Positions 1 to 64,000 of a DNA stretch of 64,000 nt are shown here, piece by piece. Origin of the DNA: a virus (Duplodnaviria; Caudoviricetes); the IMG/VR virus record IMGVR_UViG_3300033144_005408, positions 2,107 to 66,106 of that record. One strand, 5' to 3'. Below the pieces are notes generated by a model, which was given only the letters and a program-made list of their open reading frames with translations, did no database searches and was not told where the DNA came from. Each line of letters opens with the position of its first letter. Positions within the stretch are counted from its first letter, which is position 1. The position numbers were made by a program, and so were the translations under genes.

Positions 1-8986: not shown

Positions 8987-9350
8987 AAACAGACCGTAAG
9001 CGGTTTTAAATTTATACTACAATTCTATCAACTGTTTTCCCCGTTTCATTCATAATATAACCAACAACCCCAGGAAACAAAACCATTGTTTTATAGTCAT
9101 CTTTGTCGTTAAGATAAAGGACACTAACGAGAGTGTCACATTCATCTACTGGATTAAAGAAGAAAATCTCATCAGGATCAATAACCCTCTTTAGAAAGTC
9201 TTCATGCTTTTCCTTCTCGTTACGGAAATGTTTACGGACAGTAATGTTATCAGCAAGTCCATAAAACTCCCTTACTAATTTTTCATCCTTCCATTCTACG
9301 ATCTTCAATGTATACATGTCTAATTTCTCCTATATGCTTACGGTCTGTTT
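8987..9350. repeat. 15-bp perfect inverted repeat bracketing one gene
   Basis: AAACAGACCGTAAGC (8987-9001) and GCTTACGGTCTGTTT (9336-9350). Confidence 0.85.
9012..9317 (-). CDS. hypothetical phage protein
   Basis: 101 aa, ends YIMNETGKTVDRIVV; sits exactly inside the inverted repeat. Confidence 0.65.
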   Translation of the reverse strand: MYTLKIVEWKDEKLVREFYGLADNITVRKHFRNEKEKHEDFLKRVIDPDEIFFFNPVDECDTLVSVLYLNDKDDYKTMVLFPGVVGYIMNETGKTVDRIVV

Positions 9351-10057
9351 ATTTTTTTACCAAATATGTTTCGTACGATAAACTCAATGGTCTTCACAGT
9401 CCTTATCAGTACAAAAGCTAACTATATCACAGTCTTTTTTCTTACCACCATCCGTCCCTCCAAACAGTATTTTAAAATCTTTTGGGTGATAATCTACTAT
9501 AACCTCAATACTTGCATCTAAATTATAGTCTAGTAATTTTACGATTAGTTCTTTTACTTTCATCTTAATTCCTCCTTGTTAGATTAACGTGATTAATAAC
9601 AATGGTGAGTTGTTCCTGGAACCCTGGAATTTCGTAATCTTCATCGTCTTTATGAATGTCGTGAAATACGTTTTTAATATATTCCTAAAAATCTTCTCCT
9701 GTCAAACCTTCATCCTCAGGATCGATAGGTTTTTTGTCTGTTCTTGTAAGGATATATTTTTGAAACAATCCTTTTTTGTTTATTTGCTCTTTCATTGTTT
9801 ATTCCTCCTTGGATTGATTAATTGCATAAGCTGATTGATTTATAAATTCATTATGGTGGTCGTGATATAACTGAGCCATCTCGTCTGATAACGCTAATTT
9901 GTCCATCTGCCAAATCTCAGCCTGTGACACCTCGCTCAAATTCACCCATGATTTTTGTGCTTCATGCCAATATGCTATCATAGGCTTACCATATCTCATT
10001 GCAATCCAATATGGACGATTAGCCCCATCTATAAACACAAATCCTTTTTCATCTTAC

Positions 10058-10564
10058 TTACTCTCCTTTCTGGTTAAATTGATATTTTTTTCTAAGTCTT
10101 CTATGTTCTATTTTGTGGCACTCATCACAAACTAATGTAAGATTATCAAAATCGTCTTCACCACCGTATTCGAGAGGTATTACATGGTGACTAATCCCAC
10201 TAAATAGAGGTACATGAACACCTCCTTTTGTGATTATAACAAACATTACCCCACAATGTGTACAGGCAAACCCAAATCTTTTATGAACTTCTCTACGGAC
10301 AGAGGAAATTCCAAGTGAATAAATCGTTGCATCTCCATGACAAGATGTTTTTCCACAATAAGCTCTTTTGCCTTTCGGCAGCGGTTCACCACATGATTGA
10401 CAAATACGTTTTTTTATAGCTTCGTCTTTACTGTCATAATACCAATCAGGATAGCGATATGTTTTTCCATTCTTAATTTTGTTAATAGAAAATTCACGAA
10501 TATAAACGGGCCGATTTCTCATCCACTTATCAATCATTTTTTCTGATAATAGTTTATCCGCCAT
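10058..10564 (-). CDS. HNH endonuclease
   Basis: CTHCG...HHVIPLEYGGEDDFDNLTLVCDECHKIEH; N-terminal CQSC..YC. Confidence 0.85.
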   Translation of the reverse strand: MADKLLSEKMIDKWMRNRPVYIREFSINKIKNGKTYRYPDWYYDSKDEAIKKRICQSCGEPLPKGKRAYCGKTSCHGDATIYSLGISSVRREVHKRFGFACTHCGVMFVIITKGGVHVPLFSGISHHVIPLEYGGEDDFDNLTLVCDECHKIEHRRLRKKYQFNQKGE

Positions 10565-10584
10565 CTTACTTACTTTACTGGTGG

Positions 10585-10905
10585 TTAAATTTTAAGATTA
10601 GGTAATTTACTTCTTCTTCCAAGTACGTAATGCTTTAAATCTCCGATTAACATTCTTGTAGATATTTCAGAAGCATACGGCTTTATGTTATCATATTTTT
10701 CGAGTGGCGGGTTAAAATCAATAACTTTATCTAAATTATGACAAATTTCGTCAAATCTTTCAGGGATAAATTCATCCCAAAATTCAGAATAGTATTTTGT
10801 TAGCTTTTTATGTAAATCCACTCTCATTTGATCTAATGAATACATTCCCGGCATCTTAGCCATATTGTTAATGAGTTTTAAATATTCAAACCAAGTGCTT
10901 TCCAT
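10585..10905 (-). CDS. hypothetical protein
   Basis: 106-aa ORF. Confidence 0.5.
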   Translation of the reverse strand: MESTWFEYLKLINNMAKMPGMYSLDQMRVDLHKKLTKYYSEFWDEFIPERFDEICHNLDKVIDFNPPLEKYDNIKPYASEISTRMLIGDLKHYVLGRRSKLPNLKI

Positions 10906-10911
10906 TTTCTT

Positions 10912-11478
10912 TTATTTTACTGGTGGTTGGGGGAGAATGATTGGATACCAATGAGTATACCAGTTTTTTATTTTATAAAGCAAATCATGTTTTTCATTAT
11001 ACTCTCGAAAATATTCTTTAATACCATCTTTACGTAATCCCCATATTTCCAAGAAACATATATCATCTATAAATTTACCCCCATCTCTGGGTTTTGGATT
11101 TACATCAACTTCAGGCAAACGATCTTCTACTGAAATCCATCTATCCTGTTCTGGAATAGATTGGGATTGAAGCATTTTTATTCTACGCCCTAACTTGAAT
11201 ACCCATAAATTACAGGCAACAATATCCCTTGCTTTTAAATCAACTTCTAGGCTTGTAATCAAAGAGTTCATATCATCATAAATATCATCAAACTCTGGAT
11301 CGTCAATTCCCTCTGTCAATTGAGAAGGTTCGGATAAAAGTGCTTTCCTAAATAACTTAACAACATCCAAAATGTAATTTACATTGTCGTTTTCATTACT
11401 AAACTCAACCCTAATTTCGTTGTTTCCTTCAAGTGTTTTTTTAAGGACTTGGCACAAATAATTTATATCGGTTCTCAT
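10912..11478 (-). CDS. hypothetical protein with DUF551-like C-terminus
   Basis: WISVEDRLPE...THWYP..PQPP. Confidence 0.6.
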   Translation of the reverse strand: MRTDINYLCQVLKKTLEGNNEIRVEFSNENDNVNYILDVVKLFRKALLSEPSQLTEGIDDPEFDDIYDDMNSLITSLEVDLKARDIVACNLWVFKLGRRIKMLQSQSIPEQDRWISVEDRLPEVDVNPKPRDGGKFIDDICFLEIWGLRKDGIKEYFREYNEKHDLLYKIKNWYTHWYPIILPQPPVK

Positions 11479-11484
11479 AGCTTT

Positions 11485-11934
11485 TTACATTTTAGTCCAG
11501 TTTGAAAAATCTAAACAAGTATAGCATGATGACGATTCATTAAACGCATTACATATGTGAACACAAGTATTACAATTATTTTGCTTTGGAGTAGAATATT
11601 GAGCGGGCCTATTGCGATGCCATTCAGCACCTTTGATAAAATATTCTTTTGCAATTTTTTCGTATTTGAGATCATTCCAATCACCTTGGCATTCATCGGT
11701 AGCAACTTGCTCTATTTCCTCATCACTAATTCTATCCAACTGCTTTGGTCGGGTGTTCCATGAGTCACCAAGTTTAAACTCACCAACTTGAAGCACACGG
11801 AATATTGCACCATCCTGCCATAGTCCTTTAATGTCTTTAGCGCAGGCTTCATCTATGTATCCTATCGCAGTGGCCATTATTATCTTGCCATTTTTTATTG
11901 ATACAAGACACGGTTTTAATTCTTGTTTTTCCAT
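11485..11934 (-). CDS. hypothetical mosaic phage protein
   Basis: FIKGAEW and C-terminal CxxCxxxC motifs. Confidence 0.5.
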   Translation of the reverse strand: MEKQELKPCLVSIKNGKIIMATAIGYIDEACAKDIKGLWQDGAIFRVLQVGEFKLGDSWNTRPKQLDRISDEEIEQVATDECQGDWNDLKYEKIAKEYFIKGAEWHRNRPAQYSTPKQNNCNTCVHICNAFNESSSCYTCLDFSNWTKM

Positions 11935-11936
11935 AA

Positions 11937-12533
11937 TTAATGTTTTCTATTTCTTGGCATTAGTAATCGTACACAATTATCTGTTTCCTGTATTCCTTGT
12001 ATGAAGGATATAAATTCAGTTTCATTTTTCGTAATATCAAAATCGTAATAAAATTCAAATCTACCAGGAATAACATATTGGTTGTAGACTTTGTAAGGGA
12101 TATCTGATCCATTTTTTTTCACTATAAACCAGAAGTCTCCTCCATTACCATCCACTGTCACCTTTATTTTGTGGTATTGGATAAGGTAAGAGATCGTCAT
12201 GTGGGCCTGTATTGGATTGTTTTTCATATCATCTACCCCTTCTCTGAGGGATTGTGCCATAGAGTCCATGTTAATCGCTAAAAAGCCCTCTAGATGGATT
12301 TCAAGACATGTGTCAGTTACTCGATTTTCTATTCGTCTTTTTGAACGAAACTCTGACTCAATAGAATCTTTATGCCAGTGGATAACCACAACACTATCCA
12401 TGGGTTTTATAATACTTAGAGCTTCCGTAGCAGAAAGTTTGTTGCGGGTAAATACTTCAGCCAGAATGAAGGGTCTCTGGCAGGTAGCTTTCACCGCTAC
12501 CAAGAGGAGGATGAATAAAAGTAATTTTTTCAT
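11937..12533 (-). CDS. secreted protein with signal peptide
   Basis: MKKLLLFILLLVAVKATC-Q; DSV, DSI, DSM sequons. Confidence 0.6.
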   Translation of the reverse strand: MKKLLLFILLLVAVKATCQRPFILAEVFTRNKLSATEALSIIKPMDSVVVIHWHKDSIESEFRSKRRIENRVTDTCLEIHLEGFLAINMDSMAQSLREGVDDMKNNPIQAHMTISYLIQYHKIKVTVDGNGGDFWFIVKKNGSDIPYKVYNQYVIPGRFEFYYDFDITKNETEFISFIQGIQETDNCVRLLMPRNRKH

Positions 12534-13225
12534 TTTAATAGTCTTTTAAGGTTTGATTTTTGATTAACAATAGTAAATGTTTCCAGACACTCAATGAGTT
12601 TAAGTATCTTTTCTTTGCTTGGTTCCGGCAGTTTATTGTTGCCCGAATCAGCACCGATAAATACAGCACTTGGTCTAATTATTTCCATAAAAACTACGAG
12701 CCTGTCAATATTAAATTCCATTATCGGCTCAATCGTTACATATCGGTCAATATGGTGAAATTTACTCATAGCATAAACCCTTTGGTGTGTTTTCGGGGTA
12801 TTTCCCATGAATTCTGGGTACCAATGATTTGTTTCAACCGTAGTACAAACCACGCTGTTTTCTGGCAGGAAATTAACCATATTCACCATTCTCTCAGGAT
12901 TCTTTGACTGAAAGAGATACTTGTTATCCGGGTATTTTTTGCAGTGGTTAAGAATATCTATAATGTAATCTAATGGAATATCTTCAGCGAATAGGTCATG
13001 TTGTGCGCAAACAAAGATAAAATTATCCTTACCTAAATTAGTTAGCAGTTCCTTTTCGGCCAGTCTTACTTTCCCTGAATATTTTTCAATCAGGACAGGA
13101 TAATAGAATTTATTGGAACTACAATATTTACAGGCATGTTTACAGACCCCAGCTAACGGGTTCCAAGTATTTGTAATCCAGTTTTGGTACATATTACCAC
13201 CTGTTTTGACTTTATTTAACCCCAT
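12530..13225 (-). CDS. DUF5131 / Gp37Gp68-family radical-SAM-like protein
   Basis: TWNPLAGVCKHACKYCS (CxxxCxxC), IFVCAQHDLF, SKNP, TIEPI. Confidence 0.8.
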   Translation of the reverse strand: MGLNKVKTGGNMYQNWITNTWNPLAGVCKHACKYCSSNKFYYPVLIEKYSGKVRLAEKELLTNLGKDNFIFVCAQHDLFAEDIPLDYIIDILNHCKKYPDNKYLFQSKNPERMVNMVNFLPENSVVCTTVETNHWYPEFMGNTPKTHQRVYAMSKFHHIDRYVTIEPIMEFNIDRLVVFMEIIRPSAVFIGADSGNNKLPEPSKEKILKLIECLETFTIVNQKSNLKRLLK

Positions 13226-13231
13226 AATGTT

Positions 13232-13918
13232 CTATCTAAATGATTCTCCTGTTAAATTTACATAGTTGAAAATATACTTGTAGCGATCAACCATCCTACC
13301 AACACCATCCTTGTATTCATACCGCTTATAGAATTCTGGCAGGCTTAGATTCATTGTACCGAAAGTAAACAGCCTCTTTTCAAATCGCTCATAAATAATG
13401 TTCCGGATAATTTCATCACCCTTACTTGTTGTTTGTTCGAGTCCAATGTCGTTAATCCCCAGGTATCGGTAATTTTGCACCATATAAGCTATTGAATAAC
13501 CATCTACCGGGTCAACATAGAATTGTTGCTTTATGTACGGGGCGGTGTGTAAAGTCAGCTCCTTACCCCATAAATCCATAATACAACGCCTCATCATTTC
13601 CAGGATAATAGTCTTTCCGGTTCCTACCTGGCCTGAAAATAATATCCCTTTTCGGTAATCCAGATTTCCACTCTGTTTGGCTAAGTAAAATTTTAAGTCA
13701 GATAATACAGTCTTATTCTCATCAGTCACAATAAACTTAGTCTTATCGTTTGCCGGATCTTCGATGACAAGCGAGTGAAGATGAAACAACATATTAAACC
13801 TAACCTCTTCGAGCCTCTTCTTGCTCGGCTTTGAGTTGGGCGATTGCTTCTTCTGGTGTGACTGTGTAGTCTCGAACTGTGGTTTTAACCTGCTCATCAT
13901 TACTTTTATCGTGTCCAT
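13232..13918 (-). CDS. DnaC/IstB-like ATPase (helicase loader)
   Basis: Walker A GQVGTGKT, INDIGLE, TMNL, downstream of the initiator. Confidence 0.75.
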   Translation of the reverse strand: MDTIKVMMSRLKPQFETTQSHQKKQSPNSKPSKKRLEEVRFNMLFHLHSLVIEDPANDKTKFIVTDENKTVLSDLKFYLAKQSGNLDYRKGILFSGQVGTGKTIILEMMRRCIMDLWGKELTLHTAPYIKQQFYVDPVDGYSIAYMVQNYRYLGINDIGLEQTTSKGDEIIRNIIYERFEKRLFTFGTMNLSLPEFYKRYEYKDGVGRMVDRYKYIFNYVNLTGESFR

Positions 13919-14597
13919 AATTATTGTTTTTCCAACGTTCTAATCTTTTTTTAGTATCCCAAGTGGTTTCTTTTTCCTGACGGAATTTTCTTGCTTTATC
14001 ACTATACTCAGTCCAGTAATCTATAAACTTTCTAACCCCTTGACCAGAAAGAATCTTAAATTCATTATTGATTAAAAGAGTTTGGTTTTCAAACTCTGTT
14101 TTTCTTTCTATTATATCTTTCTTTATTTCCTTATTCTCTTTATTCTCTTTATTGTTTGTCGCCTTTTGCAGACTTTCTGCGGACTTTTTGAGGTCTTTTT
14201 GCAGACTTTCTACGGTCTTTCTATGGTCTTTTTTTAATTTCTCAATATCTTCAAAGTCTTGATAATCAATAAAGTTTACTAATTTTATACTGGTCTTTTT
14301 TGAGTCACTTTTATAAACCAACATTGAATCTTTTTCGAGAACTTTTATAAATTTTATTAATTTACTCTTTGACCAACCCCATCGTGACATTAACTTTTTC
14401 TGGCTAGTTATCACCTCACCTCGTTTACAATTAATTAAATCCTCTCCAATAAAAACATTTTGATCTTTGTGATTAACCATCATGATTAAATCTATCCACG
14501 CCTCATATTTCGTAAATGGTCTACCGGCAGGGTAAATCCAATGGGTTTTAATTGATCTATAAATACCAACCCAACCATATTTGTAATTATCTTTCAT
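13800..14597 (-). CDS. phage replication initiator (replisome organiser)
   Basis: GWVGIYRSI..HW, AWIDLIMM, RGEVITSQKKL wHTH, FIDYWTE...TWDTKKRL; internal iterons. Confidence 0.8.
   Translation of the reverse strand: MKDNYKYGWVGIYRSIKTHWIYPAGRPFTKYEAWIDLIMMVNHKDQNVFIGEDLINCKRGEVITSQKKLMSRWGWSKSKLIKFIKVLEKDSMLVYKSDSKKTSIKLVNFIDYQDFEDIEKLKKDHRKTVESLQKDLKKSAESLQKATNNKENKENKEIKKDIIERKTEFENQTLLINNEFKILSGQGVRKFIDYWTEYSDKARKFRQEKETTWDTKKRLERWKNNNYGHDKSNDEQVKTTVRDYTVTPEEAIAQLKAEQEEARRG
14168..14233. repeat. six tandem 11-bp iterons, probable replication origin
   Basis: gcagactttct/gcggacttttt/gaggtcttttt/gcagactttct/acggtctttct/atggtcttttt; period not a multiple of 3. Confidence 0.75.
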
Positions 14598-14716
14598 GAT
14601 GGTGGGTATAAAAAAAACGAACCGAGTCCAAGGTAGCCGCCCCTTTCCCGATCCGTTCTATAAGTGAATCGTTGTAAAAATATTCAATATGTATAATGTC
14701 GGCTACCATTATGATT

Positions 14717-14724
14717 CAAAGATA
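14717..14724 (-). promoter_or_regulatory. Bacteroidota -7 box upstream of the initiator
   Basis: TATCTTTG on - strand. Confidence 0.5.
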
Positions 14725-14881
14725 CATTTTTTTAACTAATTCTTAAATTTTTTATATAAACTTTTCTATAAAAGTGTGTTTTCACGTATTTATAACTACT
14801 TATCTTACAACTACTTTCATAAAGTTGGGAATTCACGACTTTATAAAACATTGATTATTAGTAATATACATTTTTTCATAA

Positions 14882-15502
14882 TTACTTATCCAAAGCCTTT
14901 TGAATCCCTATCCTAATAGCTTGGTTATTGTCTTTTAGTGCACCACTAAGGAGAGCAATGTTTTCATGAATCTTATCACGTAGCTTAAGTTGACTCTCTG
15001 TGGCATTTTCCCAATCATCCTCCTCAGCCTTGACGCCACACGCTAATCTAATAATATTAGCCAACTTCTTGATACTCTTTGGAAAGGTAGATTTATTAGA
15101 GCAATTAAGATATAGCGCACCTGTCATAATCTTATAGGAATCACCAGAATTATTCCTGGCCTTTAATAATTCATCATAAAGCCAACCATATACCTCAATC
15201 TTTAATTTTGGAGAAATACTTAGTGCTAGATCAATAAACAAATAAGGATGGATCCATGTACCCCCATTATTCCCTCTGGTTGTAACCATAACCTCACCAA
15301 ACTGCTCCTTCATTTCTTTGATGAATTCCTTAGTGCTTTTACTTACCTTCCATGAATTTAATGAAAACGACTTAAGTTTATTAACAAGCCTCCAGTTATT
15401 ACCATGAAGAATAAGGTCGTTTGCTGAAAGAAATCCCGTCTTTGATTTTTGCCTTATATGTCCATCAAACAATTTTCTCACCATCACCACTTCTGTTTTC
15501 AT
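14882..15502 (-). CDS. KilA-N domain protein
   Basis: IRQKSKTGFLSANDL...TTRGNNGGTWIHPYLFIDLALSISP; own TATATTTG box at 15526-15533. Confidence 0.85.
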   Translation of the reverse strand: MKTEVVMVRKLFDGHIRQKSKTGFLSANDLILHGNNWRLVNKLKSFSLNSWKVSKSTKEFIKEMKEQFGEVMVTTRGNNGGTWIHPYLFIDLALSISPKLKIEVYGWLYDELLKARNNSGDSYKIMTGALYLNCSNKSTFPKSIKKLANIIRLACGVKAEEDDWENATESQLKLRDKIHENIALLSGALKDNNQAIRIGIQKALDK

Positions 15503-15612
15503 AATTCAAATGTATTGGATTAGTGCAAATATATAATATAATCAATCAATTATAAAAGATTATTCAATTATTTCGTTGTATTTGGTAAAGATATTTATTA
15601 ACAAAGGCATAT

Positions 15613-16113
15613 TTACCTTACCTTATCCCCCGGCCTTGCAATCTTCAAAGCAGTAGTTGGCCGGGAAACGGTTTTGTTTCCTGTCTCGTTATATTGAATA
15701 AGGTGTTCTTCACCTTTCCAAAAGGATGCTTTAATCATAGAATGGTAGCTTTCCGGCTTACCTTTAATTATAAAATATTTTCCATGTTGCAGCTCCAGGT
15801 TAAATACTACGCTATCTGCGAACTTTGTGGCAGCATCCTCAATCTCATCTAAAGACAGGGGCATCCGGGTTCCATCTTTTCTGAGCTCAACAAAAGTTTT
15901 AAGCTCATCCCTGGTGCAAAACTCATAGAGCTTTATTAACTGGTCCTCTGAGAGCTTTTTTAGTGCTCTCTTATCCCACTCCCACTTTTTATTTGGGGCT
16001 CCTGTGATGCTTCCTAAGTCTTTTACAGCCGGGTGGCCGATCAACTTTAACTCAGGGCATGTTCCCCGGACCAGTGTCACAAGGGCTTTTTTACTGATGA
16101 TTACTTTTTTCAT
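15613..16113 (-). CDS. hypothetical protein
   Basis: 166-aa ORF. Confidence 0.5.
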   Translation of the reverse strand: MKKVIISKKALVTLVRGTCPELKLIGHPAVKDLGSITGAPNKKWEWDKRALKKLSEDQLIKLYEFCTRDELKTFVELRKDGTRMPLSLDEIEDAATKFADSVVFNLELQHGKYFIIKGKPESYHSMIKASFWKGEEHLIQYNETGNKTVSRPTTALKIARPGDKVR

Positions 16114-16206
16114 ATCAATATTGTTTAGTTTTTTTCTCCTCTATTTCTGCTAGGATAGCTACTATTAGTAGTATAACACAGACCACTTTTTTCATAATGC
16201 TTTTTA

Positions 16207-16806
16207 TTATTTGTCCAGCACATCAGCACCGAATAGTTTATCTAATCCTCTTTCTTTGACAATATCATTTCTAGTACCCTTTACCCTGTGGAATAACTTG
16301 TGACATGGCTCTGAACCATCGGATCTGGTGGTGCAAATATGATATAGATTCACCATATTATGAAGGTTTGGATGATTAGGCTTCTCTGATCGGTAGACTA
16401 AATGATGAGTCTCAAAGGTCACTCCTATTGAAGCACCACAATACTCACAATATAAGTGCCCTTTGTCTCCTATAAGGATCTCCCTTAACCTAATTTTATT
16501 TATCAATAATTCCTGCTCAAGTTTTTTGTGCCTGGCAGATATCTTCCTTATTCCCTGACTACCTACAACAACCTTAGTTTTTTTAAATCTCTTGTAATAA
16601 CAGGCCATTGAGCACACATTCTGTAATCGTTTAAGAGGAATAAACTTCTTTCCGCACTGAGCGCAAACCCTTTCTTTAGGCACAACCTTCTTTCCTCCAT
16701 TTTTCGGAGCACACCCGTATGAGCAATACTTTTGTAGAGAATTCCTTTGAGAAAACTTCTTTCCACAGGTCTTACACTTCTTGGGTTTACGCTCCTTTTG
16801 TTTCAT
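16207..16806 (-). CDS. NinG-like zinc-finger/HNH nuclease
   Basis: two CxxCG..F....QxxCSxxC fingers, CEYCG, HHLVYRS...NL..IC...CH. Confidence 0.65.
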   Translation of the reverse strand: MKQKERKPKKCKTCGKKFSQRNSLQKYCSYGCAPKNGGKKVVPKERVCAQCGKKFIPLKRLQNVCSMACYYKRFKKTKVVVGSQGIRKISARHKKLEQELLINKIRLREILIGDKGHLYCEYCGASIGVTFETHHLVYRSEKPNHPNLHNMVNLYHICTTRSDGSEPCHKLFHRVKGTRNDIVKERGLDKLFGADVLDK

Positions 16807-17228
16807 TTATTTTTGAATTCTGGATCTTGTTGTATCATCTCATAAGCGATCACACTAGCAAATGCCTTGTATACTGCCTGAAGTATGCTGTTATGTGTGT
16901 GTGGGTAGTTTTTTATTCCAGAGTAATCCCCGTAGGTAACCATAATATCCTTGATAAAATACTCCTTACCATTCAGATTAAACTTTAGGTGGTACACTTT
17001 GTCATTTTTCATACCAGCATTGATTTTCTCCTGCCACATTATAATACAGGCTTTCATAACATTATTATCAACACTGATCACTTCCAAAACACGCTTTTCA
17101 GCCTCTTTCTCAAGCTCTCTCAGGAGTTTAACGCTCTCATCAGTAGGAGCCTTATGTTCGTTTATAGTAACATTTTTCGCATAAGGAACATTCTCATGCC
17201 TGTGAATATGTGTATCGAATAATCCCAT
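16803..17228 (-). CDS. hypothetical protein
   Basis: EHKAPTDESVKLLRELE motif; coupled to neighbours. Confidence 0.55.
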   Translation of the reverse strand: MGLFDTHIHRHENVPYAKNVTINEHKAPTDESVKLLRELEKEAEKRVLEVISVDNNVMKACIIMWQEKINAGMKNDKVYHLKFNLNGKEYFIKDIMVTYGDYSGIKNYPHTHNSILQAVYKAFASVIAYEMIQQDPEFKNK

Positions 17229-17884
17229 AATTATTTTGTGTTAGTTTTCCAAAGCTCAATAAACTTCTCCCTAGCAACAGGGCATAAGGCTTTCCTGTTA
17301 GAATAACTCCTGTCCTCATAAAAAAAAACAGTGCCTCCTCCTGTAAAATAAACAGTGTACCTCAACCAAGCAGTATCTCCCCCGACTGGTCCTACACGTT
17401 CTACCTTGCTGAAATCAATTGTTTCTTGTCCTACATCTACTATCATAACTACTCAGTCTTAAAATTCTTAATACTTTCAAGAAACTTCTGTGATCTAATG
17501 TGCAGTTCTACCCTGCTTTGCATGTGGAAAGCAATAAGATCCTCAAAACTTTGGATCATATCTCTGGTCATATCTTCGTGGAAAAGATTCTTATCAAAAA
17601 TCATATCCACCATTACTTTGGCATCAGCCTTAAAAATTTTATCATCCATAATTATCTTATTTAATGCGGTTTACGCTCCTTTGAATTCATTTATTCTTCT
17701 CTAATCTCAAGTACCATTCCATCTAACTCATCATTAATCCAAACCTCACTAGGGATCCCGTTTAGATAAGCAGATTCAACCTCTCTATTATTAGCATCTT
17801 CAATAGCCTCTTCTAGTGTATCAGCCTCAACTGTTGTATGAACACTAACTGTTACATTGCCAACTAACTTGAATAATCCCATAA

Positions 17885-18745
17885 CTACCTTAATTTAGAA
17901 ACAAACTCAATCGCTGCTCTGGCATCCTCAATACCCCAACCTTCTCCGGCTAGGATCTTCTTATAGCTCTCTGTATGGAGATCAGTAAAGCCGGAATTAA
18001 TATCCAGCTCATTCATCCCTACTGTGATTTTACGGTATGACCTGCCGCCACCTGGGATGTTTTTAGGGTCAATAGAGAGAATATATCTAACATAACTACC
18101 ACCCTCAAAACCTAAGCCACCCTCTATCATAGACTTTGTTTGCTTAAATACCGCATTCCTTACAATAGGACCAAATACGTAAATGAGCATATCGAACAGG
18201 TGTATTGCGATATTAGTGGCAATACCACCAGACTTTTCGACATCTCCTTTCCAACTATATTTATACCAACTACCCCTGGCAGTGTAGTATTCAAGATTAA
18301 TGTCATAATGAGTAGAAATATTATCCATCGTCTTCTTGAGTTTGATTATCTCCGGATGAAGACGCATTTGGAGAATGACATTTACTTTCTTTCCTGTTGA
18401 CTGTTCTAATTCCTGAATTCCGTCCAGGTTTCGGGTATTCAACACAAGAGGCTTCTCGCAAATGACACTAAGCCCAGAACGTAACCCATAGCGTATATGG
18501 GCATCATGTAAATAATTGGGTGAACATATCACCAGGTAGTCAATAGTTCCTCTGAGCTTATATAGCTCCCTGTCCATGCGCTCAAATTCCCGGAAGTATT
18601 TGGCCTCTGGAAAGTAAGAATCTATTATTCCTACTGAGTCACTTGGGTCGTGGAAGCAAACAAGTTCTCCACCTGTATCTTTGATGGCTTTAAGGTGTTT
18701 TGGACTCACATACCCTGCGGTACCGAACATTGCATAGCGTTTCAT
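17885..18745 (-). CDS. wbpB: Gfo/Idh/MocA oxidoreductase, WbpB/WlbA-like UDP-GlcNAcA 3-dehydrogenase
   Basis: GTAGYVSPKHLKAIKDTG, DPSDSVGIIDSYFP, SPNYLHDAH, CEKPL, SWKG..KSGGIATNIAIH, FTDLHTESY. Confidence 0.88.
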   Translation of the reverse strand: MKRYAMFGTAGYVSPKHLKAIKDTGGELVCFHDPSDSVGIIDSYFPEAKYFREFERMDRELYKLRGTIDYLVICSPNYLHDAHIRYGLRSGLSVICEKPLVLNTRNLDGIQELEQSTGKKVNVILQMRLHPEIIKLKKTMDNISTHYDINLEYYTARGSWYKYSWKGDVEKSGGIATNIAIHLFDMLIYVFGPIVRNAVFKQTKSMIEGGLGFEGGSYVRYILSIDPKNIPGGGRSYRKITVGMNELDINSGFTDLHTESYKKILAGEGWGIEDARAAIEFVSKLR

Positions 18746-19254
18746 TCTGGTCTTTTTAAAATATTTAATCTATTAAATTCTAAATTATTGTCAAGTATAT
18801 ATTGGTCTTTTGCTAATGCAGCCTCGTATTCAGTCATAAACATTCCAATGAACACAGATTTACCATTAACACGAAAAGCCGCCTTCCATCTTTTCTTTCT
18901 CTTTGTTTTAGGCTTTATCACCGATACATGACAGATACCAACGTATTTAGAAGAAGAGCCTCTCATTGATCTCTTATTGCACTGATTTTGCGAAGGAGTA
19001 CAAGGACGTAAATTGCTTCTCTGATTATTTAATCCATCACCATCTATGTGATCAGTATGTAGCCCTATAACGTCATCTCCTAAAATTTGGCGGTGCATAT
19101 GAATTGAATGAGAATCATTTCTTTTCCCTATTTTTCTTCCTGCATAATTCACTGTACTTCCCTTATAAACGTACCACTTATGCTTCGACAATTCCTCATA
19201 GTCATCATCGTCAACGATGGTGACATATCCCATAGATAACTCAATTGTTTTCAT
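18742..19254 (-). CDS. HNH-AP2 homing endonuclease (start MKTIEL inferred)
   Basis: IVDDDDYE, MHRQI, DHIDGDGLNNQRSNLR, SSKYVGI..W.A.F AP2 domain; own TATATTTG box at 19377-19384. Confidence 0.9.
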   Translation of the reverse strand: MKTIELSMGYVTIVDDDDYEELSKHKWYVYKGSTVNYAGRKIGKRNDSHSIHMHRQILGDDVIGLHTDHIDGDGLNNQRSNLRPCTPSQNQCNKRSMRGSSSKYVGICHVSVIKPKTKRKKRWKAAFRVNGKSVFIGMFMTEYEAALAKDQYILDNNLEFNRLNILKRPE

Positions 19255-19602
19255 GATTACAAATATCAAAGCCCCTCCAACAAGTGGCTTACCAACCACA
19301 CCATAAGGAGTCATTGCACTTGCTTTCGGGGCCGTTATAAATTCTTCTTGAATCATGATATAGTTAGTAAGCATTACAAATATAGAACTTTTCTGCCATT
19401 TCTACAACTGCATATTTTCATATCCTTAATTTTTTTACATCAACTTCTACTGTAACAATAATTTTATCCTTTTGAGCTTCCGTGTTAATCACTTTAAGCG
19501 CATTGCCTTTCAGCATAAAGAACCCCACATCGAACACTGTTCTGTTGGGTATCTTTTTAGCTAATCTCTGGATCTTGCGAACTATTTTATCTTCTTCAAT
19601 AC

Positions 19603-20175
19603 TCATGACTCGTTATTTAAAGATTTCTGAAAAACATTAAACACATTTTCAATATCTAATTCTAACTTATCCGACACCTCTGGGTTTACAATAGATTCAG
19701 CCTCTTCAAGTGTCTTAGAGTTTTTTATGTGAACAAATACAGGATGCAAATAACTCCAATCTTCGTACAGAACATAAAATTCTCCATTTGTCTTAAAAGA
19801 TGTGTCAACCCCGATAAGATCAAACAACACCAAGATACTTTCGGTATTCCAAGGCCCCTCATCTAGCTTTGAGATAATATAGTCAATATCGGTATTTTGC
19901 TTACTTATTTGCTCTCTGTTCTTTCTGGCCTTTACAAACAAATGCTCGCCACCTTCGTTAATTAATGTTAGCTGCCATTCGTAATACCAAGAACATTCGC
20001 CACCCGTTTCTGAAAACATTACCGAGTATGAATCCACATCACCACCACCAAACTGATCTGTATAACTACCAACAATGATAGCATCTACATCATTCGTAAA
20101 GTGTGACATGAATTCTCCAAGATCCTTGGCTATATGAACAAGGTTACCTCTTTTGAATTTCTGTTTTTTACTCAT
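19603..20175 (-). CDS. hypothetical protein
   Basis: 190-aa ORF. Confidence 0.55.
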   Translation of the reverse strand: MSKKQKFKRGNLVHIAKDLGEFMSHFTNDVDAIIVGSYTDQFGGGDVDSYSVMFSETGGECSWYYEWQLTLINEGGEHLFVKARKNREQISKQNTDIDYIISKLDEGPWNTESILVLFDLIGVDTSFKTNGEFYVLYEDWSYLHPVFVHIKNSKTLEEAESIVNPEVSDKLELDIENVFNVFQKSLNNES

Positions 20176-20195
20176 TTCTGGAATTATTTAGCCAG

Positions 20196-20477
20196 TTATG
20201 CACGAGGTTGCTTTGTGATGTATTGAAATTCAATACTTTGCTTTACCCCGTTACCATCAAAGTGCTTGTCTATTCGAGCCAATGCCCCTTCTCTGGTTAT
20301 TTGTGGAAACATCATTGTGTTTCTATTCCCATCGTAATCCAGACCAGACCAACCAATAAGTGCTTTAACCTGCGATGTGTATTCTTTCCTCCCGCTTTTA
20401 AATGTTGTAATTTTAATTCTGTATCTCATAGTTCTAGTTTTACTCATTTCCTTCATTTTTAGGATCGTTTTCAGCAA
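20196..20477 (-). CDS. hypothetical protein
   Basis: MRYRIKITTF.. motif. Confidence 0.5.
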   Translation of the reverse strand: MLKTILKMKEMSKTRTMRYRIKITTFKSGRKEYTSQVKALIGWSGLDYDGNRNTMMFPQITREGALARIDKHFDGNGVKQSIEFQYITKQPRA

Positions 20478-20698
20478 TTAACATACCGTCCGTTGTCCAC
20501 ACCTGTGTTACTACCCTAACAGGATCATTAACAACTCCCTCACCCCTTCGCTGGTTGGTTGTTATAATTACTTCTTGGAGTACGGCAGTATCCCACTCTT
20601 GACTAAATTTATTGTCCATTTTCCTCGTTATTATGTTGAATATTCGTTTATTGCTCTATATTCCGTAAGCTTACGGGTACTGGCTAATTAGGCGTAAT

Positions 20699-20917
20699 TC
20701 AACACCTATATAATTCACCAGGCATACCTTCTATAAATTCAGCATTGCATCCCTTTCTACTACATTTAACTTTTGCAGTATGGTTATATTTTTCAATGTA
20801 TTTTAATTTATGTATCCCAATTTTACACCAAAAACTACGCTTAACAATATCTAAATATAATGCCTTATCTTTATTTGTTTTATTGTTTTTCATCATTACT
20901 GTTTTGAATATAAGCAC
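20699..20917 (-). CDS. small Cys/His protein, cassette-like
   Basis: WCKIGIHK...CSRKGC; associated with GTTAAGCGTAGTT / AATTACGCCTAAT. Confidence 0.5.
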   Translation of the reverse strand: MLIFKTVMMKNNKTNKDKALYLDIVKRSFWCKIGIHKLKYIEKYNHTAKVKCSRKGCNAEFIEGMPGELYRC

Positions 20918-21329
20918 TTAACTTCTTCTCTTCTTTTGCCCAGGATATCCGGGAACGCATCATCTCCAGAACGGTTACTGCCCTGTCAAGAATAGGTTTT
21001 AGACCATGAACGGCAGCATACAAAGTCCTTTCTTTCCTAAACTTACTCTCATTGGCCAAAATAGCTTTCTTTGCAGCTATAGGAGCCGAATAGTCGGCAG
21101 TCATATAAGAAACAACACTCCTGGCCTCAAATACCTTGCGAACAACTTCAGCATCAGACAGCTCTTTTCGTTTCTCATAGATATATTCTGCCAGGTAATA
21201 AGCAAATGCAGACAATTTATCCTCCATCTCAAGAATAAGTTCAGGAGAACAATTTGTGCTTTCGGCATAATACCGATCAATCACTTCTTTTATCTCGTCC
21301 AATATCTGTTTCTCTTCGTATTTGATCAT
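20880..21329 (-). CDS. hypothetical helical protein
   Basis: 149 aa, in the recombination operon. Confidence 0.55.
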   Translation of the reverse strand: MIKYEEKQILDEIKEVIDRYYAESTNCSPELILEMEDKLSAFAYYLAEYIYEKRKELSDAEVVRKVFEARSVVSYMTADYSAPIAAKKAILANESKFRKERTLYAAVHGLKPILDRAVTVLEMMRSRISWAKEEKKLSAYIQNSNDEKQ

Positions 21330-21942
21330 TCGTAACTCTTATTTCTGTGTATTTAGCATCCGTCCCATGTGTCTTATAAAGTTCTCCCAGGTCAACATAA
21401 CAAGGCAGAAAACCTACTCCGGGAATCTCCATATTGCAAAGAGAGTCTACTGAGTACCATTCTATAAGTTTCCTGGGAACATATACCGATAGGTTTTTTG
21501 GGAGCTTAGCCTTCTTGTCGTTGCGTACATCATTCAAAAGCCTTATGTGTGCTCCACCTTCCAGCTTTTCACTTATTTTCCTAACAATCTCTCCATAGGT
21601 AAAGTCTATTATCCAAGTGTTCTCAGTTGTCTTGGCGTGGTGCAATACAGTTGCATGATCGCATTCCCAATAATTCTTTATTGTAGTTAAAGAGATGAAT
21701 TCTTTATTATCTTCATTTTTTTCACCCTTTGTTAATATCCTTGAGAATCCTATCGATACATACCTGGGAATAGCATAGTCATGATCTCTGTAAAATTTAC
21801 CCTTGTGATTCTTTGCCCTGGTGTGCTTGCGGGTTACTCCAAACGAAACAGCGACTATGTACTCAATAACATGAAGCATAGTAATGTCTTTAGCTTCTAT
21901 ATTGCCAAAAAACCTTATGATGTTAACAACTTCATTCGTCAT
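21277..21942 (-). CDS. DnaA C-terminal (domain IV)-like DNA-binding protein
   Basis: IVAVSFGV...AIPRYV...SLTTI....DHATVLH. Confidence 0.6.
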   Translation of the reverse strand: MTNEVVNIIRFFGNIEAKDITMLHVIEYIVAVSFGVTRKHTRAKNHKGKFYRDHDYAIPRYVSIGFSRILTKGEKNEDNKEFISLTTIKNYWECDHATVLHHAKTTENTWIIDFTYGEIVRKISEKLEGGAHIRLLNDVRNDKKAKLPKNLSVYVPRKLIEWYSVDSLCNMEIPGVGFLPCYVDLGELYKTHGTDAKYTEIRVTNDQIRRETDIGRDKRSD

Positions 21943-22007
21943 CTTGCTTTGATTACTTAGTTAGATAGTGGGTGAAGGATGTCTAATTACAACCCTCACC
22001 CGTTGCT

Positions 22008-22961
22008 CTATTGTGAAGAACTCTGTTTTGGAGGCACAGGCTTCTTAACTGGCTCTTTTACCGGAACTGGCTCAGGCTGCTTAGACTCCATTGGATGAGC
22101 TTCTTTAGTGGTTCCTGGCTCTGGAACAGCCTTTTCTTCCACTACTTCAGCATCCACAATAGTATCATCCACAGGACCATCTTCATCGAAAGGATGAGTT
22201 TTGTCGTGATCCTGGGCTTTTTTCCAATCCTCCACATCCTCTTTCTCGTAAATAGCCTCAGTTTCCATAGCCTTAAGAACGCTATCAGAGATCCCGGTCT
22301 TTGGTAATGATTTGAATCCCCAATTAAGGATGGTTTTTTTCATCATCTCTTCTTCATCAGTATCCCAGGGAGATCCTTTGCCTGATTTCACAGCCTCGCT
22401 GCGTTTCTTAATCTCTTCGATACGGGCAACATCCATTACTCCAAAAGGCTTTTCACCATTATGGAGAATAGCTTGCCAGTAACCACCAACAACCTTACCT
22501 CTATCACCAAAATACTTAGGCTTATGATATAGTTTACGGTCACTGCCTCCGACAGCATCAAACTCATCATTCTCATAAACAAGTTCCACCCATACATCTT
22601 TGACCATCCCGGAACGTATGACAATCTCCTTCTTTCCCATGTAGGAAGCCATGAAATACATTTTACCCTTCCTTGGGATTAGATAACCTAATTTCAGCTC
22701 TGGATTCAATGTAAGCCCTGTAAGAGCCACATTAATTACAGCATCAAGAACAGACTGCTTATCCATCTTGGCAAGGAATTCATTCTTGCGAATAGCTTGC
22801 ATAGCAAACCCGGCTTCCTTATTAAACTGTTCTAAGGTTCCTCCTGCTGCCAGGAATCCTTTTTGAGCCCTCACCTGAACAATGGTAGGGATGGCCATTT
22901 GTGAAATGTCTTTTTTCACTACTGCTGTTGATTGTTTTTCTTTATCCATCTTTGTTATCAT
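22008..22961 (-). CDS. recT: RecT-family single-strand annealing protein
   Basis: GLTLNPELKLGYLIP, SYMG, VYENDEF, SPWDTDEEEMMKKT. Confidence 0.9.
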   Translation of the reverse strand: MITKMDKEKQSTAVVKKDISQMAIPTIVQVRAQKGFLAAGGTLEQFNKEAGFAMQAIRKNEFLAKMDKQSVLDAVINVALTGLTLNPELKLGYLIPRKGKMYFMASYMGKKEIVIRSGMVKDVWVELVYENDEFDAVGGSDRKLYHKPKYFGDRGKVVGGYWQAILHNGEKPFGVMDVARIEEIKKRSEAVKSGKGSPWDTDEEEMMKKTILNWGFKSLPKTGISDSVLKAMETEAIYEKEDVEDWKKAQDHDKTHPFDEDGPVDDTIVDAEVVEEKAVPEPGTTKEAHPMESKQPEPVPVKEPVKKPVPPKQSSSQ

Positions 22962-23931
22962 TAAAAAATTCTGTTTTCACTTTGTTCTTATACCATCCCG
23001 GAACATGAGACTTTGCAAAACGCTTTCCTTTCCAATCAGGCTGTATAAATACCGAATAGCCTGAGTATTCGTTGTTCTCCAAGCACCACTGATGCTGTCT
23101 TAGAAGTTTCATAAATATCTGGCCACCTTCATTCAGTTTAATGTCATCATTACCAAGCAATTCAATAGCCCAAGGAGAAGCGTCTATAATATTGAAATCA
23201 TATGGAGGCACATTTTCCTGGGCAACCCAAAAGAACTTTCTCCATTTGCCAGTTATGATCCTGTCAAAATACTGATACATAGCTGCCGAAATATGATAGC
23301 CATATTCAATAATTACCTTCTCAAAGTTCTCAGGTTTTGGTAACTGAAATCTTGTTTTCTTCCAATCAACAATCTTGTTCCGAGTTTTAAGGTCTGTTCG
23401 GAACTTATAAAAGCCTCCTTCGTGCTCACAGAAATGAGACTGTTCGGCTTTGCCAATATTTAAAAGATGGCGAATAGAAGGAGAGTAATGTTTACTTCCT
23501 GTCATGAGCTCTCCTGCCATGTTACGAGCTGTATCAATCAATTCAGCATCACAAATCTTTTTACCGGGATTCCTGGCCAATAGATCATTGTATTGCTCCG
23601 TGTAGGCTATTTCATATTTAGCCGAAGTATATCCATATGGCTTATTTGTTGATTGATTAATTGGAGGCTTAAAATCAAATGAGATCCAAGGAAAACTGTG
23701 CTCACTACCAAAATTAGTATAGCTTTCCATCAGGTCATGGTAAACAGTGCCTTCCAACATAGCATCGGTCTGTTTCTTTAGCTCCGGGTGAAGCCTTGCA
23801 AATTCAGCATAGTTTGGAGATATGAGGTAGTTTTTCAGGGAAGTGGAAGAAATATAATCTCTATACTTTTCCCCTCTGTGATATTCCTCGTTGGAAATCT
23901 CTGATGGTAGTGATATGTAGGGTAGATTCAT
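22942..23931 (-). CDS. RecE/ExoVIII-like PD-(D/E)XK exonuclease (DUF3799-like)
   Basis: NEEYH, ISSTSLK, GTVYH, KFRTD, IVDWKKT, YGYHISAAMY; adjacent to recT. Confidence 0.8.
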   Translation of the reverse strand: MNLPYISLPSEISNEEYHRGEKYRDYISSTSLKNYLISPNYAEFARLHPELKKQTDAMLEGTVYHDLMESYTNFGSEHSFPWISFDFKPPINQSTNKPYGYTSAKYEIAYTEQYNDLLARNPGKKICDAELIDTARNMAGELMTGSKHYSPSIRHLLNIGKAEQSHFCEHEGGFYKFRTDLKTRNKIVDWKKTRFQLPKPENFEKVIIEYGYHISAAMYQYFDRIITGKWRKFFWVAQENVPPYDFNIIDASPWAIELLGNDDIKLNEGGQIFMKLLRQHQWCLENNEYSGYSVFIQPDWKGKRFAKSHVPGWYKNKVKTEFFNDNKDG

Positions 23932-23953
23932 GATTTAGGTTTTTTTAAGCATA

Positions 23954-24174
23954 GCAACCTTTTTTGGGTGATCTTACCCAGTTTAGGAAATTGCATTGAT
24001 AACTTCCTACTAGCAGAATCCGAACAGCCCTATTGGGTAAGAGTACAACGATAGCTTTGTATAATAATATCACCCACTTGGTTGACAGGTTGCCGACCAG
24101 AGCCAAGATTTTTCGCTTGTTGTAATTCGATCCGCTGATGCCTTTTGATAACTGGTAGCCGTTTTTCAACCAGT
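23954..24174 (-). ncRNA. candidate structured RNA
   Basis: nested helices 23954-60/24087-93, 23965-72/24069-76, 23973-80/24034-41, 23984-92/24001-09 (G-U on - strand), 24044-48/24057-61, 24151-56/24169-74. Confidence 0.5.
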
Positions 24175-24342
24175 AGATGCCCCAAAAATATCGAATGGAG
24201 TGTAGCATTATGCCTAAAGGTAGGAACATAAAATCCACCCAATAAATTGGGGCAATACTGATATATGTTAATGAAATTAAACATAACGCTACAAATGCAA
24301 TGTACGGATAATTTCTTATTTCACAAATATATTTCAATGGAA

Positions 24343-25425
24343 TCATTTTACTTGGTCTAACATTTCATCCAGACGCAAAACAATCACTTCTTGCAAGCTA
24401 ATACAGAAGTCACCATAGAACTTTTTCCAGTACTCACTTTTAAAAGGAAGATCAGGAAGCAGGCCATTATTATTCAAGAGCTTTTCTTTTTGAATCTCAA
24501 CCTCTTCTTTGATTTGCGCCTTATCAGCATCCTCAATAAGTTCTTTCCCTAGTTCTACTGAGGTTTTCTCAGTATCTTTTTTAACCACAATTGGTTTGTG
24601 TGGCAGTGGAGGCATTTTCTTAATCTTACTGTCGCCTCTCTCATCAGGAACCTGTGGAGTAGCAGCTAATTCAGCCTTTAACTCCTGAATCTTCTTGGAT
24701 ATAGCAGCCTTTAGAGCCTCAATATCTAAATCACCAGGAGCATCAGCACCAAACACATCTTTAAACTGTTCTCTGGCATCAGCAAGCTCTTTAGCCAACA
24801 AAGCCTCTTTCTCTCTCATAATCTGTTCTTCTTGCTCAATCCTACGTGCCTCAGCCTCTTTCTTTAGTGTCAGAATATTGCCAAGTTGACCAAGTAAAAT
24901 ACCCCGTTCTCTTTCAGCATCAAGAACCAGATCACCATATTCTTTTTTTGGAAACTCTTTGGCTTTAATATCTTCAACATTTTGGCGAAGACGCTCAATG
25001 GATTCTTCGGGATTGTATTCATACAAATCCCTCCACACCTGAATCTTATCCCGGATCTTCTGTAGCTTTTCTTGTTTGATACGTTCCTTTTCAGCCTTCT
25101 CATCAGCCTTCTTGGTTTCATAAACCTTGATAGTAGAATATAGCTCACTCTTACGCTCTTCCAGAGGACCAGACAGCTCTTTGGCAATCTCATCAATCTG
25201 TTTGGCCTTATCTAAAAAAGGAGCTTTAATTTCTTTTCGTTTTACCTCAATAGCGGTAATAACTTTCTGAATATTTGCTCTGGTTTTCTTCACAGCAACA
25301 TGAGAGTTACTATCAACAATAACCATATTCTCAGAATCCTTGAGAAGTTTCTCGATCTCCGCTTTGGGAACATTGAATTTTGCAAGTTGATCTGTGGGCT
25401 TGCCAGGTTGCTTTAATGTTGTCAT
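24343..25425 (-). CDS. coiled-coil protein, DUF1351-like
   Basis: KKTRANI.K...IEVKRKEIKAPF...K.IDE; upstream of recE-recT. Confidence 0.6.
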   Translation of the reverse strand: MTTLKQPGKPTDQLAKFNVPKAEIEKLLKDSENMVIVDSNSHVAVKKTRANIQKVITAIEVKRKEIKAPFLDKAKQIDEIAKELSGPLEERKSELYSTIKVYETKKADEKAEKERIKQEKLQKIRDKIQVWRDLYEYNPEESIERLRQNVEDIKAKEFPKKEYGDLVLDAERERGILLGQLGNILTLKKEAEARRIEQEEQIMREKEALLAKELADAREQFKDVFGADAPGDLDIEALKAAISKKIQELKAELAATPQVPDERGDSKIKKMPPLPHKPIVVKKDTEKTSVELGKELIEDADKAQIKEEVEIQKEKLLNNNGLLPDLPFKSEYWKKFYGDFCISLQEVIVLRLDEMLDQVK

Positions 25426-25745
25426 TATTTTATTAGATATTTAGTAGTTCGTCTATAAATCTTTGGTGAAACTCAATACCTCTAAACATAGCCTCATTAA
25501 TCTCATCGTAGCAATAAGGAACATCCTCTTGCTCTACCTCGATAGGCTCTATGATTACTGGTAATTTAGAGATAACGGGGCTTTCTCCAAATATTTCTGC
25601 GTCAGTGATTTTGCTTTGATGTTTTGACATAATTATTTAATATTCCGGTTCATATTCATTAGCCTGATCAAACATATTATCTAACTCGTCTTGAGTCAAA
25701 TCATCATCTCTCTCATTAATAGGAGAAAGAGGACTGTGCATAAGA

Positions 25746-26039
25746 TCATAAATTGGGTCCATCTGTGCTTCTCCTTAGTTTTTCTACCAACTCAAAAAAC
25801 TCATCTCTGCGCTGAATGATAAGCTCAAGTAATTCCAGAGCCTCAATACCAGCAGCCCTACCATTAAGAGCATTGTATATTTTATCCTTGGAGATATTCT
25901 CATCTTTGGCTATCCGGGAAACTAGCCCCTTTGGGAGAGATGCTTTGAGTTTAGTAAGATTAATTTTATTTGCCATACTTTTTATTTGCTTGTAAAGATA
26001 CAAACTTTGAACAACAAACATACAAAAAATAATTAACAA
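25746..26039 (-). CDS. HTH transcriptional regulator (start probably MANKINL)
   Basis: LPKGLVSRIAKDENISKDKIYNALNG; first gene of the leftward block. Confidence 0.55.
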   Translation of the reverse strand: MLIIFCMFVVQSLYLYKQIKSMANKINLTKLKASLPKGLVSRIAKDENISKDKIYNALNGRAAGIEALELLELIIQRRDEFFELVEKLRRSTDGPNL

Positions 26040-26050
26040 TACAATACCTA

Positions 26051-28648
26051 TTACCTCATTTTTCGTGTGAATCTAGGCAAGTAGTTGATATCCAGATGAG
26101 TAATTTCAGTATCCTGAGACAACTGACCTGCAAACACCACAATAAAGCTCTTTGCGCTAACAAGGCTCCTGTTTAGCTCGTAGTCATCAAACTCACCATC
26201 TATCTGCCTACCTTGTAATAGATTATAGGTTTTGTTGTCCTGAGTACCGAAAAGATATAGCCCCACAAAGGTTTCGTCTTTCACAACAAAATATCCTCTT
26301 AATATCAGCCCCAGGATTTTCTTGTTTCCGGGTTCTAATTTGAATGGTCTGGTTTGGATCAGAACTTCAGGATAAATGGTGGTGTCTTCATCGGACATAT
26401 CATATAATACAGTATCATTGATGCCTATAAATCCGGGATAGTTGTTTAAGAACTGGTCCCATGTGTCAGATATCTTGTGCCAGGTAGAAGTCTTCAGGTT
26501 AAAAACGTAGCTGTAAACATCACTTGATGTGCTTCCACTACTATCATCAGGATTAGAGACAATGATTTCCCTGTTAACCTGGTCATAAGCAAAGATCGCT
26601 GTGGTAAGAAAGTTTCTGAATCTGATAGCCGTTACTTTATTGAATAACTCCACAAGAAAGATGTTGCTCAAAAACGTCTCGTAATCGTCATGCGAGGTAA
26701 GGTGTTCAGATACCTTTCCTTCAATAGGATCACTGATATCCTCAATGTTTCGGGATGCAATCACTTTTAACCCGTCACTCGTTGCAAATAAGACACTCTG
26801 GCCCAAAGAAAGGATTGAAGCAGCGTTAACACACACTTCTCTGCTGATAGGCTGTATCGATTGATAAAGCACTAATCCGGATCCTTGTTGCATGGTCCAA
26901 ATACCTTTTGATGTGAAGACGTATAGCGGATAAACCCCAAACTGACCCTCAGAGACAGGTTCTCCCATTGCAGCAAGACCAAGGACAATGTTTTCTTTGT
27001 CGTCCACCCTGTAAGAATTACCTGCTGGCATGACAAAGATGTTGTTTGTCTCAGATACCTGAACCCGGTTGGTGTCTTCGAGCTTATTACTTTCGGATTC
27101 AGGGGATCCGGGTGTTCCTGAGTCAGTAGTTAGAATCTGAATAAACCTGTAAGTATTTACAGTGCTATTGTAGTTGGCATAATAAGAAAAGTTGTAGAAC
27201 GGATGGGAGATAAGATCGTAACTATAAAACAACTCATAGGTACTCGCTCCATCAAATTGCCAAACCTCCATCTTGTACGCTCTGTCATCAGGATAAGAAA
27301 GGATTGAGTTTAAAAAATAAGCATGCTCTCCAGCTCCAATATCTTCAAATCTTTCAATATAATCAGGCTCATACTGAATAACCTTTTCCCCCTGGTCTGT
27401 ACGTAAGAACACCTTAAATATAAATGGCGTCACTTGTTGCACATCCAGATCTGGCAGAAACGAGGTGTATGAAAACACCGATCCCTGTGCTTGCCATAGA
27501 AAACAATCTAGTGCATCACCAAGGATAGTGGTAGTGTTCCCCATATGAAGCCTATTGTTAAACAAAAGAGACCTTATCCCAAAGATAGAGTGATTAGAAT
27601 AATTATCTACTGGTAACGCTGTCTTGCTTACTAAATTCGCTATATCTGAGAGGTCTGGATAATATTCAGAAGTTGTTCCGGTAACGAGATCATCAAAAGC
27701 TATTTCATGTACCAGATAATACCCTGAATCGGCTATCAAACCAGAAACACCTCCATTCTGCTTGGGCTGTATTTCTATTACTGGTGGTGGATATTGGTAA
27801 TTTCCAATGTGCCAATGCGAGACAGGTCTGGTCATAAATACACATAGACTAACAATAATTCCTTCGTAACCAGAAAGAGTATCTGAAGCAGCAAATTTTA
27901 ATCTTAATTTTGGCCTGTCAAAATACATTTCGGTAAATTTAAAATCAGATCCACCGGGCTGCGTTATTTGTATGGGGTTGGTTAATGGAGCATCACCAAG
28001 ATAAAGATGATATGGCTGTGAATGGTGTATATAGCTTCCATCTATCATTTTGTATGCTAACCTAAACAATACATTACCCTCAATGTACCCTTCAGCATTA
28101 AAACCTGCGACTGACTCATAATAATATCCTTCAGCTTCTTCCATCGTGCTCCCTGTCTTCGCAGTAGCCGGAGACGAAGCACTTGCGTCCTGCAAGAATT
28201 CAACCCTCGGCCTTGGAAGATCCCTTAGCCTCATATAGGTATCTGTTGAAGCCTCGTACTTACACAAGTAATAATAATAAGATCCATTGTATTCAGTGAC
28301 ACATCTAAGAATTGTTCCTAAGTGGTCAATAAGAACAACTGTCTCTGCCTGAACAGCAAAACTTAGAAACTGTGCCTCAAAAGTATTGTCGTGGATAACA
28401 CAAAGACCACCAGCCCCTATTTCTGATCCAACATAATACCCATCAGGCAAAACAGGGTGTTTGTAAATATTATCAAAATTACTCAGAGACCCTAAAGTAT
28501 ATAGCTCTTCTTTGTCACCAACCGGTCTCCATGCTTGATTAACGAACCTGGCATTAATTATCTCTTGACAATTGCCGTCCTCAGATACTTTATCCGGACT
28601 TGTTCTGTTTATTCCTTTTATAGGGATTGACACTCTTTTTGATTCCAT
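26051..28648 (-). CDS. tail tubular / stabilization protein
   Basis: KGINRT..DGNCQEIINAR N-terminus; SEGQFGVYPLYVFT..GIW; TRPFKL; 865 aa beta-rich. Confidence 0.7.
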   Translation of the reverse strand: MESKRVSIPIKGINRTSPDKVSEDGNCQEIINARFVNQAWRPVGDKEELYTLGSLSNFDNIYKHPVLPDGYYVGSEIGAGGLCVIHDNTFEAQFLSFAVQAETVVLIDHLGTILRCVTEYNGSYYYYLCKYEASTDTYMRLRDLPRPRVEFLQDASASSPATAKTGSTMEEAEGYYYESVAGFNAEGYIEGNVLFRLAYKMIDGSYIHHSQPYHLYLGDAPLTNPIQITQPGGSDFKFTEMYFDRPKLRLKFAASDTLSGYEGIIVSLCVFMTRPVSHWHIGNYQYPPPVIEIQPKQNGGVSGLIADSGYYLVHEIAFDDLVTGTTSEYYPDLSDIANLVSKTALPVDNYSNHSIFGIRSLLFNNRLHMGNTTTILGDALDCFLWQAQGSVFSYTSFLPDLDVQQVTPFIFKVFLRTDQGEKVIQYEPDYIERFEDIGAGEHAYFLNSILSYPDDRAYKMEVWQFDGASTYELFYSYDLISHPFYNFSYYANYNSTVNTYRFIQILTTDSGTPGSPESESNKLEDTNRVQVSETNNIFVMPAGNSYRVDDKENIVLGLAAMGEPVSEGQFGVYPLYVFTSKGIWTMQQGSGLVLYQSIQPISREVCVNAASILSLGQSVLFATSDGLKVIASRNIEDISDPIEGKVSEHLTSHDDYETFLSNIFLVELFNKVTAIRFRNFLTTAIFAYDQVNREIIVSNPDDSSGSTSSDVYSYVFNLKTSTWHKISDTWDQFLNNYPGFIGINDTVLYDMSDEDTTIYPEVLIQTRPFKLEPGNKKILGLILRGYFVVKDETFVGLYLFGTQDNKTYNLLQGRQIDGEFDDYELNRSLVSAKSFIVVFAGQLSQDTEITHLDINYLPRFTRKMR

Positions 28649-29105
28649 GAGCTATATTGTATTGTTGTTCAATATTCGTAAAGTAGTTATGTATCTGCTT
28701 AGGAGATTCTGGCTGTTTTCCTGATGTAATATTATTTATGGTCCCAAGAAGATCACCTAACTTTTTAACATCTTTTGCCTGGGTAACAACATCAATAAGT
28801 TTGTTAACGGTTTTTTCTCGCAATGTTTTGACCAATAGCATAAATCTATCGTCAAGAACATCCTCTGTCTCCATTATCTCCGCAGTGGTAACTTCCTCCA
28901 CCTTGGTTTCATAACTTTCCCTGTCAACAAGCTCCTTGTGGGTGTCGTCTCCATACTTTTCACTCCATCGTCTTAGTGTCGTTATGGGTATTCCAAGAGC
29001 CTTGGAGGTCATGCCAAATCTGTTCTGATTAGCGATCAGAAGCAACAAAGATTTCTTGATTTTCTTTGTGTCAACCTCTTTTTTGGTCTTACTGATATTG
29101 CCCAT
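28590..29105 (-). CDS. HTH protein, possible terminase small subunit
   Basis: TSKALGIPITTLRRWSEKY followed by helical segments. Confidence 0.4.
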   Translation of the reverse strand: MGNISKTKKEVDTKKIKKSLLLLIANQNRFGMTSKALGIPITTLRRWSEKYGDDTHKELVDRESYETKVEEVTTAEIMETEDVLDDRFMLLVKTLREKTVNKLIDVVTQAKDVKKLGDLLGTINNITSGKQPESPKQIHNYFTNIEQQYNIAHGIKKSVNPYKRNKQNKSG

Positions 29106-29138
29106 GATTCAAAAATATACCAATTATGGGAGAATTCC

Positions 29139-29174
29139 CTGTTTATTAACCTGAATTTTACGATTAATAAACAG
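29139..29174 (+). promoter_or_regulatory. putative late-gene regulatory site 1
   Basis: CTGTTTATTAA-N14-TTAATAAACAG inverted repeat; boxes shared with 59302-59340. Confidence 0.55.
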
Positions 29175-29227
29175 AACTAAGTCAGAAAAATGACATATTT
29201 TAGTCCTGTATATCAAAACTCATTGTC

Positions 29228-29833
29228 ATGGCAACAATTAAAGAGACATTCCAGAGTAATAAAAAAACTGGAGCAAATGTTCCGACCATCGAAAAAGTAC
29301 TTAATTTCATGAGTCCGGTAGGCATGATGGCTTCATCGTATATGGGCCAGCAAAGGAAGGCCGGAGAGCAAAGAGATGAAGCTGCTGGTATTGCCCAAGG
29401 ACAGCTATCTGACCTAAATGCTTTCTATAACAGTGAATACTACAAAGACTATCTTGATACAGCCGAAGCCAGAAGTGCACAATCTCAATTACAATCTCAA
29501 CTAAGAGAAATGCTGAAGGCATATGAGAACAATGCTGTCTCTACCGGAGCCACGCCGGAAGCCAGGATAGCAACCAAAACACAAGGACAACAAAGGTATA
29601 GCGAAGGACTGAATCAGATTCTTGGTCTTGCTACTCAAAATAAGGCTGGCGTGAGGCGTGATTATACGGCTAATGCCAACTATTTGAATTCTCTATTAAT
29701 GAATATTTACGAGCAGAAAGCCGGAGGTCATGAGCAAGTTGCTCAGAACATAGCGGGTACATTTGGCGATATTATAGGAATCGCTGGTAATGTTGTTGGT
29801 GCTGGTGCTGGTACTGCTGTTGGTGCTATATAA
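29228..29833 (+). CDS. internal virion / ejection protein
   Basis: Q/A-rich helical, Gly-rich hydrophobic C-terminus, heads the operon with the giant protein. Confidence 0.55.
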   Translation: MATIKETFQSNKKTGANVPTIEKVLNFMSPVGMMASSYMGQQRKAGEQRDEAAGIAQGQLSDLNAFYNSEYYKDYLDTAEARSAQSQLQSQLREMLKAYENNAVSTGATPEARIATKTQGQQRYSEGLNQILGLATQNKAGVRRDYTANANYLNSLLMNIYEQKAGGHEQVAQNIAGTFGDIIGIAGNVVGAGAGTAVGAI

Positions 29834-29856
29834 TACGGTCTTAAAATTCTAATACA

Positions 29857-30852
29857 ATGGCTACTAATGAAACTATCAAGAATCCATTATCGGAAGGTAT
29901 TGGGGCTTATGATCCGAGCAAGGGCGAAGCCAGGGAAAAGCAATTGCAATATACAGCTATTGGCACTGCTATTGGTAATGTGTTCCGCAGTATGGCTGAT
30001 GTAAAAGGAGCCTCACAGGGTGCTCGGATAGCTCCTATCACAAGCGGTAATCTGGCTTTGGACAGGTATAATGAGGCTATCGAAAGAAATCTGGCCAGAG
30101 AAGATCAGCTTAATGCTTTGCGTCTCCAGGAGACTTTGCGAAGAGGGGCTGAGGATAGGCAATTTGGCAGGCAAAAAGAATTAATACAGTTAGGTCAAAC
30201 CTACCAAACATCTGAGAGAGAAGCTGGTCAGGGATTCCGAACAGGCGAGAGAGAAGCTGGTCAGGGATTTCAGGAGGTAATGGTAGAAGCTGGTCAAGAA
30301 TTCCGAACAGGCGAGAGAGAAGCTGGTCAAGCTTTCCGAACAACTGAGAGAGAAGCATCCGAAAGAGCTGCTCTTGAAAGAATGAAGAAGGGAAGTGAAT
30401 ATAATGTAGAAGAAATTCGGGCCAGGTATGCAGGAATGGCTGAACTTGACAAAACACAATTACCAGCATCCAAGGGATTTATCAACCTTTACAAAAAAGA
30501 TCCTATTACCGGACAAGCTATAAAAGTTGGACCTATTGACGAAGGTCTTGCTCAGGTTTTAGTTTCTGAGATTCTTAAAAATCCTGAAGCCCTTAAAGAA
30601 TGGAAGGCACTTAAAGCCTCTTTTAGTGGTATTACTAACACTGACGTAAAGGGGCTTATAGCAGACCATTGGCATTTAGTAGAGCATTTGGTTTACGGTA
30701 GACAGCCAGTTACAGAAGAAATTGTTGACCCAAATGCAGCCCCGGATCTCACAGGGGCAGGGCAAACCAGTAAGGAGCGAAGGAAAGCACAAAAGGATGC
30801 TGTTAAACAAATTGGTATCTACGATCATATTTTCACCGGAGGAACCAGATAG
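29857..30852 (+). CDS. internal virion / ejection protein with 11-aa repeats
   Basis: T(G/S)EREAGQxF(R/Q) x4-5; 33-bp DNA repeats ~30210-30365. Confidence 0.55.
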   Translation: MATNETIKNPLSEGIGAYDPSKGEAREKQLQYTAIGTAIGNVFRSMADVKGASQGARIAPITSGNLALDRYNEAIERNLAREDQLNALRLQETLRRGAEDRQFGRQKELIQLGQTYQTSEREAGQGFRTGEREAGQGFQEVMVEAGQEFRTGEREAGQAFRTTEREASERAALERMKKGSEYNVEEIRARYAGMAELDKTQLPASKGFINLYKKDPITGQAIKVGPIDEGLAQVLVSEILKNPEALKEWKALKASFSGITNTDVKGLIADHWHLVEHLVYGRQPVTEEIVDPNAAPDLTGAGQTSKERRKAQKDAVKQIGIYDHIFTGGTR

Positions 30853-30869
30853 TCTTAATATAATACGTC

Positions 30870-33800
30870 ATGCCTGAGTTTTTAACAAGTGTTGCACCAA
30901 AACGACTTGGGGGTAGTCCTCAAGATACAGACAGTTTGGATTTTAACCGATTCATGAATAAGTACAGTAGGGAAGATGGCTCAGAGTACAATAATCAACG
31001 AGCTTTTGAGATATATAAAGAGAATCCAGCATGGTTTGATAAAAATATGGTAGAAATGCAAGATGATGGCCCTCACTTTGCTTCAGTAGATCCAAAAACA
31101 GGAGTATTCTTAAAAAGCAAAAACAACCCCACCCTTCAAAAGGAGCTTGACTGGTATAATAGTCCTGAAGGTAGAGATTTTAAATCAAAACACGACCTTG
31201 ATACAAGCGGAGAGTTTTATAGGTATATTCCTAAAAACAGCAAAGAAGCGAGTCCTGACGATGATCCCTTTAAGCCTATTCATCACAAAGAATTCGCATC
31301 CAGATTCAGAACAAAATACCCTGGGGCTTATGATGACCTTGACGACAAACAACTGGCCAATGCTTTTATTGACACCTATCCTGAATACAAACCTTATATT
31401 CAGTTTACCGATCCGGGATCTGCACTTGAATCTGGCGTTAAGCAGTTAAAAGGATCAATGAAATATCTCTCAGGGGATATTCAAGACCTTGTTTCTAATG
31501 AAAAAATTAAGGATCGTCTTTATGAGAGAATTAGTGGAGATGCCTATATCCCAGAAGATCCGCAGTATTACAAGGATGCTTTAACTCAGCTTAAGAAGAA
31601 AAAGAAAGACCTTGATTTTCAATACCAGGAAGTTAGGAAGGAACGAAGCAAAAGACTTCAGGATGCTACTCCTTTTAGTGGAATACCTGGATCTTTCCAG
31701 CAAGAAGCTGAGAAAGATTGGAAAAGACAGCCTGAGTATGATGAGTATTCTGACAAAAACAGTGAGCTGGTTGCTGCTTTGGAAGAAGTCAGGACAATGA
31801 AAAAACTTGTTGAGAAAGGTGGATCTGTTGGAGCCAGAGAAGCAATACGTGATGCTTATATTCTTCCGTCAAAAGGAGAAATCCGTCAGGCTAAAGGCAG
31901 GGCTATCTTAGAAGAGGCTCCTGTTATTGGCGAAGGACTTGGATCACAGGCAATATCTATGATACCTCAGATGCTTCCGATGCTTGCTGCTATCGGTTTA
32001 GCTCCTTTTACCTCTGGAACATCATTGTCTTATCTTCCTGTTGCTGTTAGTAGCGGTGCAATGCTTGGACTGTCGTATTCACAGGCCGGAAGTGCTATGA
32101 AGGGATATGATGACTATGTTGCTGAAAAAGGCATTGAGCCGGACCAGGGAACTCGTTATGGTGTGGCTATGCTTAACGGAGCTATTGAGATGGCTATGGA
32201 AAGCTCCCGTATTGGCAGATTGCTTCCAAAAGGAATGACAGGAAAACTATTCGCCAGGTCACTTATGAGTAGTAATCCTAAATTTGCCAAGAGCGTTATG
32301 GGTAGGTATTTAAAAGCAAAGCCAGGAGCAGCCAAAAAAATAGCTGAAGTATTACGCAGGGGACCAGGTGAAGAAGGGCTGGAGGAATTATTTACTCAGA
32401 TAGGACAAGATTTTACTCAGTTAATATACAAGAACCCTGAAGATTGGCCAACGGTCACTGAATTTATTAAAAATGGGGTTAACGCACTGAAAGCTGGTGC
32501 TATGATGGGGTTATTCCTTGGTGGAGCAGGGCATTTTTCTCAAAATGCTGTTAGTACAAAAAGAAGAAGACAGGCTGGTATTGTTACCCTAATGGAAGAC
32601 ACTTCTACCGGAGGAGCGTATGAAATTATTGGGAAAAATGATCAAGGACAATATGTGGGCATGACTGCTGATGACAGGCAGGTATTTATTAGCCCGGAGA
32701 ATGTTGGAGAGGTGTCTAAGATATCATTTGCTGAATTTGACAAGTTTACCAAAGTATATCCCAAGACAGAAGAAGAAGCTGAAATTCTACGCCAAGACAT
32801 TGAGAAAGCTCAGTTCAAACAAAGCCGTGTTGATGAGGTGAATTCCCATGTGGATATGGTTAGTCATAATAATAACGCTGATGTTATTAAAGTTATGGAT
32901 GACCAGGATGGTATATGGTGGGTAAAAGATGGTGATGTAGATAATGTGACCAAAGAGAATCCTCTTGTCCTGATAGACTCTGATGGTGATACCAGGATGT
33001 CAGACGGAAAAGATATTGAGGTAGTGGATATTTCTACTGTTCCCAAATACCTTGATGTAATAATGGAAGGGCTTAATGCAGAAGCCGGGATTATTACTCA
33101 GGAGCAGCAAGAGCAACCAGAACCTTTCGTTGTAGGTGATCCTGTTACAATGGATGGAGTCCAGGGAGTTATTACTGATGCCTCAGATCCAGCCGAAGGA
33201 CTAACAGTTACTTTTGAGGACGCTGAAGGTAATCAGGACGTACAATTTGTTACCCCGGACCAATATCATAGGTTTCAGCAAGAAGAAGAAGCTATTCCTG
33301 AAGAAGAAGTTGTTTCAGAGCCGGAGGTTAAAAGGCAGACTCTTAAAGCAAAGGCTGGGAAAGGGGACAAAGATGTTAGTGTTATCCAGAACGAAGATGG
33401 CTCTTATCAGGTAGAAGATGTTTTTACAAGCAAGAGCTATGCTGGGGGAATCAAGAATTCTCTGAACAAAAGATATCCTAATACTGTATTTGAGGTAGAA
33501 GATATTACTGACAAGACTTATGATTTTGCAGAGGCACAGTTTATTATTAAGGGTAAGTCGAAGATTACACCAGAGAGAATTCAAACCGGGCAGGAGATAA
33601 CCAAAGAAGAGGTAGTTCTGCCAGTTACCAAACCTGTTGTTGAGGATGCTAAGGTTGGGCCAGAGATAGCGCCTGACGTTACCCCTCAACTAATTATCGA
33701 AGCTCCAACGGAAAAGTTGGATAAACCCACCGAGCCACCAGTAAGACTAAACGATACTCCTGAGAATATTCTTGACCAGGTACAATCTATCAACAAAGAA

Positions 33801-36800
33801 TCCCTGAACAAAAGAAGAAGAACTAATATTACCGGATTAAACAAAAGAGCCACTGATTTAGGGTTAAAACTTGAGCAGGGAGATGGATATTTCCTAAAAC
33901 TGACTGATCAGGAAGGAAAAGAATACAAGCGCAAAGCTGAAAAAGAAGATATTGAGCTGAGAGATCCAGCGGATTATTCTGATAATGTTCAGGATTTTAT
34001 TAACAAGGTCACTCTTAGTATTGATAATCTGCGTGGAGTAGAGATCGGCAAGATGAGTCCAAAAGAAAAAGCTCAGGCAGTCAAAAATATTAAGGACGGA
34101 AAACAAACCAAGGCAGCCACAAGGCTGATGAACGCCCTGGAGGAAATCAATAATAGTGGAAAAGTTCAGTTATTACAAGACAACCAATCCGGAAGGCCAA
34201 GAGAGAAGATCGACTTAGATAACTATATAAGCTCCATCACTGATGAAGACGTTTTTATTGACGATGAAACCGAAATAGAAGTTGATAATCTTGAAATTGA
34301 GAACCTTGTACAAATGCAAGAGTTGGCAGATAACGAAAAAGAGTTTAACTTAGCCAAACAATCCCTTGAATATGAAGAAGAAATTCAAAGATCTGAGCCC
34401 GGAGCAACAAGAGAAGGCATTATTCCTGAAGAGGCGGTTGAAGAAGCTGGCGAAGCTCCAGCAATTGAGACAGAGCCCACAGGTGAAGAAGTAGCTCCTG
34501 AGGCTGCTCCTGAGTTAACTCCTGTCCAACAAAGAGAAGTCACCCAAAGGACTGATGAGCTTGATGAAACCATCAAGCAGAAGAAGAAAGATATTGGTGC
34601 AGCTAAAAGTAGATTACAGGCCAAGAAAAATGAGCTTGCAAAGAGACAGGTAACACAGGCAACCCTTGGAGAAGAACCAAAGCCAACAAAAGCAGCCGGA
34701 GACCTTCTTTTCGAGAAACCCAAAAAAGACTTTTCTCAGGATAATATTAAGTCTGCAATCAGTGATCTTGAAGGAGACCTGGATTCCAGAGCCAGAGAGC
34801 TCAAAGACCTTGTTGAGAAGCGTGATAAGGTAGTAGAGGATATAATTAGCTCTACTAAAGCACAGGGAAGGATTGAGATGCCAGAGAAGCCCGTAAAAGC
34901 GAAAGAGCCTTGGGAAATGACGAAGGATGAGTTTTTTGAAAAACACGCTTCGGTTTCTAAAATAACAGGAGAAAAAGGACATGGAACTGATGCTGTATGG
35001 GAAAGAAAAACATTTAATAATGAATCTGAATTAGAAAATTATGTCAATAACAAAATCGCCAAAGGTAAATATTTTGAGACGCAGCTAGGATACCATGATA
35101 ACATGAAGACATTTAAGGATAATGATAAAGTATTGTGGCTTGTTGAGCATAATATTCCGGGTGGCAGTAAAGAATTTATTATTTCTACAAAAAGAGAGCA
35201 TGAATATTTTATCAAAAAAGCCATATCCGAAGGAGAGCAAGTACCAAAAGAAGTATTAGCCGATTACCCTGAACTATCAAAGACCAAACCAGCAGGAGAT
35301 ATATTAAAGGAAGCTCCAAAGAAAGATGATGATGTCAGACTAAAAACCACAAAGCTAGGTCTATTCTCCCCCACAGAGGCAGCCTTATCTAATATACAAC
35401 AGAACAAAGCTACTCCTGAGCAATGGAAAGCCATGCTGTTAAAAAACGGTGCAAAGCAGGCTGAATTAGATTGGATGGGACTTGATGAATTTATTCAGGA
35501 CAAAAAAAGTCTTACCAAAGAAGATATTCAGGCATGGATTGATTCTAATAAGGTGGAGGTGAAAGAAACTGTCTTAGGTGAAGCAAGTGAAAATGATATA
35601 CAGACCTTATTGGATGATGAAGTTGGCGAAAATATGTCAAGGGAAGATGCAATTGAATATTTAAAAAATGAAGAAGATGCTGTCAAATTCTCCGAACACA
35701 CTCTGCCGGGAGGAAAAAATTACAAAGAGGTGCTTTTAACGATGCCGATTTCAAAAGAAATTAGAAAAGCATATTCTAATTTACACAGTTATGTAGATTA
35801 TCTTGAATCCAAATACCCCAATATTGACAACTTATTTTCAGCTCCTATTTTGGAGAAAACAGCTTCTTTAAGTGAGCAAAAAAAATTAAAAACATTCGTT
35901 GACATCTCTAATAAAGCTGATGAATCAGGACGATTTACCTCTCCACACTTTAAAGAACCCAACATAGCTGTCCACGTAAGAATGAATGACCGTGTAGACA
36001 AAGACGGGAACAGTGTTCTTTTCATAGAAGAGCTGCAATCCGATTGGGCGCAGAAAGGGAAGAAGGAAGGGTTTGGTCCATTAACTGAAACTGAAGAACA
36101 GGAACTAGAAATACTAACCGGCAAATTAGCTGATCTAGAAGTAGGACTAACAGACAAAGAGGGAATTAGGCAATCTTATTTACTTTCTAAAAAAAGAGAT
36201 AAATATGTTCCCGACATGCCATTCAAACAAACCCCTCAATGGGTAGGATTAGCTCTGAAAAGAATGATCCGGGTGGCTTCTGAAGAGGGTTATGATAAGA
36301 TTGCTTGGACCACAGGAGCGCAACAGAGCGAAAGATATGATCTCAGCAAGCAAGTTAGCAGAGTTTACCTTAAACCAACTTGGGAGATTGATAATAAAGG
36401 TGACGGAGCAAAAACTTTGCATAAAGGCGAATTAAGCGTAACTGGTAGAGATGGATCTGATCTTATTCAAAAAACGATCAATAGTGCTTCTGAGTTAGAA
36501 GAATTAATCGGAAAAGATCCTGCTAAAAAACTACTAGAATCACCATCAAGAATGGAAGATGATGTTCATGTACTGGAAGGCGAAGACTTAAAGATCAGCA
36601 GCCGTGGGATGTTAGATTTCTATGATAAGATCATCCCAAGCACTCTGAGTAAGATAACCAAGAAGTTTGGTGGGAAGGTGGAGAAGAGTGAGATTGGAGA
36701 TGCTGAGTCAGAATATAATGTCTTTAGAGTTCCTTATAATAAGGAAAAGCCATTTGAGGTACGCACAAAAACATCACCTGATGCAATAGCTAGGTTCGCA

Positions 36801-39800
36801 ACATATAAAGAGGCATGGGATCACGCAGATAAACTGTCCACGACAACTGTTCACTCTCTCGACATCACACCCGATCTCGGTACAGTAGCAATGGAAAGAG
36901 GTTTTCCAATGTTCAAAAACATCAAGAAACCAAGAACAGCCGGAGAAGTATTGTCTTCTGACTTCAATATCAAAGCTAAAGAATTAGTTGACAGGCTGGG
37001 AAAAGAGCTTGGAACAGATATTATAACCGTTCAAACTGCCAGTAAGCTACCAAAAAGCATTCAGGCAAAGGCTAAAAAGATCACAGCAAAAGGATTCGTG
37101 GGGGTATATGACCGTAACACAAGCAAAGTGTACATTGTACTTGATCAGGCGAATGATCTTGCTGACATCACTAAAACAGTGCTTCATGAGGTTGTTGGAC
37201 ACAAAGGAATAGAAGCTCTTCTGGGGGACCAGTATTACAAGGTGCTTGATGGAATATATAATTCTATGAGCCAAGAGGATGTTAAGAGATTAGGTGCAGC
37301 CAATAACACTAATGATCCTAATATTATTGCTGATGAGTATCTGGCAGAGCAAGCGGAGAATGACAAGAGGCCTGATTTTATTACCAGAGCTATTGCTAAG
37401 ATCAGAGAGATGCTTCGTAGAATATTTGGTATTGAGTATAACAATAATGATATCACTGTTCTTTTGGCTAACTCAAAAAGGGGTTTACAGAAAGTCGCAG
37501 TAGCCAAGAAACCTGCTCCTGTACGAGCCGGGGATATGCTGAAAGAAACAAAAGGCCAGAAGGCACCTGGTTTTAGAATTGTAGGAACAGAAGCATCATT
37601 ATCCGATCCTAAATTAAACAATCGCCTTACTAATGCTATCCGTTTAGAAAAAGAAGGGAAAACGGCTCGTAAAATATTTTTAGCTACCGGATGGGAAAAA
37701 GGGAAAGATGGCCTTTGGAGGATAGATCTGCCTGACAATAACCTAAAGCTAATCAATGTTGATAATTGGCAGAAAGCTTTTAATGCTAATATTGGCAAAA
37801 ATAAGTATATTGGGGGTAAATTAATAGATTACATTTCACCTAAATGGGAGGGCTTTAATGAATACCCGGAAATCAAAGACTACAAAATCAGGTTCTTCCA
37901 AGAAGAAGAGGAAGGAACAGGCATCTACCTCGAAAAAACAATCTTCATCAATACCTTCCGATCTAAAACCAGGGACCTTTCCAAAGGGGTTCTGGGAAAA
38001 GATAGGCATGGGATTTTAAGAAGTGTCATTCTACATGAACTCCAGCATGGGATTCAGGAAATTGAAGGCTTTGCAAAAGGGGCAAATATTAAAAACATAT
38101 TCCCTGAAAATACCTTAAAGAAGTATCAAGGATATTCTAACAAGCAAATATTTGACAGGTTTAATCAAGTTAATCCTAATTGGAAAGAGCAATACCCCAC
38201 ACTTGAATCTGGTATTATTGATGGATCGCAAAAATCAAAAGCAATAACAATACTAGCTTATTTAGATGTAAGTGGCGAAGTTGAGGCTCGTAATGTAGTT
38301 GCCAGAGATAAAATGTCTGAGACTATTCGTAAGCTAACCCCTATCTCCGAAACAGAAGACACCCCAAGAAGCAAACAGCGTGCAGGGGATATGCTCAAAG
38401 GAGAAGTTGCGCTGAAGCAGGAAAAGAAAGCTGAGGATAAAACATATAGAGAATACCCTAAAGATAAAAACCTTGACCTATTTGAAAGAAACCAAGAAAA
38501 AGAAAACCTACCACTAACACACTCATCTGTCCATTTTGAATATGAGCCGGGATTAAGGCATATTTATAAAGACCCTACTTCTTATGATGAAGTTCAGGCT
38601 ATTTATGACAAACAAGGGTATTTGAATGAGGGGTATTTGCCTAATCATTATGACCCCAGTGATTTTCAGCTAAAAGAAGGATATGTAGCCGCCAGAAACA
38701 GTAGTGATACTGAGACTCCTGGTGTTTATGGTACAGCAACCTCAGATGACTTTGTTGTGTATTTTGAAGGAGAACACATTGCTGATATTTACGATGGTGT
38801 CATTGCGAAAGTTGTTAAGCCGTTGGATGTTTGGGAAAAAACAGGAAGAGAGTTTAAGCAAATAAAAAAAGCTCCCATTTCAGTTGCGCTGAAAGCAAAG
38901 CCACAAACAGAGACACCAGCCTTTCAGAAATGGTTTGGAAAATCTAAGGTGGTGGATAAGAATGGGAAGCCTTTAGTGGTTTATCATGGGACGAAAGGAG
39001 TGTTTAATGCTTTTACCAGAGAATCTAAAGGAAAAACAGGAGATTTTGGACAAATAGGTTCAGGGTTTTATTTTACAAATGACTTTGAAAACGCTAGAAA
39101 TTACGCTAGAAATTCAGAGGGAGTAGGAAGTCTTGATGTTAAAGAGGTCTATCTTAATATTAGAAATCCATTCATACAAAACAAGCCATTTGATTCAACG
39201 AGACCTGTTAGTAAAGAAAAAGCTGAAAAAGTGGCAGAAGATTTACAAAGGAAAGGTTATGATGGTATTAAATATGATACCGGATTTGGACCTACATGGC
39301 ATGTTGCCTTTTCCCCTACCCAAATAAAATCAGCCACAGGAAACATCGGAACTTTTGACCCAAAAAGTCCTGACATAAGACTAAAGCCTATTCCAGAAAA
39401 ACCTGTTAAGGTAAAAAGAAGAGTTTTGGCCGGGGATATGTTGAAAGATGATAAGCCTCCAACAACTGGTCCTCCAGCAAAACTTCCCCCCGTTACTTCT
39501 GAAAATGCTTCTTGGGAGCCTTCACTAGAACCAATAGACCTTAGTTCCAGAGAGAAGGTTATGAAAGTTCTTCAGGACAGAGAGATGGCTATCAAGAAGT
39601 TCCAGGAAAAGGTAGTAGAAAAAGGCGGTGAGATTCCTGAATACATGGAGCTACATGATGCTATCCCAAGAGCAGCAGGTCAGAACAGAACAGCTATTGA
39701 GGATTTTAATGAGAAACTTGGAAAACCTCTTCTTCAATCTATTGCTGACATAGAGAATGAGACAGGCGTGGGTTATGCCAGAACATCAGATTATCTTTAT

Positions 39801-42425
39801 GCCAGAGAAGCCTTGAGCAGAAACGCTCATATTTCAGCCAGAAAAGGGTTAGAAGACCTTACGGCTAACTGGTCCGGGATGGATGAGGCGACAGCCAAGA
39901 AGATTATTAAGAACTATGAGGCCGAAGTGCCTGCTACTTTACGCAAGAAACTTATTGATGCCAAGAAAAAAGTCACTGACTTTACTATTGACCAGTGGAG
40001 AGATGCCGGGTTTATTACCCCGGAAGAACATGCTGCTTACAAAAAAAGAAGTGAGTACTATGTTCCTCTTCGTGGATGGAAGGATGGTAAGGCAGATGAT
40101 GTGTTTGAATATATCAATCAGGATCTTGATGGAGCATTTAACCCCAATATATACGCCAAGGGTCGTGAGTCGAAAGCCGATGATCCTTTGCCCTATATGT
40201 TCTCAATGGCACACAGCGCAGTAGTGTCCGGGAATAAGAATAAGATGAAACAAAGGCTTTTAAATATAGCCAGGAAAAATTATAAAAAACTTCCTGAGCT
40301 AATCAACTTTGCGAAGGTTTATGAGGTTCAGACTCCAACAGGTGATTGGGTCGAAACAAAGCCTATGGAAAAACCCAAGCAAGAACTATTTAATCCGGTT
40401 TATGAAGTTTATAAGAACGGAAAATGGGAAGAAACAGCTTCTAAGCCAAGTCAAAGCATGTTAGAATCTGGTAAAGCAAGGCTTGTGAGAGAAAAACTCG
40501 CCAGGGTCAAGCATGACAAATCATATACTCAACGGGCAACAGCCAGACAAGCCAAGCAACATTTAGTCGAAGTGTGGGAGAATGGTACAAAATACTTTAT
40601 TACCTCCGATCCCCAGGTCGCAAATGCTTTAAACGGACTCACCACCCAGCTTGGTCCAGGATGGTCACATGCTGCCCGTTTCACTCGTTTCTGGTCTTCG
40701 CTTACCACAAGCCAGAATCCTATGTTTATTGTTCCTAATATTGTGAGGGACTACCGTTTTGGTTATCGTTCAGTAGTTATTAAGTATGGTCTTAAAGCAG
40801 GAGCCAAATACACCGCTAACTATAAAAAATCCAGTGGTGCAGCATGGAGGTTCATGAATGGAAAATCAGACCCCGTAAACAATAAAGAAGATGCTCTGTA
40901 TCAAAAATGGAGAGAGAAAGGTGGTCCAACAGGATATGTTCAGCTAAATAAAGTTGACAGGCTAAAGAAAAGTATTGAAAGAGACCTGAAAGACCTGAAG
41001 ACCACTAATGCAACCCTGAATCCTTTCCGTTATCTGAATAAGCTCCGTAGGTTTGAAACCAAACTTATTGGTGGGTTGGCCGATTGGTCTGAGTCTATTG
41101 GTAGATATTCGGCTTTCAAGATAGCTCTTGAGAACGGTGCTACCATGGATCAGGCAGCTACTTTCTCCAAAGAGATAACAGTCAACTTTGACCGTAAAGG
41201 ACAATGGGGACAGCATATTGGAGCTTTATACGCTTTTTGGAACGCAAGGATGCAGGGTGTTACCAGGTATTTCAAACTGTGGGGCATGGACCCAAAGAAG
41301 ATGGCTATGTTCGCAGCTATGGATATTGCAGCCGGAATATCTCTTTCTATGATGCTGGATTGGTTCTGGGGTGATGATAAAGATGAGGATGGTGTGAAGA
41401 AATACGACAAGTTCTCTTCCTTCCTGAGAAGAGGCTACCTGATGATTCCTATTCCGGGAACTGGCAACACCGTTTCCTTGCCTAACCCACACGGTTTTGG
41501 TGCTTTCTATGCAATAGGAAATATTGCTTATGAGATGGCCACAGGCAGAAAGTCAGCTACCGTAGGAGCTATGGAAACATTTGACTCTTTTACTAATAGC
41601 ATGATGCCAATTGACCTGGGGGCTGCTTTTGCAGGAGGAAAAGGACAACCATCACTAAGGCCGTTTGTGCCTACTTTTGCTGTGCCGTTGATGGATATTG
41701 CCAGAAACGAAGATTTTGCCGGAAGAGCTATTTACAGAGAGCCTTATGTGAAAGACCAGAATATTGCTGACAGTAAACTTTATTTTGGCAGAGTAAATAC
41801 AGTCATAAAAGGGCTTACAGACCAAATATTTAAACTTGGTGGCGGTGATCCTGAGCTTGGTATCAGACAAAGGATTACCAAAGAGGGCGAGATTAAAGAA
41901 ATCAAACAGGTATTTGATTGGAACCCTGCTAAGATTGAGCATATACTGGAATATTACCTCTCAGGAAAAGGCCAGTTCTACAACAAGCTATATAAATCAA
42001 CTATTCAGACTGTTATAGAGGGGCAAAAGAGAGCCGTTGAAGAAGGATTAAAGGGGAATGAGGTAGTTAAGCAGACCTTTAAAGACTTGATCACTCAGCA
42101 TCCGGGAGATGTGCCTATTGTGAACAGATTCCTCAGAGTGGGTCATGGAGATCCTATCAGGGATGAGTACTACAAAAAACGTAAGTCGCTTGGAACATAT
42201 CTGGAGTTATCCAAGAAATTTGAAGGCATACAGGATTTTGACAAAGTAAACTTGTTATATGGATCAGAAAAGATGCCTGAAGCAATGATGTTTGGCCTTT
42301 ATGACAAGCAGATAAGCGGTCTTAATGAAATGTTATACCAGGATATTCCTCAGTCAGCAAAAGACAGGATAAAGAAACAGATCAGGGATATTCAGAAAAA
42401 AGCTATTAATTTTAAAGAAAAATGA
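30870..42425 (+). CDS. giant polyvalent (DarB-like, ejected) protein, 3851 aa
   Basis: FIEELQSDW domain; zincin HEVVGH; LPD23-like TGWEKGKDGLWR + HELQH; ART-PolyVal-like KWFGKSKVVD..PLVVYHGT..GFYFT..GYDG; LPD38-like C-terminus. Confidence 0.85.
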   Translation: MPEFLTSVAPKRLGGSPQDTDSLDFNRFMNKYSREDGSEYNNQRAFEIYKENPAWFDKNMVEMQDDGPHFASVDPKTGVFLKSKNNPTLQKELDWYNSPEGRDFKSKHDLDTSGEFYRYIPKNSKEASPDDDPFKPIHHKEFASRFRTKYPGAYDDLDDKQLANAFIDTYPEYKPYIQFTDPGSALESGVKQLKGSMKYLSGDIQDLVSNEKIKDRLYERISGDAYIPEDPQYYKDALTQLKKKKKDLDFQYQEVRKERSKRLQDATPFSGIPGSFQQEAEKDWKRQPEYDEYSDKNSELVAALEEVRTMKKLVEKGGSVGAREAIRDAYILPSKGEIRQAKGRAILEEAPVIGEGLGSQAISMIPQMLPMLAAIGLAPFTSGTSLSYLPVAVSSGAMLGLSYSQAGSAMKGYDDYVAEKGIEPDQGTRYGVAMLNGAIEMAMESSRIGRLLPKGMTGKLFARSLMSSNPKFAKSVMGRYLKAKPGAAKKIAEVLRRGPGEEGLEELFTQIGQDFTQLIYKNPEDWPTVTEFIKNGVNALKAGAMMGLFLGGAGHFSQNAVSTKRRRQAGIVTLMEDTSTGGAYEIIGKNDQGQYVGMTADDRQVFISPENVGEVSKISFAEFDKFTKVYPKTEEEAEILRQDIEKAQFKQSRVDEVNSHVDMVSHNNNADVIKVMDDQDGIWWVKDGDVDNVTKENPLVLIDSDGDTRMSDGKDIEVVDISTVPKYLDVIMEGLNAEAGIITQEQQEQPEPFVVGDPVTMDGVQGVITDASDPAEGLTVTFEDAEGNQDVQFVTPDQYHRFQQEEEAIPEEEVVSEPEVKRQTLKAKAGKGDKDVSVIQNEDGSYQVEDVFTSKSYAGGIKNSLNKRYPNTVFEVEDITDKTYDFAEAQFIIKGKSKITPERIQTGQEITKEEVVLPVTKPVVEDAKVGPEIAPDVTPQLIIEAPTEKLDKPTEPPVRLNDTPENILDQVQSINKESLNKRRRTNITGLNKRATDLGLKLEQGDGYFLKLTDQEGKEYKRKAEKEDIELRDPADYSDNVQDFINKVTLSIDNLRGVEIGKMSPKEKAQAVKNIKDGKQTKAATRLMNALEEINNSGKVQLLQDNQSGRPREKIDLDNYISSITDEDVFIDDETEIEVDNLEIENLVQMQELADNEKEFNLAKQSLEYEEEIQRSEPGATREGIIPEEAVEEAGEAPAIETEPTGEEVAPEAAPELTPVQQREVTQRTDELDETIKQKKKDIGAAKSRLQAKKNELAKRQVTQATLGEEPKPTKAAGDLLFEKPKKDFSQDNIKSAISDLEGDLDSRARELKDLVEKRDKVVEDIISSTKAQGRIEMPEKPVKAKEPWEMTKDEFFEKHASVSKITGEKGHGTDAVWERKTFNNESELENYVNNKIAKGKYFETQLGYHDNMKTFKDNDKVLWLVEHNIPGGSKEFIISTKREHEYFIKKAISEGEQVPKEVLADYPELSKTKPAGDILKEAPKKDDDVRLKTTKLGLFSPTEAALSNIQQNKATPEQWKAMLLKNGAKQAELDWMGLDEFIQDKKSLTKEDIQAWIDSNKVEVKETVLGEASENDIQTLLDDEVGENMSREDAIEYLKNEEDAVKFSEHTLPGGKNYKEVLLTMPISKEIRKAYSNLHSYVDYLESKYPNIDNLFSAPILEKTASLSEQKKLKTFVDISNKADESGRFTSPHFKEPNIAVHVRMNDRVDKDGNSVLFIEELQSDWAQKGKKEGFGPLTETEEQELEILTGKLADLEVGLTDKEGIRQSYLLSKKRDKYVPDMPFKQTPQWVGLALKRMIRVASEEGYDKIAWTTGAQQSERYDLSKQVSRVYLKPTWEIDNKGDGAKTLHKGELSVTGRDGSDLIQKTINSASELEELIGKDPAKKLLESPSRMEDDVHVLEGEDLKISSRGMLDFYDKIIPSTLSKITKKFGGKVEKSEIGDAESEYNVFRVPYNKEKPFEVRTKTSPDAIARFATYKEAWDHADKLSTTTVHSLDITPDLGTVAMERGFPMFKNIKKPRTAGEVLSSDFNIKAKELVDRLGKELGTDIITVQTASKLPKSIQAKAKKITAKGFVGVYDRNTSKVYIVLDQANDLADITKTVLHEVVGHKGIEALLGDQYYKVLDGIYNSMSQEDVKRLGAANNTNDPNIIADEYLAEQAENDKRPDFITRAIAKIREMLRRIFGIEYNNNDITVLLANSKRGLQKVAVAKKPAPVRAGDMLKETKGQKAPGFRIVGTEASLSDPKLNNRLTNAIRLEKEGKTARKIFLATGWEKGKDGLWRIDLPDNNLKLINVDNWQKAFNANIGKNKYIGGKLIDYISPKWEGFNEYPEIKDYKIRFFQEEEEGTGIYLEKTIFINTFRSKTRDLSKGVLGKDRHGILRSVILHELQHGIQEIEGFAKGANIKNIFPENTLKKYQGYSNKQIFDRFNQVNPNWKEQYPTLESGIIDGSQKSKAITILAYLDVSGEVEARNVVARDKMSETIRKLTPISETEDTPRSKQRAGDMLKGEVALKQEKKAEDKTYREYPKDKNLDLFERNQEKENLPLTHSSVHFEYEPGLRHIYKDPTSYDEVQAIYDKQGYLNEGYLPNHYDPSDFQLKEGYVAARNSSDTETPGVYGTATSDDFVVYFEGEHIADIYDGVIAKVVKPLDVWEKTGREFKQIKKAPISVALKAKPQTETPAFQKWFGKSKVVDKNGKPLVVYHGTKGVFNAFTRESKGKTGDFGQIGSGFYFTNDFENARNYARNSEGVGSLDVKEVYLNIRNPFIQNKPFDSTRPVSKEKAEKVAEDLQRKGYDGIKYDTGFGPTWHVAFSPTQIKSATGNIGTFDPKSPDIRLKPIPEKPVKVKRRVLAGDMLKDDKPPTTGPPAKLPPVTSENASWEPSLEPIDLSSREKVMKVLQDREMAIKKFQEKVVEKGGEIPEYMELHDAIPRAAGQNRTAIEDFNEKLGKPLLQSIADIENETGVGYARTSDYLYAREALSRNAHISARKGLEDLTANWSGMDEATAKKIIKNYEAEVPATLRKKLIDAKKKVTDFTIDQWRDAGFITPEEHAAYKKRSEYYVPLRGWKDGKADDVFEYINQDLDGAFNPNIYAKGRESKADDPLPYMFSMAHSAVVSGNKNKMKQRLLNIARKNYKKLPELINFAKVYEVQTPTGDWVETKPMEKPKQELFNPVYEVYKNGKWEETASKPSQSMLESGKARLVREKLARVKHDKSYTQRATARQAKQHLVEVWENGTKYFITSDPQVANALNGLTTQLGPGWSHAARFTRFWSSLTTSQNPMFIVPNIVRDYRFGYRSVVIKYGLKAGAKYTANYKKSSGAAWRFMNGKSDPVNNKEDALYQKWREKGGPTGYVQLNKVDRLKKSIERDLKDLKTTNATLNPFRYLNKLRRFETKLIGGLADWSESIGRYSAFKIALENGATMDQAATFSKEITVNFDRKGQWGQHIGALYAFWNARMQGVTRYFKLWGMDPKKMAMFAAMDIAAGISLSMMLDWFWGDDKDEDGVKKYDKFSSFLRRGYLMIPIPGTGNTVSLPNPHGFGAFYAIGNIAYEMATGRKSATVGAMETFDSFTNSMMPIDLGAAFAGGKGQPSLRPFVPTFAVPLMDIARNEDFAGRAIYREPYVKDQNIADSKLYFGRVNTVIKGLTDQIFKLGGGDPELGIRQRITKEGEIKEIKQVFDWNPAKIEHILEYYLSGKGQFYNKLYKSTIQTVIEGQKRAVEEGLKGNEVVKQTFKDLITQHPGDVPIVNRFLRVGHGDPIRDEYYKKRKSLGTYLELSKKFEGIQDFDKVNLLYGSEKMPEAMMFGLYDKQISGLNEMLYQDIPQSAKDRIKKQIRDIQKKAINFKEK

Positions 42426-42426
42426 C

Positions 42427-44442
42427 ATGATTCTCTCAACTAATTTTAACCTAAAATCCTTTGACAAGGATGTCATTGTCTCCGGGAAGAAAAAACAGCA
42501 GGTGAAATCTCATCTGGATGACGAAGACCGTGACGATAATATTAAGTTATTAGAGGATTGTGCTAATTACTGGTTCAGTCTTCTTGACTTTCGTGACAGA
42601 AGAAAGAAAAGCCGCAAATATCTTCGTGGTGATCAGTGGCATGAATTAATGACGGATCCCGATGATCCTACTTCTACTATCACAGAAGAAGAATATATTG
42701 AGAATCAGGGCAAAGTGCCGTTAAAGCAGAATATCACCCGCCAGCTGGAGAAAAACCTTGTTGGCCAATTCAGGGCTAATCCTTTTGATAGTATTATTAT
42801 TGCCAGAGACAGAGAGGAAGCAAAGATCTCTGAGATGGTAACTATTGCCATGAAGTCTATTAAGTCTATCAACAAAGCCAAAGAGCTTGATGTCAGAAAC
42901 TTTGAAGAAATTGTTCTCTCTGGTATGCCTATTGGAAAAACTACCTTCAGATATTGGGATAACAAAAATCGTGAGGATGTGTTTATGGAGAATATTAATC
43001 CTAACAGAATATTTTTCAACACTGATGTTTCGGACGTAAGAATGCTGGACCTGAATCTTATAGGTGAGATTCTTGATGTTAACCTGGGAGACGTAATTGC
43101 TTCCTTTGCCAAAACCAAGGCTGATGAAGAAGTTATTCGTGGATGGTATGTTGATCAGGATATCGATAGTATCGTTATTCCCGAAGGGCTTAGTGCAGAC
43201 CGTATTGATTTCACTGACTTCTATATTTCTGTTGATGTTCATAAATGCAGAGTTATTGAGGTATGGAGAAAATATCATGAATGGAGGCTTTATGTTCATG
43301 ATCCGCTAGATGCCAGCTATGAAATTGTTCCTATGGCCATGAAAGACGAGCTGAATAAGGCTAACGAGAGCCGTATGCAGATGGCACAGGAAAACGGTAT
43401 AGAGGATCCAGAAAGTTATTTGATGCAGATAGAAGAGAAATATGAGCCTTATTGGATGGTAAAATATCTTACCCCGACAGGCGAAACCCTTTATTCCGGA
43501 GAAACGCCTTATGATCACGAAGAGCACCCATATACAATTCAGCCTTATCCAATGCTTGACAATGAGGTATGGGGACTTATTGAGGATGTTATTGACCAGC
43601 AGAGATATATTAACCGTCTTATTACCCTCATGGACTTTATGATGGGATCAGCAGCCAAAGGAGTGCTTCTTATTCCAGACGGATCTATTCCTGATGACAT
43701 GACACCTGATGATGTGGCTTCCGAATGGAGTAAGTTTAATGGAGTGCTGAGACTAAAGATGAAGGCCGGTGTGCCTGTTCCTCAACAGATACATGCTAAC
43801 ATGGCAAATATTGGAGCTAAAGACATGCTTGCATTACAGCTAAAGTTTATGCAGGAAATATTTGGATCTTCACCAGCTATACAAGGACAACAGGCAGCCA
43901 GTGGAACACCATCGTCACTGTATGCTCAGGAGGCACAAAACGCCACTCTTAACTCAAAAGATATAATGGATCACTTTGCCTGGTATATTGAGAACCGGGA
44001 CCAGAAAGTATTAAAGCTGATGCTGCAGTACTATACCGAAGAAAGGTATATTAATATCGCAGGGACTTCTTATTCTGACGAAGCAAAGATTTTCAAACCT
44101 GACCTGGTAAAAGATGTGGATATTGACTTAGAGGTAACACAGGGTGTTGATACTCCTATCTACCGACAGATGATTGATGACCTGTTATTCAAGATGCTTG
44201 AGAGTAATTTTGTCGATGTAGATACTTTCTTAGAAAACACCTCTCTTCCTTTTGCCGACAAGGTATTGGAATCTATTAAGTCCAAGAGACAGCAGATGCA
44301 GGAAGGGATGGCTCCCGGAGCAGAGTTGCCACCAGAACTCCAGGGACAGGACCAGTTATCGCCACAGACCCAACAAGTATTTGACCAGCTTATGAACAAG
44401 GCCAAGAACGGTGAACAATTCGATAACGTTGTTAACAACTAG
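42427..44442 (+). CDS. portal protein
   Basis: YLRGDQW, IDQQRYINRL, SAAKGVL, EWSKFNG; 671 aa, podovirus portal-like. Confidence 0.8.
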   Translation: MILSTNFNLKSFDKDVIVSGKKKQQVKSHLDDEDRDDNIKLLEDCANYWFSLLDFRDRRKKSRKYLRGDQWHELMTDPDDPTSTITEEEYIENQGKVPLKQNITRQLEKNLVGQFRANPFDSIIIARDREEAKISEMVTIAMKSIKSINKAKELDVRNFEEIVLSGMPIGKTTFRYWDNKNREDVFMENINPNRIFFNTDVSDVRMLDLNLIGEILDVNLGDVIASFAKTKADEEVIRGWYVDQDIDSIVIPEGLSADRIDFTDFYISVDVHKCRVIEVWRKYHEWRLYVHDPLDASYEIVPMAMKDELNKANESRMQMAQENGIEDPESYLMQIEEKYEPYWMVKYLTPTGETLYSGETPYDHEEHPYTIQPYPMLDNEVWGLIEDVIDQQRYINRLITLMDFMMGSAAKGVLLIPDGSIPDDMTPDDVASEWSKFNGVLRLKMKAGVPVPQQIHANMANIGAKDMLALQLKFMQEIFGSSPAIQGQQAASGTPSSLYAQEAQNATLNSKDIMDHFAWYIENRDQKVLKLMLQYYTEERYINIAGTSYSDEAKIFKPDLVKDVDIDLEVTQGVDTPIYRQMIDDLLFKMLESNFVDVDTFLENTSLPFADKVLESIKSKRQQMQEGMAPGAELPPELQGQDQLSPQTQQVFDQLMNKAKNGEQFDNVVNN

Positions 44443-44524
44443 CTATTGGTGATGAAGCTATTAAGATATATCTTTACAGAGCTTTGATGTTAGTATTAAC
44501 ATTACGAGGGTAGTGCCTCACAAG

Positions 44525-44558
44525 AAAAAGTCCCATGTTGTATATATGGGACTTTTTT
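44525..44558. terminator. bidirectional intrinsic terminator
   Basis: AAAAAGTCCCAT/ATGGGACTTTTT between convergent structural operons. Confidence 0.8.
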
Positions 44559-44588
44559 GCTTCTACGGAAGTGTTTGTCGTTAAACTG

Positions 44589-45107
44589 TTACGACAAACT
44601 TTTCTTTCTTAGTTCAAGCGTCTGGTTATTGACACTAATAATCTTTTGACGATATTCTATATCTGATCTCTCTGCCTCAGCAGCCACACCAGTAAGCCTA
44701 TACCATTCCTTCATAACAAAATGAACAATAGCTTCTTTGGAAAAGATATCCAATAGATCAATGGCATTATCGTTACCAGCACCATAATCATTCAGATACC
44801 AGCCAGAGGATTCTCCAATAGATCCACCTTTGTCTGTATTCACAAATACGGAGTTCTTTACGGCATCAGTGAGCTTTAGCAGCTCGGCAAATACATTCCG
44901 AACAGCGTAATCAAGGAATAAAAGAAAGGCATCTTCCTCGTTCTCGCTCATGGCATAATCGTCTAACTGAGACTTTCCATCCTCAGATTTGATGGTTTTG
45001 GCTCTGTAAGTGGTTCTTAGAATCACTTCATTTTTCAATGCTTCAGTTCCAAAATAGAAGAGGAGCCTATCTTCGTCCGAACTGGATACTACGCTTAAAT
45101 GTGACAT
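44589..45107 (-). CDS. putative tail/adaptor ring protein
   Basis: paralog of next gene (TTxRAKTIK..DG...DY.M; EWYR). Confidence 0.5.
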   Translation of the reverse strand: MSHLSVVSSSDEDRLLFYFGTEALKNEVILRTTYRAKTIKSEDGKSQLDDYAMSENEEDAFLLFLDYAVRNVFAELLKLTDAVKNSVFVNTDKGGSIGESSGWYLNDYGAGNDNAIDLLDIFSKEAIVHFVMKEWYRLTGVAAEAERSDIEYRQKIISVNNQTLELRKKSLS

Positions 45108-45127
45108 AATATTTGGGTATTAAAATT

Positions 45128-45661
45128 TCAACTAAATCCCGTGTTGTGTGGTATTTTTGCGGATTGGGTAGCCTGTTCCATAGAGTTACGAGTCCGGGCC
45201 TTCCAATCTTCGTATTTCATATGCCATTCCTGGGCAATCTCAGGTAATCCTACCATGCGATACCATTCCCGGAGCATCCCTGCCACAAGTGCCTCTTCAG
45301 CATAGCGCAGGGCAACCCCTTCCATGTTATCATCAAAATATAGTGGTGGATCAAAAGTAAAAGCTATTACTTTGTTTGTTATCTCGTCAATATTAACATC
45401 TTCCTGAAATCCATCTTCAACACCTTGGCCGTATGCACCAAAACATTCTTTATATACTTCGGCAGCAATAACAGGACGGAAGAGGTTGTATTCAGCCCTT
45501 TCGCCATCTGTCATGGAATAGTCATTAAGTAATTCCCGGCCATCATTCTGCTTGATAGTCTTAGCTCTTCTGGTGGTTCTGACAATAAGAATATTCAAAA
45601 GAGTCTCTATGTCAAAATAAAACATAGTGAATTCGCTGGTTGTTGTCGTTGAGGCTGCCAT
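45128..45661 (-). CDS. putative tail/adaptor ring protein
   Basis: paralog of previous gene. Confidence 0.5.
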   Translation of the reverse strand: MAASTTTTSEFTMFYFDIETLLNILIVRTTRRAKTIKQNDGRELLNDYSMTDGERAEYNLFRPVIAAEVYKECFGAYGQGVEDGFQEDVNIDEITNKVIAFTFDPPLYFDDNMEGVALRYAEEALVAGMLREWYRMVGLPEIAQEWHMKYEDWKARTRNSMEQATQSAKIPHNTGFS

Positions 45662-45889
45662 GAGATTATCTTTTTATAAATTTTAACAGTTTTGGAAACC
45701 AGACAACAGAATATCTTATAATCTGCCCGGAAACATATCCAATATTTTTGGCATTTCTCCTTAGCCATGCTTTGCCGTAAGCAATAAACAGCTTGTTAAC
45801 CCCAGAAATCAAGATCTCCTTCTTCCCAGGGTCAACATCTGCCTGTTCGATCAGCAGGAGAATACTTGTATGTAGCTCCTTCCGTAACA

Positions 45890-46234
45890 TTACGCTAATT
45901 TTTTAGCTTTTTTGATTGTTGCAAGAGAAATAACGATCTTAACAACTTCTTCAACAATCATTTCTGCAACATCATTTTTAAGGTCAAATTCATCAATGAA
46001 CCATTGCTTCAGAACTTTTGCTTCGGATTCGTCAACATCAGTGATTTCCTCCTTAATTCTTGGAATAGCCTTTATTAAGCCTGGCACCTGACCAAGCAAA
46101 GGTACTGATCCAATAATTTCACCAGCAGTAATCTTACTACCTTGCGCACTATCAGGGGATGTTACTTCCTCGCCTCTTTCAACAAGATCAATAACGAATT
46201 TACCGATAGTTTTTAAATGATCTATTCCATACAT
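45890..46234 (-). CDS. hypothetical protein, lysis-region
   Basis: amphipathic 114 aa. Confidence 0.5.
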   Translation of the reverse strand: MYGIDHLKTIGKFVIDLVERGEEVTSPDSAQGSKITAGEIIGSVPLLGQVPGLIKAIPRIKEEITDVDESEAKVLKQWFIDEFDLKNDVAEMIVEEVVKIVISLATIKKAKKLA

Positions 46235-46246
46235 AATAAATATAAT

Positions 46247-46999
46247 TTAGTCCGGACGAATCCGGCTGTTAAACTCGGTCATAAAGTTAGTTAATTCATG
46301 AGGAAATAACGAATTTAATGCTTTAACGTCTTTGGGGAAACAAGAACCGGAATATCCGGGCTTCCCGTCTGCGGCAACCTGTGAGAATTCACTATACAAC
46401 CCCTCACGTAATATCTTGTAGGCTCTGGCGAATTTTCGGTGATCTCCTGTCAGTTCAGAAATATAGTTCCAAAAAAGTACCTTATACGCATTATAGACAT
46501 TATGAGTGTATTTGATCATCGATGCCTCTGAGTGAGTACAAAACTCGTATTTCTCAATATTTACATCAAAATTGTCTTCATAAACTCTTTTTAGTTCCAG
46601 GCAGTCTCTCATAAACCCGCCCAGGATACACAGCTTTTGATTTTGAAAATCATCGGCTGCACTGTTTTGATTCAGGAACTCAGGATTCACCACCACATGA
46701 GCAGTGCTTTTGGTCATTCCACCCGGAGAAAGCAGTCCGGGAAGCACAGTGCTCTTAATAACAATAAGTTTTGCTTTCATGATCAGTGTCGCCCTGTTAA
46801 AAGCATCTGTGACCTGACTTAGGTCCTGAGATCCGTCTTTGTTGGCAGGAGTGCCTACGCAGATAAAAGCTATATCCACCTCTTCCTCGCACTCATATCC
46901 CTTACCGGGATCGTGAATAAATACTTTTACCCCTGTCTTGATTCCAGAATGGACAGCCTGTCCGACAAATCCATATCCAATAATTCCAATTCTATCCAT
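46247..46999 (-). CDS. UDP-glucose/GDP-mannose dehydrogenase family (lacks the C-terminal domain)
   Basis: GIIGYGFVG, ICVGTP, IKSTV.PG, NPEFL, SMIKY..N, GYSGSCFPKD. Confidence 0.9.
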   Translation of the reverse strand: MDRIGIIGYGFVGQAVHSGIKTGVKVFIHDPGKGYECEEEVDIAFICVGTPANKDGSQDLSQVTDAFNRATLIMKAKLIVIKSTVLPGLLSPGGMTKSTAHVVVNPEFLNQNSAADDFQNQKLCILGGFMRDCLELKRVYEDNFDVNIEKYEFCTHSEASMIKYTHNVYNAYKVLFWNYISELTGDHRKFARAYKILREGLYSEFSQVAADGKPGYSGSCFPKDVKALNSLFPHELTNFMTEFNSRIRPD

Positions 47000-47372
47000 T
47001 ACTCCCCCTTTCTACAACATCAAGCCTCCTGTCATGTTCTCTTAGCCTGGTGTCCTGTTCTCCTTGTTTTTTATTTAGTCCCTTCAAATCCTTTGCGTGG
47101 CTATCAAGCCTTTTTGTAACATGAGTCGTTGTCGCAGCACAATTACTAACGAAGTTCTTGTAATTGGCATTGGCAACCTCACTAGAGGTGAGTAATTTAT
47201 TAAAAGCCTTGGTCTGTTCTTTTTGGATCAAAGTATTTTTCTCCTGCGCCAAGGTGTTTTTCTCTTGGAGCTTTCCTGTTTTAGAGATAGTATTATTGAC
47301 TATCAAAAGGATTAGCGCAAATACGGCTGCTAGTAAAGAGCTGACGATTGCTGTTGTGGTTGTCGGTTCCAT
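46992..47372 (-). CDS. single-TM coiled-coil protein (holin/spanin-like)
   Basis: N-terminal TM, next to endolysin. Confidence 0.45.
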   Translation of the reverse strand: MEPTTTTAIVSSLLAAVFALILLIVNNTISKTGKLQEKNTLAQEKNTLIQKEQTKAFNKLLTSSEVANANYKNFVSNCAATTTHVTKRLDSHAKDLKGLNKKQGEQDTRLREHDRRLDVVERGSNG

Positions 47373-47457
47373 GTCGAAAATTGTTTTTAATCATTAATAA
47401 TTGGTTTAACACATCATCTCTCTCACCTTTAGTTACTTTGCGTAGTTCCTATTTCTT

Positions 47458-47802
47458 TCATTTTGGATCGTATTCTAAATGAATGTGATCTTTCTCTAAT
47501 ACAATATCATAATTCTTATCAATCTCTTTTTTTATTGTTTCAACTAACTGTTTAGTTTGCTTCTTCGTGTAATGCCAAATACGGATATCAACAGCATCTC
47601 CTTTTGGATGTTTACTATTTTCAGAATGAAGTCCTTCAATACCACAAGTTATAACAATACCTATTCCAAATAACCCCAAGCTCAAATCATGTACAAGTTC
47701 ATACCCCACACGAATCCATGCACTCAATTCTACTTTATGCCATTCGTCATTGTAGAACACTTCCCCTTTACGGACAACACCGTCTTTCCATTGAACATCC
47801 AT
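47458..47802 (-). CDS. peptidase M15-like endolysin
   Basis: ITCGIEGLHSENSKHPKGDAVDIR...DHIHLEYD (SxH..D, HxH). Confidence 0.8.
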   Translation of the reverse strand: MDVQWKDGVVRKGEVFYNDEWHKVELSAWIRVGYELVHDLSLGLFGIGIVITCGIEGLHSENSKHPKGDAVDIRIWHYTKKQTKQLVETIKKEIDKNYDIVLEKDHIHLEYDPK

Positions 47803-47844
47803 CTTATTTATCTATTTCCGTTACCAAATCTTCAGCCTCTTGTT

Positions 47845-48237
47845 TCAATTCAAATAACTTTTTATCGAATCCCTGACTGCCCGGCGGAATTGTCGTTCTA
47901 GTTTATACTTTTCAATTTCAACATTCAACTGATCTCGTTTCTGTTCAAGTCCTTCACGAAATGTCTCTGAGTAGCTTGTGTCTTTTATCTGCACAATGTA
48001 ATCCATTTTAGTCTGCCTCCAGGATTTGATCTGCTCTGTTAATGCCCTGATATTGTTAGGCAAAGCCTTGTAAGTTACCTGTCTTTGCGCCGTATCAGGC
48101 ACGTAGCTAATCAATCTGAAATACGCCTCGTTTGTTTCACTTACCGAATCCACCCGAATGTCAAATACTACTTGATTTTGAGCAAATGCTCCGAGTGATA
48201 AAAAAATTGCTGTTAAAATTGTTAGTGTTTTTTTCAT
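47845..48237 (-). CDS. signal-peptide protein, coiled coil (possible fibre chaperone)
   Basis: MKKTLTILTAIFLSLGAFA-Q; DSV, DTA, DSI. Confidence 0.6.
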   Translation of the reverse strand: MKKTLTILTAIFLSLGAFAQNQVVFDIRVDSVSETNEAYFRLISYVPDTAQRQVTYKALPNNIRALTEQIKSWRQTKMDYIVQIKDTSYSETFREGLEQKRDQLNVEIEKYKLERQFRRAVRDSIKSYLN

Positions 48238-48275
48238 GGTTAAAATATTTAATTTGTGCTAAGTTATTAGTTTTT

Positions 48276-49172
48276 TCATAATGGTTGAATTATAAATGTT
48301 GTTTTTGTATCAGTAGCAGTAGGAGCAGGAGTAGTAGTGTAGTTGATAATTAATTGAGGTGGATTTTTATACAATTCACCCGTTCCCCAAGTATAACCTC
48401 CACTTACATACGTCCATGTAGTCCCCACGTTATTATCAGGAGCACCAGCAGTAGTAAAATCAGCCCCACCGCTATTATCCGTAATCATATAAAAAGCCCC
48501 AACAATAAGTGCACCTGATGTTACCATTTCGTTTATCGCAAATTCCAGCTCATAATAAACTGATGTGCCAGGTTCTACATCTAAATAGTCATGTTCGTAT
48601 TCTCCCACTCCATAACTTACCATATTAGAATACTGCTCAGATTGAGTGTACACCGTCCCAAGAGAGAAAGTGTTATACCCTGAAGCCGTTGTTAAGCTGT
48701 GAGTTATTTTCTCAAATGGAGGATAAGCTAATACCGACTTTGCCCCGACTATGCGTATATAATCCTGGTAAGTATCCACTCCTGCAAAAGTATAAGGAGC
48801 AGCATAGATAGTAGTCCCAACATTTGAACTGGCACTATTAGAATACAGTCGCAAGCTGATAGAAGTGATTATAATATCCCCAAGCGCATGAACAGCGTTT
48901 GTATTAAACAATACTCCGAATCTTTTAATGGTGGTTGAAACAGCATAACTCTGCACATATAAGTCTGCCGTTGTTGGGTCTTTACTGTAAAAAGAAACTC
49001 CACCAAAATTATTTCTGACATAATCCCAGCGTCCACCCCCAATAAGAGGAAGTGAGTATTTCCCGGTTTGACAACTTTTGCCTACCCCCGTGAGAGTGAT
49101 AGATTGAGCTGCACACGTTATTGACATAATCAATAGACTCAAAACAAATAATATTTTTCTAACTTTTATCAT
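48276..49172 (-). CDS. signal-peptide beta-rich protein (tail-associated)
   Basis: MIKVRKILFVLSLLIMSITCAA-Q; ITSISLRLY...PQLIINYT. Confidence 0.6.
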   Translation of the reverse strand: MIKVRKILFVLSLLIMSITCAAQSITLTGVGKSCQTGKYSLPLIGGGRWDYVRNNFGGVSFYSKDPTTADLYVQSYAVSTTIKRFGVLFNTNAVHALGDIIITSISLRLYSNSASSNVGTTIYAAPYTFAGVDTYQDYIRIVGAKSVLAYPPFEKITHSLTTASGYNTFSLGTVYTQSEQYSNMVSYGVGEYEHDYLDVEPGTSVYYELEFAINEMVTSGALIVGAFYMITDNSGGADFTTAGAPDNNVGTTWTYVSGGYTWGTGELYKNPPQLIINYTTTPAPTATDTKTTFIIQPL

Positions 49173-52100
49173 AACTTAAAATCTATTGTTACATGAAGAC
49201 CTAAAACATTTGTGCCTGTGGCGTCTATATCAACCCGTAAATAATCTCCACCATTAACAACTCTAGTTCCCGCATTTGTGCTTGTAGAAGATGCGTAATA
49301 TTGCCCAGGTGTGCATATTGCTTTTGCACTCAAAACATCTCCCCACGAAGGCGCACCGGAACTTTGAGAATTAGCTATTTGCACTTCTACATTCCCACTC
49401 GTACTAGCACTAAACAAACGAATACTGACTCTATGAACATGCCAGCCGTCTAAGCCATATGGGATAGCTATATACGCTTTATCAGTTCCCAGGGGAGCAG
49501 CTGCTATATCAACCACCTCTACCGATAGCGACCTTTCACCTAAATCAAGATCGTCTCTTGCTTGTGAATAAGATCGTCCCTCTAACCCCGTTGATGTGAA
49601 TTTTGCATACTCATTATCAGCCGGAGTGTTTTCGGCTTTCATTACATTAGTATTGGCAATGCCGAATGTTAAGGCATCTTGTTTGGTATTTAGTCCAGAT
49701 GTAGTCCAACTCTGCGTTGCCACTCTGCTTCCACCATCATAGACCTGTGTTCCATAAAGCCTTGTTCCATACAAATACCCATCATAATTAAGCCTATTCG
49801 TGCTTGTTGGGGTTGTTGCGCCATTATAAAAAGTACCTGCTATCCGTCCGCTATAAGGCTCGTATTTAAGAGTGCTGGTGTTCCAATTTAAAACATCGTC
49901 CTGAATAGAAGTGGCTCCAAGTTTGTTGTTAAAAATGTCCCAATCAGTGTCATTCAAGGCTCCTGTTGTTGAGGTAGATGAAAGAGCAAGGCTTAGTTGT
50001 TGAGTAGAAAGCGATAGTCCGTTTGCTGTTCCAATGGTAACAGGATTATGTATTGCTGCGTTCCATGCTGCTGCGGAAGCAATATAAGCATCTGCTATCT
50101 GCGTAGATTGCCATGTGCCTATATTGATAGTTCCAAGCGTTGTGATGCTGACAGACCCAGCCAATAGAGAAAAGATACTTGAAAGGCTAGTGCCATTTAC
50201 CGTTGGCATATTTGTTACCTCTAAATCGGCAAACCACCCCTTTATTAACCTCGATCCTGTCAATCCCAATGAGCCAGTCATTGTTATATCATTTCCGCCT
50301 AATGCCAGATTACCGCCTCCCAATGTTAATAAATTTGCAGAATGAGTTAACGTAATGTCTGGAGTTGATGGAGCCGTGTTCCAGGTAATTACACTTTCAT
50401 TTCCAAGGAATAAATCTGACCAAGCAATTGCAGTAGTTCCCAAAGCATCGGTGTTGTCTATATCTGAAACTAATGTTGTATTAATTGCCACGCTCGAAAG
50501 ATTATCAAGTGCTTTTGTCGATGCGTCGATTTCGTCTAGTACCTCTAATGCTGTCCTGCCCTCTAATCCATTCGCCGTAAACCTGCCAAACTCACCATCA
50601 TTAACTGTTCCGTCAATTTCCACAATATCGTCATCAGCTATACCCACCGAGGCTGCAGAAATAGCCGTGCCATTTCCTTCGAGTAATCCGGTTATTGAAG
50701 TTGTTAATGTGATTACGGGTGTAGTTGTTGAAGTGGCAACTGTCCCTGCAAAACCGTTAGCCGTTGCGACTGCAACACTTTTAACCGTTCCTGTGCCAGT
50801 TGGTTCATTTTGCCATATTGCACCATTGCAAATTGCCTTATCCCCAATAACAAAAGCAATTCCCCCCGCCCCGAAATCAGTTGTACCAGCCACTACACAT
50901 ACATAATACCATCCCGCATCACCCACCCCATCTGCTAATTCTGGAGTATTAGTATTGGCATTCCAAGTGCCTTTAAAAACCTGATCTGCGGTTGGAGCTA
51001 CGAATGATAAAACGTTTTTTCCGTCTGTCGATATAAGATCACCGGCATTTCCATCAGCGCCGGGCCATTGATAATCTACTCCGTTGATATTTAGATTACT
51101 TCCAACAACCGTTAAGTCATCCCCTATTTCCAAATCCCCCGCAATAGTATTAGAAGTCCCATCAACATCAAGATCACCAACAACATTAAATGTTCCATCA
51201 GACAGGGTTTTCCATAATACAGTGGTGGCGTTTTCAGCATCATTCCAGACCCTTAACTGGAATCCCTCATTTGTTACTCCTACGTTTCTAAGTTCATATA
51301 TCCTTTTATCAGCCGTGCCTCCTGTTTTTCTGAATCTAATCGCTGGATCGGTGCTTTCAACTTCAATAGCTGCATTTTTTGCAGTTGTTGACTTGGTAAA
51401 TTTGTTAATATTTGAGAATGATTGGATTTGATCTAAATAAGCTACATTGGATAATATCCCTGCTGTATTAATATTACTGCCCCCTATTAAATAGCCCGCA
51501 TCAGTATCAAGCAACCCTGACGCATCTAATACCATTCTTTCAACTTCGTCAACCCACCATTGATGTTCTGAACCCCCAACTTCCTTATTTAAATCCGCAT
51601 CATATCTTAATATTCCACCGTTGCCTGTCACTACCTGATCTGTTCCGTCATCTGAATCGGTTAATGTTAACGATGGTGAAGATGTTAAACTTGTAAATCC
51701 CCCTGTTATTTTAAAGTCACCATTTGGATATGCACCAAATAATTCAACTGTTACATCTTCAGCATCATTCCATTTTCTTACTTGAAAGTAATTTGTGTTT
51801 CTAATTTCATAAATACGCTCATTAGCCGTGCCTCCTGTCCTTCTGAATCTAATCGCTGGATCGGTGCTTTCAACTTCAATAGCTGCATTTTTTGCAGTTG
51901 TAACAAAAGTTAAGTTTATATTCCCACTGGCAAAAGTTAATGTATTAGCCGAATGAGTCAAAATAACATCCCCATTATCCCAATTTATTACACCTCCCGA
52001 AGCCAGAAATAAGTCGCTCCACATTTTTGAGCCTGATCCTAAAGCCCCTCCGTCACTCGCACCTAAAAGCAAACTGGTATTTATTGCCACACTCGAAAGG

Positions 52101-54418
52101 TTATCAAGTGCTTTTGTAGCCGCACCTATGTCACTTAATACCTCTGCTGCTGTTCTGAATTTCACCAATCCTGCATCTTCAGTCAAAAAATCCCCGGCTC
52201 CATTTGCTATTGAGCTAATGGTTAATGTATTTGCAAGAGTAGCCGCGCTGGTTGTAGCACTAAAGGATAGAGCTGTAACATCTACTGTAGCATTGAAAGT
52301 GTGAAATTCTAATGCTGTATTATTATTATCGGTAGAAATACCTACAATATATGGAGAATCCGTCAAGTCATTTTTAAAATATAATTTATTCACTCCTGTA
52401 ATCCTTACGTCCTGAGCAAATAACCAATCTTGATCCGCTTCAATTGTAGCTGATAAAATATTGTTAGTCGCAAAACCTATTGTATTTGATCCAATTAAGT
52501 ACATTCCGTTGCTTGCCCAGCCAATGGCCGGGATTGAAGGTATGCCATTATTTGATGCTCGAAGCCATCCACCTGAAATTGTGTCGGTTGCCGTTATATC
52601 AACAAAACCCCCCAAGTCGTTTCCTATCCAACTAGCCGTACCGTCTGTGAGTGAGACCAATCCAGTTTGTTCTCCTGCCGTAGTAGACCAAGTCCCATCT
52701 GTTAAGGTTGCAGCTGTTAATGAAAACGCACCTAAGTCAACATCCCTATTCGCACCTTCATATGGAACCCTGTTTGAGCTATCTGCTATAAGGTTTGTAA
52801 TATCCCCCAAATTTGCATATATCAGCCCGTTGTGAATATCTAATGAATCTAAAACAGCATAATGTTTAACTGAATAATCTGAAAGACTATCGTAAACTGA
52901 AACAGTCAGGGTATCCAACATGGTATGAGTAACAATAATATCTACCGTATCAGTCCATGCAATATAATTATCAAGTGAATCACTCAACTGAGTAGGCGTA
53001 ACGAAATCCGTTAATGAATCTGACCGAAGCATATATTGTGGATGGTCATCGTCAGATAGCCCCGATAAGTCTCCATGATTTGGTACTGCTGAGTGTGGAA
53101 ACAGTTTAGCATAAGCACTTTCAATAGCATAAAAACTACTCTCATTTTTACCAATGATAATCTTTGCCGCTGGAAATGCAAAGTCACCTATAATAGCAGG
53201 AAGAACAGGGGGTTGGACTGCAATTTCTGCTTCAGTTAATGAGTAACTATCCCACCCATATACAATCAAAACATGACCGTCATTATCTCCATAAACCCAA
53301 TGAATACCATATTTATTATTTCCTAATATTTCTAATCCTGAAGTCGTATCGTTATAATAAAGATTATCTATTTGAGTTTCGTTTTTTAATTCAATCCAAT
53401 CTGGATTATCATAATAATAATAAGTAAAATAATCGCCTGTCTCAGTATTAATCCCTGTTGTGGTTATTTTAGTTAATCCTGCACGAAGTATCCCGTTTGT
53501 CGTAGTTATATTCCTTGTACCTGTTTCACCAACTTCAATTCCACTCGCCCGAACCACCTCGCCAAATACCTCTGTCAAATATCCGAGAGTATTTTTAGGT
53601 GTTTCTGCAATTAACATTCCTGCCGTCACACAATGACATTCAGCACTATCTCGAAACACTTTACCAAGCAAGATTTTATCCCGATTATTCCCGACTGATT
53701 TTGTAGTAGTTGCTTTTATAATCGGCGTACCACCATCATAATCGACATAGATATAGTTAACTGTTTGATCGACCAATTCAATACTATTATCAGCATCCCA
53801 GTCGAAGGAATAATTGGTTGCCGTTGCCGAATTACTCGCTCGAATAAAGCCCGTACCTGATGTAACCGCAACAGTACTATCTCCATTATTTGAAATCACT
53901 CCGCCCGAAATCTTACCTGATGACTGAGTTATGTTTATGAATTGCTGTAAATTATCATAGGTAGCATCGTTTAGTTTAGCGATATTAACACTATCGGCAA
54001 CTGTTGCGTTAGGGGAATGAGCATCAAGTGAATCGCTTAACTGTGTTGGAGTAGCAAAAACAACTGTTGAGTCAGAGGGTAAAATGTATCTTCCATCAAA
54101 ACCAGTGCTATCCACTACCACACCCTGATTATACCCACGTAAATATCCGTCTGACACAGAAAATCTTATGCTGTCATACCCATAATTAGCCGCAATAGAA
54201 TCTTCTAGTTGCTGTACGTTAACAGCATCAGTAGAATCCAGACCAGCCATTAGCTGCTTTATCCGAAAACTACTCATATTCATGCTATCAGCCAGAAAAG
54301 CACTGTCCTTATACATGATCTTGTCATATACATAAACTATCTCAGCATCCACATCCTGAGCGAAAAGATTTGGCAGAGTGAAGATCCAGAGTGATAATAT
54401 GAATAGTAGTTTTCTCAT
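49169..54418 (-). CDS. long tail fibre / receptor-binding-like protein with N-terminal signal peptide
   Basis: G/T/S/N-rich mosaic; DAVNVQQL, HGDLSGLSDDDHPQY, FKGTWNA, GTVKSV, KQDAL fibre motifs; MRKLLFILSLWIFTLPNLFA-Q. Confidence 0.75.
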   Translation of the reverse strand: MRKLLFILSLWIFTLPNLFAQDVDAEIVYVYDKIMYKDSAFLADSMNMSSFRIKQLMAGLDSTDAVNVQQLEDSIAANYGYDSIRFSVSDGYLRGYNQGVVVDSTGFDGRYILPSDSTVVFATPTQLSDSLDAHSPNATVADSVNIAKLNDATYDNLQQFINITQSSGKISGGVISNNGDSTVAVTSGTGFIRASNSATATNYSFDWDADNSIELVDQTVNYIYVDYDGGTPIIKATTTKSVGNNRDKILLGKVFRDSAECHCVTAGMLIAETPKNTLGYLTEVFGEVVRASGIEVGETGTRNITTTNGILRAGLTKITTTGINTETGDYFTYYYYDNPDWIELKNETQIDNLYYNDTTSGLEILGNNKYGIHWVYGDNDGHVLIVYGWDSYSLTEAEIAVQPPVLPAIIGDFAFPAAKIIIGKNESSFYAIESAYAKLFPHSAVPNHGDLSGLSDDDHPQYMLRSDSLTDFVTPTQLSDSLDNYIAWTDTVDIIVTHTMLDTLTVSVYDSLSDYSVKHYAVLDSLDIHNGLIYANLGDITNLIADSSNRVPYEGANRDVDLGAFSLTAATLTDGTWSTTAGEQTGLVSLTDGTASWIGNDLGGFVDITATDTISGGWLRASNNGIPSIPAIGWASNGMYLIGSNTIGFATNNILSATIEADQDWLFAQDVRITGVNKLYFKNDLTDSPYIVGISTDNNNTALEFHTFNATVDVTALSFSATTSAATLANTLTISSIANGAGDFLTEDAGLVKFRTAAEVLSDIGAATKALDNLSSVAINTSLLLGASDGGALGSGSKMWSDLFLASGGVINWDNGDVILTHSANTLTFASGNINLTFVTTAKNAAIEVESTDPAIRFRRTGGTANERIYEIRNTNYFQVRKWNDAEDVTVELFGAYPNGDFKITGGFTSLTSSPSLTLTDSDDGTDQVVTGNGGILRYDADLNKEVGGSEHQWWVDEVERMVLDASGLLDTDAGYLIGGSNINTAGILSNVAYLDQIQSFSNINKFTKSTTAKNAAIEVESTDPAIRFRKTGGTADKRIYELRNVGVTNEGFQLRVWNDAENATTVLWKTLSDGTFNVVGDLDVDGTSNTIAGDLEIGDDLTVVGSNLNINGVDYQWPGADGNAGDLISTDGKNVLSFVAPTADQVFKGTWNANTNTPELADGVGDAGWYYVCVVAGTTDFGAGGIAFVIGDKAICNGAIWQNEPTGTGTVKSVAVATANGFAGTVATSTTTPVITLTTSITGLLEGNGTAISAASVGIADDDIVEIDGTVNDGEFGRFTANGLEGRTALEVLDEIDASTKALDNLSSVAINTTLVSDIDNTDALGTTAIAWSDLFLGNESVITWNTAPSTPDITLTHSANLLTLGGGNLALGGNDITMTGSLGLTGSRLIKGWFADLEVTNMPTVNGTSLSSIFSLLAGSVSITTLGTINIGTWQSTQIADAYIASAAAWNAAIHNPVTIGTANGLSLSTQQLSLALSSTSTTGALNDTDWDIFNNKLGATSIQDDVLNWNTSTLKYEPYSGRIAGTFYNGATTPTSTNRLNYDGYLYGTRLYGTQVYDGGSRVATQSWTTSGLNTKQDALTFGIANTNVMKAENTPADNEYAKFTSTGLEGRSYSQARDDLDLGERSLSVEVVDIAAAPLGTDKAYIAIPYGLDGWHVHRVSIRLFSASTSGNVEVQIANSQSSGAPSWGDVLSAKAICTPGQYYASSTSTNAGTRVVNGGDYLRVDIDATGTNVLGLHVTIDFKL
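51311..51901. repeat. 78-bp intragenic direct repeat in the fibre gene
   Basis: 51311-51388 vs 51824-51901, 2 mismatches. Confidence 0.85.
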
Positions 54419-55110
54419 TACTTGTATTTCTGTGCTGTAATGTAAACATTAGCGTTCCCGGTAATAGTCACATGGATTGTTGTATAGGCATTGATAGGAG
54501 GAGCTACTACCATAGAGTAACTTCTTCTGTTAGTAGTACTAGCCTCTTTTAGTCTTAGGATCTCATATCCTCCCAGGGTCCACCCTACTTTTACTGTGGT
54601 AGGATTTCCGTCTGATGAAGCTATTGTGACACCATTTACCTGATAATCGGAATCAAAAGGAATAGTCCTGGCTCCCGAAAGACCTTCGATAGTAAAATAT
54701 AGTGAAGGAGATTTTACCCACTTTCGGGTTTTGTTTATCTGAGAGCTTAAAATATATTCATTCCCATCCGGTGCCCCAAGATCCAGTTCATACAGCGCAA
54801 CAAGATCCAATATATCCTGCCATGATACGCTTGTGACCTGGACAGCCCCGGTAAGCACTTCTATTTGAATATAATCATCAGGCTCGTTTATTGTGACCAG
54901 ACCAACAGCATCATCAATAGTAACGGTAACAAGGAAATCATCATCAATAGGAGTAACAGAGATATTTCCTATCCCGTCCGAATCTTCTTCTACATTTATC
55001 TGGGTATCTTCACTGGCATCTTCTGCGAAAACTAAAGGACTAGCCTCACCCTCAACCGTTATAGATGGTTGAGCACCTTCTGTTACTGATATAAGGCCAA
55101 TTAATGCCAT
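54418..55110 (-). CDS. putative tail protein
   Basis: acidic beta-rich, coupled to the fibre gene. Confidence 0.5.
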   Translation of the reverse strand: MALIGLISVTEGAQPSITVEGEASPLVFAEDASEDTQINVEEDSDGIGNISVTPIDDDFLVTVTIDDAVGLVTINEPDDYIQIEVLTGAVQVTSVSWQDILDLVALYELDLGAPDGNEYILSSQINKTRKWVKSPSLYFTIEGLSGARTIPFDSDYQVNGVTIASSDGNPTTVKVGWTLGGYEILRLKEASTTNRRSYSMVVAPPINAYTTIHVTITGNANVYITAQKYK

Positions 55111-55126
55111 TTGTGAGAGTTCTCAT

Positions 55127-55483
55127 TTATATTTCCTTCACATACGCCAAAACTCCTTTGTTTGGAGAAACAGAATACCCTCCATCAAAATCTGCATCCA
55201 CCTGAAAAGTTTTTGTGTATATCTCCAGTTCTCCAACTTCCATTACTTCCGTAACATCAACATCAACAACCACCTGAAACTTATCGTCAACAATAGTAGC
55301 CAGAATAAAACCATCGGCTGTCTGATCAACTTTGGAATATTTGGCGTACAATTCTCCTGTTTTGCCATTCCTTAGATAAATCTCTGCATTATAAACATCA
55401 CCAGCCTTAATCTGTACATCAGATGAATCTTTTAGCTCCAGGAGGAGTTTTTTTGTTGTGCCTTTGTATATGATAAGTGCCAT
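55127..55483 (-). CDS. putative fibre-attachment (BppU-like) protein
   Basis: IYKGTT..L...; position upstream of fibre genes. Confidence 0.4.
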   Translation of the reverse strand: MALIIYKGTTKKLLLELKDSSDVQIKAGDVYNAEIYLRNGKTGELYAKYSKVDQTADGFILATIVDDKFQVVVDVDVTEVMEVGELEIYTKTFQVDADFDGGYSVSPNKGVLAYVKEI

Positions 55484-55485
55484 GA

Positions 55486-56106
55486 CTACCTGTTTTTAAG
55501 TTGAATCCATTGAATAACTCTTTGCTTTGCTCTTACGGCAGCTTCAATATCCTCAGAATATATCTCAAGAGTCTTTGCGGCTGTTAGCCATGCCAAAGAA
55601 TCAACAAGGTCTGCCTGAAGGTCTTCTGCAACCACTTCGGCCACATAATAAAGGTATTCTACTTCATGATCGTTTCCCGAAACAGAGTAGTAATAAAGCC
55701 TTTGTTCTTCGCCGGCACGTTTTAATACACCAACAGGCTTTGATACGCCACCCCTGGTATATTGGTTTGTTTGCTGAATATAGTTAGGGTGTACTTCGCT
55801 GATAGGAATTAATACTGGTCTTTCCCATGTAGTCATTTTAAAAGAGGAAAGGCGAAGAAAGTCAGCAGGCAGGATCACATAACCCAGATTACTATCAATA
55901 GCATATACGTTACCCATACTGCCACTGATATCTGTGTTTAATGTACTTGTCTCAATAAGATGGATCGGGAGCATTAGAAGAAGCTCAATTACCGTCTCGT
56001 CAAGAATAACATCAATTGTAGGATCTTCTATTACCTGACCTTGGAGATCCGCAGCTATCTCAGCTATCTTGATTTTTACCTGCTTAATAATCCTAAGCCT
56101 TTCCAT
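55486..56106 (-). CDS. head-tail adaptor protein
   Basis: GYVILPADFLRL..F.M..W.RPV, Q...YTRG...KP. Confidence 0.6.
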   Translation of the reverse strand: MERLRIIKQVKIKIAEIAADLQGQVIEDPTIDVILDETVIELLLMLPIHLIETSTLNTDISGSMGNVYAIDSNLGYVILPADFLRLSSFKMTTWERPVLIPISEVHPNYIQQTNQYTRGGVSKPVGVLKRAGEEQRLYYYSVSGNDHEVEYLYYVAEVVAEDLQADLVDSLAWLTAAKTLEIYSEDIEAAVRAKQRVIQWIQLKNR

Positions 56107-56117
56107 GACTCAAATTT

Positions 56118-56729
56118 TTAAGGGTTCCAGTTGGGGAATTCAATATTATACTGCTTACTTACCTCAAGTATAACAGTATTATTAGTCAGCTTACCAGCCT
56201 TAATCCAGGGCAGGTTCTTTGTTAGCCACTGTCTTGCTCTGACACCACTGGTGACATCAGACAATCCTTCTGCAGGAACAGTAAAACCGTTTGGAAGAGC
56301 ATTTTCTTTTACAGGCTCATCTACCGCTTTGATAGTCTCATGACCATCAAAAGACGGATTTCCGGTTGGCTTATTAAGAACAATAACTTCCTCGGATGGC
56401 TCTTGTTGGTGTACACCGTGAAAATGAGTCTTGCCCATCATAGTTGCAGTTGTGGCCGGAGCTCCTTCTACAATATTAGTGGGTCTGACAATTGGCATTT
56501 GCCTCATAAAGACATACATCTTGTTGTAATTCTTACTTGTCTCAATTGCTTCCTGCAATAGTGGGTCACTGGTAACAAATCGTCCCGGTAAAAAGTTAGG
56601 GTTTAGTCTTCCTTTGCTAAAAGGAATTTGAACACTGATCTTCTCGCCATCTTTGTCAACGTAACTAAAGTTGAACGATCCTTTTGTAAACGGCTTCTTA
56701 GTTCCGTACATTTTTCTAATTGCTTCCAT
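56118..56729 (-). CDS. hypothetical structural-module protein
   Basis: F.TSDP.LQ.AIE and C-terminal IEFPN; follows the MCP. Confidence 0.55.
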   Translation of the reverse strand: MEAIRKMYGTKKPFTKGSFNFSYVDKDGEKISVQIPFSKGRLNPNFLPGRFVTSDPLLQEAIETSKNYNKMYVFMRQMPIVRPTNIVEGAPATTATMMGKTHFHGVHQQEPSEEVIVLNKPTGNPSFDGHETIKAVDEPVKENALPNGFTVPAEGLSDVTSGVRARQWLTKNLPWIKAGKLTNNTVILEVSKQYNIEFPNWNP

Positions 56730-56793
56730 AATCTTCCTATGTGTTTATAAAAATTGTTTCTGAATAATAAATATATGCTCTTTCTTTTGAATT

Positions 56794-56831
56794 AAGGCAA
56801 GCCACCCCTAATTAAAGAGGCGACTCGCCTT
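56794..56831 (-). terminator. stable hairpin downstream of the MCP
   Basis: AAGGCGAGTCGCCTCT-N6-AGGGGTGGCTTGCCTT, 16 bp with four G-U pairs on - strand; no clear U-tract. Confidence 0.55.
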
Positions 56832-56864
56832 TGATCTCCGTTTAAGATCAGGAAGAAGGAGCAA

Positions 56865-64000: not shown

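What the first reader, a model, noticed from the sequence alone, without database searches (positions are those of the whole stretch)
49169..54418. Tail-fibre-like protein with a Sec signal peptide and a dense cluster of Bacteroidota O-glycosylation sequons
Seen: the N-terminus MRKLLFILSLWIFTLPNLFA-Q is a typical SPI signal. By hand I count 19 D-(S/T)-(A/I/L/M/T/V) motifs in the first ~615 aa (DSA, DSM, DST, DSI, DSI, DST, DST, DSL, DSV, DST, DSA, DTT, DSL, DSL, DTV, DTL, DSL, DSL, DTI). I found none in the remaining ~1130 aa, which is also D/S/T-rich. Known: this is the sequon of the general Bacteroidota O-glycosylation system, which acts on exported proteins; Caudoviricetes fibres normally assemble in the cytoplasm. 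Inference: the phage exports its fibre so that it is glycosylated, then attaches it at or after lysis (glycan-coated virion), or displays it on the infected cell.
Basis: partly seen in the sequence, partly recalled or inferred. Interest (0 to 1): 0.88.

Follow-up and report, generated by a model that had tools for sequence, protein, structure and literature searches.

The report
Phage tail fibre with export signal
A 66-kb phage, probably of Bacteroidota, gives its only tail-fibre-like protein the host's own secretion signal and packs the first third of it with the host's sugar-attachment motif while keeping the rest free of it, so the fibre probably matures outside the cytoplasm.

Summary
It starts with a Bacteroidota-type Sec/SPI signal (Ala-20|Gln-21). 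It carries 19 D-(S/T)-(A/I/L/M/T/V) sequons in aa 1-615 (4.7 expected; 0 of 10,000 shuffles reach 19) and none in the other 1134 aa (7.7 expected). In the first part 19 of 21 D-S/T dipeptides are followed by a permissive residue. The rest has only 4 D-S/T dipeptides, none permissive. The genome's other ORFs match chance (45 vs 44.8), and its other signal-bearing ORFs are enriched (11 vs 3.9). Among 266 fibre homologues only one reaches this density, and it also has an Ala|Gln signal.

Pfam, PHROGs, fold and synteny mark the protein as the tail fibre of a phage whose nearest cultured kin infect Bacteroides. Two more signal-bearing genes and a likely lysis cassette follow it. In cultured Cellulophaga phages phi18:3 and phi10:1, seven proteins with such signals are annotated as virion proteins from MS/MS.

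Export plus host O-glycosylation is the best reading (about 0.6). Joining the virion at lysis is plausible but untested. Surface display is disfavoured.

This scan has noted the same theme before on other DNA (100 notes in at least 85 genomes). I found it in no paper.

The parts
49169..54418 (-). Tail-fibre-like gene, 1749 aa (P0001)
   Evidence: ORF and translation. PHROG tail protein match at aa 1146-1228. It lies downstream of the SU10-type capsid gene and head-tail genes, at the position of the BS-TP4 gp14 fibre.
54359..54418 (-). Predicted Sec/SPI signal peptide, aa 1-20, with cleavage predicted between Ala-20 and Gln-21
   Evidence: n-region MRK, 12-residue h-region with mean KD 2.6, c-region PNLFA, Gln at +1. 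The start codon overlaps the upstream stop as TAATG. The cleavage is inferred; no predictor was run.
53987..54307 (-). First sequon cluster, aa 38-144: 9 sequons. It includes a YadA-stalk-like motif at aa 58-84.
   Evidence: Positions. Pfam PF05662 scores 26.2 bits, below its 28.4 cut-off.
53009..54001 (-). Widespread fibre module, aa ~140-470, with 3 sequons (aa 180, 257, 357) whose Ser/Thr sit in turns of the model
   Evidence: 3759 hits at E<=0.001 in the 50% representative library. AlphaFold model with pLDDT 81. Best Foldseek PDB matches are phage baseplate and tail-fibre chains, but with low TM-scores. The DGT turn is changed to DST only in this protein and in P0006.
52841..53020 (-). Second sequon cluster, aa 467-526: 6 sequons in 60 aa
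   Evidence: Positions. It begins with the duplicated ~24-aa segment.
49172..52573 (-). Sequon-free distal part, aa 616-1749
   Evidence: 0 sequons against 7.7 expected, and 4 D[ST] against 17.2 expected. It contains repeat modules shared with fibres that lack a signal, and a ~95-aa module shared with minor tail proteins of Gordonia and Xanthomonas phages.
48276..49172 (-). Second signal-bearing gene, 298 aa (P0169), start overlapping the fibre's stop; possibly a carbohydrate-binding partner
   Evidence: Signal ending ..CAA|Q. The 65%-identical homologue P0173 keeps a signal ending ..VSA|Q. The ESM Atlas structure search gives viral clusters and CBM96-like folds at TM 0.5-0.58, which is a lead only. 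It has 0 sequons.
47845..48237 (-). Third signal-bearing gene, 130 aa (P0170), whose C-terminal half looks coiled-coil by eye
   Evidence: Signal ending ..AFA|Q and 3 sequons against 0.4 expected. No family match.
46992..47802 (-). Likely lysis genes: a 114-aa ORF (weak endolysin match) and a 126-aa membrane ORF (weak holin match)
   Evidence: PHROG phrog_894 E 0.0016 and phrog_1296 E 0.0038. Both are weak.
54418..55110 (-). Upstream 230-aa gene without a signal, translationally coupled to the fibre gene
   Evidence: ORF, TAATG overlap, no family match.

Best explanation
The 1749-aa protein is the phage's receptor-binding tail fibre, and it is made as a secretory precursor.

Inferred steps, none shown:
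1. The host Sec machinery exports it.
2. Signal peptidase I cuts between Ala-20 and Gln-21. By the Bacteroidetes Q-rule, Gln-21 would then be cyclised to pyroglutamate.
3. In the periplasm the host's general O-glycosylation system loads glycans on up to 19 D-(S/T)-x sites. These lie in the proximal third, mainly in the two linker segments that flank a conserved fibre module.
4. The distal two thirds, which carry the repeat and tip modules, have been kept free of sequons, so folding and receptor binding are not disturbed.
5. Two further exported proteins from the next two genes travel with it. One is possibly carbohydrate-binding.
6. With no membrane anchor and no outer-membrane secretion signal, the mature fibre waits in the periplasm. 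It meets the particle built in the cytoplasm only when the adjacent lysis genes breach the inner membrane.

Shown: the sequence features, their statistics and the gene context.
For: (1) The signal has canonical anatomy with Gln at +1. The first start codon is coupled to the upstream stop.

(2) The next two genes also carry Ala|Gln signals. A 65%-identical homologue of the first one keeps its signal.

(3) Sequons: 19 against 4.7 expected in aa 1-615, and 0 of 10,000 shuffles reach 19. 19 of 21 D[ST] dipeptides are permissive against a background of 0.41 (P 3e-6).

(4) The rest of the protein has 0 sequons against 7.7 expected, and only 4 D[ST] against 17.2 expected, none permissive.

(5) Within the genome the four other signal-like ORFs give 11 against 3.9 (P 0.002). 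The ORFs without a signal give 34 against 40.9.

(6) Only 1 of 266 homologues reaches 19 sequons in a 615-aa window. That one, P0020, has an ..LQA|Q signal, 36 sequons against 9.5 expected, and 36 of 40 D[ST] permissive. Three of the five densest homologues have Q-type signals, against 12 of the other 261 (Fisher 0.0014).

(7) A conserved D-G-T turn (G in 46 of 51 anchored homologues) reads D-S-T only here and in P0006, which also has a Q-type signal.

(8) Tail-fibre identity: PHROG tail match, fold matches to phage baseplate and fibre chains, a module shared with minor tail proteins, and synteny with the fibre slot of Bacteroides phage BS-TP4.

(9) Host phylum: portal, terminase, capsid and giant protein are 25-39% identical to three Bacteroides phages. 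All four clean signals in the genome end before Gln.

(10) Virion precedent: phi18:3 gp085-087 and phi10:1 gp091-094 all start with such signals and are annotated as structural from experimental MS/MS.

(11) Established knowledge, from passages of the review PMC12871550: the motif is glycosylated only in non-cytoplasmic proteins, it is nearly fully occupied, and an engineered motif is enough for glycosylation.
Against: - No signal-peptide predictor could be run, and no experiment exists for this phage.
- The host is inferred, not known.
- The capsid protein of this phage and of its two examined Bacteroides-phage relatives also begins with a hydrophobic, signal-like segment, although capsids assemble in the cytoplasm. 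Such N-termini therefore need not mean export in this lineage.
- The fibres of those two relatives have no signal.
- An in-frame GTG at codon 23 and an ATG at codon 35 could give a form without the signal.
- The signal-bearing virion proteins of Cellulophaga phages are sequon-poor, not sequon-rich: 3 against 9.8 in phi18:3 and 5 against 11.0 in phi10:1. Export and dense glycosylation are therefore separable.
- Other Q-signal homologues are also sequon-poor (P0065 0 against 7.2; P0142 3 against 11.4).
- The distal depletion is matched by 3 of 100 homologues.
- The 3851-aa giant protein, which has no signal, is also depleted (2 against 10.1). I cannot explain this.
- MS/MS detection in a virion preparation does not show that the signal was used.
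Confidence: 0.6

Rival explanations
1. The protein is exported and glycosylated but is not a virion part. It is a soluble periplasmic protein, or one released at lysis, built from fibre modules. It might mask or occupy the receptor, protecting progeny from binding debris or excluding superinfection, or it might act on the envelope or capsule together with the CBM96-like neighbour.
For: The product would have no anchor and would be soluble in the periplasm. Two co-exported small proteins follow it, one with a possible carbohydrate-binding fold. The gene sits next to the likely lysis genes. The homologue P0006 combines a signal, this module and a beta-helix lyase domain.
Against: It is the only fibre-like gene I recognised in the structural operon, and it sits in the slot that fibres occupy in relatives. 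It shares modules with genuine minor tail proteins. Signal-bearing analogues in two cultured phages were found in virions by MS/MS. Many ORFs remain unannotated, so another receptor-binding protein cannot be excluded.
Confidence: 0.17
2. There is no export. The fibre folds and joins the tail in the cytoplasm as in textbook tailed phages. The hydrophobic N-terminus has another role (docking, membrane-associated assembly, removal by a protease) or is skipped through an internal start. The D-S-hydrophobic cluster is a structural feature of the shaft linkers.
For: The capsid proteins of this lineage also carry hydrophobic N-termini. Matrishin et al. treat such capsid 'signal peptides' as protease-cleaved (PMC10367356, passages). 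Alternative in-frame starts exist. Part of the cluster comes from a duplicated segment. Linkers rich in Asp and Ser/Thr occur in homologues without a signal.
Against: The fibre's N-terminus is a short, canonical n-h-c signal ending Ala|Gln, unlike the ~40-residue hydrophobic capsid N-terminus. The two next genes carry the same kind of signal. Homologues without a signal show no enrichment (633 against 817 expected; permissive fraction 633 of 1715). Only 1 of 266 homologues reaches this density. The third-position selectivity and the distal avoidance are hard to explain by structure alone.
Confidence: 0.15
3. The N-terminus acts as an uncleaved signal anchor, or the protein is displayed on the infected cell's surface.
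For: A YadA-stalk-like motif is present.
Against: The helix-breaking Pro, the small residue at -1 and Gln at +1 fit cleavage. There is no lipobox Cys, no T9SS C-terminal domain or any other NCBIfam match, and no YadA anchor. No route across the outer membrane is visible.
Confidence: 0.05

Closest known systems
Cellulophaga phage phi18:3 gp085-087 (NC_021794.1) and phi10:1 gp091-094 (KC821618.1)
   Same: These are tail or tailspike-like proteins of cultured Bacteroidota phages. They begin with SPI-type signals ending before Gln and sit in runs of consecutive genes. In phi18:3 the run lies just upstream of the endolysin region. All are annotated as structural from experimental MS/MS. The signal plus the first ~118 aa is 82-83% identical across phages of two families.
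   Different: They show no sequence similarity to this fibre. They are sequon-poor (3 against 9.8 and 5 against 11.0), not sequon-rich. I found no paper that discusses their signals. The original proteomics paper is not in the searchable library.
Q-rule signal-peptide genes of Porphyromonas gingivalis phages (Matrishin et al. 2023, PMC10367356; passages read)
   Same: Phage genes of a Bacteroidota host whose signals expose an N-terminal Gln. The same paper also notes capsid proteins with predicted signal peptides.
   Different: Those five genes are of unknown function and are proposed to modify the host envelope. They are not tail fibres, and sequons are not discussed. The supplementary list could not be seen.
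Substrates of the general O-glycosylation system of Bacteroidota (review PMC12871550; passages read)
   Same: The same three-residue motif and the same need for a non-cytoplasmic location. The motif is enriched in exported proteins of the phylum.
   Different: All described substrates are host proteins. The word 'phage' does not occur in that review. The density here, 19 sites in about 600 aa with none in the next 1134 aa, was not compared with host glycoproteins.
Mycobacteriophage virion glycosylation (Freeman et al. 2023; recalled, seen only as a cited title in the listing)
   Same: Glycans on structural proteins of a tailed phage.
   Different: As I recall it, phage-encoded glycosyltransferases act in the cytoplasm on capsid and tail-tube proteins. 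Here a host periplasmic system would act on an exported fibre.
Bdellovibrio bacteriovorus MAT fibres (Caulton et al. 2024, PMC10769870; passages read)
   Same: Trimeric proteins related to phage tail fibres, each starting with a signal peptide and working outside the cytoplasm.
   Different: They are cellular proteins of a predatory bacterium. They are not encoded in a phage structural operon, and no O-glycosylation motif is involved.
Trimeric autotransporter adhesins (YadA family)
   Same: A signal peptide plus a stalk-like motif (PF05662, aa 58-84, below the cut-off).
   Different: No membrane-anchor domain was found, so this protein is not a member.

Membership tests
Sec/SPI secretory precursor obeying the Bacteroidetes Q-rule | Positively charged n-region and an uninterrupted hydrophobic h-region of about 7-15 residues | tested here: met
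   MRK followed by a 12-residue h-region with mean Kyte-Doolittle 2.6.
Sec/SPI secretory precursor obeying the Bacteroidetes Q-rule | c-region with a small residue at -1, an acceptable residue at -3, and Gln at +1 | tested here: met
   P-N-L-F-A|Q: Ala at -1, Leu at -3 (tolerated but not the commonest; this judgement is recalled), Gln at +1. The Q-rule as stated in the abstracts of PMC5837995 and PMC10653852 (listing).
Sec/SPI secretory precursor obeying the Bacteroidetes Q-rule | Positive call by a trained predictor, and experimental cleavage | not testable with these tools
   No SignalP or DeepTMHMM was on hand, and there is no proteomics for this phage.
Bacteroidota general O-glycoprotein | D-(S/T)-(A/I/L/V/M/T) motif present | tested here: met
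   19 motifs, about 4-fold over chance in aa 1-615.
Bacteroidota general O-glycoprotein | Non-cytoplasmic location of the motif-bearing part | tested here: inconclusive
   Follows only from the predicted signal.
Bacteroidota general O-glycoprotein | Host possesses the O-glycosylation system, and glycan is detected on the protein | not testable with these tools
   The host is unknown. The nearest cultured relatives infect Bacteroides. No sequencing run was listed.
Phage tail fibre / receptor-binding protein | Encoded in the structural module at the fibre position | tested here: met
   It lies downstream of the SU10-type capsid gene and of the homologue of BS-TP4 gp13, at the position of the BS-TP4 gp14 fibre.
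Phage tail fibre / receptor-binding protein | Homology or fold similarity to known tail proteins | tested here: met
   phrog_31460 tail protein, E 5.5e-11. A module shared with minor tail proteins. Foldseek matches to the phi812 baseplate (E 2.6e-5), the HFTV1 baseplate and the cyanophage A-1(L) fibre, all with low TM-scores.
Phage tail fibre / receptor-binding protein | Presence in purified virions; trimeric fibre structure | not tested
   There is no isolate. I ran no multimer prediction.
Trimeric autotransporter adhesin | C-terminal YadA-type membrane anchor | tested here: not met
   Pfam finds only a sub-threshold stalk match and no anchor.
T9SS cargo | C-terminal sorting domain (Por_Secre_tail type) | tested here: not met
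   No NCBIfam match at E<=0.01 and no Pfam match at E<=0.1.
Lipoprotein (SPII) | Lipobox with Cys at +1 | tested here: not met
   The first Cys is at aa 261.

The most novel reading that the evidence does not exclude
Tailed phages of Bacteroidota build their virions in two compartments. The head and tail assemble in the cytoplasm. The receptor-binding fibre and its partners are exported by Sec, trimmed to a pyroglutamate N-terminus and coated on the proximal shaft with the host's own O-glycan. They join the particle only when the lysis genes open the inner membrane. The sequon-free distal part and the phage's own nucleotide-sugar enzymes (a UDP-sugar dehydrogenase fragment sits in the same late operon, and glucuronic acid is part of the conserved glycan core) would then be adaptations to this route. 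The released virion would wear a host-like glycan coat.
Probability: 0.35. Interest if true: 0.9.

Novelty: new variant of a known kind. Interest (0 to 1): 0.7.

Why it matters
Textbook tailed-phage assembly is wholly cytoplasmic. Annotation pipelines, and at least one paper I read (PMC6199706), treat a missing signal peptide as consistent with phage origin.

If this fibre really passes through the periplasm and picks up the host's O-glycan, two things follow. Virion assembly would span two compartments. Gut and environmental Bacteroidota phages could carry host-type glycans on their host-recognition gear.

That would bear on protease resistance, mucus and lectin binding, antibody recognition, host-range prediction and the engineering of Bacteroides phages. 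It would also give the still unexplained Bacteroidota O-glycosylation system a role in phage biology.

The question can be tested directly in cultured Cellulophaga phages, whose signal-bearing proteins are already annotated as virion components.

Tried and rejected
**Searches that found nothing**
- Near-identical DNA search of the fibre gene in cultured phages: no match.
- Close relatives by single-protein scans of IMG/VR with P0020 and with the capsid protein: none.
- Scans of GTDB genome contigs with alignment A2 and with P0113: no confirmed relative. These scans use a few exact peptide patterns, so this is weak evidence of absence.
- Scan of JGI metagenomes with A2: only 5 loci.
- phmmer against PDB sequences for the fibre, the 865-aa ORF and P0169: 0 hits each.
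- Look-up of earlier scan findings by sequence: none.
- No rhomboid homologue in the window by tblastn at E<=0.01.

**Results that were uninformative**
- The AlphaFold model of P0169 from a 3-sequence alignment failed (pLDDT 30). I did not search with it and relied on the Atlas's own model as a lead.
- The Bacteroidota -7 promoter motif TANNTTTG is not enriched in the window (64 seen against 71 expected). I do not use it for host assignment.
- Cluster look-up of eight signal-bearing homologues gave no names.
- Sequencing runs: none was listed, and no RNA holder was listed.

**Steps I chose not to run**
- Complex prediction. My report does not rest on a claimed protein-protein contact. Both candidate pairs (fibre N-terminus with the 230-aa upstream protein; fibre tip with P0169) are orphans without alignments.

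**Readings rejected**
- Membership in trimeric autotransporters, T9SS cargo and lipoproteins.

**Literature**
- I found no paper describing a Sec-exported or host-O-glycosylated tail fibre of a tailed phage in searches.
- The crassvirus atlas PMC10172136 has 0 occurrences of 'signal peptide' or 'glycosyl'.
- Supplements were closed, so I could not see Supplementary Data 4 of PMC10367356, which lists the Q-rule genes.
- The 2013 Cellulophaga phage proteomics paper is not in the searchable library. The MS/MS evidence is taken from the GenBank notes.

**Limits of my method**
- My signal-peptide calls on homologues are a home-made rule (basic n-region plus at least 9 uncharged hydrophobic residues; 'Q-type' means a Gln after a small residue near the end of the h-region). 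It can misfile individual proteins.

Full report
**What is there.** The finding's interval holds one ORF, on the minus strand (49169..54418, 1749 aa). The window is nearly all of a single 66,106-bp contig held as a virus record. The contig has 38.8% G+C. It carries:
- a portal (42427..44442, +);
- an SU10-type major capsid protein (56865..58226, -; PF17236, E 2e-31);
- a terminase (59794..61776, +);
- a 3851-aa giant protein.

The nearest cultured relatives are three Bacteroides phages. Portal identity is 34-35%. In the two whose loci I fetched (BF1-TP2, BS-TP4), terminase identity is 39% to BF1-TP2, capsid identity 27-29%, and part of the giant protein also matches.

The fibre gene sits in the late minus-strand operon. 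It follows the capsid gene and four small genes, one of which is homologous to BS-TP4 gp13. In BS-TP4 that gene directly precedes the 2645-aa fibre-like gp14. The fibre's ATG overlaps the upstream stop (TAATG), and its stop overlaps the next start.

**Check of the observation.** The N-terminus is as quoted. I count the same 19 sequons at the same places, and none in aa 616-1749.
- Shuffling aa 1-615 gives a mean of 4.75, and 0 of 10,000 shuffles reach 19. The distal part should hold 7.7.
- The signal is specific to the full motif. In aa 21-615, 21 D-S/T dipeptides occur (11.5 expected), and 19 are followed by a permissive residue against a background of 0.41 (P 3e-6).
- In the distal part only 4 D-S/T occur (17.2 expected), followed by D, D, D and P.
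- Reversed or related control motifs are not enriched.
- The null is sound for this genome: all other ORFs together give 45 observed against 44.8 expected.
- An internal duplication of about 24 aa contributes two sequons. The enrichment survives without it.

**Is it special among fibres?** The only part with homologues in the first third is a module at aa ~140-470. It has 3759 hits at E<=0.001 in the 50% representative library, and nothing aligns before about aa 71.
- Its AlphaFold model (pLDDT 81) finds phage baseplate and tail-fibre chains first. The best is phi812 9euj_G at E 2.6e-5, with low TM-scores.
- The 266 homologues collected from both halves have a median of 4 sequons in their best 615-aa window and a 95th percentile of 8.75. 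Only one reaches 19.
- That one, P0020, has an ..LQA|Q signal, 36 sequons against 9.5 expected, and 36 of 40 D-S/T permissive.
- Three of the five densest homologues have Q-type signals, against 12 of the other 261 (Fisher 0.0014).
- Homologues without a signal are, if anything, sequon-poor: 633 against 817 expected and 531 against 752 expected.
- A conserved D-G-T turn of the module (G in 46 of the 51 homologues my pattern could anchor) reads D-S-T only here and in P0006, which also has a Q-type signal.
- In the model, the Ser/Thr of all three sequons inside the module fall in turns between strands.

**The distal depletion must be stated more cautiously.**
- After correcting for the family-wide ratio of 0.72, the Poisson probability of zero is 0.004.
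- Three of 100 homologues of the C-terminal part have an equally long sequon-free stretch.

**Is the signal a family trait? No.**
- By my simple rule, 40 of 167 homologues of the first set have a signal-like N-terminus, as do 11 of 100 in the second set.
- None of the 17 IMG/VR loci has one, nor do the fibres of the Bacteroides phages BF1-TP2 and BS-TP4.
- Two signal-bearing homologues whose contigs I could fetch (L019, L020) lie a few genes downstream of ORFs that match major-head-protein PHROGs: 1 of 4 and 1 of 5 neighbours scanned. They are therefore phage structural genes, not cellular adhesins.
- Other Q-signal homologues are strongly sequon-poor (P0065 0 against 7.2; P0142 3 against 11.4). 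In exported fibres the motif seems to be either used or avoided.

**Surroundings.**
- The next gene (48276..49172, 298 aa) has a signal ending ..CAA|Q and no sequon. A 65%-identical homologue keeps a signal ending ..VSA|Q, and that signal's first eight residues equal those of the fibre's signal.
- The ESM Atlas places this protein's fold near viral clusters and CBM96 carbohydrate-binding modules (TM 0.5-0.58). This is a lead only. My own model failed.
- The gene after it (47845..48237, 130 aa) has ..AFA|Q, a coiled-coil-looking tail (by eye) and 3 sequons against 0.4 expected.
- Then come weak endolysin and holin matches.
- A 198-aa ORF in the early region (11937..12533) also has a signal before Gln, with 3 sequons against 0.4 expected.
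- Together the four other signal-like ORFs give 11 against 3.9 expected (P 0.002). The ORFs without a signal give 34 against 40.9.

**Where would the protein go?** There is no lipobox cysteine (the first Cys is at aa 261). There is no T9SS C-terminal domain or any other NCBIfam match. Pfam gives only a sub-threshold YadA-stalk hit without an anchor. After Sec export and SPI cleavage the product should therefore be soluble in the periplasm. This argues against surface display and leaves release, or attachment to particles, at lysis.

**A test of the virion question by analogy.** Earlier notes of this scan pointed to Cellulophaga phage phi18:3, and I checked this myself.
- In NC_021794.1, gp085, gp086 and gp087 start with signals ending ..GYS|Q..VSA|Q and ..LNA|Q. 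They are annotated as virion structural, structural and tail protein 'based on experimental MS/MS proteomics analysis'. They lie upstream of the endolysin region.
- The signal plus the first ~118 aa of gp086 is 82-83% identical in phages of another family.
- In phi10:1 (Assiduviridae), four consecutive genes gp091-094 all carry such signals, and all are marked structural from experimental MS/MS.
- These proteins are not similar in sequence to the fibre studied here.
- They are sequon-poor: 3 against 9.8 in phi18:3 and 5 against 11.0 in phi10:1.

This shows that proteins with host-type signals do end up in virion preparations of Bacteroidota phages. It does not show how they get there.

**Mechanism proposed.**
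- Shown: the signal anatomy, the motif statistics, the gene context and the homologies.
- Established, from passages of PMC12871550: the motif is glycosylated only in non-cytoplasmic proteins of Bacteroidota, it is usually fully occupied, and an engineered motif suffices. Established, from the abstracts of PMC5837995 and PMC10653852 in the listing: most SPI substrates of the phylum expose Gln, which is cyclised.
- Inferred: export; cleavage at 20|21; pyroglutamate; glycans on up to 19 sites concentrated in the two linkers that flank the conserved module; a sequon-free distal part that keeps folding and receptor binding undisturbed; co-export of two partners; and joining of the particle when the neighbouring lysis genes act.

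**Evidence against, and open points.**
- The capsid proteins of this phage and of both Bacteroides-phage relatives examined also begin with hydrophobic segments. Those two relatives encode a rhomboid-type protease beside the terminase, and I found none here. Hydrophobic N-termini in this lineage therefore do not all mean export.
- In-frame GTG-23 and ATG-35 could yield a cytoplasmic form.
- The giant protein has no signal yet is sequon-poor (2 against 10.1). This is unexplained.
- The host is inferred only.
- No predictor and no experiment back the cleavage.

**Comparison with what is known.** I found no paper that describes an exported or host-O-glycosylated tail fibre of a tailed phage.
- The closest in print is Matrishin et al. 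2023. They noted Q-rule signal genes of unknown function, and capsid 'signal peptides', in P. gingivalis phages.
- The 2025 O-glycosylation review does not mention phages.
- The crassvirus structural atlas mentions neither signals nor glycosylation.
- Bdellovibrio MAT fibres are cellular fibre-like proteins with signals.
- Mycobacteriophage virion glycosylation is, as I recall, a cytoplasmic reaction driven by phage enzymes.

Within this scan the same theme has been noted before on other DNA: 100 notes in at least 85 genomes by a word search. This fibre has no look-alike among them.

**What this case adds.**
- A sharp two-part layout: a sequon-dense proximal third and a sequon-free distal two thirds.
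- The third-position statistics.
- The family-wide empirical controls.
- The extension of the MS/MS precedent to phi10:1, a cultured phage of a second family.

**Verdict.** Export plus host O-glycosylation is the best-supported reading (about 0.6). Incorporation into virions after export is plausible (about 0.35-0.45 overall). Surface display is unlikely.

Noticed in passing
window 58040-58226 (-); L001 8851-10287 (-); L024 23416-24858 (+): The SU10-type capsid protein starts with a ~40-residue hydrophobic segment. So do its homologues in Bacteroides phages BF1-TP2 and BS-TP4. Both of those phages encode a rhomboid-family protease next to the terminase. No rhomboid homologue was found in this window by tblastn. 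This hints at membrane-associated capsid maturation in the lineage.
   Followed up: partly
window 30870-42425 (+): The 3851-aa giant protein has no signal but only 2 sequons against 10.1 expected, and 16 D[ST] against 30.5 expected (Poisson 0.003). Its homologues in BF1-TP2 (9 against 12.4) and BS-TP4 (19 against 17.7) are not depleted. Unexplained.
   Followed up: partly
window 46247-46999 (-), 1891-2964 (+), 17885-18745 (-): The phage encodes nucleotide-sugar enzymes: a 250-aa UDP-glucose/GDP-mannose dehydrogenase-family protein in the late operon, with only the NAD-binding and central domains; a full WecB-type 2-epimerase; and a GFO/IDH/MocA oxidoreductase. Glucuronic acid is part of the conserved O-glycan core (PMC12871550). 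A link to fibre glycosylation is conceivable but untested.
   Followed up: partly
window 54350-54418 (-) and protein P0173: The first eight residues of the fibre's signal are identical to those of the signal of P0173, the homologue of the NEXT gene. This suggests that signal-coding segments are exchanged among these late genes in related phages.
   Followed up: no
window 54314-54352 (-): An in-frame GTG (codon 23, two codons after the predicted cleavage site) and an in-frame ATG (codon 35) could give a form of the fibre without the signal. There is no evidence either way.
   Followed up: no
window 11937-12533 (-): A 198-aa ORF among the early genes has a signal ending before Gln, 3 sequons against 0.4 expected, and no family match. 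It is a candidate exported early protein.
   Followed up: partly
proteins P0002-P0167: 29 of 166 homologues of the fibre module carry signal-like N-termini that do not end before Gln. Exported fibre-like proteins may therefore also occur in phages of other phyla. Two such cases (L019, L020) lie near ORFs matching major-head-protein PHROGs.
   Followed up: partly
L026 4545-6902, L027 4001-6334, L028 4001-6334, L029 4001-6532: The signal plus the first ~118 aa of the tailspike-like, pectate-lyase-annotated proteins is 82-83% identical across Cellulophaga phages of different families (Pachyviridae, Assiduviridae), while the rest differs. It looks like a mobile N-terminal module that includes the signal.
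   Followed up: partly
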